From Candidatus Bathyarchaeota archaeon (GTDB taxonomy: Archaea; Thermoproteota; Bathyarchaeia; Bathyarchaeales; DTEX01), in contig CAVQNT010000007.1 of NCBI GenBank assembly GCA_963714275.1, positions 128,001-192,000 of the forward strand: a DNA stretch of 64,000 bases, read 5' to 3'. A program made the translations under genes and the position numbers. The notes beneath the pieces are model-generated. The model was not told where the DNA came from. It did not search any database and saw only the letters and a list, made by a program, of their open reading frames with translations. Shown piece after piece: positions 1 through 64,000 of this stretch (its first letter is position 1; every line of letters begins with the position of its first letter).

Positions 1-997
1 AGAGCGGCTGAAGGTGAAATAGTTATAGAAGTCGAGGCATGCGGTATATGTGCAAGCGATCTAAAGACATATCACGGGGCTCCAAGTATTTGGGGAGGAA
101 GCGGAAACCCACGTTATATCAAGCCACCGGTGATTCCGGGTCACGAATTTCTAGGTAAGGTTGTCGAAGTCGGCTCACACGTTAAAGGAACCTTCAAGAC
201 TGATGATAGAGTGATATCTGAGCAAATTGTTCCTTGTTGGGAATGCAAGTTCTGCACAACGGGAAGATACTGGATGTGTCAGAAACACGATTTGTATGGT
301 TTCCAATCTAATGTAAATGGCGGAATGGCTGAGTATATGAAATTCACTAAGGAAGCGCTGAATCATGTTGTCCCGAAAAATATTCCAATAGAGAAAGCAA
401 TTTTGATCGAACCGTACTCATGTTCTAAACATTGTGTCGACAGAGCTAACATAGGAAATGATGATGTCGTCGTCTTGTCTGGAGCTGGGCCTCTGGGCCT
501 CGGCATGGTGGGAGCGATTAGATTGAGGAACCCAAAGACTCTAGTTGTTCTGGACATAAAAGAAAACAGATTGGATCTAGCTGAAAGATTCGGCGCTGAC
601 ATAACTATGAATCCTGCAAAGCAAAATGTTGTTGAAGAAATAAGGAAAATGACGAATAGTTATGGATGCGATGTTTATATTGAAGCTGACAGGAAATCCG
701 AAAAGCGTCCAGCAAGGACTTGAAATGATAAGAAAAATGGGTACATTCGTAGAATTCAGCGTATTTAAGGACTTGACAACTGTGGACTGGAGCATCATAA
801 GCGACCGAAAAGAGCTGAACCTTTATGGGGCACATCTTAGTCCTTACTGCTATGAAACGGTCATAGAATGGATCGGAAACGGCAAAGTTCCAACCGAAGG
901 AGTAGTAACGCATAAGTTTCCTCTTGAAAAATGGAAAGAAGCCTTTGACGTAGCTGAAAAAGGAGAGGAATCCATAAAAGTAATCTTGGTTCCTTAA
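1..997 (+). CDS. Zn-dependent polyol dehydrogenase (erythritol/L-threitol dehydrogenase-like), 5'-truncated by window, frameshift near 690
   Basis: MDR motifs GHE, CxxCxxC...C and GAGPLG; ORFs 130-723 and 662-997 join into one MDR protein. Confidence 0.85.
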
Positions 998-1185
998 AAT
1001 AACTGAAAAGAGAAATCTGAGAAACAATCTTTCCCTACGATTTCCCGGGACGTGCAGCGCGCACACTAGTTCTATGGTTCAATAAATTCGAATTAAATCC
1101 CCATACCCAAACACACACAATTTTACCCCCCACACCAATAGCGGTTCAAATCTGTTAGGACGTTCCAATCTATATACACACTTAG

Positions 1186-2653
1186 TCAGCTCAGCTGGTG
1201 CTGTGAAGCAGTAAAAGTCAAATGGGACGGTTCATTGTGATGATAGACGTTCCAGTTCAAGTAATTTGTGAAGGCTTCGTATAAGACATCCGCAACTTGG
1301 CTTCTACTGATCGCGCAATGATGCTCGAACCCTTTTTTGCATATCTCAGCAAGCAAGGATTGTAGATTGGATATATGGGCCACTCCGTAACATCCAAAGG
1401 TGTTCAAAGGGTTTTCATCCTCATTTGTCAAGAGTCCTTCACCGATGTAGGCGGATATTTCCCCTTTTACGTCGTTCGTAGATAGTCTAACGTATGTGAA
1501 TTCACCAGGTTTTAGTCGGCCGTTCACTGTTCCACAAGAGTTTGACAGTTTTACTGTCTTCTCCAAGATGCTGTGAAATCCCATTGCAATTTCATTAAAA
1601 AAATTTTTGGGTAGGTTGCCGCAGTGAAATAACACCAGTCTGTCAGGATCCTTCCCATAGTTATTGTTCAAGTCAACTAAACCGGGGGGAACTCCCGACG
1701 CTAATTGTAATGCAAGCATACTTAAGGCCCCTGTCACATCCACTTCGCAAGCAGCAGGTAGTAAGTTCTGGCTCAGCATCGACATCACAGTGCAAGGAAC
1801 GACACCAAAGTTCTCCTCCATGGATGTCCAACATTGTATAGCCACGGCGTCTAAGTCTGTTTTCGTTGATCCATCCTTTTAAAACGATGTAAAGTTTCGC
1901 CATCCTCGTAAGTCTCTCGTCAGGGATTTCATTCGTGGAGGTATCAACGTATTTTTTAATCTCCGCTACAGTATCAATAACATCCGGGTTTCTATCCTTC
2001 AACAATTGAGCTTCTACAAGTATCTCAGATAAGTCGATGGTCTCCACGCTAATACCTTGCCGTTCTAGTAGCTTCTCACTATACCTAACGGTGTTAAAGT
2101 CTGCAGGGCGCGCCCCAATCGCGCCTATACGAGCGTTTGATAACCCCTTAACAACCCTGCAGACTGAGCTGAACCATTGAATGTCGTTTTTAAACTCCTC
2201 CGACTTCAAGCCGCAAGTATGAAGCCTAGTTAGTGAGAATTTGATTCCGTATTGCTTAAGGTTGTTACAAAGTGATATCTTGCCGCAAAACGAGTCTCTT
2301 CTTTGGCCCATCTCCATTTTCTCTGGGTCGTCAGGGCTAGCCTGTACAAGTACCGGCACCCTTAATCCCGATAGCCTAATGGCGTCAGCAGCGGATTTCT
2401 CATCACCGAAATTTGGGAGAACAACTATTATTCCATCTATCCCACTGGCGTGACTCCGGAATAGTTCAGCACATTTCTTAGCTTCTCCATATGTTCCGAC
2501 AGTTCCGTATGTGGTTTCTTTTTCATCAAGCACTATCACCTTGTGTCCAATACCTTCAATAACCTTTATTGTTTCCAACCGACCTTTCTGGGCGAGTTCA
2601 ACTGGAAAGAACCCTCTATTTCCAACTATCAATCCAAAAGTGCTACTACTCAT
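1186..2653 (-). CDS. L-fucose/L-arabinose isomerase family protein (frameshift near 1850)
   Basis: N-terminal GNRGFFP, NFGDE, RRDSFCGK; C-terminal ACEVD, FHCGN, GFEHH; two overlapping ORFs. Confidence 0.85.
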
Positions 2654-2970
2654 AGAATTGTCACCAAACTTTTTTTAAACAAACTGATATAGTAAAGTAA
2701 AAATACTTGTATATTTAACTAGCTACCAAAAGAAGTCATTTTTTCACAAAATCTTTAGAATACATAGCTTATCTAGTAAGTGTTGAAAATGGTAGCAAAC
2801 AAATCTAACATTCTATATGTTTATTCCCATGACACAGATCGTTAGGGTAAACCATATGGATTTGATGTTTCTACGCCGAATATTCAGAAACTAGCAGATA
2901 CCTGTGAGTGAGCTGGGCTGGAACACCTAAAAGAGACGAATACTAATTTTATAGGTCAAATATGAGTCAT

Positions 2971-3612
2971 TTAACCTATTGTTTCATTGATAGAGTCCGC
3001 CATGGAGACTAGCAGTAAGCACATTGAAGTGGCACCTGGGTCTAGTACTCCTTTTGATCTTCCGCCCATTCTGCTTGCGCGGCCTACTTTTGCGACCATG
3101 TTTTTGGTCGAGTCTCTGCCTTCTATCGCTGCTTCTTTCATTGCGTCCAAGGCTTCTTTGAAACTCTTCTCTTCTGCCACTTGGCTTTTGACTGCCTCAA
3201 CTGCTGGTACAAGTGAATCCAGAAGTGTCTTGTCTCCAACCTTGGCTTTCCCTATTCTCTTAATACCGGCTTCGCCTGCTTTTAACATTCTTGCTAAAAC
3301 ATGAGAATCTATAGCATCTTTTCCTTCGCAGACTTTTGCCATTTCTCTGAAGAATGTGCCGTATAAGGGTCCCATTGCCCCACCTATATTGGTCATCAAT
3401 ATTCTGGAAAGGGTTTTCAAGCTGTGTGACAGGTTTCCAGGATTCTTTTTTAATTCTTCTTCGGCTATGGTGAAACCTTTGTTCATGTTTATGCCATGGT
3501 CACCGTCACCAATTGCGCCATCAATTTCGCTCAGATACTGTTTGTTTTTCTGTATGACTTTAATCATGTCATATACGATTTGGCTACCTTCCACATTGGT
3601 GAATGTTTCCAT
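2971..3612 (-). CDS. dhaL: Dihydroxyacetone/erythrulose kinase subunit L
   Basis: DGAIGDGDHG, GDKTLLD, GRAS and DPGA motifs. Confidence 0.93.
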   Translation of the reverse strand: METFTNVEGSQIVYDMIKVIQKNKQYLSEIDGAIGDGDHGINMNKGFTIAEEELKKNPGNLSHSLKTLSRILMTNIGGAMGPLYGTFFREMAKVCEGKDAIDSHVLARMLKAGEAGIKRIGKAKVGDKTLLDSLVPAVEAVKSQVAEEKSFKEALDAMKEAAIEGRDSTKNMVAKVGRASRMGGRSKGVLDPGATSMCLLLVSMADSINETIG

Positions 3613-3619
3613 AATGCTA

Positions 3620-4621
3620 TCACTTGAATTGTTTCAGTCCTACAGAGTATGCTTCGTAATCCACATACTCTTTCAGTTCTTTGTCAACTTTCATTATTGT
3701 TAAAGTAACCCCAGCCATATCCAAAGATGTGAAGTAATTGCCCACGTAGGGTCGGTATACTGCGATTTCTTTCTTTTCAAGTATGTTATATACTTCATTA
3801 TAAAGTATGTAAAGCTCCAGAATAGGAGTAGCTCCGAGACCTGAAAGCACCACAACGACTTCATCGTTTTTATTAAAAGGTAAGTCAGGTAATACAATAT
3901 TCGTTATTCTCTTAGCAATTCCTTTTGCAGTTTCCAGTTTTGTGGTTCCTAGTCCTGTTTCGCCATGGTGACCAATACCTATCTCCATCATTCCCTTCTC
4001 TATAGTGAAGTTAGGATGCCCTACTTCAGGTATTGTGCAGGGAATCAACCCAAGACTCATGCTTCTGGTATTATTAATCGCCTTTTGAGCAGCAGAAGTA
4101 ACTTCTTCCAAGCTTGCACCTATTGCTGCCTTCGCGCTTCCGATTTTCCACATAAGCACTTCACCTGTAGCCCCTCGCCTGTTTTTTCTATTTGACTTTG
4201 GGGCAGAAGGTACATCGTCATTAGCTATAACTGTTTTCACTTCTATTCCTTCATCGCTTGCCATCTCAATAGCCATGTTAACATTCATTACATCCCCTGC
4301 AAAATTTCCGATAAGACACGCCACACCTTTACCAGAATCCGCCACCTTGAAAGCATCATAGAACATTTGAGCAGGAGGAGACGAAAAAATCTCTCCTACA
4401 GCAACAGCATCAACCATGTTTTGACCAATGTAACCGATAAAGGCGGGTTTGTGACCTGAACCCCCACCAGTTACAATGCCTACTTTATCTTTTATAGGTG
4501 CTTTTCTGTATTTCAGGACTCGAGGATTAGTTGTCTTTGAGATAATCTCTGAGTGTACCTTCACATAACCCTTTATCATATCGTCGACTACATTTCCGGG
4601 ATCATTTATTATCTTCTGCAT
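3620..4621 (-). CDS. dhaK: Dihydroxyacetone/erythrulose kinase subunit K
   Basis: GGGSGHKP, GEIFSSP, GIGHHGE, TSLDMAG motifs; adjacent to dhaL. Confidence 0.93.
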   Translation of the reverse strand: MQKIINDPGNVVDDMIKGYVKVHSEIISKTTNPRVLKYRKAPIKDKVGIVTGGGSGHKPAFIGYIGQNMVDAVAVGEIFSSPPAQMFYDAFKVADSGKGVACLIGNFAGDVMNVNMAIEMASDEGIEVKTVIANDDVPSAPKSNRKNRRGATGEVLMWKIGSAKAAIGASLEEVTSAAQKAINNTRSMSLGLIPCTIPEVGHPNFTIEKGMMEIGIGHHGETGLGTTKLETAKGIAKRITNIVLPDLPFNKNDEVVVVLSGLGATPILELYILYNEVYNILEKKEIAVYRPYVGNYFTSLDMAGVTLTIMKVDKELKEYVDYEAYSVGLKQFK

Positions 4622-4624
4622 ACT

Positions 4625-6010
4625 TCACTTTCCCCCTCTATTACTAATCATTTGATCTTTGAAAGATTTTTTTTCAAGAAAATACATTCTTTCAACCTTT
4701 GGTTGAGATCCACCACCTTGAAATTCAGATTTCAACCAAGCATCTATGATTGTTTTTGCCAGTTCTGGACCTACAACTCTTGCTCCCATAGTAATTATCT
4801 GCGCGTTGTTGCTTTTCCTCAACCGTTCCGCGGAATAAACATCATGGCATGTACCAGCGTAGATGCCCTCAACCTTGTTGGCCACAATGGCCATTCCTAG
4901 CCCAGTACCACATATAAGAATCCCCCTATCAAATCTTCTCTTCCGAACCTCTGAAGCAAGGTTGTATCCTATATCGGGATAATAGATTTGTGTGTTACCT
5001 TTTGCATAATTAAGGTCCACAACGGGAATACCTTTACTTGTTAAATGTTCGAAGATGACTTTCTTGAGTATTAGCCCTTCATTATCCGAATCAATTGCTA
5101 TTTCCTTTTTAGCAATTGTTGAACTTGTAAATTCCTCTTGAGCATGTGAGACATCTTTAGCAATAGATTTCAAGTTTCTTAGTCCTTCCACTGCGAGCGC
5201 CTCACCTGATTCAGCGAATCTTCTCCATATTGCACATAGCCTATTTAGTTCCTCGAATCCCGGATCAAACGATTCGATAACTAGTGGTCCTGTATAACCT
5301 ATTGACTTTAATGCCGTGAAGAATTCTTTCCATGGTACTAATCCAGTTCCAGGTATTCCTCTGTTACTTTCACACATATGGACATATCCTAGGTATTCTT
5401 TTCCACAGGTTTTCACTGCGCCTGCGAAACTAGTCTCTTCTCTGATCATGTGGAAGGAATCCAGGTGTACCTTCACATTTCCAGTACCCACATCTTTGCA
5501 ATATCTTACAGCATCATCTGCTATATTCAAAAAGTGAGTTTCAAAACGGTTAACTGGTTCAACTGCGATGAAAAGATCATTCCTTTCTTTTGCATATTCT
5601 GCTACTTCTCTCATTGCTGCTATTGACCATTCCCATTCTTGCCCCGTTCTTGGTTTCCCCGTCAAGTATCCCCATGCTGCATAATTCACACCTCCCAATA
5701 TTCTTGACTCAAGTTCGATATTTATGTCTACTAATTTCTTCATGGAGTTCACTCCATTTGCTCTTATCTTTGAGTCCGGAGATATGAAATTGGTTTTTTT
5801 ATTGAGAGTGGTTGTGGTAATAATCTCTATGCCAGCTTCATTAGCTTTTGTTTTTACTTGCTTTATCGGGAAGGTTTCAGGATGGGCTATTGCTATATCA
5901 AGAACCTCAAATCCCAATTCTTTGGCTTTAGGTATTATCCAAAGGTCTCTTTCCGAAAAATCCTCTGACCATATGAACGAGTCAACACCAAACTTGGACA
6001 TTTTTCGCAC
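4625..6010 (-). CDS. Fusion of ketose 3-epimerase (D-psicose/D-tagatose type TIM barrel) and RpiB/DerI-type isomerase
   Basis: N-terminal EPVNRFE, LDSFH, H.CESNRGIPG; C-terminal GILICGTGLG, RKSNNAQIITMGARV, FQGG. Confidence 0.85.
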   Translation of the reverse strand: MRKMSKFGVDSFIWSEDFSERDLWIIPKAKELGFEVLDIAIAHPETFPIKQVKTKANEAGIEIITTTTLNKKTNFISPDSKIRANGVNSMKKLVDINIELESRILGGVNYAAWGYLTGKPRTGQEWEWSIAAMREVAEYAKERNDLFIAVEPVNRFETHFLNIADDAVRYCKDVGTGNVKVHLDSFHMIREETSFAGAVKTCGKEYLGYVHMCESNRGIPGTGLVPWKEFFTALKSIGYTGPLVIESFDPGFEELNRLCAIWRRFAESGEALAVEGLRNLKSIAKDVSHAQEEFTSSTIAKKEIAIDSDNEGLILKKVIFEHLTSKGIPVVDLNYAKGNTQIYYPDIGYNLASEVRKRRFDRGILICGTGLGMAIVANKVEGIYAGTCHDVYSAERLRKSNNAQIITMGARVVGPELAKTIIDAWLKSEFQGGGSQPKVERMYFLEKKSFKDQMISNRGGK

Positions 6011-6235
6011 CCTTTTTCCAATTATCGGAGTTTTTTATTTATCCTTTTTGGTCAGCTATTTAATTTAGTGCCATACTTTAGAACATTCATATCTAGCTAG
6101 CGTTGAGTTTTGTATATCGATATAAGCTGGAATCGGGAGGTATTCAAATGAAACAGAGACTACTGACAGCTAAAGAAATGCCATCTATGTGACTAGCGAG
6201 CTAGAGATATGGAAAAACGAGTGTTTTAGTTTACA

Positions 6236-6250
6236 GATTAAATTTTAATC
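6236..6250. repeat. 15-bp quasi-palindromic core site GATTAAATTTTAATC followed by CCAAC repeats
   Basis: Exact reverse complement of the 15-mer at 10584, 15209 and 19625. Confidence 0.85.
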
Positions 6251-6300
6251 CCAACCCAACCCAAGCTGACTAACTATGACTAGGAAATATATAGTCTCTG

Positions 6301-7975
6301 TTATCCTTCAGTCTGAGTCTTCGCTTTAGCTATGAGCTCAACCAAGTTCAGGATCAGTTTGTAGTTGTCCTCAACGTAGCAGAAAGGTTCATTAAGGAAT
6401 GTTAGGTCTCCGATTGCAACTACCTTGCCATTCCCCTTATTAACCAAGACAATGGTTGCGTAATTGTCCGCTTTCTCAGCAACAGAGGAACATGTGTCGT
6501 TGGAGGTCCAAGCCACTCCTTTCCCTGTTGAATGAATGCCTGCGGCTGTGAATAAGACAAGCGAATTCAGATTCCTTGTAAGAGAGTTATACTCGAAATT
6601 TTTTATGTATATATTTCTATAAATCCCGTAATGTTCAGCCTCGTTGTAGAGGTATCCTTTTGCGAAGGATATTCCGAATCTTGTTGCGAGCGAATTCACT
6701 GGGGCGATGATGCCTTGAATTAGTCCTTCCTGCCCAATGTACTCCCAAGCTGGGTCATAGAACATCAGAAGTAACCCTCCTCTATCAACAAACTCACTGA
6801 TGCTGGAACACTCTTCATCCATATAGACTTGTGTTGGACAAGCAACTATGAGGCATGAGGCGTATTCAGACTTGGCGCCCAACTCATCGGGTTGAGTGAC
6901 GAAGCTTACAGTCAAGTTTCTACTTGCGAGCTCCGCAATGAGAATATCGAGATCCCACCACGAAACCTGGTTACCGTGAGAAAGATCAACTATGACATCA
7001 CCATTACTAGATGCAGATGCTGCTGAAGAGATAGGAGAACTGGAGCTCTGAGAGGTTACTTGCGGAGGAAGATATATGTAATGTATTGCTGGAGGTGGGT
7101 GAAGACCGTCTAGAATCTTCAGTGTCAAGTTGCCTGAACTGATTGAGGTATAATTAGAGTATCCTTGCAGGGATGCATATGAGCTGCTGTTGTGTGATGT
7201 TAGCTCAATGACATTGTATGTTGATAAATTTGCTAGTCTTGCTGCCTTCCCGATTGCAGCTTGGAGAGATCCTGCCTCATCAACTAATCCCACATTCACA
7301 GACTTCGCTTCCAAGGTAAATCATCCCCTTTTCCAACTGAATTGATGATAGTTTCAGCTGACCTGTCCTGCTCTTATTTACTGCTGACACGAAATTGTCT
7401 AAGGCATGACTCATGTTGTAAGGAAAGAGAAGTGCAGAGAAGCCTGTGACCTTGTAAGGTCCAGTCTCTAATGTGGTTTCTGATGGAATAAGGGTGGATG
7501 GTCCTGTTCCAATCACACCGATGCTTCCAACAAACGATGTGGGAAGGGCGTAGACGTAATTGGCTGCCACTGCTATATAGTATCCTCCGGAAAGCGCTGT
7601 GACGATTGAAGCTACAACAGGCTTCGTTTCTTTAAGTACCATTAAGTCAAGGTAAACTTGCTCAACATAGTCCGCGTAGCCTCCTCCCGAATCAATCACG
7701 AGTACAACAGCCCTTACGGAATCATTGTGCACCGCCTGATTTACAAGATCAGTATACAAGCTGACATCTGAAGGCGTCTCCACATAACCTTCAATCCTTA
7801 TTATGCCAACGGTTCCCTTTTGTACAACTGGTATAACCGATGGGAACCTAAAAAAAACCTGCGGCAAGATTGCTGAAGCAGCCAAGATGCAGATAACGGT
7901 TATATATAGAATGTCACGTTTCCCCAACCTAAACCCTTTCCCTTCGTTGCCCACACTTGAAAAGATACTCATCAA
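6301..7975 (-). CDS. sppA: S49/SppA signal peptide peptidase with C-terminal DUF4350/GldG-like domain (frameshift near 7300)
   Basis: IDSGGG, ALSGGYYIA, VGSIGV; C-terminal VIVDLSHG and GGLLL motifs. Confidence 0.75.
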
Positions 7976-8052
7976 GAATCCTCCTTGCTCCTTTATGATG
8001 TAGGAATAGGTATAAATATTTCCGCGCGCGCTACAGCCATTGCTTTCAATTC

Positions 8053-8310
8053 TTATTTATTAAATGCGCCTTTGATGAACTTGTTGACAATGTTGATGAT
8101 AATGGATGTCGTCGTCTTCGTTCCGCTTGGAAATGCACCTCTAATGAAGGAATTAAGAATGTTAATTATGAAACCTATCATGCCAATGACGATGATACCG
8201 AGTGTGCAAACTTTTATGGTTATCCACACCTCGCTTCTGTCAGGCTTCTTAGCCAGCCGAATTAGCCTCGAACAGGACTTCAGGAAAGAGCCAAGTCCCA
8301 AATCAAACAA
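8053..8310 (-). CDS. secE: SecE/Sec61-gamma translocase subunit (with duplicated C-terminal segment)
   Basis: RLAKKPDRSE...GIIVIGMIGFII signature. Confidence 0.75.
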   Translation of the reverse strand: MFDLGLGSFLKSCSRLIRLAKKPDRSEVWITIKVCTLGIIVIGMIGFIINILNSFIRGAFPSGTKTTTSIIINIVNKFIKGAFNK

Positions 8311-8431
8311 CTCTTCAAGTTTCTACACAAAGGGAGAAACGACTTCTATATAAGAATATCATTTGATGGCTATTACATTTAAGCTAACTAATACCCTTGT
8401 CACTTTCTCATAAGGCATTCCGCACTCCTCA

Positions 8432-8737
8432 TTAATAATATATTTCATAAGTTCCGGGGCTATCGACGGTTAGGGTCGCTCCGTTAAAATTGTTGTAGGA
8501 CACATCATTTTTAGTTGCAGAGCGAATGCTCGCACCAACTTGGAAAACTATATCACCGGTGCCATTCTCTACTGTTACCTTAACATATCTTTCGCGGATG
8601 TTTATACGAAACTTGTTTATGTCCACGAGTGGCATGTCGCCACCTAATCTGTACGGAGTGTTAAATCCGTGTCCAAAATCAAGTTTTATGTTACCCTTAA
8701 TGTTAAGAACTAATGGCGCTGCAGACCAGTTAATCAT
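8432..8737 (-). CDS. Hypothetical protein (probably a fragment)
   Basis: ORF track only. Confidence 0.35.
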   Translation of the reverse strand: MINWSAAPLVLNIKGNIKLDFGHGFNTPYRLGGDMPLVDINKFRINIRERYVKVTVENGTGDIVFQVGASIRSATKNDVSYNNFNGATLTVDSPGTYEIYY

Positions 8738-9363
8738 TATGCCAGTTCCTAATGAAAATAAATCGTCACTCCATTTGTGGTAGAAACTGCCGGTTAAGGC
8801 ATTATCTTGGGTATCGTTTTCACATTATCGGTGAAAGACGGTTTACATTAACTGAGTGGCATATCTTGGTGGCTTTTACTGATAATCTAAACAAAGGAAA
8901 CATCGAAGAGTTTAAAAATTTTTTTATGGATCTCAATAAGAAATTAAAAAGTTGGATTTGGGGAGATTGCTTCTTATTTTGCGTCATTGCAGAATGTATT
9001 TCTATGAATGTCAATGTAATTCAGTAAAAATATATTTTTATGACTATGTATACTATTTTGTGCGCGAATACGTGGGCTTCAACGAGCTTTATATATTTGA
9101 TTTCAGAGCAGAAATCTACCTTTACATAATCACTAACACAATTATCATTATATCAGGGATTATATTGGCTTTTTACATTGCATGGAAAATTATGCTGTTT
9201 CCAGGAAAAACAAGTAAGTAAGGAAGATGGTTTAGCGTCTTAACCTTATTGGAAGACAAGCTTAATTTTGTAGAGTCCAAGTAAGTGTTTGTGTTTTTAA
9301 AGGTAACATTCAATGCCAAACAATATTCCCATGCTCTTATAGAATTTGCTTGTCATTTCATCC

Positions 9364-9894
9364 TTATGTTTCACTAATATTGATCCACGCTTCACCGTTT
9401 ATCGTCAAGAGGTCTTTTTTATTCTTGAAATCTTGATCCCACATGGTCACTTTTACGTTCTTCAGGTAGAGTATGTCACCATTTTTATCGAGAACATCAA
9501 TGTAGATGACAATGTATGTTTTGCTAATAGCAGGTAATGTAATGTTCACGGGCGTTGAAATCGGAGGTGAAGAAGAAGGATTCAACGGATACACCACTTG
9601 AGTCTCATAGACCAGAGTCTCATTGAATCCTTCCAGATGAAGCTTGTACACATTCTTCAGAGAACTGATCCAACTGTCAAACGAAAACGTGTAGGTCTGA
9701 TATGGATAATAGGAAAAAGTAGAACTCGAATTGATCGGCATATTTGGTACTTGACTCACGGATGAAACAATCGAATTTCTAATCACGTTTGAACCATAAT
9801 ATGTTGCCTGAACGAAAATATATGGAGCAGAGGCACCGATAACTATGCCCATCAGTATGGCACTAACAAGTAAGACCTTTTTGTTCACATCCAT
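9364..9894 (-). CDS. Hypothetical membrane-anchored protein
   Basis: N-terminal hydrophobic helix; GGAGG ribosome-binding site upstream. Confidence 0.7.
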   Translation of the reverse strand: MDVNKKVLLVSAILMGIVIGASAPYIFVQATYYGSNVIRNSIVSSVSQVPNMPINSSSTFSYYPYQTYTFSFDSWISSLKNVYKLHLEGFNETLVYETQVVYPLNPSSSPPISTPVNITLPAISKTYIVIYIDVLDKNGDILYLKNVKVTMWDQDFKNKKDLLTINGEAWINISET

Positions 9895-10062
9895 TCCTCC
9901 TACGTATATCTAGTTAGATAGTAATAATACTAAACATTAGAACAATTGTTCTAATCCTTCGAACGCCTCTATCCCTTGGTGCGGGCGGGGCATTTGTGTG
10001 TTCTAAAACGTAGACATAATAGATTTTTTGTATTTAACTAAAGTTGCCAAAGGTAAAATCAC

Positions 10063-10596
10063 ATGAGAATGCTAGTGGTTCTCGTCTCACTGTTAATGCT
10101 TTTCGCTGTCTCGGGCTACCTTACTTTTTTGGCGGACTCACCTATTCAGACTGCATTAAGTCTGCAACAAATGCAATCAGCAAAAAACGATTTTACGTCA
10201 TACTTCAACGTGTCCAACCCTCCTCGGCTTGAAAATTTCAGTTACTCATTTTCTCCTCCGGTCTCCATGAACCGTGCTGTTCAGATCGCGTTTGAAAGCG
10301 GAGGCTGGAACGAAACCTCGCTTAAAAATAGAACAATACTCGTTTTCCTAGCGTACTGCGCCTTCGTGAACAGCTCTTCGGTCAGCGGCTTCGAATTAAT
10401 AAGAGTAGTAACAGAACCGACCCAAGATTACTCGCCTGTCCAAATTGGCGACACAACCTACCGATATCTCTGGACTATCATCATCAGTCAACCTGGTCCT
10501 ATCCAAAGTATCCCGCCACCAGGCTACTATTATGTTGACGCAGCAACAGTGAACTATTGTCTCCAGGCATCATATGCTAGCCAGATTAAAATTTAA
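10063..10596 (+). CDS. Secreted hypothetical protein (PepSY-like YYVDAAT motif); stop codon falls inside the 15-bp core site
   Basis: Signal peptide; ORF ends ...QIKI* within GATTAAAATTTAATC. Confidence 0.65.
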   Translation: MRMLVVLVSLLMLFAVSGYLTFLADSPIQTALSLQQMQSAKNDFTSYFNVSNPPRLENFSYSFSPPVSMNRAVQIAFESGGWNETSLKNRTILVFLAYCAFVNSSSVSGFELIRVVTEPTQDYSPVQIGDTTYRYLWTIIISQPGPIQSIPPPGYYYVDAATVNYCLQASYASQIKI

Positions 10597-10598
10597 TC
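10584..10598. repeat. 15-bp core site GATTAAAATTTAATC followed by ~170 bp of CT-rich then CA-rich low-complexity sequence
   Basis: Exact match to 15209 and 19625. Confidence 0.9.
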
Positions 10599-10800
10599 TT
10601 TTTCTTCTTTCACCCGTTCGTTACCGTTCTCTCGTATTCGTTCACTCTCTGATTAGCCCATTCCCTCTCTCACTCTCTCTCAACACAAAAAAACAAACAA
10701 ATAAAAAAAACACACACAAAAACACACAAAAACAAAAACTTTATACGAACAGAAAAAGAGGGGGAAGTTGAAATCAGAATGATAGCAGTAGATGCTATGT

Positions 10801-11231
10801 TCACTTCTTTGGCGTGGGTACAACGCCGAGTTGCTGCATCAAGCCAAGAGTATCAAACCTTGCCCAGCCTTCAACGAACTTGCCGCCAGCAATGCGGTCG
10901 ATCTGATCCCCCACACCGTCACCTTCTTATTGGTAGGGGGGATGCCCATCAATTCACCTTTATGTGTGCCAGTAAATGTCCAGCGTGCGGCTACCTTGTC
11001 TCCTTCGACGACCATGTCATCCAAGGTCCAATAAATGTCGGAAAACGCGTCATAGTACGCGCTCATAAATTGTTTGAAGTCTTTGAGACCGCGTATATCG
11101 CTGCCTATGCCACTATGAAAGACGTAGTTAGTGGCGTATGTCTCGTCTATTCCGGCCATGGTGGTCGCCTTCCCCTTGTTCCACTCCTCATAAATCCGAC
11201 GCGTGAGTGCCTTAAGATCTTTTGCTGACAT
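10801..11231 (-). CDS. SnoaL-like ester cyclase (frameshift near 10905)
   Basis: DDMVVEGDKVAARWTFTGTHKGELMGIPPTNKKV; the other frame gives DRIAGGKFVEGWARFDTLGLMQQLG. Confidence 0.88.
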
Positions 11232-11350
11232 GACAAATCACCCGCTAAGAATAAGTGAGTGCGCGTGAATATTTAAGCTTAAATAATTCATTGAGCAGAA
11301 GAAAAAAGAAAAGAAATTCTCGATAGAAGTTAGAAATCAAAATTAGGCGT

Positions 11351-11419
11351 TCTGGGAATCCATGTTTCTCTTTCGCCTCTCAGAAACTTGAATAACAAGG
11401 CTTCTTCATTAATCAGCGT
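11351..11419 (-). pseudogene. cas1: 3'-terminal remnant of a cas1 paralogue
   Basis: Translates TLINEEALLF-KFLRGERETWIPR versus the intact Cas1 C-terminus TLINEEALIFAKYLRGERETWAPR. Confidence 0.85.
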
Positions 11420-11628
11420 TTTTCTTCCGTTTACCCTATACTGCCTGACTCAGTATTAATCAGCGTCCTATCCTAGCTAGTATAGTGCACACACAGTTAG
11501 TATCAGCGTCCATCTCTATGCCTTAACCAACCACTACCTTTTCTTGCAGTGCTCTGCCTTATTTCCAGAATCATAGCAGAGCAGTCCATCTAATGCTTTG
11601 ATTCCATTGATTTTTTTGTGTGTGTGTG

Positions 11629-11661
11629 CATTAAAATTTAATCCCAAAACCCAAAACCCAA
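11629..11661. repeat. Core site CATTAAAATTTAATC with (GT)n before it and CCCAAAA repeats after it
   Basis: 14/15 match to the consensus core. Confidence 0.85.
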
Positions 11662-11723
11662 TTACCATACCGTTTCGGGCTTCCAGTACACACGAGAGTG
11701 GGAAAATGATAAAAAATTTAATA

Positions 11724-12026
11724 TTACCAATGACTTCGCAGTCTCTTCCCGCTTACCCTTAGTAATGTTCTGATCATCTTGCCATTTCTAAGAAGTCTGT
11801 GAAGAAGCTCTCCATTTTCTGTTTTTCTATAATAATAATGTTCAGTTTCACGTATTTCCTCAATTAATTTGTCTTTAATTAGAAAATTATCCATCCATTG
11901 TCGGAATTGGGCTTCGTTTCCAAGTATTTTTATCAGATCCCACTTTGAAGACTTTCCCTTTTTTTGATCAATGCAATCAAGAAGCTCTAATGCGATAATG
12001 TCTGGCGCTCTCCTAGGAATAGACAT
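11724..12026 (-). CDS. Winged helix-turn-helix protein
   Basis: RRAPDIIALELL...YYRKTENGE, an archaeal wHTH pattern. Confidence 0.7.
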   Translation of the reverse strand: MSIPRRAPDIIALELLDCIDQKKGKSSKWDLIKILGNEAQFRQWMDNFLIKDKLIEEIRETEHYYYRKTENGELLHRLLRNGKMIRTLLRVSGKRLRSHW

Positions 12027-12036
12027 AGCAGCTCTC

Positions 12037-12378
12037 CTAGGATTCTTTCAATTCATCCTGAATTTTGAATAACTTAGAGTACTTGCCACTAAGTCTAAAG
12101 TAGTTGAAAATCTGGGCTAATCCACAGAATATCAATACTCCTCCAACGAATAATGGTATGTAAAGGCGACTTTGAAGGACATCCATGTTGGATAGGATTG
12201 TCTCCACGCCAAACAGTAGTGAGATAAGCCCGAAAAACAGATAGGTCTTAACGCCCCAATAAAGGTCTTTTACAAGATCCTTCGCATCAACAATTAGATT
12301 CTCAAATATCGCATTCAGAGTCGATATCTTTTCGACCTGTTTTTTCTCTGTTAGTCCTTCATCCTCCATTTCTATCAC
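12037..12378 (-). CDS. Two-TM hypothetical membrane protein
   Basis: Two hydrophobic helices; GGGAG upstream. Confidence 0.65.
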   Translation of the reverse strand: MIEMEDEGLTEKKQVEKISTLNAIFENLIVDAKDLVKDLYWGVKTYLFFGLISLLFGVETILSNMDVLQSRLYIPLFVGGVLIFCGLAQIFNYFRLSGKYSKLFKIQDELKES

Positions 12379-12691
12379 CTACACTCCCAATTCCTGAGAG
12401 TGCATAAAACATTTGTTCTGAAAATAGTCACATAACTACTTCTAGCTGGAATTTCTTGCTTAGGTTTGTGTGATATACGTTAAACACGATACAGGGGATG
12501 CAGAGTAATGAAGCGGATAAGAAAGAGAATTTTAAAGGTGTAATTAAATAGTTTTACATTGTTAGCGATCAGGACCCTGAAGAAAGATACAACGTCTGTC
12601 CCTTTGGTTCATAATCTTAATGTTAATTGTGACTAACATGTGTTTCTCGGTTAAAACTCAATAAGAAAAAACTAGCTAATAGGTGTTTAAT

Positions 12692-12952
12692 GTGAGTACT
12701 AAACGTTCACGGATTGAAATTTACCTCGACATTTTACAGACAATAAAAAAAGGCGTCAACAAGCCCACCCGCATCATGTACAGTACTAACCTTTCCTGGA
12801 AGCCTCTTACGCGGGTTCTCGACACAATGATGGAGCAAAAGTGAATTACTTATGAAGAGATAGGTAACCACATAACTTACAAGATTACAGAGAAAGGCAC
12901 GAATGTGATCAACTACTTCCATGAAGCCATGCAACTCATAGAAATCAAATAA
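12692..12952 (+). pseudogene. Winged-helix transcription regulator with an internal TGA; not in the ORF track; stop codon overlaps the degenerate core at 12947
   Basis: Manual translation MSTKRSRIEIYLDILQTIKKGVNKPTRIMYSTNLSW...K*ITYEE...YKITEKG. Confidence 0.75.
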
Positions 12953-12961
12953 ATTTTAGTC
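12947..12961. repeat. Degenerate core site AAATAAATTTTAGTC followed by CCACACACA
   Basis: 12/15 match with a C/A-rich arm like the other copies. Confidence 0.6.
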
Positions 12962-12975
12962 CCACACACAAGATC

Positions 12976-14168
12976 TCATTCAGTCTTATGAAGCATCTTT
13001 TTGTAGTAGTTCTTTGCTGCGTATATCCTTTTGTTTCCTTCAGCTGCACAGATTGATAAGCATCTTGCGCAGGACCATTCTGGAAATAATGATATCATCT
13101 GTCCCCTTTCGTCACAACACTGACCAAAATCAAACTGGAGTTTTCCTTCCCAGAACCTGTGTTTTTGTTTTGCAGTTTGTTCTAGAAACCTTCCATTGGG
13201 GGTTGGAGCAGAATTTGACTGGGCTCCAGAAGGACAGCAACCAATACATTTTCCGCAACCTTCATCATCATAAGGAATGTAAGTGCAGAATCGATACTTG
13301 TTAATTTCTAACTCGGTGTTTGTAAAATCAAATAATTTGAATAGAAACTCACGCCAGTCTTTAGAAGGATAAATAACACCATTACTACCATCATTAACCA
13401 AGTCTTCCTTGTCAAACATGATGATGGACCTGATTGGACCAACAAATCTCTTGACCTCTCCGTCAATAAATTGATCCCTAAAGACGATCCTCGATATTCC
13501 GAACTGCCCAAGACCCATGAGCACAGCGATGCTCTTTTGTGGATAGTTGCCGCCTTTGGATGGTCCATGGGAAACGCCTTGATGCGTTAGAGGTACAGCC
13601 TCTGTGGAAACATTCTTAACGTTCTCATTGTCCATTGCTACTACCACTCTATCATCCGCGACGAGATCAATAGCAACCCTACTGGTAGCTTTATCTATCA
13701 TTAGATTCACATCTTCATACATTCGAGAGAACAGGTGAGAAGAGCCCCTCTTCTTTTCATGGATAAGCGAGTATAATCCTCAATGACTTTTAGAGAAAAA
13801 GGCAGCATTACAGAAATTATCACTACTCGACTATAATTTTTAAGCGCGAAATTGAAGGAACGGGGAACTTGAAAGATTGTTTGTCTGCCATACTCGTCAA
13901 CATTTTCTTTTCTCCTATTTGCATAGAACTCCCAGATCTCCTGTAAACCGACTGGAAAGAAGCCAACAACTGCTGGATTTCTTAACCCTTCCCACAAATC
14001 ATAGTTTAAAGGAACATTCCCAACAGCTAATTTTACAGCAGGCTCCCCATTTTCATCCAAGGCATACTTTATATTATCTCTACCCCACTGGAATTCTGGC
14101 TCTTCTTGCAGTTCAGTTATCTTCTCCTTGAATATGTTTGTAAGTTCGCTTATAACATCTATCACCAT
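12976..14168 (-). CDS. Fe-S protein of the epoxyqueuosine reductase/reductive dehalogenase-like family (frameshift near 13750)
   Basis: QKSIAVLMGLGQFG, CGKCIGCCP, CARCLSIC. Confidence 0.7.
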
Positions 14169-14350
14169 ATAAAAAACATCTCTTTGGGATTATAATTCAA
14201 AATTTCTATGCTAAACGATTAAAGACTTTTGGTGCATGTGTTTTTTGTATGATTTGTATGATTAATTGGTAGATTAGTTAATTGATTGATATAGTGAGAG
14301 AGAGATTGAGATTGGGTGATCGTTAAGTTGGAATAAAATTTCAATTCCTT

Positions 14351-14365
14351 CCTTAAAATTTAACC
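14351..14365. repeat. Degenerate core site CCTTAAAATTTAACC, with a second partial copy at 14331-14347
   Basis: 12/15 match; G/T-rich tract upstream (14230-14330), pyrimidine tract downstream. Confidence 0.65.
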
Positions 14366-14443
14366 TTTTTCTTCTGTTCTGTGTGCTCTCTACTTTCATA
14401 CAACAAATATATCAAGGGAATGGCTAGCTAGCCAAGTATACGA

Positions 14444-15114
14444 TTGAAGGATGTGCTAATGAAAAAAAGAGTGTTACTGAACCTTGTAAGTGTGGCAGCT
14501 ATCTCAGTTATCTCTGCTATAATTTTGTGGGATATCCTGTTCTTACAGAGAAGCCTGGGACAAATTGGACTATTCAGCATCTTTTTTGTCTCAATGATTA
14601 GCCACATGACAATCGTGGCTAGAGATATGTTTTTGCCTTTGTTTCTATCACTCAAGCTGGAGTACAATCCTATTCTTCTCGGAATACTTGCTGGTTGGGG
14701 AGGAGCATTAGGTGATGTTTCTTCCTATTTTCTGGGCTGGGGAATTGGTGAGTCCATACGAAATGAGCAAGGAGGAGGCAAAATCATCTGACTCGATGGA
14801 TAAAACAACATGGTCTGTGGGCGGTCTTATTGTTCGCTGTAACTCCATTGCCTGACACGCCGATTCTTATTCTCGCGGGATCAAGCCAACTTCCATTCAA
14901 GAAGCTACTACTCGTCGAGGGCATAGGTAAAACCGCATTATACAGCCTAGGGGGATTTGTGGGCAGTTTTATAATGGAGGATTTCAGTGGCACAATTGGA
15001 AGTTTGTATTCCTCCATTGCCATAGTTGTTTTATCAATAATATTCTGCATCCTAATCACATGGAACAGAAGTAGGAAGGCTCTTTTCGGCTGGCTCGAGA
15101 AGTTTATACACTAA
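14444..15114 (+). CDS. VTT/SNARE-associated (DedA/YqaA-like) membrane protein (frameshift near 14780)
   Basis: GGALGDVSSYFLG and FAVTPLPDTPILILAG motifs. Confidence 0.8.
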
Positions 15115-15122
15115 CTGCAGCA

Positions 15123-15191
15123 AGTAGCAACTATTCTAGGAATCCACATTTCTCGTCCGACTCTTAGATACTTTGCAAATAGTAAGACTTC
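15123..15191 (-). pseudogene. cas1: Second 3'-terminal remnant of a cas1 paralogue
   Basis: Translates EVLLFAKYLRVGREMWIPRIVAT versus intact EALIFAKYLRGERETWAPRIAVT. Confidence 0.8.
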
Positions 15192-15208
15192 AGAGGGCTC
15201 GCGAGAAA

Positions 15209-15283
15209 GATTAAAATTTAATCCCCAAACCCAAACCCAAACCCAAACCCAAACTACCTCACTCTACCTCACTCTCTCTCTAG
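15209..15283 (+). repeat. Left terminal repeat: core + (CCCAAA)5 + CTC-rich tract
   Basis: Read directly; imperfect inverted copy at 19561-19639. Confidence 0.9.
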
Positions 15284-15359
15284 TAATACCTAAAGAAACC
15301 AAGAAACCAACAAACAATCAAACAAACGAACAAACAAACAGAACAAAAACAAATAAAAA

Positions 15360-16183
15360 TTACTCTGAGCAGTCGGTAAGTGAAGGTAGATTGGGCAATT
15401 TACTACTAACCCAATCATGGAGAGTTTGGCATGCCTTCGGTCTATCTATGGATCCTTTCGAGTCCATCCATTCTTTCCAAACATCATAGAACTCTTTCAT
15501 CTCCTTCAATAGGGGGTCAACCTTTTTATCAACTAATATATCCTTCTTAAGATCTGAAAAGCTGTTGTAGTTTCTCTCTCTAACCCAATGACTTAGGTAG
15601 ACGAGTCTACTAGTTATGTACATCATCATGTCTTGGCAAAGCCCTGCTGTACCTTCAAGGCTTTTCTTCCAGTCAGGATCTCCAAGCCATTGTTGGGCTC
15701 GTGCGTAGTCAGTAACGTCCTGAGCAAATAGACTCCATGTGTAGAATATGTTAACAACGCTATTGTAGAGTCTTAGCTCCTTGTCAAAGAACATAAGACT
15801 TATGAAGATATGGCGTAGCCAAGCTGTAGTCATATCCCACAAGAATCTCTGACCAATTTGTTCTTGCTTACGCTATCAATGAATTCTTTAATATTACTCC
15901 TGTGCAGTTCCAGATTCCTCAAAATATAGCCGATTGTGGTAGTACATGTCAGACCATATCTCGAGATATCGCTATTTATTGCGTCTATTCCTTGATCGAG
16001 ATATACCATCTCAATATTCCTATTGATCTCTGACCTTCGTTGCAGTCTGAATTGGTACCAAGTGATTATTATACTTCCTATTATGCCGCTTCCAAAGAGA
16101 AGTGTGAGAATGATATTCCAATCCAAATCCATGAATAAAAGATAACCGACAATGTATTTAATCTTTAACAAGGCTGATTTCAT
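15360..16183 (-). CDS. Cargo hypothetical protein with N-terminal TM helix (frameshift near 15840)
   Basis: Two abutting ORFs directly downstream of cas1. Confidence 0.6.
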
Positions 16184-16189
16184 AATAGT

Positions 16190-17224
16190 TCAAGTGACTG
16201 CGATTCTTGGTGCCCAAGTTTCCCGTTCTCCTCTAAGGTATTTAGCGAAAATTAAGGCTTCTTCGTTAATCAATGTTTCAAGGGTTTGTCTTTGACCGTG
16301 TTTGATTCTGGGAATTTCAACCTTAGACTCAAAAAAGAGGTTAAGCTTCCTCATCAAGTCTGAAGTCTTGGAATCGTTCAAGTATTCTCTTTTGCCCTTC
16401 TTAATCCTTGAAAGCCTTTCAGTCTTAACCGTGAAGTCTTTAACCTTGAGATTTTGGCAATATTGAACCAAAAAATCATCGATTAGATAACGATAGAGTT
16501 CTTGAAAATCGCATACTAAACTGGGCTTTCCGAACTGAATTGAATGCAAAAAGCCTAAGTAAGGTTCAAGCTTCGCCTTTATTATGGCTCTGTGAATCTT
16601 CCACTTTAAGACTTCATAGGCAAGATTGAAAGTGTTGTTCATGCCATCATAGGCTAAAAATGTCTCCCTAGAATGAGGTCTAACCTTTTCTGGAAACAGC
16701 ATGAAAATTCTACGAAAGTAAGCCCTAGAGTATTTGGCTTCAAAAGCTGACAGTCTCATCCTAATATGGTCTAGACTTTCTGACTCAATTCCTTCAATCT
16801 CATGTTTAAAACCCAAATTATGCGGTTCTAAACCATACTTTTCTAAGACTTTGTTCTGTCCCTCAATCTTGCATTGAACGAACTGTTTAGCGATACCGAT
16901 TCCCTTCCCGTTCTGCAAAGCTTCATACTGACATACTCTGGTTTTGACGTGGGAATCGTCTTCTAGGCTTCTCAACATCGCAACAGGTCTTCCTCTCTGA
17001 GTCAAGATTAAGACATCTATGTCCCAGAATCCTAGAGACGCTAAAGCTCCTGTGGAAACAGAGTTACCGCTTTTTAGAATGACTTCTCCTATTTCTTGTT
17101 CAAACAATGGATACCTGTCAACATTGTCATTTTTGTCCTTAACTACGAAACAGCCTTTCTCCATGCCTAAATACGAGCCTTGACCGTCAAGAACAAGTTT
17201 TAAGACTTTAGAACCTTGAACCAT
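16190..17224 (-). CDS. cas1: Cas1 endonuclease/integrase, stand-alone (not CRISPR-linked)
   Basis: G.YLG...G.FVV N-terminus; catalytic E (FEAKYSRAYF), H (LGFLH) and D (SLVCDFQELYR); NNTFNLAY. Confidence 0.96.
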   Translation of the reverse strand: MVQGSKVLKLVLDGQGSYLGMEKGCFVVKDKNDNVDRYPLFEQEIGEVILKSGNSVSTGALASLGFWDIDVLILTQRGRPVAMLRSLEDDSHVKTRVCQYEALQNGKGIGIAKQFVQCKIEGQNKVLEKYGLEPHNLGFKHEIEGIESESLDHIRMRLSAFEAKYSRAYFRRIFMLFPEKVRPHSRETFLAYDGMNNTFNLAYEVLKWKIHRAIIKAKLEPYLGFLHSIQFGKPSLVCDFQELYRYLIDDFLVQYCQNLKVKDFTVKTERLSRIKKGKREYLNDSKTSDLMRKLNLFFESKVEIPRIKHGQRQTLETLINEEALIFAKYLRGERETWAPRIAVT

Positions 17225-17308
17225 TATTTCACTCTCTTTTCATCACATTATCATTACGCAAGATAGATATATAAGAATTGTGATGATAAAGTAATGAGGA
17301 TGTAGTGA

Positions 17309-17470
17309 ATGATACGAAGTCTTAAATTAAAAAGAACACTTTCAGAATCAGGTAGAACTTTAGTTCTCAGAATACCTAAAGACATTGAAAGGTCTCTTTT
17401 GCTTAAGCTTGGAAACGAAGTCTACATATGGGTTGAAAATGGAAAAATTATCGTAGAACCTATAAGTTAA
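17309..17470 (+). CDS. AbrB/MazE/SpoVT-family DNA-binding protein (53 aa), divergent from cas1
   Basis: Manual translation ...SGRTLVLRIPKDIERSLLLKLGNEVYIWVENGKIIVEP. Confidence 0.85.
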   Translation: MIRSLKLKRTLSESGRTLVLRIPKDIERSLLLKLGNEVYIWVENGKIIVEPIS

Positions 17471-17527
17471 GTCTTTCACTTAGCAAATTTAAGACTTCAG
17501 CTCGTCAACCCCATAGAAGTGAACTCC

Positions 17528-17671
17528 TCACTCCTCAGCCTTCTTCCTTCCATACTCAATGGCTTCGTTGATAGTTTCACATTCATACAGTTCAGAGCTG
17601 AAAAACGAGAAACGGTAAATACCTTCTTGTTTCTTCTCTGTAACTTCATATTTAACCTTAAATTTCCTCAC
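17528..17671 (-). CDS. Small hypothetical protein (47 aa; frame continues to 17489 past a TGA)
   Basis: Manual translation; GTG start overlaps the upstream stop, GAGGTG ribosome-binding site. Confidence 0.5.
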   Translation of the reverse strand: MRKFKVKYEVTEKKQEGIYRFSFFSSELYECETINEAIEYGRKKAEE

Positions 17672-17841
17672 TTTTTCACCTCACTTTGTGGCGGTTCAAA
17701 GACCAAAGTGTAAGCCTTTTTCCCTTCAAGCACCTCTTTGACTTCGTCAATTTTCACGAAATATCGAACGTGTTTTATGACTACAGAGAGCTTCAAACTG
17801 TTCTTGGTTAAACTGACATAGCCACAGTCTTTCCAAACCAT
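17668..17841 (-). CDS. Small hypothetical protein (57 aa)
   Basis: Manual translation MVWKDCGYVSLTKNSLKL...; GAGGTG upstream. Confidence 0.6.
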   Translation of the reverse strand: MVWKDCGYVSLTKNSLKLSVVIKHVRYFVKIDEVKEVLEGKKAYTLVFEPPQSEVKK

Positions 17842-17907
17842 AACCCTTTCACCTCTCGAATACTGTCTTTTTTATCCTTCAAGTAAGCATTGATACGTTT
17901 CAAATTG

Positions 17908-18351
17908 TCAAACTCGAGACTTTTGAGTTTCAAGGTACTCTTTGACTTGTCCATCTTGCTTTCCATACCCGAAAACAACTCGTGGAGGAGGCTTCTTTCC
18001 TTTGCTTAGACACCTTACGGTTGAAGTTGTCTTAAGTCCCTGCATCAAGACATAGTTTTTTAAAGGTTCAATGTTTGACAGTCTCGCAACCCAGTCCATG
18101 ATTTTAACGTTTGTTTCCCATCTTACTCTGCGGTTGAAAATTACCGAAAAATTTCTCGAAATGTATCCATGTACCAGTTTGTGCCGAATTCTAATTAGAT
18201 GTTCTCGACTGCTTGACTCCAAAATTACGAATCCGTTCTGGTGATGGTACTTGCACACCATAAAAGCCCAAAATTTCACGATTGACAATGAAGTATTATC
18301 TATGTCTAGGCGAACTGTGTCGTTGCTCCAGTCTCCCCAATAAGGACTCAT
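17908..18351 (-). CDS. Hypothetical protein, possible minimal archaeo-eukaryotic primase (AEP)-like fold
   Basis: VRLDID (DxD), FVILESS...NFSVIF (motif II-like, His absent), STVR. Confidence 0.5.
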   Translation of the reverse strand: MSPYWGDWSNDTVRLDIDNTSLSIVKFWAFMVCKYHHQNGFVILESSSREHLIRIRHKLVHGYISRNFSVIFNRRVRWETNVKIMDWVARLSNIEPLKNYVLMQGLKTTSTVRCLSKGKKPPPRVVFGYGKQDGQVKEYLETQKSRV

Positions 18352-18828
18352 TTAGGATTCGACCTCTTTCTGATCCCATGTTTTTTCCATATCGAGATAT
18401 TTGTCTGGGTTTCCCGTGATGTTCGTGGCTTTGATTGTTAGGAATTGCTTCTTAGGTGGATGTTGGCTAGCAAGCATCATGGCTTTGTATAGTTCACGTC
18501 CAGAACCATGCATCTGGATTCTTTTTGATTCTCCGTCCACTTTGCCATAAACTGCAACATGTTTGCCTCTGGGAGCTCTTCTTCTTACAACTTTAGTGGG
18601 TTTTCTGGGTTTTTTCCTATACTTGGTCGGAGTGTATTTTGATGGCTCAGATTTGGGTTTCCGTCCCTTAAATTCCCGCACATAGCCTAAGAGCTTCTGC
18701 CTCTTCATGCCCATGTGATGAGCTTGAAGGTCTCGTTGAATAGCGTTTGCACTCATGCCTTTCGCTGAGTCAGCCTTGATTCGGTCAACCTGCTCTTTAG
18801 ATGCTCCCCCTTTCTTAGGCATAGTCAA
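18352..18828 (-). CDS. Basic (K/R-rich) putative DNA-binding protein
   Basis: N-terminal HTH-like GMSANAIQRDL; very basic composition. Confidence 0.65.
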   Translation of the reverse strand: MTMPKKGGASKEQVDRIKADSAKGMSANAIQRDLQAHHMGMKRQKLLGYVREFKGRKPKSEPSKYTPTKYRKKPRKPTKVVRRRAPRGKHVAVYGKVDGESKRIQMHGSGRELYKAMMLASQHPPKKQFLTIKATNITGNPDKYLDMEKTWDQKEVES

Positions 18829-19155
18829 AAGCCCTTCTCAAGTTCTATCAGCTCATGCGCTACTCGGAGATAATCCTCAATCGTAGAACGCTTAAAATAC
18901 AGTCCTAGAGATGTTGCTATTTGGTTCTCGGGAATTCCACTCTGCAAAAGTTGTTTGACTTTGTCGATATTGTATTTTCGTCTTGATGAGCCTTCGCCTT
19001 TGCTCCATTGGTCTAAAAATTGATTATTAAGGAGCTTTGCTGATTCTGGAAGAGTCTTTTTTGAATTCTGTATCTAAGTCTTTTTTAGGCTTCTTTTTTT
19101 CTTTTAGACTTTTTTCTATGTCCTTCAGTTCTTCTACGGTTGATTTTTCAGTCAC
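18825..19155 (-). CDS. HTH-containing hypothetical protein (frameshifted, missing from the ORF track)
   Basis: Manual translation ...IDKVKQLLQSGIPENQIATSLGLYFKRSTIEDYLRVA; overlaps neighbouring starts and stops. Confidence 0.55.
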
Positions 19156-19367
19156 TGTTTAGTCTCCTTTTCAATTTCGATTTGATGTTTTAGGTGCTGA
19201 AGCAGAATTTCCAGAGAACGCTTGACTTGTGTTGTCGTTAATTTTGGATTGTAGAGGACGACGGCGAAAGCATTAGGAAGAGCCTTTGGGCTTTCGCCTA
19301 GAATGTTAATGAAGTCTTGAGGGATGTACATACTGTTTTCTTTGTTTATGCTCATTTGTCTGTCCAT
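19152..19367 (-). CDS. Small AbrB-like protein, first gene of the element's leftward operon
   Basis: MSINKENSMYIPQDFINILG pattern; TATA box about 40 bp upstream. Confidence 0.55.
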   Translation of the reverse strand: MDRQMSINKENSMYIPQDFINILGESPKALPNAFAVVLYNPKLTTTQVKRSLEILLQHLKHQIEIEKETKQ

Positions 19368-19419
19368 ATCATTTCACTATGAAAATCTGAGGATTTGGAT
19401 AAGTATATAAAACTTATGC

Positions 19420-19475
19420 TTCAATTTATATCAAATTGATATAGATTTGTTTCAATTTACTATAAATTGATATAG
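19420..19475. promoter_or_regulatory. Two tandem palindromic operators TCAATTT-N5-AAATTGA (31-bp period)
   Basis: TTCAATTTATATCAAATTGATATAG at 19420-19444 and TTCAATTTACTATAAATTGATATAG at 19451-19475, just upstream of the minus-strand TATA box. Confidence 0.7.
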
Positions 19476-19560
19476 GTTTATTTCTCTGTTCTGACTGTGT
19501 GTGGTGCGTATCTTTCTCTGTTTGTCTGTCTGACTGACTGTTCGTCTGACTGACTATCCT

Positions 19561-19639
19561 CTGAGAGAGAGGGAGAGAGAGGTTGAGGTAGAGTGAGTTA
19601 GAGAGTTTGGGTTTGGGTTTGGGGGATTAAAATTTAATC
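19561..19639 (-). repeat. Right terminal repeat: GAG-rich tract + (TTTGGG)3 + core
   Basis: Read directly; inverted counterpart of 15209-15283. Confidence 0.9.
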
Positions 19640-19941
19640 TTCTTCTCAGGTCTATTTGTTGCTTCGAGAACTAGGCGTCCTCGCCACCCACATTTTCTGC
19701 ATTCAAACTTGGGAGAAGTTAGAAACCTGTGAGCCAGCATGTCTCCATTCATGGTTCCAACTCTCTTAACCTGAGGACTTTTGCATCTAGGACAGATTTG
19801 GATATCAACATACTTTCCCTGTTTCCTCAATTTCTCCAATGTTTCTAACAATTTAGAAATATTTTGGCTTTCACTATCCTCTGTACAAGCAACAGGCTGT
19901 CGCTTCCCCTTCTTTTCCTCTTTCATTTCTTTATCGCTCAT
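19627..19941 (-). CDS. Zn-ribbon protein; stop codon lies inside the core site
   Basis: CPRCKS...FECRKCGW; ends ...KIKF*. Confidence 0.7.
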   Translation of the reverse strand: MSDKEMKEEKKGKRQPVACTEDSESQNISKLLETLEKLRKQGKYVDIQICPRCKSPQVKRVGTMNGDMLAHRFLTSPKFECRKCGWRGRLVLEATNRPEKKIKF

Positions 19942-20066
19942 ATACTAAAACCTCTCTAGCATCATAAAATCCTTTTTAAGTTCATTCTTAACAATCTAAG
20001 CTAAGAACTTGACCTTATCCTGATCTCCACGCATTTCAATAATTTTGTGAGATTTTTAAAGCGATG

Positions 20067-21333
20067 TTATGATTTTTGCTTCACAAATCGAACTTTCTCT
20101 GGTTCCTCACGCATCAATGAGTTTATGGCATTCTCTAAATCTTTCTTCAATGTTGTAAAATCTTTAGTGAGTTTTTCATTGCGTTTTTCTTGAGTTTCCA
20201 GTTTGGTTTGTAATGCCGTTATGTTTTTGTACATCTGTGCCATTTGTTCGGTTACTTCGCTGGGGATTACTGTTTTCTCTACAATCTGCTTTTCTTCGGG
20301 AGTTAAATAGTGTTCTATACTTTGGTATATTTGACGCAATTCCTCTTTTCTTGATTGTCCCTGAAAATAACTTTCTTCCTGTCCCTCTAATTTATGCCCC
20401 ATCATCCAATAAACAACATTACTATTAACATTCTTTCCTTGAAGCACACTATCAAAAAACTTCCTGAAGCAATGTGAACGTATGCGTCCATGTTTACCAT
20501 TCAATTCTAATTGCGCTCGCTTTGCTAATTCCTTATGCATAGCTGTCCATTGAACAGACTGAAAGCGCTGTGTTGTCCCCACCTTGTCCTTGAAAGACAT
20601 ATTGATTTCTGACCGCTTCAATACCATCTCTTTCAATTCGATACCTCAAATCAATGCTCAGCAGTCTAATTCCAAAGGCACCTAAGAATGTGTAACGCTC
20701 TCCTATCTCCCGACCCATAGTTTTCTCTGGCATATATTCAATGCACATTGGAGTTTTCTTGGCTCCTAAATTCTCTAAGTCATATTCGGTTAGGTCGGAC
20801 ACCTTAAACCTCTGCGCATCTCCAACCCTCATGCCCGTTTGAGCAAGCCACACTGTCCTAAGTTTCTCTTTATAGTCTCCCGCATCTACTAAAGCCTTAA
20901 AATCGCTTTCGGATAACGCCACATCCTTGTATTTCCGCTCTTTGCTTTTCCGATATGTAGTGTCTGCTTTTGTCAGTCTCAGTCCAATGTATGAATAGAA
21001 CGACTTGATAATCATCCTTGCAGTGTTGATTGTGCCCGAAGCCAATTCTGACTCAAGGTCAATGAACGTTTTTTGAAATTCTCGCTCACCACTCTTCCGC
21101 CTCAATAGTGCCTCAGACGGTGTCTCTCCTTCCTTTGGTTTGTAGTCGTTAGTCCGTTCTTCTAAAAGCTGTTTTGGAGATTTACCGACTCGCTCACAAT
21201 ATTGAGCCAAATAGATTAGGTAGAGGTCCTTGGTTTTAGTTGATTTTCCTGATAACCATTGCTCCACTAACCTTTTAGTTTCCTCATCATATTGTGCCAA
21301 TATGTCCTTTGTTTTTGTTTTCTTTCCCGTCAT
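20067..21333 (-). CDS. Tyrosine recombinase/integrase (frameshift near 20570)
   Basis: TGMRVGD (R), HCFRKFF (HxxR), MMGH, ESYF (Y); C-terminal coiled coil. Confidence 0.9.
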
Positions 21334-21542
21334 TCCTTTCCTATCTCTTTCTGATTTGTTATCCTATCCTCCTCAATTTTATTATCTCGTTGGAGATATT
21401 TAAATATATTTATTACTTTTCTTATCTTTATAAATATAAATATTTCTGAAAATCGCAACGAAAACCGTGTTAAAATGGGTTTTTGCGTCAGTCTTGCGTA
21501 AGATTTAATATGGCTTTCTCGTATCCAATTTAGGAATCTGGG

Positions 21543-22205
21543 TTGCCTGACAAGAATCTGGAACTGAAAGACACTATGATCCTGTTTGACAGGGATTTAG
21601 GAGTGTCCATCTTCCAGAACTTTAAAGGCTACAACGACCTTGCGGATGACGCTGAATGGCTGCTGGAGAGAACCTCGCAGAAGTCCAGGGGATTCATCAT
21701 TCGCCCAGTACGAAAAGAAAATCACGATGGCCTATGGATAGGCGAATACGACTACAGGGGAAACCAAATTAACCGTCAAGAGTTCCTCTTTGATTCTGAA
21801 GCCTCAACCTTATGTTTGATGATAAAGAATTATGTTCTGCACAAGGTTTCAGAAAAGAGGCTTCTGGAAAAACTCAGCATCGAGGGTCTCAGAAAAACGC
21901 TGAAAAGCACGATTGTCCAGGACTTCAGGTTCTATGTCTGTCCCGCCAACCGCTTTTACCGCTCATGTGTTCAGGTCGACAAAATTTTTGATGAGCTCGT
22001 AAAGAAATACGGCAAAGGCAAAAAGGTTCACTACTCCGACGTGGCAAAAGAAATCGAGAAAGCAAAGCCTTGCGAAGATGTCGTTGTGTGTCCGCTTGTG
22101 GTCCCAAACCTTTTTGAAAGGGTCCTGAACCTCAACAACGCGCTTAGAATCAGAAAACTTGGAGAAATCAGGTTCACAAGCTCGGATAATGTGGAAATAT
22201 TGTAA
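21543..22205 (+). CDS. Hypothetical protein
   Basis: 220-aa ORF with upstream TATA-like sequence. Confidence 0.7.
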   Translation: MPDKNLELKDTMILFDRDLGVSIFQNFKGYNDLADDAEWLLERTSQKSRGFIIRPVRKENHDGLWIGEYDYRGNQINRQEFLFDSEASTLCLMIKNYVLHKVSEKRLLEKLSIEGLRKTLKSTIVQDFRFYVCPANRFYRSCVQVDKIFDELVKKYGKGKKVHYSDVAKEIEKAKPCEDVVVCPLVVPNLFERVLNLNNALRIRKLGEIRFTSSDNVEIL

Positions 22206-22223
22206 GAAGGCAGAATTATATAA

Positions 22224-22709
22224 TCATTTTTGGGTTTCAGGTTTCACTAAAGCCTTCGCATCCAACAGTTTTCGGTTAATTTTTAGCCAGTGGCTGCCAT
22301 GCCAGTAGATTTTCCCACAATCGATGCATTTCCAGAAGTCGTTGTGGAGACGCGACGTAGCCTGCGGAACCTTGTCATTGATCTCGTCCTTCGGAACTGG
22401 TTCTAGCCCAGCGTTGCATTTTGGGCATCTTGAATTGGTAGCGTCTATTTCGAGTTTTATGCAAAACTGTTGCGTAACTTCAGCGAGCTTTTCAGTTTCC
22501 GTTCGACTTCTAACGAGATACGCTTGAATACCGTTTATTATTGCCCGCCTGTAAAGTTGAACATCACGCGTCAAAAGGATACGGTTTTCTTCTGCTGCAA
22601 TTTTGATTAGTTCATCATCATTCAAGTCATTCTGGTATTTCACGTCGCAGCCCAGCATTCTCAGCCAACGGGTCAGCTTTCCGAGCATACCGTCCGCCAA
22701 AAAATTCAA
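22224..22709 (-). CDS. Mut7-C RNase (DUF82) PIN-like protein
   Basis: FLADGMLGKLTRWLRMLG, LLTRD, RCPKCN, CGKIYWHGSH. Confidence 0.92.
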   Translation of the reverse strand: MNFLADGMLGKLTRWLRMLGCDVKYQNDLNDDELIKIAAEENRILLTRDVQLYRRAIINGIQAYLVRSRTETEKLAEVTQQFCIKLEIDATNSRCPKCNAGLEPVPKDEINDKVPQATSRLHNDFWKCIDCGKIYWHGSHWLKINRKLLDAKALVKPETQK

Positions 22710-22723
22710 TGTGACGCCGTCCT

Positions 22724-24058
22724 TTATCGGAGTATTTGTCCTTGTCCTGGGCTTGCTGTGATTTCGCCGTTGTCCATGACTAAGTGTCCATTAACAAAGG
22801 TCTTGACTGGTTTTCCCTTCACTTTCCATCCGTCGAACGGAGAGAATTTGGCTTTAGAGAAAAATCGTGAGGAGTCAATCTTCCATTCGTTCTTCAAGTC
22901 GACCACCACAAAATCAGCTGAACATCCCTCTTTCAGTTCACCCTTGTCTTTTATGCCAAAAATCTTCGCGGGTCTTTCAGAGGTCATCTGAACCAGTTTT
23001 TGTAGAGACAACAAGCCTTTGTTGACTTGGGTCAGCATAAGCGGAAGCAACGTTTCTAAGCCTGCGATGCCTGGAGCAACTTGCCAGATTTCGGCTTTTT
23101 GCTTATCATTTATTCCATGTGGAGCATGGTCCGATGCTATAATGTCGATTACGCCATCCTTAAGATTGGATTGAAGCGAATGGATGTCACTGTTGGACCT
23201 TAATGGAGGATTAGTCAGACCGATCGGACCGAGTTTTTTCATGTCGCTGGACGACAATAGAAGATGGTGGGGAGTAACCTCGCATGTTACTGGTAAACCT
23301 GTTTGCTTAGCTATTTTTATTGATTTAAGGCTTTTTGCTGTGCTAACGTGACAGAAATGAATCCTAGCCCCACTTTTTCGGGTTATTTCTACTGCTCGGT
23401 TTGTTGCTTTCAACTCAATGTCTGGCGAGTGAACCTTAAGGTAGGCTTCGACGCTGTTGTCTTTTTTTTCCTTCATCTCTGAATAAGCCGATTCAATAAG
23501 CTGTCTTTCTTCAGCGTGAATGCACACAGGAACATTCATTTTCTGGATTTCAAAGAATGCCTTTGTTAAGGCTTCATTGTCGTCTGCATCTATTCCGCCA
23601 ATCATTTGTGACATGTACAGCTTGAACGCCTTGGCTCCTTCACGAACAATGTTTTTAATTTCCTCAACGTTATTTGGGAACGCGGATAAAAAGCCGACAT
23701 TGACAATTGCCTTCTTTTCCGCGATGCTCATGCGTTCGCGAAGCGTAGACACATCCATCGTTACTGGCTTGTTGTTTGGCATATCTAAGACGCAAGTTAC
23801 GCCGCCATTTGCTGCTGCAGTTGTTCCTGTGAGGAAATCCTCTTTGTATGCTTGCTCTTGGTCTCTCAGGTGAACATGAGCGTCGATAATTCCGGGTAGG
23901 ACGATTAAACCTTTCACATCAATCTCTTGGGAAGCATTAGGCAGATTGGTTTCCTTTGAAATTTTTATTATGTTGCCTGATTCTACCGCAATGCCTGCCT
24001 TAACGATTTTCCCGTTTTGAAGCAGCTTTGCGTTTTTTATGTTCAAGTCGACTGGCAA
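22724..24058 (-). CDS. pyrC: Dihydroorotase
   Basis: DAHVHLRD, DMPNN, NPPLR, ASDHAPH, SPFDG. Confidence 0.92.
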   Translation of the reverse strand: MPVDLNIKNAKLLQNGKIVKAGIAVESGNIIKISKETNLPNASQEIDVKGLIVLPGIIDAHVHLRDQEQAYKEDFLTGTTAAANGGVTCVLDMPNNKPVTMDVSTLRERMSIAEKKAIVNVGFLSAFPNNVEEIKNIVREGAKAFKLYMSQMIGGIDADDNEALTKAFFEIQKMNVPVCIHAEERQLIESAYSEMKEKKDNSVEAYLKVHSPDIELKATNRAVEITRKSGARIHFCHVSTAKSLKSIKIAKQTGLPVTCEVTPHHLLLSSSDMKKLGPIGLTNPPLRSNSDIHSLQSNLKDGVIDIIASDHAPHGINDKQKAEIWQVAPGIAGLETLLPLMLTQVNKGLLSLQKLVQMTSERPAKIFGIKDKGELKEGCSADFVVVDLKNEWKIDSSRFFSKAKFSPFDGWKVKGKPVKTFVNGHLVMDNGEITASPGQGQILR

Positions 24059-24165
24059 CAGGCTTTACGCTCAAAATAGAATATTGTGTTTTAACTAAAT
24101 AAATCAAACCCGAAAATATGGTCTGGCTTAAAAGAAACTGAATGAAATGATGAAATTGATTTTTC

Positions 24166-24747
24166 TTAGTATTCAGAGTGAGCTGCTTCTGTTCGGCATT
24201 CTTCGCAGAGGAAGCTGCCTTCGAACTCTTTCAGGTTGTCAGACCATACTTCGCAGTTGTCGCAGTATCCTGTTGTGGGCGGAGTTTCCTCCGCTTCGGT
24301 CATGTTCTGGTTTTCTATACGTGCCTGTTCTTGAATTATTTCGATCAGTTCAGGCGTCACTGCGAGGATGTCTTTGCTAGAGATTATGCCTGCTAGGTTG
24401 CCCTTATGCATGACTGCCAGTCTTCGGACGTTGTTTCGGTTCATCCTTCGAGCTGCTTCGCTTATCGTCTGGTCGGAGTCTATTGTAATGACTGGAGCGC
24501 TCATGATTTCCTTTGCAGCTATTTTACTTGGTTGTTTGTCTTTTGCCACGACCCTTTTGACTATGTCAGTTTCGGTTATGATGCCGATGGGTTTCTCGTC
24601 CGCTGTGCTCACAATGATGCAGCCAATCTCGTGTTTATCCATCAATTGGGCAACATTGCTAACGGGTTTTTCCCAAGTGACGGAAACAACTTGACTAGTC
24701 ATAACGTCCTTAACGAGCATTCGAGACCTAATCTCTAAAGCAGCCAA
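24166..24747 (-). CDS. CBS-domain protein with C-terminal Zn finger
   Basis: VKDVMT, GIITETDI; CDNC...CEEC. Confidence 0.9.
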   Translation of the reverse strand: MAALEIRSRMLVKDVMTSQVVSVTWEKPVSNVAQLMDKHEIGCIIVSTADEKPIGIITETDIVKRVVAKDKQPSKIAAKEIMSAPVITIDSDQTISEAARRMNRNNVRRLAVMHKGNLAGIISSKDILAVTPELIEIIQEQARIENQNMTEAEETPPTTGYCDNCEVWSDNLKEFEGSFLCEECRTEAAHSEY

Positions 24748-24928
24748 GGTTGTTTTACTCCTTTTTAGACATAATTGTTGAGTTTTCTTTTTAAGCCGTT
24801 ATTTTCCGTCAGGCTCATTTACAAAGAAGGCCCGTATATAACCATTATGGAATCAATGAATCTTCCTGTATATGGCTAGCTAGTGGTCAGAAAGCTAGCT
24901 AACAACAGGCAACCAAGTTTTCATTGCG

Positions 24929-25726
24929 TTATGGGCTTTTTATTATGTTTTTTAGTTGTTTTGCGCTTTTAGCGACTTCTTTGTCCAGTTTTTCGCATGA
25001 AATCTGTCTACTTATGGCTTCGTTTACGAGGTAACCGTCAAACCCTAGCCCCTTAACAGCTTTTATTACATCCGCGACGTTGATGTTCATTTTCTGGTGC
25101 ATCTCCTCATTGGACGGGTCAACGAGGTGCACGAGCTTAATCTTGCCTTCAACCCTCTTCATGTGGTCCATAAGCAGCTCAGTTTTGGGTCTCGCGTTAA
25201 CGTTTTCAACCTCTAAGCATACGCCAACATTCTTTGACCCGACTTCTTCCAAAAATTTTAGAATGCTGTCTGTGTCTGGATATCCGATGTTCATGAACTC
25301 CATCGCGATTTGAATGTCACAGTCCTCTGCGCACGAACCGACTTCTCTATAGAGGTCCACGGTCTTTTTCCATTCTTCCTCACCTTTCGGAGCAGATCCG
25401 CACATGACGACCTTCGCACCAAAGTAAGAAGCAACCTCAACCGACATCTCAAGCTGGTCAAGAAAACTTATTCCCGGCGGCAACGGCCAAGCGGTCGGAG
25501 TCGTAAAACTGGACACCTCGAGACCTAGGGACTCCACCAAGTTCTTAATGTTTTTCTTATCTTCTTTAGTCAAGCCTAAGGGCCAGAATTCTCTGACTTT
25601 TTCGCAGAAATCAACAGCGTCGTATCCGCTTGCCGCCACCCTTTTGATTATAGGATATAAGGAGTCGCTTAGCGTTTTTGTGGGATAACAACTCCAGTAA
25701 ACACGGGTCATAATCGTGGACTTCAA
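24929..25726 (-). CDS. Sugar phosphate isomerase/epimerase (TIM barrel)
   Basis: GYDAVD, IAMEF, NVGVCLE, VHLVD, GFDGYLVNE. Confidence 0.8.
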   Translation of the reverse strand: MKSTIMTRVYWSCYPTKTLSDSLYPIIKRVAASGYDAVDFCEKVREFWPLGLTKEDKKNIKNLVESLGLEVSSFTTPTAWPLPPGISFLDQLEMSVEVASYFGAKVVMCGSAPKGEEEWKKTVDLYREVGSCAEDCDIQIAMEFMNIGYPDTDSILKFLEEVGSKNVGVCLEVENVNARPKTELLMDHMKRVEGKIKLVHLVDPSNEEMHQKMNINVADVIKAVKGLGFDGYLVNEAISRQISCEKLDKEVAKSAKQLKNIIKSP

Positions 25727-25881
25727 CTTTCAGTCACATCCTCTTCATTTTTTATGTAATGTTTTATTAACCTTAAAAGATTGCCATGTTATACTTGATA
25801 ATTCCTCAGTTTTTTCAACCCTGCAATACAGCGTCATTTTCAGCCTTCAGCAAACAAAACGGGTTTCAACTGGAACAGCGT

Positions 25882-28140
25882 CTAACCATCCACAAGAAAA
25901 GGGGAAAGAATGTTATTCAGGGCGTCGTTCATAAGCGTGAGGTACCTTTCCGTGTCATAGCGGACGCTTTCGCCCATCAGCTGCGCCGCGACGACTCGTC
26001 TTTCTGGGCGTTTGTTGTCAGCGTCCAAGATAACGTATTTCACGATTTGGCCTGCGGCAACGTCTAAACCGCGCCTCTGAAGCTGCCTCGCAGCCACGGC
26101 TTGCTGCACGTTTCCAGCGTACTCATCAGGATTTTTGGATATCCGCTTGCTTAAGGCAAGGTCCTCTAAACCGACTTCTTTGTTCAGGATTTTGTTGGCG
26201 TATTTTCTGTAAACACGTAAAGCCTCGGAGATTCTCTGCATGAATTCTTCAGAGTTCTTTGCTTTCGCTAACTCTTGGATAATCTCGTCTTGGCAGCGGC
26301 TGACGACGCTCGGGGTGTCTCCTCGGCGTAGTTCTATGCCTCGGGCTTTAATTTTTCCGTCGTTAAAGACGCCGTAGAACCTGTTCAGCACGGGAACTCC
26401 GAAGTGGGTTTTCGAGGGCAAAAAGACTATCCACCGGTACCGCCCCTCGTAAGATATTGATAAACCTGTTTTTTCGGTGATTTCCCGGCACAGTTCCGTG
26501 AAGTCCGCGTCAGATGCGTTTTCCTTTTTTAGGTAAAGCGAGTCAACGATGCTGTGCACGATTTCGAAGCCCCTCTGCTCCGCTAACTGCGCAGTGTCCA
26601 GCAAGGTTTTACGGGCGAAGGCGCAGGCGGCGTTGAACGCGTCCACCTTGCCGAATCGTGCGTTCCTGTATCCCATGTAGCCGAAGCATGTGCACAGAAT
26701 GATTTTGTAGGCTGCCTGCCGTTGGTCGTGCTTCTTTTTTTCTTCGGGGCTGCTTGTTTTGTCCCTCATCATCTTGTAGTACGCCCGTTTCTTAAGCATC
26801 AATTCCAGAACCTTCGGGATGATTCCTACCCGTTTCTCGCATATGTTGTATCCGAGCTCAGGCACGCGGTTCCTCGAGTCTGGGCAGCACTCGCAGCCTA
26901 TGGTTTCGGGGCTGATGTTCTTCTTCAGCATAAGCGTGGGGTACATGCTTGAAAAGTCGATTTCGCCCACGTTGTCGTGGATGCCGAGTTTGGGTTCAAA
27001 GTAGAATCCGCCTCGGTCAGCCGTCAGCAGGTCCCGGGCGTTCTTGAAGTTTTCAGGTTCGCTTTTCTTCCAGGGAACCAGAACGTCGTCTTTGTGGGCT
27101 TGGTAGAGCTGAACTGACTTCATGCTGGTTCCGATGGTCACTCTGGAGGCGCTGTGAAGCGGTATTCGGCACGTTCTGGCAATTTCGACGAGTCCTTCCA
27201 GACCGTAACGTGCGTAGAAGCCTGAGTTTTCGAGGTCGATGTGCAGCCTTCCGAGAAGCCTCTGCGGCGCAGCGCGGTAGTAGACGCGCCCGTACGAAAA
27301 ATACGTTGTTCCCTTCTTCTGTACGAATTCAAGGCCTGCCTTTTCGCGCCCCAGCTCCGACTCCCGTAACACGCCGTTTTTGAGCGCCCTCCTCGCCAAG
27401 TACGTGAACAGAAAAGTGTCTCCGCCTTCCGAAAGGACGATGTCAGGGTCATGCTCCCGAATCGTTTTCACGAGCGCCAAGATTTTTTCTCCTTCATCAG
27501 AAGAATTGATGGTTGCCTGTTCGCCGTCGGTTTCCACCAGAAGCTCAGCAATTGGGTCCTCGAAGGTTGGGAGGGCGCCTTCGCTGGCAATCTTGGCTGA
27601 GAGCTTAACGGTTTTCAGACGCGGAATCCTGTAATCCACGCTTTCCGTGGAGTCCATCAGCTTCCAGGAGACGTTGCCTTTTTCCGCTTTAGCTTCCACA
27701 AGGGCGAAGGGGAAGAGGTCTTTTTCGTACAGGTACATTTGTGGAAGAGGAGTGTCCACGTTCCAAAGCCTGTATTTCTTGTAGTCGCCCAGCCTCCACA
27801 CAATGCCCGTTAGGAACCTTAGGCTGGCTGCGTCTGGAACCGTTATCCTAAGCACTTTTGTCCGTTCGCTGTCTTGGAGTCCAACGAACTTTTCCACGAA
27901 CTCGCATTCAGCCGCAACCTCGTTCTTGGGCAGATACCAAGTTAACTTTAGCAGGTCTTCTTCGGTTGGCGCAGAAACGTAAAAGTACGGTTTCCACTTG
28001 TCCACGATTTTTAGGCATTGGCCTTTTTCGGTTTTGATCCAGACTGCCATCTCTCCCGTTTTTTCTGGGTAAAGGTCCAGTATCCAGCCTTTGACTGATC
28101 CGTCATTGCTGGGGCTGAAGGGTTGACTTGAATCTTTCAA
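25882..28140 (-). CDS. polB2: Family B DNA polymerase, PolB2 group
   Basis: EIDFSSMYP, KIIL...FGYMG, degenerate motif C HSIVDSLY; operon with arCOG07300 and a RadA-like gene. Confidence 0.9.
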   Translation of the reverse strand: MKDSSQPFSPSNDGSVKGWILDLYPEKTGEMAVWIKTEKGQCLKIVDKWKPYFYVSAPTEEDLLKLTWYLPKNEVAAECEFVEKFVGLQDSERTKVLRITVPDAASLRFLTGIVWRLGDYKKYRLWNVDTPLPQMYLYEKDLFPFALVEAKAEKGNVSWKLMDSTESVDYRIPRLKTVKLSAKIASEGALPTFEDPIAELLVETDGEQATINSSDEGEKILALVKTIREHDPDIVLSEGGDTFLFTYLARRALKNGVLRESELGREKAGLEFVQKKGTTYFSYGRVYYRAAPQRLLGRLHIDLENSGFYARYGLEGLVEIARTCRIPLHSASRVTIGTSMKSVQLYQAHKDDVLVPWKKSEPENFKNARDLLTADRGGFYFEPKLGIHDNVGEIDFSSMYPTLMLKKNISPETIGCECCPDSRNRVPELGYNICEKRVGIIPKVLELMLKKRAYYKMMRDKTSSPEEKKKHDQRQAAYKIILCTCFGYMGYRNARFGKVDAFNAACAFARKTLLDTAQLAEQRGFEIVHSIVDSLYLKKENASDADFTELCREITEKTGLSISYEGRYRWIVFLPSKTHFGVPVLNRFYGVFNDGKIKARGIELRRGDTPSVVSRCQDEIIQELAKAKNSEEFMQRISEALRVYRKYANKILNKEVGLEDLALSKRISKNPDEYAGNVQQAVAARQLQRRGLDVAAGQIVKYVILDADNKRPERRVVAAQLMGESVRYDTERYLTLMNDALNNILSPFLVDG

Positions 28141-28375
28141 GGGCGGCTTTGAACTCCTTCAGGTTTTTTTGGTGGCTGAGAAGGATGGACATGAACATGG
28201 CTTCGGTTATGACAGGTCTGGTGGCGGCTCCAGCGGCTGAGGCGTAGCTTCTGCAGGCGTTCATCAGTTCCTCAAACGCGTCCCTGTCTTCTTTGCGGAG
28301 CGCCTTCAGGAAGGCTTCCCACTTCTGGATTTCTCTTTCTAGGATCATGCGGTAAGAAGGGATGGTTCTGCCCAA
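28103..28375 (-). CDS. PolB2-associated small protein (arCOG07300-like)
   Basis: MGRTIPSYR...FLKALRKEDRDAF signature; position directly upstream of polB2. Confidence 0.85.
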   Translation of the reverse strand: MGRTIPSYRMILEREIQKWEAFLKALRKEDRDAFEELMNACRSYASAAGAATRPVITEAMFMSILLSHQKNLKEFKAALERFKSTLQPQQ

Positions 28376-28378
28376 CGC

Positions 28379-29125
28379 TTAAACCTCCATGAACTCTTCC
28401 AGCAGAAACTGGTTCTTCGGCTCGTCGAAAAGCAGTTCAACGGACACGGCGGGTTTAGACGGATGTTTCTCCAGCGTTAACTTTACGTGCGGGTTTCCTT
28501 CCTCAATCTTGGCTGCGACGTCGGACCGTCCGAGAAGGTACTGTTCAAGCAGCCGCTTCCGCCAGTTCGCGGAGGAAAAAGAGGTGACCACCAGAAGAAG
28601 GTTCCTTTCTCTTGCCAGGTTCCAGAGGAAACAGACGACGCGGTTAAACGTTCTCTTCGCCTCGAACAATCCAATGTCAGAGTCGCAGTACAGGGCGGCG
28701 ACGTCCGAAACCACGACGAGTTTCGGCTTCATCCGGTTGAGGATTTCGGGAAGTTTCTCAGCTATCAGGGCGGTGAGCTGGTAGCTCGTGAACGCTCTGG
28801 AAACCCAGATGTTTTTCAGGGTTTCCTCGGGGTCCAGCCCCAGCAGACGCGCGTTTTCAGAGATTAGATACGGGTCGAAGCGGTTGCAGCCGTCGATGAA
28901 GACCGCGGACGAGCCTAACCCGCCTTCAACGTTGGGAAGCTGGCTTCGGACGCACAGCAGCTCCGAGAGGACGTGGCACATTTGTGAGCCGTGTAAGACG
29001 GCGAGTTCTCCCATTTTCAGTCGCCCGAAAAGTTTGTCTATGATTTCGACGCCGAAGGTTAAGGACTCCGCGCCATGGACGGCTGTTTGGTGAACGCCCG
29101 TGAATGGTATGTTGAGCTTCAGCAT
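28379..29125 (-). CDS. RadA/RecA-like inactivated ATPase
   Basis: VFIDGCNRFDPY and SRAFTSYQL; Walker A degenerate. Confidence 0.85.
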   Translation of the reverse strand: MLKLNIPFTGVHQTAVHGAESLTFGVEIIDKLFGRLKMGELAVLHGSQMCHVLSELLCVRSQLPNVEGGLGSSAVFIDGCNRFDPYLISENARLLGLDPEETLKNIWVSRAFTSYQLTALIAEKLPEILNRMKPKLVVVSDVAALYCDSDIGLFEAKRTFNRVVCFLWNLARERNLLLVVTSFSSANWRKRLLEQYLLGRSDVAAKIEEGNPHVKLTLEKHPSKPAVSVELLFDEPKNQFLLEEFMEV

Positions 29126-29229
29126 ATCTTCTTCCTTCTGGGGGATGGGGAAATCTAGCGTGCACCTAGCTCGGCAAAAAACGTATTTAAAAGGTCTGTG
29201 CGCACAAGGGGAGAGGGGGATGCAGACGG

Positions 29230-30189
29230 TTAGAGCCTGTCTTCCTCTAGGTTAACTAAGACTTCCTCTATGTTTCTGAACATTTGGTTTGGCAGTTTTT
29301 CTAGCAATGTTGAGGCGTGAACCCGCTTTTTCTGTGTCAGGTCTATGATTTTCCAGCCTTGCTTGTTTACGAGCTCCTCTTTTGTTGCTGGAAACTCTGC
29401 GTCTTCCAGCAAGACTTTTCTAAGAGACTGTTGTCCCGTTGCTCCGGTTGCTGTTGTGAATTGTCCCGTTTCTTTGAAGACTCTGAATCGGGATGCGTCT
29501 TTATACATTTTGACGTTGTGGAACGACACGACGACCGTTGAGGAGATGCTCTTAGCGATTTTCTGGTCGATCTCGCCCAGTTCCTCGTCAGTAAACTGGT
29601 AGACGTTGTGTTGTCCTTTACCGAAAACCCGCGTATATAGAATGTCAGACTCAAAAGCTGGGTTCTCCCTCGAAAGGTCAACGCTGTGAACTATGCCTTG
29701 GTCGCTCATCAATTCGATCAGGTCTCGCGGAATGTTTTCACCTTCATTTTGCCTGACTTCCCAAACAAGCTTGGTTCCTTGATGATTTACGCTGTTCAGA
29801 AAGTTTTTTACAGCATCTATCTTTTTGGTGCTGAAACGGGTTCTGGCTGGAGTCTCCAACACTAAAAACTTTGCCTTTAATACTTCGCAGACTTCGGTCA
29901 TGACGTTGAAGGTTTTTATGGCTTCTTCGGTTGGCTCCATCTCGTAAGTATGTGTTACGTCCTTGTGGCAACGGATAGCAAACTCGAAATCGCGCGGAAC
30001 CCTTTCTCTCCAAGATTCAACTAGTTCAGCGCTTGGAACCTTGTAGAATGTTGAGTTTACCTCGACGAAGTTGAAGGCTCTCGCGTACGCCTCTAACGAT
30101 TTTAAGCCGGGAATCTGGAAGTAAGCCCATCCGCCGGTGCCTATGAGGAGTTCCGCAATCTTCTCGTCACTGTTAATTACGTGCAACAA
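29230..30189 (-). CDS. DUF72 protein with C-terminal extension
   Basis: IGTGGWAY, FVEVNSTFY, VWEVR. Confidence 0.85.
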   Translation of the reverse strand: MLHVINSDEKIAELLIGTGGWAYFQIPGLKSLEAYARAFNFVEVNSTFYKVPSAELVESWRERVPRDFEFAIRCHKDVTHTYEMEPTEEAIKTFNVMTEVCEVLKAKFLVLETPARTRFSTKKIDAVKNFLNSVNHQGTKLVWEVRQNEGENIPRDLIELMSDQGIVHSVDLSRENPAFESDILYTRVFGKGQHNVYQFTDEELGEIDQKIAKSISSTVVVSFHNVKMYKDASRFRVFKETGQFTTATGATGQQSLRKVLLEDAEFPATKEELVNKQGWKIIDLTQKKRVHASTLLEKLPNQMFRNIEEVLVNLEEDRL

Positions 30190-30259
30190 ATATTTTTCCC
30201 TAAAATATTAAAGCAATGTTTCATTTAAATCATATAAGTATATTCAGGAGTGAAAGGGC

Positions 30260-31771
30260 GTGCATCACGAAATGATCTTAAAGCTTCGAAAACTTCAATC
30301 AATCTTCGTTGTATTATTGATTTGCCTAACTTTCCCAACGTTTACATCAGTCCGCTTAACGGAAGGACAAATAGAACAAAATTACACTTACTATGGCGTT
30401 GTGCCCTCAAAAATTTACGTATATACACTTAATGACGTGAACAACCTAACCTCAGGATGGATACTGGGAAACGAAACTGCACTTAACACGGGGTCTCCAT
30501 TTCATAATGGCTTCACAGTTGCCTTGAAATCAATGCTTGCGATCGTTGCCTCTGAGGATGACACCAATATAGAAATTTTTGATCTATCGACAAGCAATCG
30601 GATTTCCTAAGATCATTTGAATGGCATGGGGAAGCTCCTTGTTTTACTCGATAATGGCACGCAATTTAAAGTAGTCTCAGACAAGATGATTTCTGTTATG
30701 CTTTTGAATTATCAACAGAATCCTCCCGACAATGTTCAGGAGGGACCGCTGCCCCACACCTTTTATCCGTCTATTAATGGCTTATATGTTGACAAAGAAT
30801 TCGTGTTGATGGCTTCTGAACAAACAGCCACTATTCCAAACACGCTTTACACGATACTGACAATAGAAAGGTCCACAGTCACTGTTACTGATGACGAAGG
30901 CAACCAAAATTCGTATGTTCTTGATGCCAACTTTTACAAGTATTTGATGTTTGAACCCTTCAGAGTTTACATAATTGAATCGACAGGCAACATCATGGTG
31001 CAGTCAGGCATAATATTGTCTGCTTTGGGAGGAGCCAACTACAGAAATTCTTATCCTGCGCCTTCAGCTGAAGGAGGATTCGTCGGAAAGTTCTTCTTTG
31101 CAAGGTCAGAAACTGACTGGTACGCTGGAATGGATTATGGATACCTAGCATTGGCTTCTGAGGACACACAGGTGAAAGTGTTTGATCTTGACTCAAAACA
31201 AGTGATAAATGACTTTTCGGTACAAGGAGGAAGCGGAGTCTGGTTCAAACCTTTAGCAAACACCATAGCCGTGCAGAGCGACAAACCAATCACGCTGACG
31301 TTCATCAACAACGGCACCATCCAACAAAATCCAATAAAGTACGGCGTAGGAGTAATGTTCGTCGGCATTCAACCAACCGAAGACACTATGATTTATTTGC
31401 CCACAGCAGCGTACATCGAGGCATACTTCTTCGCAAACGAGGTAACCCAACTGACAATTGACGGTTACACCCAAACAATTCAAGCGGATTCCAGCATTCT
31501 ATACACATTGCCGGGAATTCACATGGTCAGTTCCGACGCCAACGTCGTTCTGCAAATTAACTTCTGGTCGAACGAACCTGAATACCAAGGTCTCTGGTTC
31601 ACTGGCGCAGCAATATCGTGCATCGAAACAGTGGACGCTGTCCCAACTGTAACGTTGACGCCTATTGAGGGCTTTCCGATCATATATGTAGTAATTGGAG
31701 CAGTTGTTGCTGGAGTCGCTGCAATTGTCGGCATTGTAGTAATGAGAAGACGCGGCGGCAAACCCAACTAG
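30260..31771 (+). CDS. Secreted/surface protein with C-terminal TM anchor (interrupted near 30610)
   Basis: Signal peptide; repeated ASEDDT/ASEDT and SDK.I motifs; C-terminal TM followed by RRR. Confidence 0.65.
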
Positions 31772-32008
31772 AGCACTCAAAGGTCTCAACTCATAAAATT
31801 CATGAAGAGATTAAAGACGATTCGAAATATTATTCAATATTGGAACTATGATTTTTTTAAAGAAGGGAAGAATTTGTCAGGACTGCTCTTTGGCACAAGT
31901 GACTGGTCACATAAATATAAACTCTAATGTCATACAAAACAGACTAGACAATTTCATAGGCACTAATGATGAGATGATGGATTCATTTTGATAAATAAGA
32001 ATGTTTTA

Positions 32009-34611
32009 CTAACTAAGCTTGATCTTCAATGTTTGACCTTTTTCTATTAATGTAGGTTCCAGAAGCACTATGATGTTGTTTCGAGTCTTCTTAATTTTCG
32101 CGTTTATTTTTCTGCCTTTCAAAGTCATGGCCAAGGTATTATTTCTATTTTCAACCTTGGGTAACTCAAGCATCTCTAGACGCAATGAACCATATTCGAG
32201 CTTAACACTGAACTCAGCGTCTTCCTTGTTTATTTTCTGTGAATAAAGACCCCAGCCAGTGGCTGTCGAAAAGAAGGTTCTGAAATCCTCCTGATTGACC
32301 TTAGGCGCGAACGCTAAGTACCTTTGTGGCGCGGAATACTTGAATCCCGTTAAAGCAAGAAGAACGGCGTAGCTCGCCATGGAACGGGCGTAATGGTGGC
32401 CACATTCAAATTCGTCCCACGGATTCCGCCTGTCCCCTCTGTGGCGTTCACGGACTCCTTTGACGATGGATAGTCCCTCTTTCAGCATATCTTCGTAAAT
32501 CATGTGGCTGGCAACTTGGTATTCTATGCCACACCAGACTTCGTCAGCGAAATAAAAGGCGTATCCCGGGCGTTCTCCCTTTGGCCACGTGCATATGACT
32601 AACCCAGCGTCGTCGTTAACTGCGTAAATACGTAGAAAACAGGGGTGGTCAGACAAATTAGACTTCCAGTTGTACTTAAAGACCGAATTTAAAGCCTTTC
32701 TAACGTTGGATGCCTTGTAAAGGTACCCAAGACTAAGCATGTGCGCATACCATTGTCCAATCATTTGGTCTGAAAGGCACCCTTTTCCGTACTGCCATTT
32801 TGGCCATTCTTTGAACAAATCGTCTTTCCCGTGTCTTTCAGTCATTTCTTGGTAATGTTTCGGCCAGATTCGATGAGCCATCGGATTCACTTTTTGTTCA
32901 TAGTATTCGCTGTTGAACAGGTTTTCATCGGTCCACTTAGAACCCTTCCTGAACAGTTCGAAATATTCTCTGGCTTTATCGTACTCGTCGAACTTTTCTG
33001 CCATTTTTTGGGCTGCACGGAGAGCGGCAAGATAAAGGCTTCCCATCATGGTGTTGGGTCCATAAAATTCAATATCGTAGGTGTTGTGCTGCATTCCTTC
33101 CATGACGCCATCTTTGTCAGCGTCCCAATACTTCCAAGCGAACTCTAATACTTTTTTTACAGTCGACCAGATTGACTTCAGCCACTCGTCGTCTCCAGAA
33201 ATAAGCCATTCACGATACGCTTGGATGACTATACCCATCTGGCCATCCCCAGCTGGATGAAAACTGGGTTCAGCCTTATTTCCAAGAGGCAAGGGCATGC
33301 GGAAGGTCATGAACCCATCTTTTTCAACGCAGTTGGTCAAATGCGCCTTAAGCATTGACCGTTGAAGGCTAGGAAAAATGTAGGGAAGAGCTTGGGCATA
33401 GTTCCAAACGTGCGTGCAAGAACCTTCGCAGCAGCCGTAAGTGTTACCTGACCCTTCGAAACCGTAAAATGATCCATCCTCCAGACGCAAACAGGTCGTA
33501 GTCTTCAGGGTGGAAAGCTGGGAACTCACCGCATCCATGACGTGAGTGGGTAATGTTGTCGAAAGAAGCGAGTCGCGAAACAGACTTCGTTTCTTCTGAA
33601 AGACGTTTGAGGTTAGTAGCAGAATATTGGATGATCTCCCAAGCGTCTTTCCATACGCTTGAATAATAGTTTCTCCACGTGACAGATTTTTGTTGCTTGT
33701 CTTCTCTCCCCCAATAGCGTTCATAATTCGGGAAGTGCCAAGCAAGAATGAAAACAACTGAAGCCTTAGCGTGAGGTTTAATGACTATATTGGCTGCCAC
33801 GGTTCCAGTGTTTGAACCTTCAATATTTGTCGGTGGAAAACCTTCTGAAAGAACAATTGCTTCCCAGAACTTAGATAATCTTGCATCCTTCCATCGGACC
33901 CAAACCGAAGAATCTGGACAAGTAGTGGCAAGAGCTATTGTTCCGTATTTTGATGAATCAAAAGCAATCTTGGTGTTGGATAAGTAAAGCCCAGTAATTA
34001 TGCCGTCTTTTCTTACTTCGTTATTTTGTCCGCCATCATCTCGATCGCCAATTATGTTGGTAAGATTTCCGTAAACTGTCGCTGAAACTTTTTTGTCGCT
34101 TGTATTTTCAAAACTGTAGACAAAAATAGCGACTGGAATGCTTGAGTCCTTTTCATTTAGTGGAATAAAAGGATTGAACGCCTCGAGAATTACTCTAAGC
34201 GGAACTTCATGATCCTCAAGCTCCAACGTGGCAGTGGGAAAGGTTCCTGTGAAGACAGACTTTTCCGAAATGCGGTAAACCTTGACCAACATCGTTTTTG
34301 TCATGTGAGGAAACAAGAGAATGACCTTCGCCAACATAAGACCCGCCAACAGGACCCTGCAAAATTCTGATGATTGGGGATTCATTGTTAGAATGTACCT
34401 TAAGCGTGAAGAAGGCGAATGGAATTACAAACCCTTTTGAGGGTTTGTTCATGATTTCGAAGTCTCGAAGTTGACCCCATCCTCCTAGGCTTACGGATCC
34501 TGTGCCGATTCCGCCTAAGGGGAAAGCGATTTCGTCTAGGTTCCGTCCGACGTATGAAAGTTGAGGTCCGATGTTGTTTAGGTCTTTCCGTGTGTACCGA
34601 TTTTTTTCCAT
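32009..34611 (-). CDS. GH116 beta-glucosidase/glucosylceramidase (two frameshifts)
   Basis: PLGGIGTG, FNPFIP, GCCEGSCTHVWNYAQ, HNTYDIEF, ECGHHYAR. Confidence 0.9.
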
Positions 34612-34817
34612 TTATGCCACCTTTTTAATGTATCTGTTGAATATATGTTATTTTACATCAATACCAAATTCAAAAATAACATTAACGGTTTATTTAAAAA
34701 ACTATTAACAGGCAACAAGGATAACCGTCCGAAAAACAATAACATGCTAGAAGAAAGAAATCCTGTAGCCAGTATGATTAATAAAAACAGTTAATTCAGT
34801 TTATTTTTTGGTTTTGG

Positions 34818-37176
34818 TTATTTTTGGGAACCGCTTTGAAGAAGCTCTGTAGACCTGAAAATTATCCTGTCCATGTCATCTATGTGGCTTCTGATGCCTA
34901 AGAGTTCTTTTTCAAGATTCGTTAACTTGTTTTGCAGCTTACTGTTTTCGAGCTCGAAAACTGCTTGGGTCAGTTCGCCTAATGAGTATCTTACGTCAAG
35001 TTCTATTATTTGGTCCTTTAACGAGGTAATGTCAGACTTCAAGGTTTATGATATGTTCAATTCGACTACGCCTTGTTGAAATCCATTTTTCAGAAACTGT
35101 GGTTAGACGCTGTTTGCAGATTGAAACCGCTTTTTCAGCCTGTTCATGGTTGGTGATGAGCGACGGATTTTGGTTAAAGAATGATAAGTACTGTTCAATA
35201 ATTGATAGTTCTTTGTCCATGGTGAGTGAGAATAACGCTGAATCAATTTTTAATATTAAGCCTTCCCACTTTCCAAGACTCGGAGAGTAGACTGTTAATC
35301 CAGCCCTGGTTTCTGCCCAGTAATTGCTTTCTATAACGTCCGTGTATCCTCTAACGTATCGGAGGTCTTCGCTTTTTGGGGCGACAATCGTCTTGACTGC
35401 TTTTGATTCTTTGTTTATGATCTCCTTGTTCTTAGATTTTTCAATTGTCGCCTTGGCTCTGATTACACTCCAAGTTTTCTCTTAAAACAAAAAGGTCCTC
35501 AACCGATGCAGATAGCCGTTTGCTGAGGTCTTCCGCAATGAAGTCATATGCGCTCTGTGGAATCTCGCCATTTTTTATTAGCTTGGTGACTTCCTCAAGC
35601 CTTATGGATGTTTCTTCAATCTGCTTGGTGTACTGTTGAAAAGTGGTGATGTTGTCATTTATTTCATTTTCAAGATGTTTTGATGTAACTTCGGGAAGTG
35701 GAGTGATCTTTTTTTCTTCCTGCAGACGAACAGGCTGAAACTCGCTCAATTCAGTTTGAACATTTGCTAAACTCACGGTCAACACAGGCTTTTCGACACC
35801 TTTTGAACGCATGTACCTAAACAACGTGAAAATTGTTACAAGTGCGAAAATTACTGATGGCAGAAACAGGAGGCCTCTCCACTCGTACATGAGAAACTGA
35901 GTTCCCGTAACTACCAAGAATGAACTAAACCCTTCAGGGGGCGCGAAAAGATGGAAAACTTCTTCAAGCGTTTTTCCCTTAACCTCAATCTTGTGTAGGT
36001 CGTTTGTGCCAAGCCCTTTCTGTGCACTAAGCACCAAGCTTGGTATCTTTTCAGCGTCAAAACCCATAATTGTCGAAGCTACGGTGTCAGTGGCTACTGG
36101 GTCTTTCCCAACAATTATTAAACCTAAGTCAACTGGATCTCCATCGTGTGGTCCTTCTCCCTCCATAGCAACTCTTCCATCAATGATTGTTAAGTTGATT
36201 TTTCTTGCTGAGTTAAGATCCGCTATGACGCCACCAAGGTAAGTGTCTCCTACCTGTGTACTGCATTATGAAGCTGCATGTGGTTTGCTGAATTTTGTAC
36301 GCTATAGACCGAGCCCGCTGAAATGCCTACTAGGTTTTTCATCCCTAACGTAACAACAGCAGTGTTGTGGGTTTTCATGCAAGCAAGCGAAATGAAGACA
36401 TCTGCTTCCACAACTTTACTATTGAACTTGAAACTATCAAAAACATAACCCCCTCTGGGAACAGGAACATCAACAATGTCACCATAATTAAGATCGACCA
36501 GCTCCACTCCTGGAATACTAGCTATCGACGAGTACCCTAACAAATTGAAATTCGTCATAGTGTCGCCTTCTCCGGTTCCATCTCCAACCCAGATAACACT
36601 AGGGTTTCTCTGCTTAATGATGTTGATAAGCGCCTGCACAATGGCTGGATCTGTAGTGTCCGGAGGTGATTGGGGACGGACAATGTTTGGTTTTATGAGG
36701 ACTTTTGCGCCTTCAGGAATTATGGACGCGATGCCTCCCAAATAGTCTAAAGCAGTCCGGAGAGACTGGTCCAAATCGTTGTTTTCTACCTGCACAACAG
36801 AAACTTCAGCAGCTTTCTGAGTAAGCGTCGTTCGAGATGCTATAACACTCCAAGGATTGAAAACGATGTTAAAGTACGCTGCCAGTCCTAAAGACAGGAT
36901 TGTGAAACAAAGCAGCGTTGACAGAAGGATCAGATGTCCCCTTCTGGAACGAGTTGCCTTGTTGTAAGCTCTGGGGACAACATTTTTTATGAGGTTAACA
37001 AAAAAGGCAAAAAATGGGTAAACAAGAAATGTGTAACTGTTGACAGCAGCAGCCCTTTGGCAAGGATAAACGATGCGGGAAGGTTTTGTTCCAGATCTGT
37101 AAATCAGCCAAGCAATGCTGGCTAAACCGATGACTAGTGTGCTTTGGTTCAACCTTTTATAGAGATTCTTTGGCAT
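34818..37176 (-). CDS. DUF362 Fe-S protein fused via a TM segment to a CdvA-like coiled-coil region (several frameshifts)
   Basis: KPSRIVYPCQRAA, VLIKPN, KTH...TLGMKN, GEGP; C-terminal ELDVRYSLGEL. Confidence 0.6.
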
Positions 37177-37397
37177 GGAAACCAAATGTGAACCTTCTTG
37201 TTTTGTTCCTAGAATAATCTTTTTCGTCAAGTCTTATGAATATTTCTAAAAGAACAGAAAAATCTGCATTGGGCAATACCTTTTACCCGGTAACAATATA
37301 GCCGTCGCAAAAACATCATGCATTCCTTAACGATTATATTCTGAGGTTTTAAACCTTATAAATGAAGAAAATATGAAATTCTAATTAGTGATGTTCT

Positions 37398-37760
37398 ATG
37401 TCTGGAACAAATGAAGGAATAAAGTCGATGGCTGAACTTCTTCGTTCTGGGGCAACCATGACCAATCTGTCCTGCCCAGCGTGTTCTTCGCCCCTTTTCA
37501 GGTTAAAAAACAAAGTATTATGGTGTGCTCAATGCCAGAAGAAAGTGGTTGTAGTCAAGGAAGACGAAAAGGTTGAGGAACCTCAGATACCAACATCACT
37601 TGGTACGACAAAAACCGTTCTTACAGCCAAAATTTTGGAGATCAAAGAACGTATCCAAAAAGAAAGTGATCTTGACGAACTGCAAAAATTGAGCTCGGTT
37701 TTATCAACTTTGCTCGATGACCTCGACAAGGTAAAAAAGCTTAGAAAACAAAGACTTTGA
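37398..37760 (+). CDS. UPF0148/Sjogren autoantigen-like Zn-ribbon protein
   Basis: MAELLRSGATM...CPACSSPLF...CAQC. Confidence 0.88.
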   Translation: MSGTNEGIKSMAELLRSGATMTNLSCPACSSPLFRLKNKVLWCAQCQKKVVVVKEDEKVEEPQIPTSLGTTKTVLTAKILEIKERIQKESDLDELQKLSSVLSTLLDDLDKVKKLRKQRL

Positions 37761-37778
37761 TTGTTCAGAGGATAAAAC

Positions 37779-38330
37779 TTGATTGGGCTATACGAAAATT
37801 TTCCAGATGTTCATCATGGCATCGCACATTATTCGAGCACGGTTCCAACTCAGGACCTTCAGAGAACTTTGTTGCAGTTTCTGCGAAGGTTGAACGAAAA
37901 AAAGGAGAATCTGAGTCTCGCGGAATTTATTCGACACAAGGTTCGAGTAGAGTTGGATGTTGGAATAGCAGATGGGCTTGCCTTCGACTACCTGAACAAA
38001 GAGAACTTTAAACGCTGTTTGAACGAAATCTCAAAAAACGCGTTGCCTGCACTTGACCTATTCATTGTTGTCCGTTACTATGTTCCCGACGGAGCGAAAC
38101 GGAGGCCACTTAAGTTCGATTATTTCTTAGTAAGGATTCTGTTCAGAGAGCAAGAAGTCGAGATGCTCGTTCATCATGAAAGAGGCCCACGTCATCTTGC
38201 TGTTGAGGAGCTTATCGAGTTTCATTTTAACAGAATCAATCGAGAACTGAAGGCTCAAGGAATGAATCCTTTAGAACATGTTTTAACCCGACTGTCTAAC
38301 TTTTTTAGTCGACCCAAAACCATAGCCTGA
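37779..38330 (+). CDS. Hypothetical protein
   Basis: Uninterrupted ORF in the same orientation as the upstream gene. Confidence 0.7.
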   Translation: MIGLYENFPDVHHGIAHYSSTVPTQDLQRTLLQFLRRLNEKKENLSLAEFIRHKVRVELDVGIADGLAFDYLNKENFKRCLNEISKNALPALDLFIVVRYYVPDGAKRRPLKFDYFLVRILFREQEVEMLVHHERGPRHLAVEELIEFHFNRINRELKAQGMNPLEHVLTRLSNFFSRPKTIA

Positions 38331-38893
38331 ATGTCTTTGGCTGCTTCTTCCATAGACCGTTTGCCGTTAATGCGGATTAACTCTTTTTCTTGGACAAGTT
38401 TGAGGTAGATTTCCTCCACCTTTTTCTGTGTGTCAAGTTTTTCCATGACTGACTTTGTACTTCGATATCGCTGTGTCAAGACCTTAACGGGAACATCGAG
38501 GTAAATGGCTAAGTCGGGTTTCAAAGCCTGATTGTTGATCTCTTTGATCCAGTTTACACTTAGACCAGCTGCGCCTTGATAGGCTAGAGATGAATACACG
38601 TAACGGTCTGAGACCACTATCCTTCCTTTTTCTAACATAGGCTTAACCTCGTTTACAATGTGGTCGGCTCTGTCCGCAGCGAACAGAAGAGCCTCGATAA
38701 CCGTGGGTACGCGGTCTTTTCTTTGCAGAACGTATTTTCTTATGAACCTGCCGATTTCTCTGTCGCTGGGTTCTGTCGTGAAGACTGCGTCGAAGCCTTT
38801 TTTGCATAGAGCCTCAACGAGTAGAACTGACTGCGTGGTTTTTCCGCTTTTGTCAAGTCCTTCGATGCAAACAAAAAATCCTTTTTGGTTCAC
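38255..38893 (-). CDS. tmk: Thymidylate kinase
   Basis: IEGLDKSGKTTQ, LLFAADR, SDRYVYSSLAYQG. Confidence 0.96.
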   Translation of the reverse strand: MNQKGFFVCIEGLDKSGKTTQSVLLVEALCKKGFDAVFTTEPSDREIGRFIRKYVLQRKDRVPTVIEALLFAADRADHIVNEVKPMLEKGRIVVSDRYVYSSLAYQGAAGLSVNWIKEINNQALKPDLAIYLDVPVKVLTQRYRSTKSVMEKLDTQKKVEEIYLKLVQEKELIRINGKRSMEEAAKDIQAMVLGRLKKLDSRVKTCSKGFIP

Positions 38894-39120
38894 TTTCCAT
38901 CACACGTTTTGAAGTCTATTAACGTTCCTGTTAGGCTGATCTTAATCTGTTATATTAACACATTATATTCATTTTGATAACTGTCTTGGTTTAAATAATT
39001 TTAAACACTGATCCCCCCCTTTTACTGCTTGCTGCGCAACTCATTTAAAGGTCAAAGAAAAATTATTGGGCATGCAGGCTCTTGAAGTTGCGGAAGCACC
39101 GTTATCTTGGAGGATTAGTC

Positions 39121-40029
39121 ATGTTCAGGTTCAACAGTAAACAAACGGTTTATGACATCGGCGGAGTAAAAGTAGGCGGAGAAGCAGGCGAAAACCCGAC
39201 AGTCATGATCGGCAGCATCTTTTACAGGGGCGACAAAATCGTCAGGGACGAGAAAACGGGGGATTTTGACAGAGAAAAAGCCCGCGAAATGGTGTCTAAG
39301 GTTGAAGAAATGTGCGAGCGAACTGGACTCTCAGCCATGCTAGACGTGGTTTGCACCTACGCGGAGAACACACGAGGTTATCTGGAATTCGCAGCTGACG
39401 CTACACGTATGCCGTTGTTGGTAGATGCTGTTTCCGAGGAAGCAGCGCTGGCGGGAATGGATTGTGCTAAGGAACTTGGCATAATCGACAGGACAGTTTT
39501 GAACTCCATCACGCCTGAAACCAAAGAAAAAATCTTTGCAAAAATCAGAGAAACAGGCTTAAGGGCAGCTATACTTCTCACTTACAGCACAAAAGCCATA
39601 ATTTCGTCGAAAGAAAGAATCATCCTCCTTGAAGCTATGCTTCCGAAGGCTGAAGCTGCGGGAATAGAGAAGACTCTTGTTGACACGGTTGTGGTTGACA
39701 TCGCCACGCTTGGACTAGCATGCAAGGCGATTCGTGAAGTGAAAGACAGGTTCGGACTTCCCGCTGGGTGTGGAGCTCACAATGCTATCTCTTCATGGAA
39801 AGCCCTCAGAGAAAAGAAGGATAAGTTATTGACTTCAACGTGTTCTTCAGTGGCGAACAGTCTGCCGGTGGCTTTGGGGGCGGATTTCGTTCTGTACGGT
39901 CCGATTAATGAGGCTGCTACTGTCTTTCCTGCTATTGGTTTAGTGAATGCTGCGTATGGGCAGGGGTTGATGGAAGAGGGGAAACGGTTAAGCACGTCTC
40001 ATCCAAGGTTTCGCATAGCCCGATTCTAG
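39121..40029 (+). CDS. mtrH: MtrH-like methyltetrahydropterin:corrinoid methyltransferase
   Basis: MFRFNSKQ...GGEAGENPTVMIGSIFY, GCGAHNA, GADFVLYGPI. Confidence 0.9.
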   Translation: MFRFNSKQTVYDIGGVKVGGEAGENPTVMIGSIFYRGDKIVRDEKTGDFDREKAREMVSKVEEMCERTGLSAMLDVVCTYAENTRGYLEFAADATRMPLLVDAVSEEAALAGMDCAKELGIIDRTVLNSITPETKEKIFAKIRETGLRAAILLTYSTKAIISSKERIILLEAMLPKAEAAGIEKTLVDTVVVDIATLGLACKAIREVKDRFGLPAGCGAHNAISSWKALREKKDKLLTSTCSSVANSLPVALGADFVLYGPINEAATVFPAIGLVNAAYGQGLMEEGKRLSTSHPRFRIARF

Positions 40030-40104
40030 CAGACACTATTCCGTAAGGCTTAATAATTGACGTAGAAACGAATTCTTCTTTAGCCAAAGTCGAAAGCTCC
40101 TCAA

Positions 40105-40183
40105 GCGGCTGTGGTCTAGTCTGGTCTTGGACTCAAGCCTTCCAAGCTTGCAATCCCGGGTTCAAATCCCGGCAGCCGCACCA
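40105..40183 (+). tRNA. tRNA-Gly (TCC), CCA encoded
   Basis: Acceptor stem GCGGCTG/CAGCCGC, anticodon arm CAAGC-CTTCCAA-GCTTG, T-loop GTTCAAATC. Confidence 0.97.
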
Positions 40184-40288
40184 CAATACTTTTTCTATAA
40201 TCATTATAGACCTTTAGTCTGGTCTGATTTGTTCATCAACCGAATTTAAGTCACTAATATTTAAGTCCTAGTAATAAGGGAAATAAGA

Positions 40289-40630
40289 ATGAAGAATCTT
40301 ATAATACATGAGAAATGGCTTAATCTTATTATGGTAGGTGAGAAAGTTTGGGAAATAAGAAGTCAAGATACAAAATTTAGAGGAGAAATAGGCTTAGGAT
40401 ATAGAGGACATCGGTATGGTACTTCTTTGTTAGTAGATGTAAAAGAGAATGTCTTTAGAAGAACTTAACAATATTTTGATAAACACAAAGTACCTTTACA
40501 GGATTTAAAGAAATATTTGCATGGAAAGAACTTTGGTTACACAACCTGTATTAGAACAACATGACATTTTGGGTGTGAAAAACCGTAAAGTCACATAGAT
40601 GATGTGTATATTCCTAGAGCAAGGAGGTGA
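40289..40630 (+). pseudogene. ASCH-domain protein, fragmented
   Basis: Manual translation MKNLIIHEKWLNLIMVGEKVWEIRS (GxKxxEiR motif); several frameshifts. Confidence 0.7.
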
Positions 40631-41512
40631 TAAAAATGAAAAGAAACGATGACGATGACCATGACCATGAAAAGCAACCGTGGAGCTTTAATAAAAAACT
40701 GAGTGTCGTAATACTCATATGCATAATAGCAGGTGCAACAGCTGAATTTAGCATAAGAATGATAGTAACGATACCAGCAGGTTACAAAGGAGTGGTATTG
40801 ACATTTGGTCAAGCAGTATATGTTCTAGATGAAGGATTACATTTCATCAATCCAATATCAGACCAAGTGGTTCTCATGAACATCATGATTAACAAAGTAG
40901 AAACTGAAGAATCAGCAGCATCTCAAGACTTGCAGGAAGTAACAGCCACTTTAGCTGTGAACTACAAACTAGAACCTGCATACGTTCTTGACACATATAA
41001 AAACATGAGGAATGAGTACGAAGATACTGTGATAAAGCCAAATATTGAAGAATGCATCAAAGCAGTAACTGCGACCTTTAAAGCAGAAGAACTCATAACA
41101 AAACGTGCGGAAGTCAAAGACTAAAGTGGATGAATTATTGAGTACAAGATTGCAACAGTACCACATTGATGTCATATCAGTGTCTATCACAAACTTCGCA
41201 TTCTCAACCGAGTTCAACAAAGCCATAGAAGCGAAAGTTACTGCTGAACAGCGAGCATTGGAAGCAAAGAATAAGCTGGAGCAGATTAGATATGAGGCTC
41301 AGCAACAGGTCATTCAAGCTGAAGCATACTACAATGCAACGATAACCAAAGCCAGAGCAGACTCAGAGGCTATGCTACTTCTAAAAATATCATTAAGTTC
41401 AGAATACCTACAGTATCAAGCATTGCTGAAATGGGACGGAAAACTGCCATATCTGTTTGGTGGTGGTGTGTTGCCGTTCATTGACATATCCACTAATTCC
41501 ACAAAACCATAA
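40627..41512 (+). CDS. Prohibitin/SPFH-domain protein (frameshift near 41115)
   Basis: IPAGYKGVV, EGLHF, AASQDLQEV, FNKAIEAKV, KWDGKLP. Confidence 0.9.
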
Positions 41513-41596
41513 CCTCTCTAGCTAACTCACTAGTTTTCATTGTTTGGTGACTAAAATCTCATATACAGCCATTAGCTAGCTAGCTATAATTTAACT

Positions 41597-41857
41597 TTAG
41601 TTTTCAAGATCCTCGTAAGCATTGTTGTATCCAGCATCATAAAGCTTAATCAGGACTTCATATAAATCCGTCGTGTGTCTTGAAATAGGCTTTCCCTCTT
41701 TCGTAGCATTAATGATAAAATTAGGATCGGTTTGAAGAAGAAAGTCCTTGATTATATTTAACTTATCCATTTCTTCTATTAATTTTGAAATTTCTTTTAA
41801 TGCTTTTGTTACAGCTTCAGTCCTCTTATTTACTTGGCTCAATTCTTTTATCACCAA
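41597..41857 (-). CDS. Hypothetical protein
   Basis: ORF track; AT-rich. Confidence 0.45.
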   Translation of the reverse strand: MVIKELSQVNKRTEAVTKALKEISKLIEEMDKLNIIKDFLLQTDPNFIINATKEGKPISRHTTDLYEVLIKLYDAGYNNAYEDLEN

Positions 41858-42083
41858 TACGATTTAATTGAATTGGAATATTTATAGAGTATTAATCTTT
41901 CATACATTTAATAAATCCTAAGAAAACCTCTGTCTTTAAACTAGTTATACTAGCTTAAACCTAGACATTAGCGATTCTTAGAATCCAAACTTGATTAATT
42001 ATTTTATTTTTACAAATCCAAGATTTGGTTTATAGATTTATAAAAAGAATGTTTTTGTTATTCTGGAATTGTTTTCTTTTTGT

Positions 42084-43079
42084 TCATGTCCGCTGTGTTC
42101 TGTACATTGTGAAGCTTAGGACGCCGTTTCTGTAGAGCAGGTTTTCGATTTTTGGCTTTACAGGAACAGGGAGAGAGACCTGCCTGAAAAATTTCATGTC
42201 CATATAATCGGATGATATGACTACTTCGTGTTCTGAAACTTCGATTTTTATGTCTTTAGGGTCCAGCCCCGGCAGGTTAGCCAGAACCGTTATTCTGTCT
42301 TCGTCCACAAGAACGTCCACTAATGGCGAAATGACCATAGGAGATGAAACCGAGGCTGGCAGCTGCTCCTCAGGAACTATATGCTGTCTCTTTTTTGGCT
42401 TAACACTCATAACTTTAACAACCGCCATTCCTAGAGCGAAGCCTCCTATATGAGCCCAAAACGCCACGGACGAGGAGAGCCCAAAGAATGAACCTAATCC
42501 CATCAGAACTTGGTATAGAAACCAGAATCCTAGATAGTAGAAGGCTGGAATTTTTGTGAATGTTATGATGTAGACAATGTACACCACCGTTCTTATCCGA
42601 GCCTGCGGAAAAAGAAGAATGTAGGCTCCCAAAACAGCCGAAATTGCTCCCGAAGCGCCGATTGATGGTATAGCTAATTCTGGCGTAATGTAATTGCCAA
42701 GGTTAATGTAGCCCGAGATAAGGGCTGATGCGATGTGCGAAAATTCGGCGAACAAGCCCCCAATCAAGTAAAACAGTAGAAACTTCACGTGACCAAAGGT
42801 GTCTTCAACGTTGTCGCCGAAAATCCAAAGAAAAACCATGTTGCTTCCAATGTGCATGATGTCGGCGTGCAGAAACATGCTTGTAAAAAGGGTTTCCAGC
42901 CTTTCGCCTCGGATTATGTTTTCTGGGATAGTCCCATAAGTATAGAAAATGTCATATTGTGATTCTGGCTGAAGAAACATTAAGATGAAGACAGCGACGT
43001 TGATGGCGACCAGTCCCCAAGTCACATAGGGTTTCCGAGTCGGTCGATTCTCATCTTGGATGGGAAAAACAGCGACCAT
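42084..43079 (-). CDS. Rhomboid protease with C-terminal Hsp20-like domain
   Basis: SMFLHA..HI.SNM, GASGAIS, AFWAHIGG; C-terminal VLANLPG...NGVLSF. Confidence 0.9.
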   Translation of the reverse strand: MVAVFPIQDENRPTRKPYVTWGLVAINVAVFILMFLQPESQYDIFYTYGTIPENIIRGERLETLFTSMFLHADIMHIGSNMVFLWIFGDNVEDTFGHVKFLLFYLIGGLFAEFSHIASALISGYINLGNYITPELAIPSIGASGAISAVLGAYILLFPQARIRTVVYIVYIITFTKIPAFYYLGFWFLYQVLMGLGSFFGLSSSVAFWAHIGGFALGMAVVKVMSVKPKKRQHIVPEEQLPASVSSPMVISPLVDVLVDEDRITVLANLPGLDPKDIKIEVSEHEVVISSDYMDMKFFRQVSLPVPVKPKIENLLYRNGVLSFTMYRTQRT

Positions 43080-43201
43080 CCGCTCAACCTCGCAGTCAAT
43101 AGCACCTTTTCTATACGAACATTAGAAACATAAAGGCTAAATAGTTTGGCTTCTTTTCCGCCATTACAATTTCTTGTTAAATAAGAATATCTGGTTGATT
43201 T

Positions 43202-44314
43202 TCATTTATGCCATGTCAGAAGATTTTCAATCATCCGTTTATAGACTTGTATGCTTGCAGCGTATTCTGAGAGTTCAATGCGTTCATTTTTTGTGTGGCT
43301 TAACCTTGAGTCTCCAGGACCATACGTTATAGAAGGAACTCCAGTCTTAGCCCCAAAGATGTTCATGTCTCCTGTGCCTGTTTTTTTAAGGAATTTTAAT
43401 GGTCCATCAGTGACTTCCACGATGGCTTTCTCCAATGCTTTTACCAAAAGCGTGGTTCTGTCAGCCACAAACGGCTCAACCTCATCCAAGACCATCGAAG
43501 CAACAGACACGTTGGGACAGTCAGAATGAAAGTCGTCAATGACTTTTTCAATAAAGTTTTCACACAAATTCGTTTTTACTGATGGAGGAAGTCTAATATC
43601 AACGTTAAAAAGGCACACGTCTGGAATACCGCCTGAAGTCCGTTGGCTGCTAACTTTAATTAAGCATGGAGTAATCGAATAAAAAATTCCTTGGGGTGAT
43701 TGAAATTCAGTGCAAGCGGTCTTAATTTTGTTCCACAGTTCAAAGCCTTTTTCGATTGCGTTTTCGAGAAGATGTTGGGCGCCGACATGTCCAGAGGTCG
43801 TCTGACATTTTATTCGAAAATGTACTTTTCCTTTATAGGCGAATGTTATGTTCTTTGCTCCACTTGGTTCCCCGAAGATGGCATAATCCACGTCTAATTT
43901 TTCATGTAACAGTTGGCGAATTCCTTTTGATGTTTTTTCCTCTTCGACAACTCCAGCTACGATTATTCTGCCTTTATTAAGGGTAGACTTGATGTCTGAG
44001 GATGCTGAAACCATGGCTGCCAAGGATGATTTTGCGTCGACAGCTCCTCTTCCATGTAGCCAATTGTTTTCCTTTTTTACTGGTATCCAGCCTGGAACAG
44101 TATCCATGTGACCGCAAAGAAGAATGGTCGGAGTCCCAGAACCAAATTCTGCGTAAACATTTCCAGCCTTGTCTGTCCGAACTTTCTCAAAGCCATATCT
44201 AACAAGTTTGTCTTGTAGAAAAGTTGCCAGTTTTTGTTCTTTTCCGCTTGGGCTGTAGATTTGAAGCATCTCCTGAAGCAGTGAACAGAAGCTTCTTGAT
44301 CCAATTTGTTTCAC
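43202..44314 (-). CDS. lysK: [LysW]-lysine/ornithine hydrolase
   Basis: GHMDTVPG, GRGAVDAK, GTGDMN, YGPGDS; operon context. Confidence 0.9.
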   Translation of the reverse strand: MKQIGSRSFCSLLQEMLQIYSPSGKEQKLATFLQDKLVRYGFEKVRTDKAGNVYAEFGSGTPTILLCGHMDTVPGWIPVKKENNWLHGRGAVDAKSSLAAMVSASSDIKSTLNKGRIIVAGVVEEEKTSKGIRQLLHEKLDVDYAIFGEPSGAKNITFAYKGKVHFRIKCQTTSGHVGAQHLLENAIEKGFELWNKIKTACTEFQSPQGIFYSITPCLIKVSSQRTSGGIPDVCLFNVDIRLPPSVKTNLCENFIEKVIDDFHSDCPNVSVASMVLDEVEPFVADRTTLLVKALEKAIVEVTDGPLKFLKKTGTGDMNIFGAKTGVPSITYGPGDSRLSHTKNERIELSEYAASIQVYKRMIENLLTWHK

Positions 44315-45558
44315 TCTTTAACTTGAGTTAGCTGAGTAATTCTTGAAACTTTTTTTTGGGCTTTGAGGATTTTCTTTTCTTCCTCTGACAAAATGTTTTT
44401 CAGGATTTCAGATGCCTTCTCGAGCTGGTTCATCTCTATTACGAGGGGAGGAAGGAAGCGGATGACGGTCTTACCTGCATACAAAAGGAGTAAACCTCTG
44501 TTAAGAGCATCCGTTAACATGTCGCCTATGAAGGTTCTGGACTCAAGCCCAATCATCAAGCCTAAGCCCCTGACTTCGCGTAGAATACGAAGATTGATTA
44601 CCATTTCCTGCAAAATTTTGATGAATTTGTCTCCGAGGTCTCGAGCTCTGTCAGGCAGTTTTTCGTCGACTATTGCGTCAATCGTTGCAGACGCAGCTGC
44701 GCACGCAAGAGGGTTTCCGCCGAAAGTGCTCGAATGTTCCCCGACCTCAAGAGAGTCCATAATTTCGTCCTTTGCAATTGTGGCACCGATCGGTATACCC
44801 CCGCCCATCGCCTTTGAGACACACATTATGTCAGGCGTAACGCCCCAATGTTGAGACGCCCACATCCGTCCAGTTCGTCCGAACCCTGTTTGAACCTCGT
44901 CGAAGATGAGTACGACGCCTTTTTCGTCGCAAAGGTCCCTCAGTGCCTTCAGGTAACCGTCAGGAGCAACGTAAACTCCGCCTTCGCCCTGAACAGGCTC
45001 AACGATGACGGCTGCAGTTTTTTCAGTGACTGCTTCTTGGACTTTCTCGATTTTTCCGAACGGTACAAACTTGAAATTTTGTTCAATCAGATGCTGGAAG
45101 GAATTTCTATACTTGGGATTATGCGTTGCAGATAAGGCTCCGAGGGTTTTTCCGTGGAACCCTCTTGTCATACTTATGACTTCAGTCTTCTGAGTGTATT
45201 TCACCGCAGCCTTTAGGGCGCACTCGACCGATTCAGCTCCGCTGTTACATAGGAAGACTTTGTTCAGCCCTTTGGGACATATCTTGACGAGCTTGTCGAC
45301 GAGCTCAGCCCTTTTGTCATTGTAGAATGAGCCGTGGCATGAAATCAGCTTCTCGCACTGTTCCCGAATGGCAGCCACAACCTTCGGGTGACAATGGCCA
45401 ACTAAACTAACGCCGTAACTGCTCATGCAGTCGATGTATGCTTTCCCGTTCGCGTCCCAAACTGTTGCCCCCTTACCCTTAACTAGAGCGACAGGAAACT
45501 TTTGGTAAACACCTGCGAGATGGGCATTCTCAGCTGCAATTATTTCGGCTTCATACAA
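44311..45558 (-). CDS. lysJ: [LysW]-aminoadipate semialdehyde transaminase
   Basis: Class III aminotransferase motifs DEVQTGFGRTG and STFGGNP. Confidence 0.9.
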   Translation of the reverse strand: MYEAEIIAAENAHLAGVYQKFPVALVKGKGATVWDANGKAYIDCMSSYGVSLVGHCHPKVVAAIREQCEKLISCHGSFYNDKRAELVDKLVKICPKGLNKVFLCNSGAESVECALKAAVKYTQKTEVISMTRGFHGKTLGALSATHNPKYRNSFQHLIEQNFKFVPFGKIEKVQEAVTEKTAAVIVEPVQGEGGVYVAPDGYLKALRDLCDEKGVVLIFDEVQTGFGRTGRMWASQHWGVTPDIMCVSKAMGGGIPIGATIAKDEIMDSLEVGEHSSTFGGNPLACAAASATIDAIVDEKLPDRARDLGDKFIKILQEMVINLRILREVRGLGLMIGLESRTFIGDMLTDALNRGLLLLYAGKTVIRFLPPLVIEMNQLEKASEILKNILSEEEKKILKAQKKVSRITQLTQVKE

Positions 45559-46357
45559 CAGTGATCACGGTTCCATTCTTGTGAGTTAATACGCTGGTGA
45601 TAGGTTCCACTACTAGGCCTGAGGAAATAATGGCTTCTTTAGCTCCAGCCTTTAAGGCTTCAATCGAGGCTAGAACCTTCTTGTCCATCCCTGCCCCTAT
45701 TCTTGGCAAAAGACTCTCCGCTTCCTTCATAGACAAAGCCTTAACGAACTCGCCTTTCATGAGAAGCCCCTGAACATCAGTTAAGAAGACAGCCTTGTCA
45801 GCCTTTAGTGCCCCTGCTATCTGGGCAGCTGCTCTGTCGGCGTCAACATTCAGGAATTCGTAGTCTTCTCCAAGGGCTATCGGTGATACTACTGGAACGT
45901 AACCTTTCTCGACAAGCAGTCCAAGGATACCTGTGTCAACTTTAGCGATCCTCCCGGTGTAACCGCCATCAATAACGCGTTTCCTGTTGCGTTCATCGAT
46001 TATGACCAGTTTTTTCTTGCGTTCAGCCCGAAGCATACCTGCGTCCAACCCAGCTAAGCCCACGGCGTTGATGCCCTTGCTTAATAGCCAACGGACTATT
46101 GCTTTGTTTATTTTTCCCGCCATAACCATCGTGAAAATTTCAACTGTCTCTTCATCCGTGTATCTGCTTCTAATGCCACTGGGTGAGGTGATGAAAGTTT
46201 GTTGTTTACCCAGTTTTTGAGCAATCGACGTTACCTCGTCTCCTCCCCCATGCACAATGACGAGCTTTTCGTTTTCTAAGACCTTCTTAATGTCGTCCGT
46301 AAGTTCGAGAGTAAGCCCTTTTTGATAGATATCGCCGCCTATCTTCACAACGATCAA
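45551..46357 (-). CDS. lysZ: [LysW]-aminoadipate/glutamate kinase
   Basis: VKIGG, VHGGG, SRYTD, NVDADRAA. Confidence 0.92.
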   Translation of the reverse strand: MIVVKIGGDIYQKGLTLELTDDIKKVLENEKLVIVHGGGDEVTSIAQKLGKQQTFITSPSGIRSRYTDEETVEIFTMVMAGKINKAIVRWLLSKGINAVGLAGLDAGMLRAERKKKLVIIDERNRKRVIDGGYTGRIAKVDTGILGLLVEKGYVPVVSPIALGEDYEFLNVDADRAAAQIAGALKADKAVFLTDVQGLLMKGEFVKALSMKEAESLLPRIGAGMDKKVLASIEALKAGAKEAIISSGLVVEPITSVLTHKNGTVITVV

Positions 46358-46369
46358 GACTTTTCACCA

Positions 46370-47422
46370 TTAGACTGGATGCAAACCTGAATCCCACAAG
46401 CCTTCTTTTTCGTCCCATCCGCACATTAAGTTCATGTCCTGCACCGCGGTTCCAGCTGAACCCTTCATCAAATTGTCGAGAGCGGAAAGTAGTACCAGCC
46501 TATCTGAGTTTTCGTCAACCTCGAACCCTATGTCGCAGTAGTTGGACCCAACAACAATCTTTGGGTCAGGATATCGGAAAACGCCTTTTCTATCTCGAAC
46601 AAGCCTAATGAAAGGTTCCTGTCCATAGAAACCTCGGTAAATGCGCCAAATTTCGGGTACAGGTATGGGAGTTTTTAGGAAAACGTGACAGGTTCCTAAG
46701 ATTCCTCGAACCATATTAACCGCATGCGCAGACATGGCAATAACCACTTTTTCCTGAGCTATTAGGCTGACTCCTGCTCCATTTCAGCTGTATGTCGATG
46801 TCCCACGGGCTTGTACGGTCTGACGACGCTGTAATGTTCAGGATGATGGGAAGAAAGTGAAGGTTTGCCTCCTGCGCCGGATGAACCTACCTTAAAGTCA
46901 GCAACTATCCTGTTTTTTTCGATGCTCCCAGACTTTACAATCGGAGGCTAAAGCCAATATGCCTGTTGCAGCCATGCATCCGGGAGCAGCCACCAGCTGA
47001 GCATTCTTTATCTCGTCTCTGTGAAGCTCTGGGAGACCATAAACCGCCTTTTCCAGCAGTTCGGGGCATCTGTGATTCCAGCTGTACCATTTCACATAAT
47101 CTTCTGGATTTTTTAGTCTAAAGTCAGCACTTGCATCAATTACCTTTAAGCCTGTTTCGACGATTTTGGGCATAAAACCAGAGGAGATTCCATGCGGCGT
47201 AGCTACAAATAGCAGGTCACAACCGCCGACGATTTTTGTGGGTTCAGACATTACAAATTTAAGATTAGTTTGCCCTCTGAGGTTAGGGTGAACATGGTGA
47301 ATGAATTCGCCAGCGTAACTGTTAGAGGTGGCAGCAGCAACCTCAACCTTAGGATGTCTCAACAAGAGGCGAAGAAGCTCTCCGCCCACGTAACCGGAAG
47401 CGCCAAGAATAGCGACTTTCAC
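46370..47422 (-). CDS. lysY: [LysW]-aminoadipate phosphate reductase (frameshifts in 46750-46950)
   Basis: GASGYVGGEL, DASADFRL, YGLPE, DNLMKGSAG. Confidence 0.92.
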
Positions 47423-48283
47423 TTTTTGTTCACCTCAACTGCGTATTTTATGATTTTACCCGGAATGTCAACCTTTGTCGCTGAGTATAATCCTCTGAAC
47501 TCGACAGTACTGTTAACCTCATGAACCATTATTCCCTTCGAAGATTCCATGCAGTCAACAGCAAGGACGCCTCCGCCTACGGTTTTGGCAGCCTTTAACG
47601 CGATGTTTTCAAGTTCTCCTGTGACTGGGCAAGGCTCGCTTATTCCTCCTCTGGCAACGTTTGTTCTCCACTCGTCCTGAGGGGAATACCTGTACGAAGC
47701 CGCGACCACCTCGTTTCCGATAACGAGGATTCTTAGGTCTCTAGGTGGACGTTTCACGTACTCCTGAAGGTAATATGTCTGAAGCAAAGCGTTGTTCATT
47801 TGTTCTCTCGATTCTACGATGGCTTGGGCTGAGTCCCTGTCTCGAACCAAGGCTATGAGCCGCCCCCAGCTTCCCACGACAGGTTTTGAGACAGCGGGGT
47901 AGCCGAGGTTTTCAAGGGCTTTGTGCACGCCTTCTTCCGTGAAAGCCACAAGAGTCTTAGGCGTCGGAATCCCCGCTTTAGTTAAAGCCAGCGTCGTATA
48001 CAGACTTGTTCCCGCATGTCAACGAAACGTTTAATGGGTTGATCACGTGTAACCCAGAATTTTCAAGCACCGCTGTCACATGTAAGCCTCTGAAATAGCT
48101 TACACAACGTTGGATGACTACCTCGCCATATTCTGCCTTCATTTTTTTCGGATTAATGGCAGTATCCAAAAACGTAGCTTTAGGATCAACGAGCTTCAGT
48201 TCTACTCCAGCCTTAGCTGCGGAACGAATTAAGGCCTTCTCGTCCCATCGGATCCTGTCATAAACGAGCCCTATCTTGTTCAT
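47419..48283 (-). CDS. lysX: LysX/ArgX ATP-grasp ligase (frameshift near 47995)
   Basis: RIRWDEK, QRCVSYFRG, KPVVGSWGR, EVNSTVEF. Confidence 0.92.
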
Positions 48284-48289
48284 CGGGTT

Positions 48290-48490
48290 TTATTCGCCCC
48301 AGTCCTCTCCTTCGATTTCCGCCGTTCCAAGGCTTACCTTGCCATCGGAGCTGAGCTTCACTTCGTAATCCATTCCGCAGTCTGGGCAGCTCACAATTTC
48401 GCCTGAGATCACATCTTCTGGAATTTCGAGTTCAGCGTCGCATTCTGGACATTTTAACTGGAAGGTTAATGCCTCCTTACTTTGTCCCAT
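48290..48490 (-). CDS. lysW: Amino-group carrier protein LysW
   Basis: CPEC...CPDCG, C-terminal EDWGE. Confidence 0.97.
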   Translation of the reverse strand: MGQSKEALTFQLKCPECDAELEIPEDVISGEIVSCPDCGMDYEVKLSSDGKVSLGTAEIEGEDWGE

Positions 48491-48598
48491 TACGAAGGTT
48501 ATGATTTTCTTATAAACTTTTCGGAAAAATGAAGATTCTTTAGAAAATGATTTATATAGCTGTTTTTTCTTTAATCAATTTGTGTTGGAGGACTTGAC

Positions 48599-49051
48599 AT
48601 GTCCGAGGGACTTGACAACATAGACAGGGCAATTCTTGAGACTCTTCAAGACGACGCAAGAACAGCTTTAAGAAAGATCGCTGAAAAAACTGGCGTCAGC
48701 GAAGCAACAATTTTTGCTAGAGTCAAGAAGCTTCAGGAAAAAGGCATAATAAAAAGGTTCACAGCGCTTGTCTCACCTGAACTACTGGGAAAAAGTCTTA
48801 CGGCTTTCGTTCTCATAAATACGAACCCGAAAAGTTTGCAGACGGTTCTCGCCTCGTTGCAGGGCATGGAAGACGTTTATGAAGCATATGACATCACTGG
48901 GTCTTTTTATGCCATTGCCAAAATTCGTGCAAGCAGTCGTGAGGAACTGGCGAAATTAATCGACCAAATAGGGTCAATCGATGGCGTGACAAGCACAGAA
49001 ACCGCTATTGTTCTACGATGCATCAAAGAGGAGACTCGAGTAAAAATATAA
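48599..49051 (+). CDS. Lrp/AsnC regulator divergent from the lys operon
   Basis: LDNIDRAIL...DAR...IAEKTGVSEATI. Confidence 0.92.
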   Translation: MSEGLDNIDRAILETLQDDARTALRKIAEKTGVSEATIFARVKKLQEKGIIKRFTALVSPELLGKSLTAFVLINTNPKSLQTVLASLQGMEDVYEAYDITGSFYAIAKIRASSREELAKLIDQIGSIDGVTSTETAIVLRCIKEETRVKI

Positions 49052-49245
49052 TTTTTCAATTGCCCATTGTGTTTTTTGATGCCTTTAGAAAAGTTTCGGA
49101 AATATCACATAATTATTTTACTAGCTAACCAGAGTCCTCATAAAGCCATGTCACATTTATAAGCGATTTTGAACCTTTGATGGATAACAATTTCCTGAGT
49201 AGAAAATCCTTTTTACCTTTCACAACAATATTTTTCTGGAAAAAA

Positions 49246-49872
49246 ATGAAAAAAAGAGACAAGAAAGTATCTGGTTCTAACCTTGGAAAAAATAAGGTCA
49301 TAATAGTCAGTGGCACACCTGGCGTTGGCAAGTCAACCGTCTCAAAGCAATTGTCATCCAACCTCAGCTGTGGACTTGTTTCTATTGGGGATTTAGTCAA
49401 GGACGAAGGTTTATACACTCAAGTAGACCGTAAAAGAGACACTTTAGTTGCTGACATGAACCAGATTTCGAAACGTATAAACGGTATCATTTCAAATTCT
49501 TCTGAAATGTTAATCGTTGAGGGTCATTATGCTGTTGACGTTGTTCCTCTGGAATCTGTTAGTCTAGTCTTTGTTTTAAGACGCGATCCTGAAGAATTAC
49601 GAGACATCCTTAGAAAACGTGGTTACGGAGAAGAAAAAGTCCGCGAAAATGTGGCCGCAGAGATTCTGGACGTTTGCTTATATGATGCTGTTGACAGATG
49701 CGGAGTCGAAAAAATCTGTGAGGTAAATGTTACAGGTCGAACAGCAGAAGAAGTAGTAAACGACGTTCAGCAAGTTCTTCAAGGAAAAAAGAAACATAAA
49801 ATTAGAACCGTTGATTGGCTTGGTAAACTGAATTTTGAGGGAAAACTTGACGAGTATTTGAAGGATTTTTGA
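49246..49872 (+). CDS. Adenylate kinase AK6/Fap7 family (start uncertain)
   Basis: SGTPGVGKST, IVEGH, RGYGEEKVREN. Confidence 0.88.
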   Translation: MKKRDKKVSGSNLGKNKVIIVSGTPGVGKSTVSKQLSSNLSCGLVSIGDLVKDEGLYTQVDRKRDTLVADMNQISKRINGIISNSSEMLIVEGHYAVDVVPLESVSLVFVLRRDPEELRDILRKRGYGEEKVRENVAAEILDVCLYDAVDRCGVEKICEVNVTGRTAEEVVNDVQQVLQGKKKHKIRTVDWLGKLNFEGKLDEYLKDF

Positions 49873-49918
49873 CTGCCAGGTTCTATCACTTAATGTAACA
49901 TTCATACCTAGGTTGTTG

Positions 49919-50491
49919 TTACCTGTCGAAAAAGATGTTTTTTCCTGTTAATGAAAGTGGAATGCCAATTATTACATCAGCGTCCAGAAGCTGTAAATCC
50001 TTGGCTGCTGCACCCGCTGTGTACATGATTCTGTTGTCGATGTTAAGTTCGCTAGCCATTCTTACCGCAGAGCCTAAGGCTATCCCCAAATCCATTGCCT
50101 CAAAAATGCATATTGGTCCAGCGTAATCTTCGCCCTTCTTTTTCTCTGCTTTAATGAAGTCAGCGCACGTTGCGTTGCCGCATGCTCCGCAGTTAAGCGG
50201 GTTTTCTGGAACCTTAGGCGTGGTTCCCTTGACTCCGATAAGCACTATTAACTGGGATTTTCTTATTGATTGGGCGTCTCTTTTGAATGCTGGAAGCGAG
50301 TTTCTTTTTTGTTCTACATGGCGTTCCATGGCGTCTGCTAGGTCATTTTTTTCTTTTCCTGAGATTATGGCTGTTGTTATCCTGTCGACTCCTCGACCTT
50401 TAGGCGCTGTCCTTGCGCTAGACGCAATAAGATTCGCGGCTTCAGCGATGGCTTGTTCCACAATTTGTTCGTCTCTTGTTATTGGCAACAT
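49919..50491 (-). CDS. DUF2148 ferredoxin-domain protein
   Basis: ARTAPKGRG, NCGACG..TC, DLGIALGSA, DNRIMY. Confidence 0.88.
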   Translation of the reverse strand: MLPITRDEQIVEQAIAEAANLIASSARTAPKGRGVDRITTAIISGKEKNDLADAMERHVEQKRNSLPAFKRDAQSIRKSQLIVLIGVKGTTPKVPENPLNCGACGNATCADFIKAEKKKGEDYAGPICIFEAMDLGIALGSAVRMASELNIDNRIMYTAGAAAKDLQLLDADVIIGIPLSLTGKNIFFDR

Positions 50492-50557
50492 TGTTACCTC
50501 TTTTATGTAAGTGTTTATTGTGTTTCTACCTTTATAATGATGGATCTAATTGATTTA

Positions 50558-50807
50558 CGCTAAATTTTACCTCTAAACTCAAACTTTTTCTTTTTTATTC
50601 TTTTTCTACCTTTCTCTGTATCCCATTAGACGTGTACATGGTTTAGTGTGTGTGTACTTGTACCAGTTCTCTTTTAGTACAGTACATTTCAACAGTGGTT
50701 TTGTATTTTGTATGTTTTTTTGTAGAGAGAGAGTATAAGTTAGCTGACTATGAGAGTAAGGGAGAGAAAAGGCGTGAGTTAAAGGAAGGAGGAGTCAAAA
50801 TTTGATC
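50558..50807. mobile_element. Non-coding ~250-bp MITE-like unit bounded by degenerate core sites
   Basis: TAAATTTTA at the left, AGTCAAAATTTGATC at the right; first ~163 bp nearly identical to 59104-59267. Confidence 0.65.
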
Positions 50808-50838
50808 CACAAATATCTGACGTGCGTGTTGGCCCAGA

Positions 50839-51249
50839 TTACGGCTGCTTGAAGTCTACACTACTCTCAGGTTGTGTGCTTAACACCTGCTCAGCTGCAA
50901 CCGGTGCTTTAACCATAAATGATGTTTCTGTTCCGCTAACGCCATCGCTTGCTTTTACAGTGTACATTCCTGTTGTTGCATCAGGCCCGTAGGTTGTAAA
51001 GAAAAGTCCTTCCGCGCCAGATTCTATAAGCCAATTACTAAGAGTACCATCAGGCCTTATTACTTCAACATCAACCTTCGCATTTGACACGAAAAAAAAG
51101 CCAGAAATGGTGACCGTTTCATCAGGATCATAATTTGATTTATCCGTCGAAATTGCCGCAACAGTGCGAGAAGATTTCGTTACTATTACCACTGTTGACA
51201 ATAATGTCAGGAATACTATTAGTATCACGACCGAAACTCTGTTTTTCAA
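50839..51249 (-). CDS. Secreted Ig-like hypothetical protein (cassette cargo)
   Basis: Signal peptide; STDKSNYDPDETVTISG, RPDG, GMYTVKA. Confidence 0.7.
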   Translation of the reverse strand: MKNRVSVVILIVFLTLLSTVVIVTKSSRTVAAISTDKSNYDPDETVTISGFFFVSNAKVDVEVIRPDGTLSNWLIESGAEGLFFTTYGPDATTGMYTVKASDGVSGTETSFMVKAPVAAEQVLSTQPESSVDFKQP

Positions 51250-51430
51250 TTTTTCTCATCCCAAAGCACGCGCTTGTGCTCATATAGAATCTGTCTTCGG
51301 GCAGATAAGACTTATGGCAGAGGAGTCAGCTAGCTATTGAATTTACAGCCACTTGTGTATTTGTTTGTGTGATATACGGGATACATGCGTGGATACAAGT
51401 AGAAAGAAAGAATATATAAGAAGAAGAAAA

Positions 51431-51445
51431 GCTTAAAATTTAATT
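51431..51445. repeat. Core site GCTTAAAATTTAATT, preceded 67 bp upstream by TTTGTGTGATATACG
   Basis: 13/15 match. Confidence 0.7.
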
Positions 51446-51511
51446 CCTATAAACAAACGTTCAGATATTTAGTTTCTGTGCTAGTATTGCGGGCAAGTCT
51501 TAAATTCCGTT

Positions 51512-51964
51512 ATGGTAACAATTTTCATGATTAGAATGTCAGAGAAAGATGGGTTAAGTGTGCGTGAGCGAGCTCAGATTAAAGCAATTACTAGTTGGAC
51601 AGATGAGCAAATCAGTAATTTGTCACCAAAGATGTTAAAATTTTTAAAATTGGCTAAAACCCAAGATTACAAGATGATTGCTGAAGTCGTCCGGTCAGAA
51701 AATTGTAGTTTTAAACTAAAAAAGGGAGACAAGCTTGTTTTTGGTTCCGCAGGAATATTGCTTCGGGACGAATCTACTGCAAATCTGTGCCTCTGGGCAA
51801 TAGCTCCTCTACTACCATTTAACTACATGATTTACGACCGTCTTTACGAAGAACTTGATCCTAACGATATTTTTCCTGATCATGTTAAGTGTACTGATGT
51901 CGGAGTAGCGTGTGGCGGTTTTGGTGAAGTTCTCTTTAAAATCTCTTGCCAAAAAGAGAGATAG
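51512..51964 (+). CDS. Hypothetical Cys-motif protein (TIGR04076-like)
   Basis: AEVV...C...KKGDK, LCLWA, CTD...G.VLFKI. Confidence 0.7.
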   Translation: MVTIFMIRMSEKDGLSVRERAQIKAITSWTDEQISNLSPKMLKFLKLAKTQDYKMIAEVVRSENCSFKLKKGDKLVFGSAGILLRDESTANLCLWAIAPLLPFNYMIYDRLYEELDPNDIFPDHVKCTDVGVACGGFGEVLFKISCQKER

Positions 51965-52279
51965 TCACTCAGCAATGCCCTAAATAGGAAATATGTTGCT
52001 AAATCAAAAAGTAAAAAGCCTTCTTGAAAGGCTGGAGAAAGAAGATTGACGCCAAATTCGTTTAAGCCACCTAAAATTGTTGAGTTTGAAAAGGAAAAAT
52101 ATAATATTACATGAAATTCACAAAAAAAATTTTAGTGAAGGTCTAATTAGTTTAAATTGTAAACTTTTATGATGTCATTTATTTATTTTTTCAGTGGGCA
52201 TTAGAACCTTTCATATAATGATATTTATAAACAAGGCTTCCTACTATATTGTAATACAACGTGTGAGGAAGATAAAGTT

Positions 52280-52567
52280 TTGTCTAGAGAACCAGAAGTA
52301 ATGTTTGTAGGCATAAAACCGCCGATGAGCTATGTTTTGGGTATCATCACCGTTTTTAGTAAATCGGACATTAAAGAAGTTACGTTGAAGGCGAGAGGAC
52401 AAGCGATAAACACCGCTGTTGACGCAGCTGAAATTGCTAGGCATAGATTCATGAAAGAACTGAATGTAAGCAAAATCAGTATAGGAACGGAAGAGATGCC
52501 ATCGAGAGAAGATGGAAATAAAAACAGAAACATATCAACTATCGCAATAACCTTGACACGGCAGTAA
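52280..52567 (+). CDS. albA: Alba chromatin protein
   Basis: VGIKPPMSYV, LKARGQAINTAVDAAE, IGTE. Confidence 0.92.
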   Translation: MSREPEVMFVGIKPPMSYVLGIITVFSKSDIKEVTLKARGQAINTAVDAAEIARHRFMKELNVSKISIGTEEMPSREDGNKNRNISTIAITLTRQ

Positions 52568-52632
52568 GCCAGTCAGCTAGAGAAAGAAGAAGCGTTGAAC
52601 GAAGAAAATAATACCTATCCGTTCTTGCCAAT

Positions 52633-52869
52633 TTAGATTCTGATGAGGAAAACCATGTCCTTGGTATAGATTTTTCTTTCTTCAGTAGCGTGGTTTCTGT
52701 ATGGCAAGCTGGATTTTGTGCGGATAGCCACTTTCTCTATTTTAACGAAGTGGTCATGTGTGCACTTGACTGCTATGACTTTCTCGCTTTCGCTGATCCA
52801 CACTATGTGGGCATTATGTCCCTCAGGACATTTATAAACGTCTCCAACCTTCAAATCCATTCTTGTCAA
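52633..52869 (-). CDS. Small hypothetical protein
   Basis: ORF with CPEGH motif. Confidence 0.55.
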   Translation of the reverse strand: MTRMDLKVGDVYKCPEGHNAHIVWISESEKVIAVKCTHDHFVKIEKVAIRTKSSLPYRNHATEERKIYTKDMVFLIRI

Positions 52870-53138
52870 CCTTCAAAACAATCCTTTTTAGTGATTGTTA
52901 ACCCGAGATAAGAACCCTTTCCTTCTTGATTATACGGAGTATTTCTTGCGTCGCCAAAGATATTTGGTGGCTGCAAGATCAAAGGGATCAATATCTTTTA
53001 TACGGTTTTGATTAAGACTAGGACTTTCAATATATCATAGTCTGGAATAAAAACCATTAGTGAGCTAGAACGTTTTTGTGTGATATACGATATACTGAGC
53101 AAACAGAAGCGGATAAGAAATAAAAAAAGAGAGAGAAA

Positions 53139-53170
53139 GATTAGATTTTAGTCCAACCAACCAACCAACA
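53139..53170. repeat. Core site GATTAGATTTTAGTC + (CCAA)n
   Basis: 13/15 match; the upstream 65 bp is homologous to 59263-59328. Confidence 0.75.
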
Positions 53171-53249
53171 CAAGACTTTGATGCTCAACACACCTCAAGG
53201 GCATGTGAACAAAAACTTTTATTGACTGACTATCATTCTTAATATCGAA

Positions 53250-53600
53250 ATGGATTCTTCAAAGTTAATGTTGACTGCCTTGAGATTCAATGAAAGAATC
53301 AACCAGCAGGACTTGGAAGGTTTAACTGAATTAATGACCAATGACCACACATTCATAGATAACTCAGGAAACGTCACTAAAGGCAAAGATGTTATGAAAG
53401 AGGGTTGGAGAGATTTCTTTAAGAAATATCCTGATTACCGAAACATATTCACCTGCGTGACAATTCAAAACAATGTCGTTGTTATGGTTGGCTATTCTAT
53501 CTGCTCCTACAAACCACTCGATGGCCCAAACATGTGGGCTGCTAAAGTACGCGGTGGGCATATCTCCGAATGGAGAGTTTATTGGCTAAATAAAAGGTAA
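53250..53600 (+). CDS. NTF2/SnoaL-like protein
   Basis: FNERINQQDLEGLTELMTNDHTFID...ISEWRVY. Confidence 0.85.
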   Translation: MDSSKLMLTALRFNERINQQDLEGLTELMTNDHTFIDNSGNVTKGKDVMKEGWRDFFKKYPDYRNIFTCVTIQNNVVVMVGYSICSYKPLDGPNMWAAKVRGGHISEWRVYWLNKR

Positions 53601-53698
53601 GAGTAAAACTCTATCCAGCAAAGTCTCAATGATGGTTACTAATCACTTCTGCCTGTTTGGCTTACTATTTGCTTTCCAGCCTTTTGGTGAAGAGCTAG

Positions 53699-54689
53699 CT
53701 AGGTTAGGGTCTTAAGCATACTTTCAGCATTTTCAATTGAAACATCTGGACCTATCTCGCTGTAGAGTATAAGTCCACCGTTGAATCCTTTAAAACCTCG
53801 GATTATTTGCTTCACTAGTTTTCTGACTTGGCTTGGTGTTCCAAACGGCAACATATATTGTCGGTCTACGTCAGCGGCTAAGCACAGTTTTCCTCCGAAC
53901 CTTTCTCTTATAGTCTGTATGCCCATGAGGCTAACTTGGATGTTTGCGACGTCAAGGCCTATCTCGATCATGTCGGGAAGCATGTCAATTACATATCCGT
54001 CGCTGTGAAAAAACAGGTGTTTTCCCTTCTTGCGGACTTGGTCAAACATTTTTTTGTAAACAGGTTTGAAGATCCGTCTCCACTGTTCTGATTTTATCAT
54101 GAGCCTCTGTTGGGTTCCCCAGTCGTCACCGAACATGACACCGTCAACGTCCATTTCGAGCATTAACTTAAGCCGTTGAAGATTATAATCCGCAATCTTG
54201 TCAATTAATATGAAAAGCTCCTTTCTGCCCATAACGATGTCCAAAAGAATTTTCTCAAAACCTCTAAGGTAATGCAGCCTGTGCCAGATGCTACCACCAT
54301 CAGCCAACAGATATTTTGAATGATCAGCTTCACGGACGGATTTTTGAACTTCCTCCATGCCAAGCTGGGGATCTGGAAGATAGTATGCTGTAAGGTTCTC
54401 CCAGTCAGCTAGAGGATGATGCACTGGCTGACCTATGACGCCATTCTGCAGGTTTCTCCAAATGACGCCCCACTCGTCTTGATAGGCTCCTTTACTCCAC
54501 GATTGACTCTACTCTAGGGTTCTAGCCATGCCGTAAGCAGCAGCGAAATCCTGTGGATATTTCTCGTAAAGCTTTTTTCAGAGCATCATCTCGAGGTCCG
54601 GGGGGAACAGCTAAGTTATAGCATCCGTTCGGAATTCTGTCAGGTTCTTCGAACTCTATTGCTCTTATTACTCTTTCTCGTGAGTTCAT
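53699..54689 (-). CDS. Uroporphyrinogen decarboxylase/MtaA-family methyltransferase (frameshift near 54570)
   Basis: MNSRERV...EPDRIP, GDDWGTQ, FHSDG, LPFGTP. Confidence 0.85.
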
Positions 54690-54818
54690 GAATAATAACC
54701 AAGACAATGTCCTGCACAGGATATATATAGCGCGTATTATAGGGCTGTGCAATTTGTAAGGTAGACTATTGTTGGTAATTAATTAAAGCTTTTAAAATCG
54801 ACCTTAATATTTTTCTTT

Positions 54819-56198
54819 ATGCTTCAGATTTCTGTTGTAGGTGCAGGCAGTATCTTTTTCACAGGTAGGCTTATAGTGGATTTGTGTTTAACAAGAAGTC
54901 TATCTAACAGCACTGTTGTTCTGATGGATATCGATAAGAAACGCCTAAACATGATGTACAATTTAGCCACCAAATATGCAAGAGAGATGAACACCGACTT
55001 AAATATAAAGAAGACAATGGACAGAGAAGAGGCTTTGAATGGCGCGGACTTCGTTATTGACACAGTAAAGGTCGGTGGCTATGAGCCGATGGAGATTGAA
55101 CGAAAGATCGCTGAGAATCACGGCTACTACAGAGGTTTAGGTGACAGGGTTAGCGACTATTACGGTGGTATTGGAGCATTCCATCAGTTGAAATTTTTCT
55201 TAGACTTGGCCAGAGATGTGGAAGAAGTCTGCCCAGACGCTTGGTTGTTACAAGCTGCAAACCCCATATTCGAAGGTACAACTTTGGTGTCCAGAGAAAC
55301 TAAGGCGAAGGTGATTGGAGTCTGCCATGGGCATTTTAGTTACACAGATATTGTGAAGACTCTTAATTTAAAACAAGAGGACGTTCAGGTTTTAATCGCA
55401 GGTTTTAACCATAACATTTGGCTTTTAAGTTTCTTACACAACGGTAAAACCATTTATCCAATGCTTGATCAGTGGATTGAGAAGAAAGCTGAGAAATATT
55501 GGAAAAGCGATGAATATCTGAATAGTCCGCCTTGGGTTGCTGAGCAGATGTCACCAGCTGCGGTGGACATGTATAGGATGTATGGCCTCTTTCCAATAGG
55601 AGACACAGTGAGAAGTGCATCACCTTGGTGGTACCATACAGATTTGATGACAAAACAGAGATGGTACGGTCCCACTGGCGGGTTTGACTCAGAAATAGGA
55701 TGGTCAATATACTTAAATTCACTTAAAGAGATGCTAGAACAAATGCGTGTTTGGTCTAGTGATCCTGCTGTCGCTTTGACAAAAGAGTATCCTCCAACTT
55801 TTAGTGGAGAACAGCATATACCTCTCATCGATGCAATCGTAAACGACAAAGAGGTACAATTGCAGTTAAATATACCAAATAAAGGAGCGATTTCTGGCAT
55901 ACCAGACGATGTTGTCGTAGAGGTTCCGATGGTAGTTGGCACCACACGTGGTGGTCGAAAGACGGTGACAGCCATGCATGTAGGCCAATTGCCTAAACGT
56001 CTTATGTTACATGTTTTGATGCCTAGGATGTTTAGGATGGAACAAATTCTTCAAGCCTTCTTAGAGGGTGATAGGAAAAGTCTGCTTCTTATGATAACTG
56101 AAGATCACAGGACAAGATTATTCGAAGATGCAAAAATGCTCTTAGAGGAACAATTAGGACAGTCTTGGAATTCCGAGGCAGCTAAACTTTATAAATAG
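54819..56198 (+). CDS. GH4 NAD-dependent alpha-glucosidase/galactosidase
   Basis: VVGAGS, ANPIFEG, GVCHG, AGFNHNIW. Confidence 0.92.
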   Translation: MLQISVVGAGSIFFTGRLIVDLCLTRSLSNSTVVLMDIDKKRLNMMYNLATKYAREMNTDLNIKKTMDREEALNGADFVIDTVKVGGYEPMEIERKIAENHGYYRGLGDRVSDYYGGIGAFHQLKFFLDLARDVEEVCPDAWLLQAANPIFEGTTLVSRETKAKVIGVCHGHFSYTDIVKTLNLKQEDVQVLIAGFNHNIWLLSFLHNGKTIYPMLDQWIEKKAEKYWKSDEYLNSPPWVAEQMSPAAVDMYRMYGLFPIGDTVRSASPWWYHTDLMTKQRWYGPTGGFDSEIGWSIYLNSLKEMLEQMRVWSSDPAVALTKEYPPTFSGEQHIPLIDAIVNDKEVQLQLNIPNKGAISGIPDDVVVEVPMVVGTTRGGRKTVTAMHVGQLPKRLMLHVLMPRMFRMEQILQAFLEGDRKSLLLMITEDHRTRLFEDAKMLLEEQLGQSWNSEAAKLYK

Positions 56199-56207
56199 TG
56201 AGTAAAA

Positions 56208-57511
56208 ATGAATCGCCGTAAGAGCTTGAAACATTCATGGTTCGTAACCATAATGCTGTTCTTGTTTAGATCATTTCACACTGCGGACATTTTTGTAATT
56301 TCAGTCGTTCTTCCACAGATCCTTGATGAATTTCAAATCACATACGCGGGCGGAGGTCTCATATTTACTGCAACTTTCTTCATGGCAGTTGCCCTGTATC
56401 CAGTTTGGGGTTACTTATTTGACAGGTACTCAAGGAAGGCGCTCATTAGCCTATCTGGCATAATATGGGGATTTACTACATGTCTCAACGCTGTATCAAG
56501 AACCTTTTCAGAATTCTTTTTAACTAGGACTCTTACTGGTATTGACGACACACCTCCTTCGGGTATGAATACTTAGTTAGTGATTACTTTCCTCCTATGA
56601 GTAGAGGTAAACCTCTGGGACTGATTAATGCCACAGCAGCCTTCGGTGCTTTAATTGGGACAATATTAGGCGTGATTGTGGGTTATGTAACAGGCTGGAG
56701 AATGTTATTCTACATAACTGGAGGAGTTGGAATACTAATGGCAATATTGGTTTATTTTACAGTCAAAGATATTCCTCGTGGAAGTCTGAACCTGAGCTAG
56801 AAGACCTTAAGATCAAAGAAGGTCTTTACAAAATAAATTTTAAAGAATTATTTTCATTAGTCAAGAAAAAGTCTCAGCTGTTCCTCAGTCTGCAGGGATT
56901 TTTTGGAGTATTTCCGTGGCAGGTGCTTCAAGCTTGGGTTTTCACATACATGGTCGAGGAGAGAGGTTTTGATGCAGGGCTTTCTATGTATATAATGTTG
57001 ATCTGGCTTGTGAGTATGATCATAGGAAATCTAGTTGGCGGGATGCTCGGAGATGTGCTCTTTAAAAGAGATATTAGAGGAAGAGTGATTTTAGGCGTAG
57101 TTGTTGTATTTCTTTCACTCCAGCGTTGTATTTTACTATTATGTGGCCTCAGGGGGATGTTTTCGGATTCACAGTCGCAGGTACCTTAGCATCTTTCATA
57201 CTGCCTATGGCTGGCCCGAACGTTTCTGCCGCAGTAATGGACATAGCTGAACCAGAAGTTAGAAGTTCAGCAGATGCTTTACTTAGAATTTTTGAATATG
57301 GCGGTTCTTCTGCACTCCTTTAATATCAGGATATCTCGCGGACATGTATGGATTAGGATTGGGCATACTCTATATTTCAGTTACAACATGGATAATGTGT
57401 GGTATACTCTTCATAATACTCACATTTGTTATATCCAAAGATATTCTTGAGCTAAGGAAGAAAATGGCTGAAAGAGCAGAAAAGCTTAAGGCACTTCCTT
57501 TGTCTCAATGA
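56208..57511 (+). CDS. MFS sugar transporter (several frameshifts)
   Basis: WGYLFDRYSRK motif; multiple TM fragments in series. Confidence 0.85.
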
Positions 57512-59000
57512 TATGCTTATACACTTCTGCGCTCTTTCTTGGAAACCTGGCTTTTGTTTTTAAGTCTACAGCATATAGACCGAACTTCATTTTGAAACCC
57601 GAAGCCCATTCATAGTTGTCCGTTAAAGCCCAGTGGAAATAGCCTCTAACATCCAGTTTATCTCTATTTATGGCTTTGTCCAGCTCTCTTAATTGCTCCG
57701 TTATAAACTGTGGTCTTAATTTGTCTTCAGAATCAGCTATCCCATTTTCCGTCACAAACATTGGTTTGCCATATTTTGACATAAGTTTTAAGGCATCTGT
57801 TAAGCCTTCAGGGTATAGTTCCCAGCCAAAGTCAGATGTTGGCCTGCCATCCTTTGAGATGCTGTTTGGTTTGCAATTGTTTCCGTAATCAGTTACCATC
57901 TCCGGTACAAATGGAATTCCTGCAAAAAGTTTCGCTAAAATCGACTTTCCATGTCTGATTACGTTCCGGCTATAATAGTTGACACCTATCCAGTCTAACC
58001 TGTTCTCTAAGTAGTGCTTAGTTTCATCTTTTTCCCTTTTTCCATTTAGATTTTCGTCAAGCCACCCTTCAGAAGCGGCTTCTATAAAGTATGAATTGTG
58101 AATATGACTGGCATAAGCGCTGGCTCCACTATCAAGTTTTGGGTTGTAAGGAACCATAGGAGACACGTTTTGAATCGCGCCCACTTCGACTGAAGAGTTG
58201 CTATTCTGATTGGCTTTGACTTTGTCCCATTCTTTGATTGCATCATAGGCTCTTGCATGAGCAACAACCATGTTTCCTAAAACCCTTTTAAAGGCAGTAA
58301 AGTTCATTAAGCCAGGCGGAAAATACGCCACTTCAGGGAGAAGATAACCGCTTTCTGCAACAACCACGGGCTCGTTAAAGGTAGCCCAGAAATCCACAAG
58401 ATCTCCAAGCTTCCACGCTAAGTAAGCTACATACTTCCAAAACTCAATGATCGTATCCTCATCAAGCCACCCCCTAAACCCAGCCTTTAACTTTGAATTC
58501 CTAGCTACTATCGGGTCATGAATCCAAAGGGGTAAAGTAAAATGGTTAAGACAAACGTACGGCTCAATTCTTCTCTCCTTCAAATCCAAAATCATCAGCC
58601 GATAATGGTTTAAAGCATCATTATTCGCGAATTTTTCGAGCTTCTCAATGAAACCTTCTTCAGCATGTATTCCGGAAATCCTTCCATCATCCGACTTTTC
58701 AACATTCACCTTCAATTCTCTGGTACTATTTGGAAATATTCTGCTCCACTCAATACCAAGCCTATAAACGTTCAACCTAAGATCGGAGGAAATCTTGTGA
58801 TCTTCTTTGTAGAGAAACCAGTAATTTGGTCCGTCTTCAGGAAATTCTCCACTGACAGCTTTCTTCTCTATGTTCTGTCTGTCATGAACCCAAACAAACC
58901 AGTCAGTATTTCCGTCTAGAGATGCACGAGATAGGTCACCCATTTCAGACTGAAAGCCACAAGACGATACTCCCCACAAAAACTTGTCAGGAAAAACCAT
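57486..59000 (-). CDS. GH1 beta-glycosidase (archaeal LacS/CelB type)
   Basis: FPDKFLWG, IEWSRIFP, TFNEP, VTENG, DNYEWASG. Confidence 0.95.
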   Translation of the reverse strand: MVFPDKFLWGVSSCGFQSEMGDLSRASLDGNTDWFVWVHDRQNIEKKAVSGEFPEDGPNYWFLYKEDHKISSDLRLNVYRLGIEWSRIFPNSTRELKVNVEKSDDGRISGIHAEEGFIEKLEKFANNDALNHYRLMILDLKERRIEPYVCLNHFTLPLWIHDPIVARNSKLKAGFRGWLDEDTIIEFWKYVAYLAWKLGDLVDFWATFNEPVVVAESGYLLPEVAYFPPGLMNFTAFKRVLGNMVVAHARAYDAIKEWDKVKANQNSNSSVEVGAIQNVSPMVPYNPKLDSGASAYASHIHNSYFIEAASEGWLDENLNGKREKDETKHYLENRLDWIGVNYYSRNVIRHGKSILAKLFAGIPFVPEMVTDYGNNCKPNSISKDGRPTSDFGWELYPEGLTDALKLMSKYGKPMFVTENGIADSEDKLRPQFITEQLRELDKAINRDKLDVRGYFHWALTDNYEWASGFKMKFGLYAVDLKTKARFPRKSAEVYKHIIETKEVP

Positions 59001-59100
59001 TTTAACCAAACCAAAATGAGAAAAAGGCATATATAAAATTAGGGTTCGATTAAACAAGGGCTAGCTAGCTATAGCGCGTGAGAACGTTAGAGTGTGTGGA

Positions 59101-59343
59101 GGGTAAATTTTATCTCTAAACTCAGACTTTTTCTTTTTTATTCTTTTTCTACCTTTCTCTGTGTCCCATTTAGACATGTACATGGTTTAGTGTGTGTGTA
59201 CTTGTACCAGTTCTCTTTTAGTACAGTACATTTCAACAGTGGTTTTGTATTTTGTATGTTTTTTTGTGTGATATTCGATATACTGAGCAAACAGAAGCGT
59301 ATAAAATAAATAATTAGAGAGAGAAAAAGATTAAAATTTAGTC
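59101..59343. mobile_element. Second non-coding MITE-like unit bounded by core sites
   Basis: Left part matches 50561-50723; right part matches 53075-53153; ends in GATTAAAATTTAGTC followed by CCCAAACCTAAAC. Confidence 0.7.
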
Positions 59344-59524
59344 CCCAAACCTAAACATTGTCTTTCTTTCTTTTATTCTCTCTCTACCTTACTCCGTATC
59401 ACGTATATCGTGTATATCACACACAACACAAATAAAAAACCCTAAACAGTAGCTGACTGGCTTAGTTATCTAATGCGAGAAGTTTTAAACAACTGATTAA
59501 TAAAAAGGTGATTTCAGCTATCAA

Positions 59525-59770
59525 TTAACATTTGAATTGGTGATTCAAAGACTGTTTTGTGCTTTTGTCTTCGTCTTGAAAGATGAATAGGTCGTCTATT
59601 GAAGTTTTTAGGATTTTGGCTATGTCATGTGCAAGTTTTAGTGAAGGATTATATTTGCCCTTCTCAAGGTAGAGTATGGTTTCTCGTCTTACGCCCGCTT
59701 TTTTAGCTAAATCTTCTTGTGTTAGGTCGTATCTTGCTCTAAGCTCTTTGATTCTCGTTCTGAAGGACAT
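59525..59770 (-). CDS. XRE-family HTH regulator
   Basis: [29 protein letters not shown]. Confidence 0.92.
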
Positions 59771-60099
59771 CAGGAGTCGCCTCTCCTGTTGAAGAGTAAG
59801 CGTAATCCAATGAACGACAGACTGTATGATAGAAGCGACACTATCAGTGCGTATCCTACTTCAAAAACATATGAACCGTAAAATTCTTTAGATATGATAT
59901 TCACTGCTAGAAGTGCTATCGTAAAGTATTGACCGATATAGAAAGCGTATGTCGCTGCTTTTCCAGTAATTCTCTGTGTTCGTTCATCCTTTAAAGGATA
60001 GCCAGACCTCCTTTCTTTGATGAGCATCCATGCAATTATGACGCCTAGCCCAATGATTATTGCAGCTATCCCGCCAGAAGTAATTACCCAAAGATCCAC
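59770..60099 (-). CDS. DUF2178 membrane protein
   Basis: [12 protein letters not shown] motif; adjacent XRE gene. Confidence 0.8.
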
Positions 60100-60281
60100 T
60101 ACGATCCCCTCCCAGCCAGACTTTTTCCCCCACCCTCTTTCTTTGCCTTAATAATGGTGATGATTGACAACAGCATTCCAGCCCCGATAAACGAATAGCC
60201 AATCAGCCGATCTGAACCAAATATAATACCGAGGATTACTAACGTACTTCCGAGAGTTGTAAGTTCTTGAGTCTTCATCAT
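60099..60281 (-). CDS. Small two-TM protein
   Basis: Coupled to the downstream gene; GGAGG upstream. Confidence 0.6.
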   Translation of the reverse strand: MMKTQELTTLGSTLVILGIIFGSDRLIGYSFIGAGMLLSIITIIKAKKEGGGKSLAGRGS

Positions 60282-60651
60282 TTACACGCCTCCATTACTT
60301 ATTTTACACTTTTTATTATGTTTTTCTAACTCTATGTTATATAAAACACACATCACTTATTTAAAACTTTTGGTTTCCTAATAGCTAAGCTCAGCTAAGA
60401 AGAAAAAACGTTCAAAAAGAAATTGAAAAGTATAAAAATAAGAAGTGTCTATGTTTTCGTAACGAAAAACTAAAACAAAAAAGTGAATTAAATGACGTAT
60501 AAGCGAAGTAATAGAGAATCCCGAAAGACGCATCGAAGGCATCCTAAAAAGAAGGAAAAAGCTAGCTCAGCTCAGTAGGACTACTAAGAATTCTAGTCTT
60601 TCCTACTTCTTCTAATCCAAGTCGCACAAATATAGTATTTATTAACTAAAT

Positions 60652-61726
60652 CTAAAAAAGTCTCTTCACATAATCCAAAATCATCGAAGGCCTATCATAC
60701 ATAAGTGAAAGTTCAGCGACACAAAGCAAGTAGCAGCCAACTTCCGCAGATAATTTACAATCTTTAAACTTTATCCTAAGCTGTTCAGCTTTTTCCGAAT
60801 ACCATATCTCTTTCAAACTATGTTCAAGAGCATTACCTAGGGAGTAGCAATCGTAGAGCCCAAGCGAGCAAAGGGCGCCAACTTCACCGGATGGAGACAC
60901 TCCGATCTGCAAAGAAAGAGGGTGACAAGAAAAGTCGCCTTTGTTCTTCACTCAGCTCCAAGTAGGCTGCGGTATTCTGTAAGACTTTCCTGTACTGATG
61001 CTTTTTGAGGTAAAGAAGTCTACTCATAATTTTGTCTACATGATCCCAATCATTCAAAGTCATAATATCAACATCATCTGAAAATTTACCTATGTATGTG
61101 CCTTGACCGCAAACCTCGGGCAACTTAAAAATCGGAGAAAACGTTATTCCGCTATTCAAACTATCAGCTAACGACAAAAGAGCTTCAATGTCATTCATAG
61201 TATGCGACCCAGTAATGATGGAGTTAATATTCGTCGACAGCCCATAATCCTGCGCTATCTTAATACCCTCTACTGCCTTTAAAAACAGCCCTTCGATGCC
61301 GCGTGTTTTATCGTGGCGACTGTCAGGAAAATCGATGCTTACGCTGACAATGTCAAGGTTTCTGTGTATTTCGGGCATTCTTTTTGCTAATAAATATCCG
61401 TTCGTAAGTACAAGGGTAGAAAGCCCAACCTCATCAGCATTTTTTAGAATCGCAGGCAAATCCTTTCTTAAGAGAGCTTCGCCGCCCGTAAAAACTGCGG
61501 TCAAACATCCCAAGTCATAAGCGTCTCTAACGATCTTGTTGATTTCTTCTGTGTTCATCTCTTTAACAGGTTGAGATTTCCAGAAATCGCAGAAGGGGCA
61601 CCTTGCATTGCATCGGTGCGTAACAGAAAGGCTGAGAAGAATAGGAACAGGTCTCCTTAGAACATAGTTTCCAACAAACGATTTTAAAGCATTCCGGATG
61701 GGAAACTCCCTAAGGGGATACCTCAT
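60652..61726 (-). CDS. Radical SAM/SPASM protein (frameshift near 60950)
   Basis: CNARCPFC, FTGGE, LTNG; C-terminal LGNA...SLKEIW...C. Confidence 0.88.
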
Positions 61727-61792
61727 GAACCAATTTTTATTAAGTGTCGATACAAAAAGGTTGTGTCAAATGCCCCAATTGCGCAAAACAAT

Positions 61793-62866
61793 CTACAAGA
61801 CAGAGGATGGCTCCTTAAAGGTTTTAAACCCAACCCATTGCGCCGCAACGTAACCTATTATGATTCTTGACCAGAACGTTAAGATTCTGGTGAGAACCGT
61901 TGCCGCTGCACTTGTGCCTGATGGTACACCGAATGCCGTGAAAAGCGAAGCCATGACAATCTCTATAAACCCGAGTTCAGAGGGTATGCCGAACGGAATC
62001 GCTTGAACCGCCAACATCAATGAGTAAACCACAACAACTGCAAGGAAGGAAACGTTGAAACCAATTGCGTAAAAGACAAGAAACATCGTTGAAATGTCAA
62101 AAAACCAAGCTATAATCAAAAGCAATAAAGGTTTAAACAGCCATTTTGGGTTTTTACTAAAGACTTCCATGTTTCCGTGAAAGGCTTGAAGAATTGAGTG
62201 CAGTTTAGTCTTAATTTTTGAAAGGCTCCAACGACCACGGAAAAGCCACACAAAAAAGTTCAGTAGCCAATTTATCGCTTTCCAAGTTTTCTCCTCCTCA
62301 AAAAAAATCAGATAGCAAATTAGAATCAGCGAAGTCACACTGCCAAAAATTTCGAACCATATTACAAATAGAACCGTCTGTGGCAGTGTGAAGCTTACCG
62401 TCAACAAAACAGAACCAAACACAAGACCACCTATAGTCACAGCCATCGACAAAATTCTGTTTCCCATGACTGACGCTGCAATTTTCCCCGCGTTTTCACC
62501 AGTTTCCCTAGCCATCAAATAAATTTTAACAATGTCGCTACTCACAGATTCGAAGGGAATAATGAAGTCCACAAATATGCCGGTCCAAATAAAAAGAAAC
62601 ACTTTTTTTAAGACAGATTTAACGGAAGTCAGCTTAAGGAGAAGATGCCAAGAAAATGAATACAAGGTTATATTCAGAACCGAGACAATTGCAGCCAATA
62701 AATAGAAAAAAATGTTTCCACCAGCGTTCGAGAGTGCATCAACCATCTCGGGAATGTCCACGAAAAAGTGAAGGTAAGCAACAAAGAATAGTAGACCAAA
62801 AATGAGGTAAAGAACCATTCTTGGGCTGACTTCTACCTTACGTTCAGTCATCGTCGTAAACACCAA
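61793..62866 (-). CDS. UPF0104/lysylphosphatidylglycerol synthase-like flippase
   Basis: Multi-TM; PFGIPSELGFIE and RILTFW. Confidence 0.85.
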   Translation of the reverse strand: MVFTTMTERKVEVSPRMVLYLIFGLLFFVAYLHFFVDIPEMVDALSNAGGNIFFYLLAAIVSVLNITLYSFSWHLLLKLTSVKSVLKKVFLFIWTGIFVDFIIPFESVSSDIVKIYLMARETGENAGKIAASVMGNRILSMAVTIGGLVFGSVLLTVSFTLPQTVLFVIWFEIFGSVTSLILICYLIFFEEEKTWKAINWLLNFFVWLFRGRWSLSKIKTKLHSILQAFHGNMEVFSKNPKWLFKPLLLLIIAWFFDISTMFLVFYAIGFNVSFLAVVVVYSLMLAVQAIPFGIPSELGFIEIVMASLFTAFGVPSGTSAAATVLTRILTFWSRIIIGYVAAQWVGFKTFKEPSSVL

Positions 62867-62994
62867 TTCTTGATAGGGGTATACTAAACTGCATTAATTT
62901 ACAAAGGAATATTTATTTCGTTATCTAAAAACACAATTTTAAATGAAAAGGCTTTTCTATTATATATGAATATTTCTCCTACCGTGGGACAAGC

Positions 62995-63330
62995 GTGACA
63001 CAATATTCGTTAAAGGAACTTACAGTCGAATACTTCAACCGAAGAGGTTACGAAGTAAAAAAAGACCAACCCCAAGAAGAACTTAATACTCCTGCAAAGT
63101 TCGACCTAATCGTCAGCAAAAGCAAAGAAATACACCCCGTAAGAATCAAAGAGTGGAACAGGACAGTCGGCGTCAACATCGTCATTAATATGGACAAGGC
63201 TTCAGTAAAATCAGGATTCTCAAGCCCTATCCTGGTGTCAGAAAAATTCAGCGAACACGCAAAAGCCTACGCCACTCGAAGAGGAATCATGCTGATCACA
63301 AAGTTCGAAATCATGCGAAGCCTAAGATAA
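62995..63330 (+). CDS. Small restriction endonuclease-like (Mrr-type) protein
   Basis: YFNRRGYEV, FDLIV, RIKEW, FSEHAKAYA. Confidence 0.7.
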   Translation: MTQYSLKELTVEYFNRRGYEVKKDQPQEELNTPAKFDLIVSKSKEIHPVRIKEWNRTVGVNIVINMDKASVKSGFSSPILVSEKFSEHAKAYATRRGIMLITKFEIMRSLR

Positions 63331-63380
63331 CCGCTTCAAACAAAAGATAATTATTCAGTAAATTTTCTAACTTAGAGAGG

Positions 63381-63578
63381 TCACTTTCTTTCGTTTAGAT
63401 GCATAGTAGCGATTCCTGTAAGCACGAAAAGCCAAGCATAAATCAAACCTGCATAAATAATAAACCAAGAGTTTTGTCTAACCATGTCGCTTAATGATCC
63501 CCCAAGAGAACCCACAAAAAGAGCAGTCACGACCCATAATATTGTGGTTCGTTTGCTAAGTTTTCCCACAAAAAACAC
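63381..63578 (-). CDS. Small membrane protein
   Basis: Two hydrophobic segments. Confidence 0.4.
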   Translation of the reverse strand: MFFVGKLSKRTTILWVVTALFVGSLGGSLSDMVRQNSWFIIYAGLIYAWLFVLTGIATMHLNERK

Positions 63579-63608
63579 TGTAGACCTATCCGACTTAATA
63601 ATTTTATT

Positions 63609-64000
63609 TTAATTTGAAGGCATAACGGGTTTCAGCGCACGCTTATAGTTTTTTCGTTTCATCTGAAACTTTCCGGTTCTTTCAATATATTGAAATGCCA
63701 AAATCGAAAACGTAAGCCAGAATACCCCTAGTAGGTATCCTCCTAAAACATCGCTGAACCAGTGAACGTTAAGGTAAAGTCTATCAAAGCCTATAATAAA
63801 TTCTATTGCAACAGAAAACGTGCTTGATAACGTTTTCCCATTTGAAGATTTCGAATGTTGAAATACAAAATAGGCGAGTAAACCAAAAAAAACTACAGAA
63901 CCTGCGACGTGACCGCTTGGAAAAGAAAATCCTGTTTCTTGCATTATTCCGTTTAAGGGTCTTTCTGAATGCACTAACATTTTAAACATTGTAATTATCG
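63609..64000 (-). CDS. PAP2-family phosphatase, truncated by window
   Basis: K...RP, SFPSGH, RLYLNVHWFSDVLGG. Confidence 0.9.
   Translation of the reverse strand, partial: IITMFKMLVHSERPLNGIMQETGFSFPSGHVAGSVVFFGLLAYFVFQHSKSSNGKTLSSTFSVAIEFIIGFDRLYLNVHWFSDVLGGYLLGVFWLTFSILAFQYIERTGKFQMKRKNYKRALKPVMPSN

Follow-up and report, generated by a model that had tools for sequence, protein, structure and literature searches.

In the passages of Krupovic et al. (2014, PMC4046053) and Koonin and Makarova (2019, PMC6452270) that set out casposon families 1-4, two genes are universal, those for Cas1 and for a family B DNA polymerase (PolB). The sections of Krupovic et al. (2016, PMC4779613) on casposon insertion describe tandem insertions that share a target-site duplication, as well as solo repeats left by degradation. 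The DNA analysed here (the window: 64,000 nucleotides of Candidatus Bathyarchaeota archaeon, assembly GCA_963714275.1, contig CAVQNT010000007.1, positions 128,001 to 192,000 of the forward strand) belongs to a genome with elements that resemble casposons in their terminal inverted repeats, a target-site duplication of about 14-15 bp, sequence-specific insertion, variable cargo, and a Cas1 homologue with intact catalytic residues that is the only integrase candidate present. They differ from casposons in the absence of PolB from all three intact elements of this genome, in their size of just 4.4-6.4 kb, in their G-poor, low-complexity repeats, in a target that is a dispersed 15-bp AT-rich palindrome (the core; 91 loci in the genome at up to two mismatches), and in a Cas1 whose phmmer scores against solved structures favour CRISPR Cas1 (4n06, 4.4e-24) over the M. 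mazei casposase (6opm, 3.8e-11). They also differ from a CRISPR adaptation module, since their cas1 has neither an adjacent cas2 nor a CRISPR array.

The intact element of the window, the third unit of an array, is laid out as follows.

15209-15223: core, right target-site copy
15224-15281, minus strand: right terminal inverted repeat of (CCCAAA)n type, the low-complexity arm running on to about 15359
15360-16183, minus strand: cargo in the form of two ORFs, of 160 and 117 aa, that separate the cas1 stop from the right repeat and match no family
16190-17224, minus strand: intact cas1 (344 aa); Pfam PF01867, E 7.8e-46; TIGR00287 (NCBIfam cas1 equivalog), 160.7 bits
17309-17470, plus strand: divergent 53-aa AbrB/MazE-like ORF; weak match (E 0.002); the corresponding ORF of the C4 element is 78% identical
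17497-19367, minus strand: ORFs of the left part; no family match, 0-2 relatives each elsewhere in the genome
19574-19624, plus strand: left terminal inverted repeat
19625-19639: core, left target-site copy, oriented like 15209-15223

The right arm pairs with 19574-19623, over 46 nt at 76% or 50 nt at 86% depending on which of two alignments is taken. With the latter value, this 4.4-kb element with its direct core copies joins two other full-length elements of the genome: one on C4 (6.0 kb, inverted repeats of 118 nt at 100%, direct core copies flanking) and one on C2 (6.4 kb, repeats of 109 nt at 100%), where a rare GACT variant of the core, GACTAAATTTTAATC, stands at both ends. A fourth element, in a genome of another genus (G021), has repeats of 72 nt at 94% and direct copies of ATAAAAATTAAAT on its flanks. 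All four intact elements, if the variants of C2 and G021 are counted, therefore carry same-orientation core copies at both ends, and in the intact elements transcription of cas1 runs towards the right repeat, from which 0.1-2.3 kb of variable genes separate it. An empty target site was not found in congeners. The repeat-plus-duplication structure is directly visible in these elements, and the 15-mer core is the target site that these small inverted-repeat transposons, which encode Cas1 and no DNA polymerase, duplicate.

Residues E162, H227, D239 and E242 are invariant in seven of seven members of the Cas1 family and align with the catalytic E/H/D/E of 4n06; we infer that Cas1 is the transposase of these elements. 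Profiling of the ORFs inside the three intact elements of the genome returned neither PolB nor any other transposase family. The genome has PF00136 matches at three places, all outside the intact elements; the one in the window, at 25882-28140, falls beyond the repeats, and five of six congeners conserve it at 66-88% identity. Nor was there a PF09827 (cas2) match in the genome (91% complete), a cas gene family among the neighbours of cas1, or an Rfam family between window positions 5500 and 21500. Relatives of this Cas1 family number more than 2000 in the database at E 1e-10 or better, the best 120 of these being 65-82% identical, and their source annotation says only 'CRISPR-associated Cas1'. 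A polymerase-less Cas1 transposon family of this kind seems undescribed. Because the assembly is in 10 contigs, 91% complete and 3.7% contaminated, repeat arrays could be misjoined.

Integron cassette arrays consist of gene cassettes separated by short palindromic sites, and an integron-like or Xer-type platform would make the cores tyrosine recombinase sites (used, for example, by the gene whose remnant lies at 20067-21333) and cas1 a passenger. An XerA-like match does stand beside the array end (NF040815, 5.1e-8, partial), and site-specific recombination also leaves flanking direct repeats. However, the gene at 20067-21333 is broken by four in-frame stops and scores 19.3 bits, under the cut-off, and an intact integron integrase is absent. 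Tyrosine recombinase genes show no association with cores (a core lies near 3 of 16, against 2.51 at random, and 46% of trials reached 3), whereas cas1 shows a strong one, and the units have transposon-type inverted repeats, which at 109-118 nt and 100% identity are a transposon hallmark. We therefore consider such a platform very improbable.

The other two units lack most of cas1.

10584-10598: core at the right end of unit 1; 15-bp near-palindromic GATTAAAATTTAATC, a shared target-site copy
about 10599-10745, minus strand: G-poor low-complexity arm, the right terminal repeat of unit 1; inverted partner not found
10839-11231, minus strand: SnoaL-like cargo gene of unit 1 (Pfam SnoaL, 6.9e-25, profile positions 4-99 of 126)
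11330-11425, minus strand: cas1 3' remnant 1, covering codons 315-344 or so and closing with a lineage-specific end, PRTPNFDF and stop
11629-11643: core that unit 1 has in common with its upstream neighbour on the minus strand
14353-14365: core variant at the right end of unit 2, TTAAAATTTAACC, one mismatch in 13
about 14366-14412, minus strand: G-poor arm of unit 2, then CTAGCTAG at 14424
14444-15114, plus strand: membrane-protein-like cargo gene of unit 2, as two ORFs in different frames (14444-14791 and 14830-15114)
15111-15191, minus strand: cas1 3' remnant 2, codons about 322-344, then CCS and stop

The earlier note had read two minus-strand peptides, at 11351-11419 and 15123-15191, as matches to the Cas1 C-terminus; the translations are exact, and both are matched by tblastn and by a family HMM built from seven intact genes. 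Over Cas1 residues 317-340, remnant 1 has 83% identity (tblastn E 3.7e-5 across the genome; HMM i-Evalue 1.4e-7). Remnant 2, 65% identical to residues 322-344, is the weaker match (tblastn E 0.011; HMM i-Evalue 0.002 among 102,999 six-frame fragments), and we accept it as genuine because it starts 18 nt from the core at 15209, in the orientation and layout of the other units, a judgement that leans on position. No ORF of at least 50 aa contains either tail, and the stops that close their frames lie at 11330-11332 and 15111-15113. The order that the earlier note had described, namely core, low-complexity (G-poor) arm, cargo and cas1 3' end, is true of all three units. Its view that the tails stem from different cas1 elements, diverged from one another, is likewise borne out, as is the presence of variable genes in the interval from the cas1 stop to the arm and core. 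Overall, we think it probable, with real room for doubt, that the two frames preserve the 3' ends of cas1 genes as fossils and that the cassettes are right-end fragments of two older, different elements.

The homology and layout seen in the window recur in a one-sided pattern across the genome. There are 26 places with the C-terminus of Cas1 but no body, against 2 with an internal part only and none with the N-terminus only, contrary to what would be expected if remnants of other cas1 regions were equally common. A core follows within 3.2 kb downstream for 18 of 30 tails, where random placement gives a mean of 2.71 and none of 2000 trials reached 18; the link between remnants and cores thus holds genome-wide, and with the three core-flanked full-length elements it upholds the earlier claim that the repeat array is tied to Cas1. 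The arm preceding the downstream core of a tail is always C-poor, the distance from tail to element end is 0.1-3 kb, and relatives show the same tails, then arm and core. Within the window the core pattern occurs 20 times at up to two mismatches, against 6.96 expected, a count reached by none of 100 shuffles. Of 182 arms, 73 are G-poor, and only 3 facing pairs stand at element distance (4.4-6.4 kb).

Tails could in principle also be attachment-site duplicates, left by small elements that integrate at the cas1 3' end and carry a copy of it, as tRNA-gene-targeting elements do. The tails of the window do lie downstream of the intact cas1 and in the same orientation, but the inverted repeats enclose cas1 together with its cargo and leave tail 2 outside, beyond the core, so that the repeat boundaries already contradict this reading. 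Moreover, identity between the tails and the intact end is only 65-83%, and most tails elsewhere have no intact cas1 upstream. We find the proposal scarcely credible.

What, then, has been lost from the truncated units? MITEs and Ds-type elements keep both terminal repeats and are mobilisable, and the units here resemble them as non-autonomous leftovers of an autonomous element that may hold a piece of the transposase gene. They differ in that a left repeat, sought as a partner for the right arm within 9 kb upstream, was present in 0 of 16 truncated units. We therefore reject a MITE or internal-deletion derivative; the cassettes, which had been described as internally deleted, are instead one-ended right-end fragments. 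Indeed, those of the window amount to degraded remnants of the solo-repeat kind, a right arm and core with only 23-30 cas1 codons. The comparison with Methanosarcina, as far as the sections of PMC4779613 on tandem casposons and solo repeats go, is close in several respects: repeated insertion at one target builds arrays whose neighbours have a target-site copy in common, the older copies have been inactivated, and degradation yields one-ended remnants that can outnumber intact elements. Relative to the remnants covered in those sections, those here also keep cargo genes and the cas1 3' end, their loss is strongly one-sided, and many of their left junctions have CTAG palindromes.

The SnoaL cassettes form a truncation series. 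The tail and cargo combination of remnant 1 recurs at C10, with cas1 codons 250-342, and at C3, with codons 317-343, beside codons 317-340 in the window; at C7:124516 a paralogous cassette has no tail, its core being joined 26 nt after the former cas1 stop. Two congeners have further tail-plus-SnoaL copies. The inner part of the unit 1 arm is common to the paralogous cassettes and the outer part is different. Long ORFs (130-659 aa) occupy the cargo interval in about 12 of 15 truncated units with cargo, and dN/dS among SnoaL copies is 0.43-0.99, on few codons. Both cargos of the window are broken: aligned with its paralogues, the SnoaL gene shows a 1-nt gap near codon 107, which puts its C-terminus out of frame, and the unit 2 cargo, which lies on the plus strand opposite to its tail and has no second copy in the genome, is split over two frames and therefore probably a pseudogene. 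Present-day selection on cargo thus cannot explain the persistence of these two cassettes. At the left junctions, a CTAGC/GCTAG motif lies within 80 nt upstream in 10 of 24 cases, against 1.41 at random, a count of 10 being reached in none of 3000 trials, and 3 junctions abut a core or core-like site within 20 nt. These non-random junctions, which count against the fossil-end reading, point to a specific junction-forming process.

On the fossil-end explanation, each insertion of a small inverted-repeat Cas1 transposon duplicates its target, a near-palindromic, AT-rich site of 15 bp, and in the resulting tandem array neighbouring elements share one core copy. The window cassettes keep core, right repeat, a now broken cargo and the last 23-30 codons of cas1, and have lost the left repeat, the left genes and the cas1 body, while the cas1 tail persists passively because it adjoins the retained part of the element. 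We infer that the one-sided loss reflects truncating rearrangements in arrays together with past selection on cargo.

Non-LTR retrotransposons leave series of copies that agree at the 3' end but are truncated to varying extents at the 5' end. The likeness is one of pattern only, since the elements here are DNA transposons with inverted repeats and reverse transcriptase is absent; nonetheless, the fragments might likewise be direct products of the transposition machinery rather than of decay, by aberrant excision or mobilisation from a pseudo-end in or just after the tail, or by abortive one-ended copying from the right end, as in 5'-truncated LINE copies. The extreme one-sidedness (26 C-terminal places against no N-terminal-only one) would fit, as would the three tails that abut a core or core-like site at codons 320-323, the joining of the C7:124516 core to a T/C-rich tract resembling the start of a left repeat, and the presence of GATTAA, a half-core, inside cas1 codons 318-320 (TTGATTAAC). 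The broken cargos of the window also fit, since selection is then not what keeps the fragments now. At the same time, 21 of 24 left junctions lie away from a core, a left pseudo-repeat is not detectable, and homology starts over codons 169-325 without a sharp peak, which also speaks against both the deletion hotspot and the cis-acting role suggested in the earlier note. Copies of one cassette are 78-84% identical and therefore old, with no sign of a recent spread of truncated units. Truncation by the machinery itself is, in our estimation, unlikely.

Repeated retention of the same tip had also suggested a role in cis, for instance as a binding site, a cargo promoter or terminator, or a homology handle for swapping cargo modules. 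Within the protein, the tail ranks with the better conserved parts (identity 0.67-0.68), and tails are 72-89% identical at the DNA level across otherwise diverged copies. Shuffling of modules is indicated by a cargo that is found beside three different outer arms and by an arm family that is found beside different cargos. But synonymous sites in the tails of intact genes are ordinary: the same-codon fraction is 0.47-0.53 in the tail, against 0.37-0.59 in the rest of the gene (seven intact genes). Residues 222-241 are more conserved (0.83), yet no remnants of them exist. Tails carry stops, indels and frameshifts, with stop codons inside 11 of 26 partial cas1 matches of genome G000; the unit 2 tail is convergent with its cargo; and the tailless SnoaL cassette still has its putative promoter region. 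A position 0.1-3 kb from the element end is too variable for a terminal binding site. We see no sign that the tail acts in cis, and regard the suggestion as quite improbable.

A more far-reaching reading goes beyond these. A CRISPR-type Cas1 without Cas2 or polymerase would be the transposase of a very abundant archaeal family, whose arrays of 15-bp palindromic repeats and kilobase-long inserts would be a living analogue of the proposed step from casposon insertions to CRISPR arrays; units of tail, cargo, right repeat and core would arise by a directional, Cas1-dependent reaction at pseudo-sites such as the GATTAA half-core at codons 318-320, and not by passive decay. Taken as a whole, this chain of propositions is unlikely.

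The tails look like debris but serve as a marker, tying to Cas1 a genome-wide palindrome-plus-arm repeat (91 cores) whose function was previously unknown, and exposing polymerase-less Cas1 transposons that insert repeatedly at one short palindromic site. Annotators should take isolated short matches to the Cas1 C-terminus in these archaea for transposon scars rather than for broken CRISPR loci. Confirmation of Cas1 as the transposase would call for a wider definition of casposons than that of self-synthesising elements, and target choice and array growth could then be studied in repeat arrays that Cas1 builds in nature.

The window carries two short stretches that translate exactly into the Cas1 C-terminal peptides quoted for them in the earlier note, and both lie in an array of units built around a 15-bp near-palindromic AT-rich core:

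10584: core of unit 1, the cassette with a SnoaL-like cargo
11351-11419, minus strand: remnant 1, the cas1 3' end of unit 1
14353: core variant of unit 2
15123-15191, minus strand: remnant 2, the cas1 3' end of unit 2
15209-15223 and 19625-19639: the two cores of the intact element (unit 3)
16190-17224, minus strand: cas1 of the intact element, a 344-aa ORF identified as Cas1 (PF01867, E 7.8e-46; TIGR00287, 160.7 bits)

By tblastn against the whole 2.64-Mb genome, remnant 1 matches Cas1 residues 317-340 at 83% identity (E 3.7e-5), with one codon missing, and remnant 2 matches residues 322-344 at 65% identity (E 0.011). A family profile derived from seven intact Cas1 family members returns i-Evalues of 1.4e-7 and 0.002, respectively, over 102,999 six-frame fragments. 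On match score alone remnant 2 is marginal; weighing its position as well, we consider a chance origin very unlikely, since it lies 18 nt from a core and shows the standard orientation and layout. The order proposed earlier for all three units, namely core, low-complexity (here G-poor) arm, cargo and cas1 end, is present in each of them; what does not carry over to unit 2 is the strand and frame of the cargo, which lies on the strand opposite to the tail and is split across two reading frames. That cargo, which may resemble a DedA/YqaA-like membrane protein, has no meaningful match in Pfam at E values up to 1. Directly upstream of the tail of unit 1 (11403-11510, minus strand), the initial 12 nt of remnant 1, ACGCTGATTAAT, are present twice more at a spacing of ~45-50 nt, and this motif includes GATTAA, half of the core.

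All three full-length elements in the source genome (G000), read with cas1 on the top strand, are enclosed by inverted repeats:

element on contig C4: 6.0 kb, inverted repeats of 118 nt at 100% identity
element on contig C2: 6.4 kb, inverted repeats of 109 nt at 100% identity, cas1 frameshifted
window element: 4.4 kb, inverted repeats of ~50 nt at 86% identity

Immediately outside each repeat, at both ends of all three elements, lies one copy of the 15-mer, in the same orientation despite the near-palindromic nature of the motif. The C2 element has an identical rare core variant (GACT...) at both ends, an element in a genome of another genus (G021) has 72-nt repeats of 94% identity with direct ATAAAAATTAAAT on both flanks, and neighbouring units have one core in common. 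This combination of repeats and direct cores is what a transposon with a 13-15 bp target-site duplication leaves behind when it reuses the same target. A fixed insertion orientation relative to the asymmetric core centre was not found: two intact elements have AAATTTT and one has AAAATTT, and the tails are mixed, about 9 versus 8.

All seven family members retain the Cas1 catalytic residues E, H, D and E without variation. Among the ORFs inside the three elements there are no polymerase or other transposase matches, and a Cas2 family match was found nowhere in the genome (91% complete). The PolB gene 6 kb from the window element (25882-28140, minus strand) is a host chromosomal gene and not a casposon polymerase, because it lies outside the inverted repeats and is kept in five of six congeners at 66-88% identity. 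A 53-aa AbrB/MazE-like ORF (17309-17470, plus strand), divergent from cas1, may have a conserved regulatory function in the element, given its 78% identity to a counterpart in the C4 element. An Rfam search of window positions 5500-21500 returned zero families.

Surveyed with the family profile, the whole genome contains 3 full-length cas1 places, 26 that reach the C-terminus from a start after residue 150, 2 limited to residues 274-325 and none with N-terminal or central parts alone, so that remnants of other cas1 regions are far from equally common. Among the 26 are one decayed whole gene, whose N-terminal piece is still present and colinear, and a pair of identical copies that belong to a large inverted duplication. 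The C-terminal excess is not merely a detection bias, because residues 222-241 and 82-101 (identity 0.83 and 0.74) are as conserved as the tail (0.67-0.68) or more so. Downstream on the cas1 strand, a core lies within 3.2 kb of 18 of the 30 C-terminal tblastn places (random mean 2.71; 18 was reached in none of 2000 trials), and a C-poor arm stands just ahead of the core in all 18; remnant 2 is omitted from this count and becomes the nineteenth if the core variant at 14353 is accepted. Two parts of the proposed interpretation hold up: distinct cas1 elements gave rise to the tails, and the link of the tails with the core is genome-wide. Contig C2 has two inverted copies (~85.2 kb and ~966.8 kb) of a core that is accompanied by both arms and by a cas1 tail; they are 100% identical, lie 880 kb apart and stem either from a large inverted duplication or from an assembly artefact.

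Among relatives, cas1 matches occur in 25 of 41 genomes, some of which, 27-34% identical, are ordinary CRISPR cas1; in one genome 24 matches occur without a single intact copy, and at the loci examined, arm and core variants lie downstream of the tails. A stop at cas1 codon 313 (Gln313) recurs in at least five diverged remnants of the source genome (C2:346629, C4:95919, C1:90050, C6:376919 and C2:480571), and remnants in relatives have corresponding stops at codons 311, 312 or 313. The shared Gln313 stop reflects either common descent from a nonsense-mutant lineage or repeated C-to-T change.

The cassettes had been described as internally deleted derivatives of such elements, a description that has to be revised: the left repeat is absent in all 16 truncated units. 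With left and right set by cas1 pointing right, the reverse complement of each unit's right arm was sought up to 9 kb upstream, and a partner is present in all three full-length elements and in none of the 16 truncated units. G-poor arms were counted in 73 of 182 cases, with only 3 facing pairs at element distance. Therefore, the window cassettes are one-ended right-end fragments, not internal deletions with both ends, and the core to the left of each cassette is the right-end core of the adjoining unit. An attachment-site model, with integration into the cas1 3' end, was rejected, as tail 2 is found on the far side of the core, outside the inverted repeats, which enclose both cas1 and the cargo.

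Both suggestions on why the tip is retained, a cis function and one deletion hotspot, also have the evidence against them. The starts of cas1 homology are spread over residues 166-325; an in-frame stop accounts for several apparent starts at 315, where homology in fact extends further upstream. Stop codons occur in 11 of 26 partial cas1 matches in this genome, and there is no codon-level excess, the share of identical codons among identical residues in intact genes being 0.47-0.53 for the tail, compared with 0.37-0.59 for the rest of the gene. The SnoaL cassette, the type that carries remnant 1, exists in four copies of 78-84% identity, one of them without a tail:

copy on contig C10: cas1 residues 250-342
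copy in the window: cas1 residues 317-340
copy on contig C3: cas1 residues 317-343
copy at C7:124516: no cas1 at all, core joined 26 nt past the former stop codon

Further tail-plus-SnoaL copies, in differing contexts, are found in two congeners. Taken by themselves, the two remnants are unremarkable products of decay.

As to why the loss is one-sided, past selection on the cargo may have contributed. Long open frames (130-659 aa) between tail and arm in about 12 of 15 cargo-bearing truncated units, whose cas1 comprises 20-175 codons, favour this reading. At the same time, the cargo is damaged in both window cassettes (dN/dS for SnoaL draws on few comparable codons owing to frame breaks), and this damage, together with non-random left junctions, speaks against cargo selection as the full answer. 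CTAGC/GCTAG occurs no more than 80 nt upstream of the left junction in 10 of 24 cases (random 1.41; 0 of 3000 trials), and three left junctions, at codons 320-323, abut a core or core-like site. The palindrome CTAGCTAG, to which the enrichment just ahead of truncated cas1 tails also applies, lies within 300 nt of a core at 15 of its 108 sites (2.25 at random). These junctions and the CTAGCTAG pattern make a directional, element-driven process a possible source of the one-sided loss, which we rank second. CTAGCTAG is commoner in the genome than expected (108 versus 37.6 from base composition), CTAG itself is rarer than expected, and none of the three intact elements has the palindrome at its ends; the window sites of CTAGCTAG are 6093, 11473, 14424, 24876, 41576, 53695 and 59061. 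At C4:95919-99114 (1920-5115 of locus L039), an H+-pyrophosphatase gene (659 aa) and a CBS-domain gene lie between an orphan tail and the next arm and core; if these count as 'cargo', housekeeping-type genes can land inside such units.

Beside the intact element, at its left core, lies the remnant of a XerA/integron-integrase-like tyrosine recombinase (20067-21333, minus strand), which is broken up into overlapping ORFs; its Pfam match scores under the cut-off and is interrupted by 4 in-frame stops. A tyrosine recombinase or integron platform was rejected, this neighbour being broken and association with cores amounting to 3 of 16 within 3.2 kb versus 2.51 at random. Window positions 12533-12954 hold a multi-copy stretch (~280-420 bp) whose ORF 12683-12844 specifies a putative DNA-binding protein of small size; the stretch recurs, 78-89% identical, in at least 8 other places in the genome and in four congeners, and terminates at a degenerate core-like site (12950-12961). 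A host block conserved genus-wide begins at 21429, and the DNA to its left, back to at least 4001, is absent at the corresponding place in six congeners. Next to the block, the closest relative has DNA that matches the end of contig C6 of G000. The array locus is a synteny break, and for this reason no clean empty site was found in congeners. Three public sequencing runs, each with only 0.06 of the sampled words, gave no sign on excision or mobility, and run assembly at 88% likeness yielded other organisms' contigs and repeat-driven joints with short sides.

As far as the available text of PMC4046053 and PMC6452270 defines them, casposons combine Cas1 and a family B polymerase with inverted repeats and a target-site duplication. 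The element family shares Cas1, inverted repeats and target-site duplication with casposons but is without a polymerase, and its repeated use of one target resembles the reuse of a single target by Methanosarcina casposons described in the available part of PMC4779613. In a score comparison, as distinct from a tree, the element Cas1 matches a CRISPR Cas1 better than it does the solved casposase. Full-text literature searches on casposons in Bathyarchaeota/Bathyarchaeia and on non-autonomous or polymerase-less casposons returned nothing relevant in the collection searched, the supplementary element tables of PMC4046053 and PMC4779613, which might hold exceptions, lying outside that search; casposons go unmentioned in the main text of PMC10691335. 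Databases label the many relatives of this Cas1, mostly from Bathyarchaeia, only 'CRISPR-associated Cas1'. The interest resides in this family of elements with its repeat arrays, not in the remnants.
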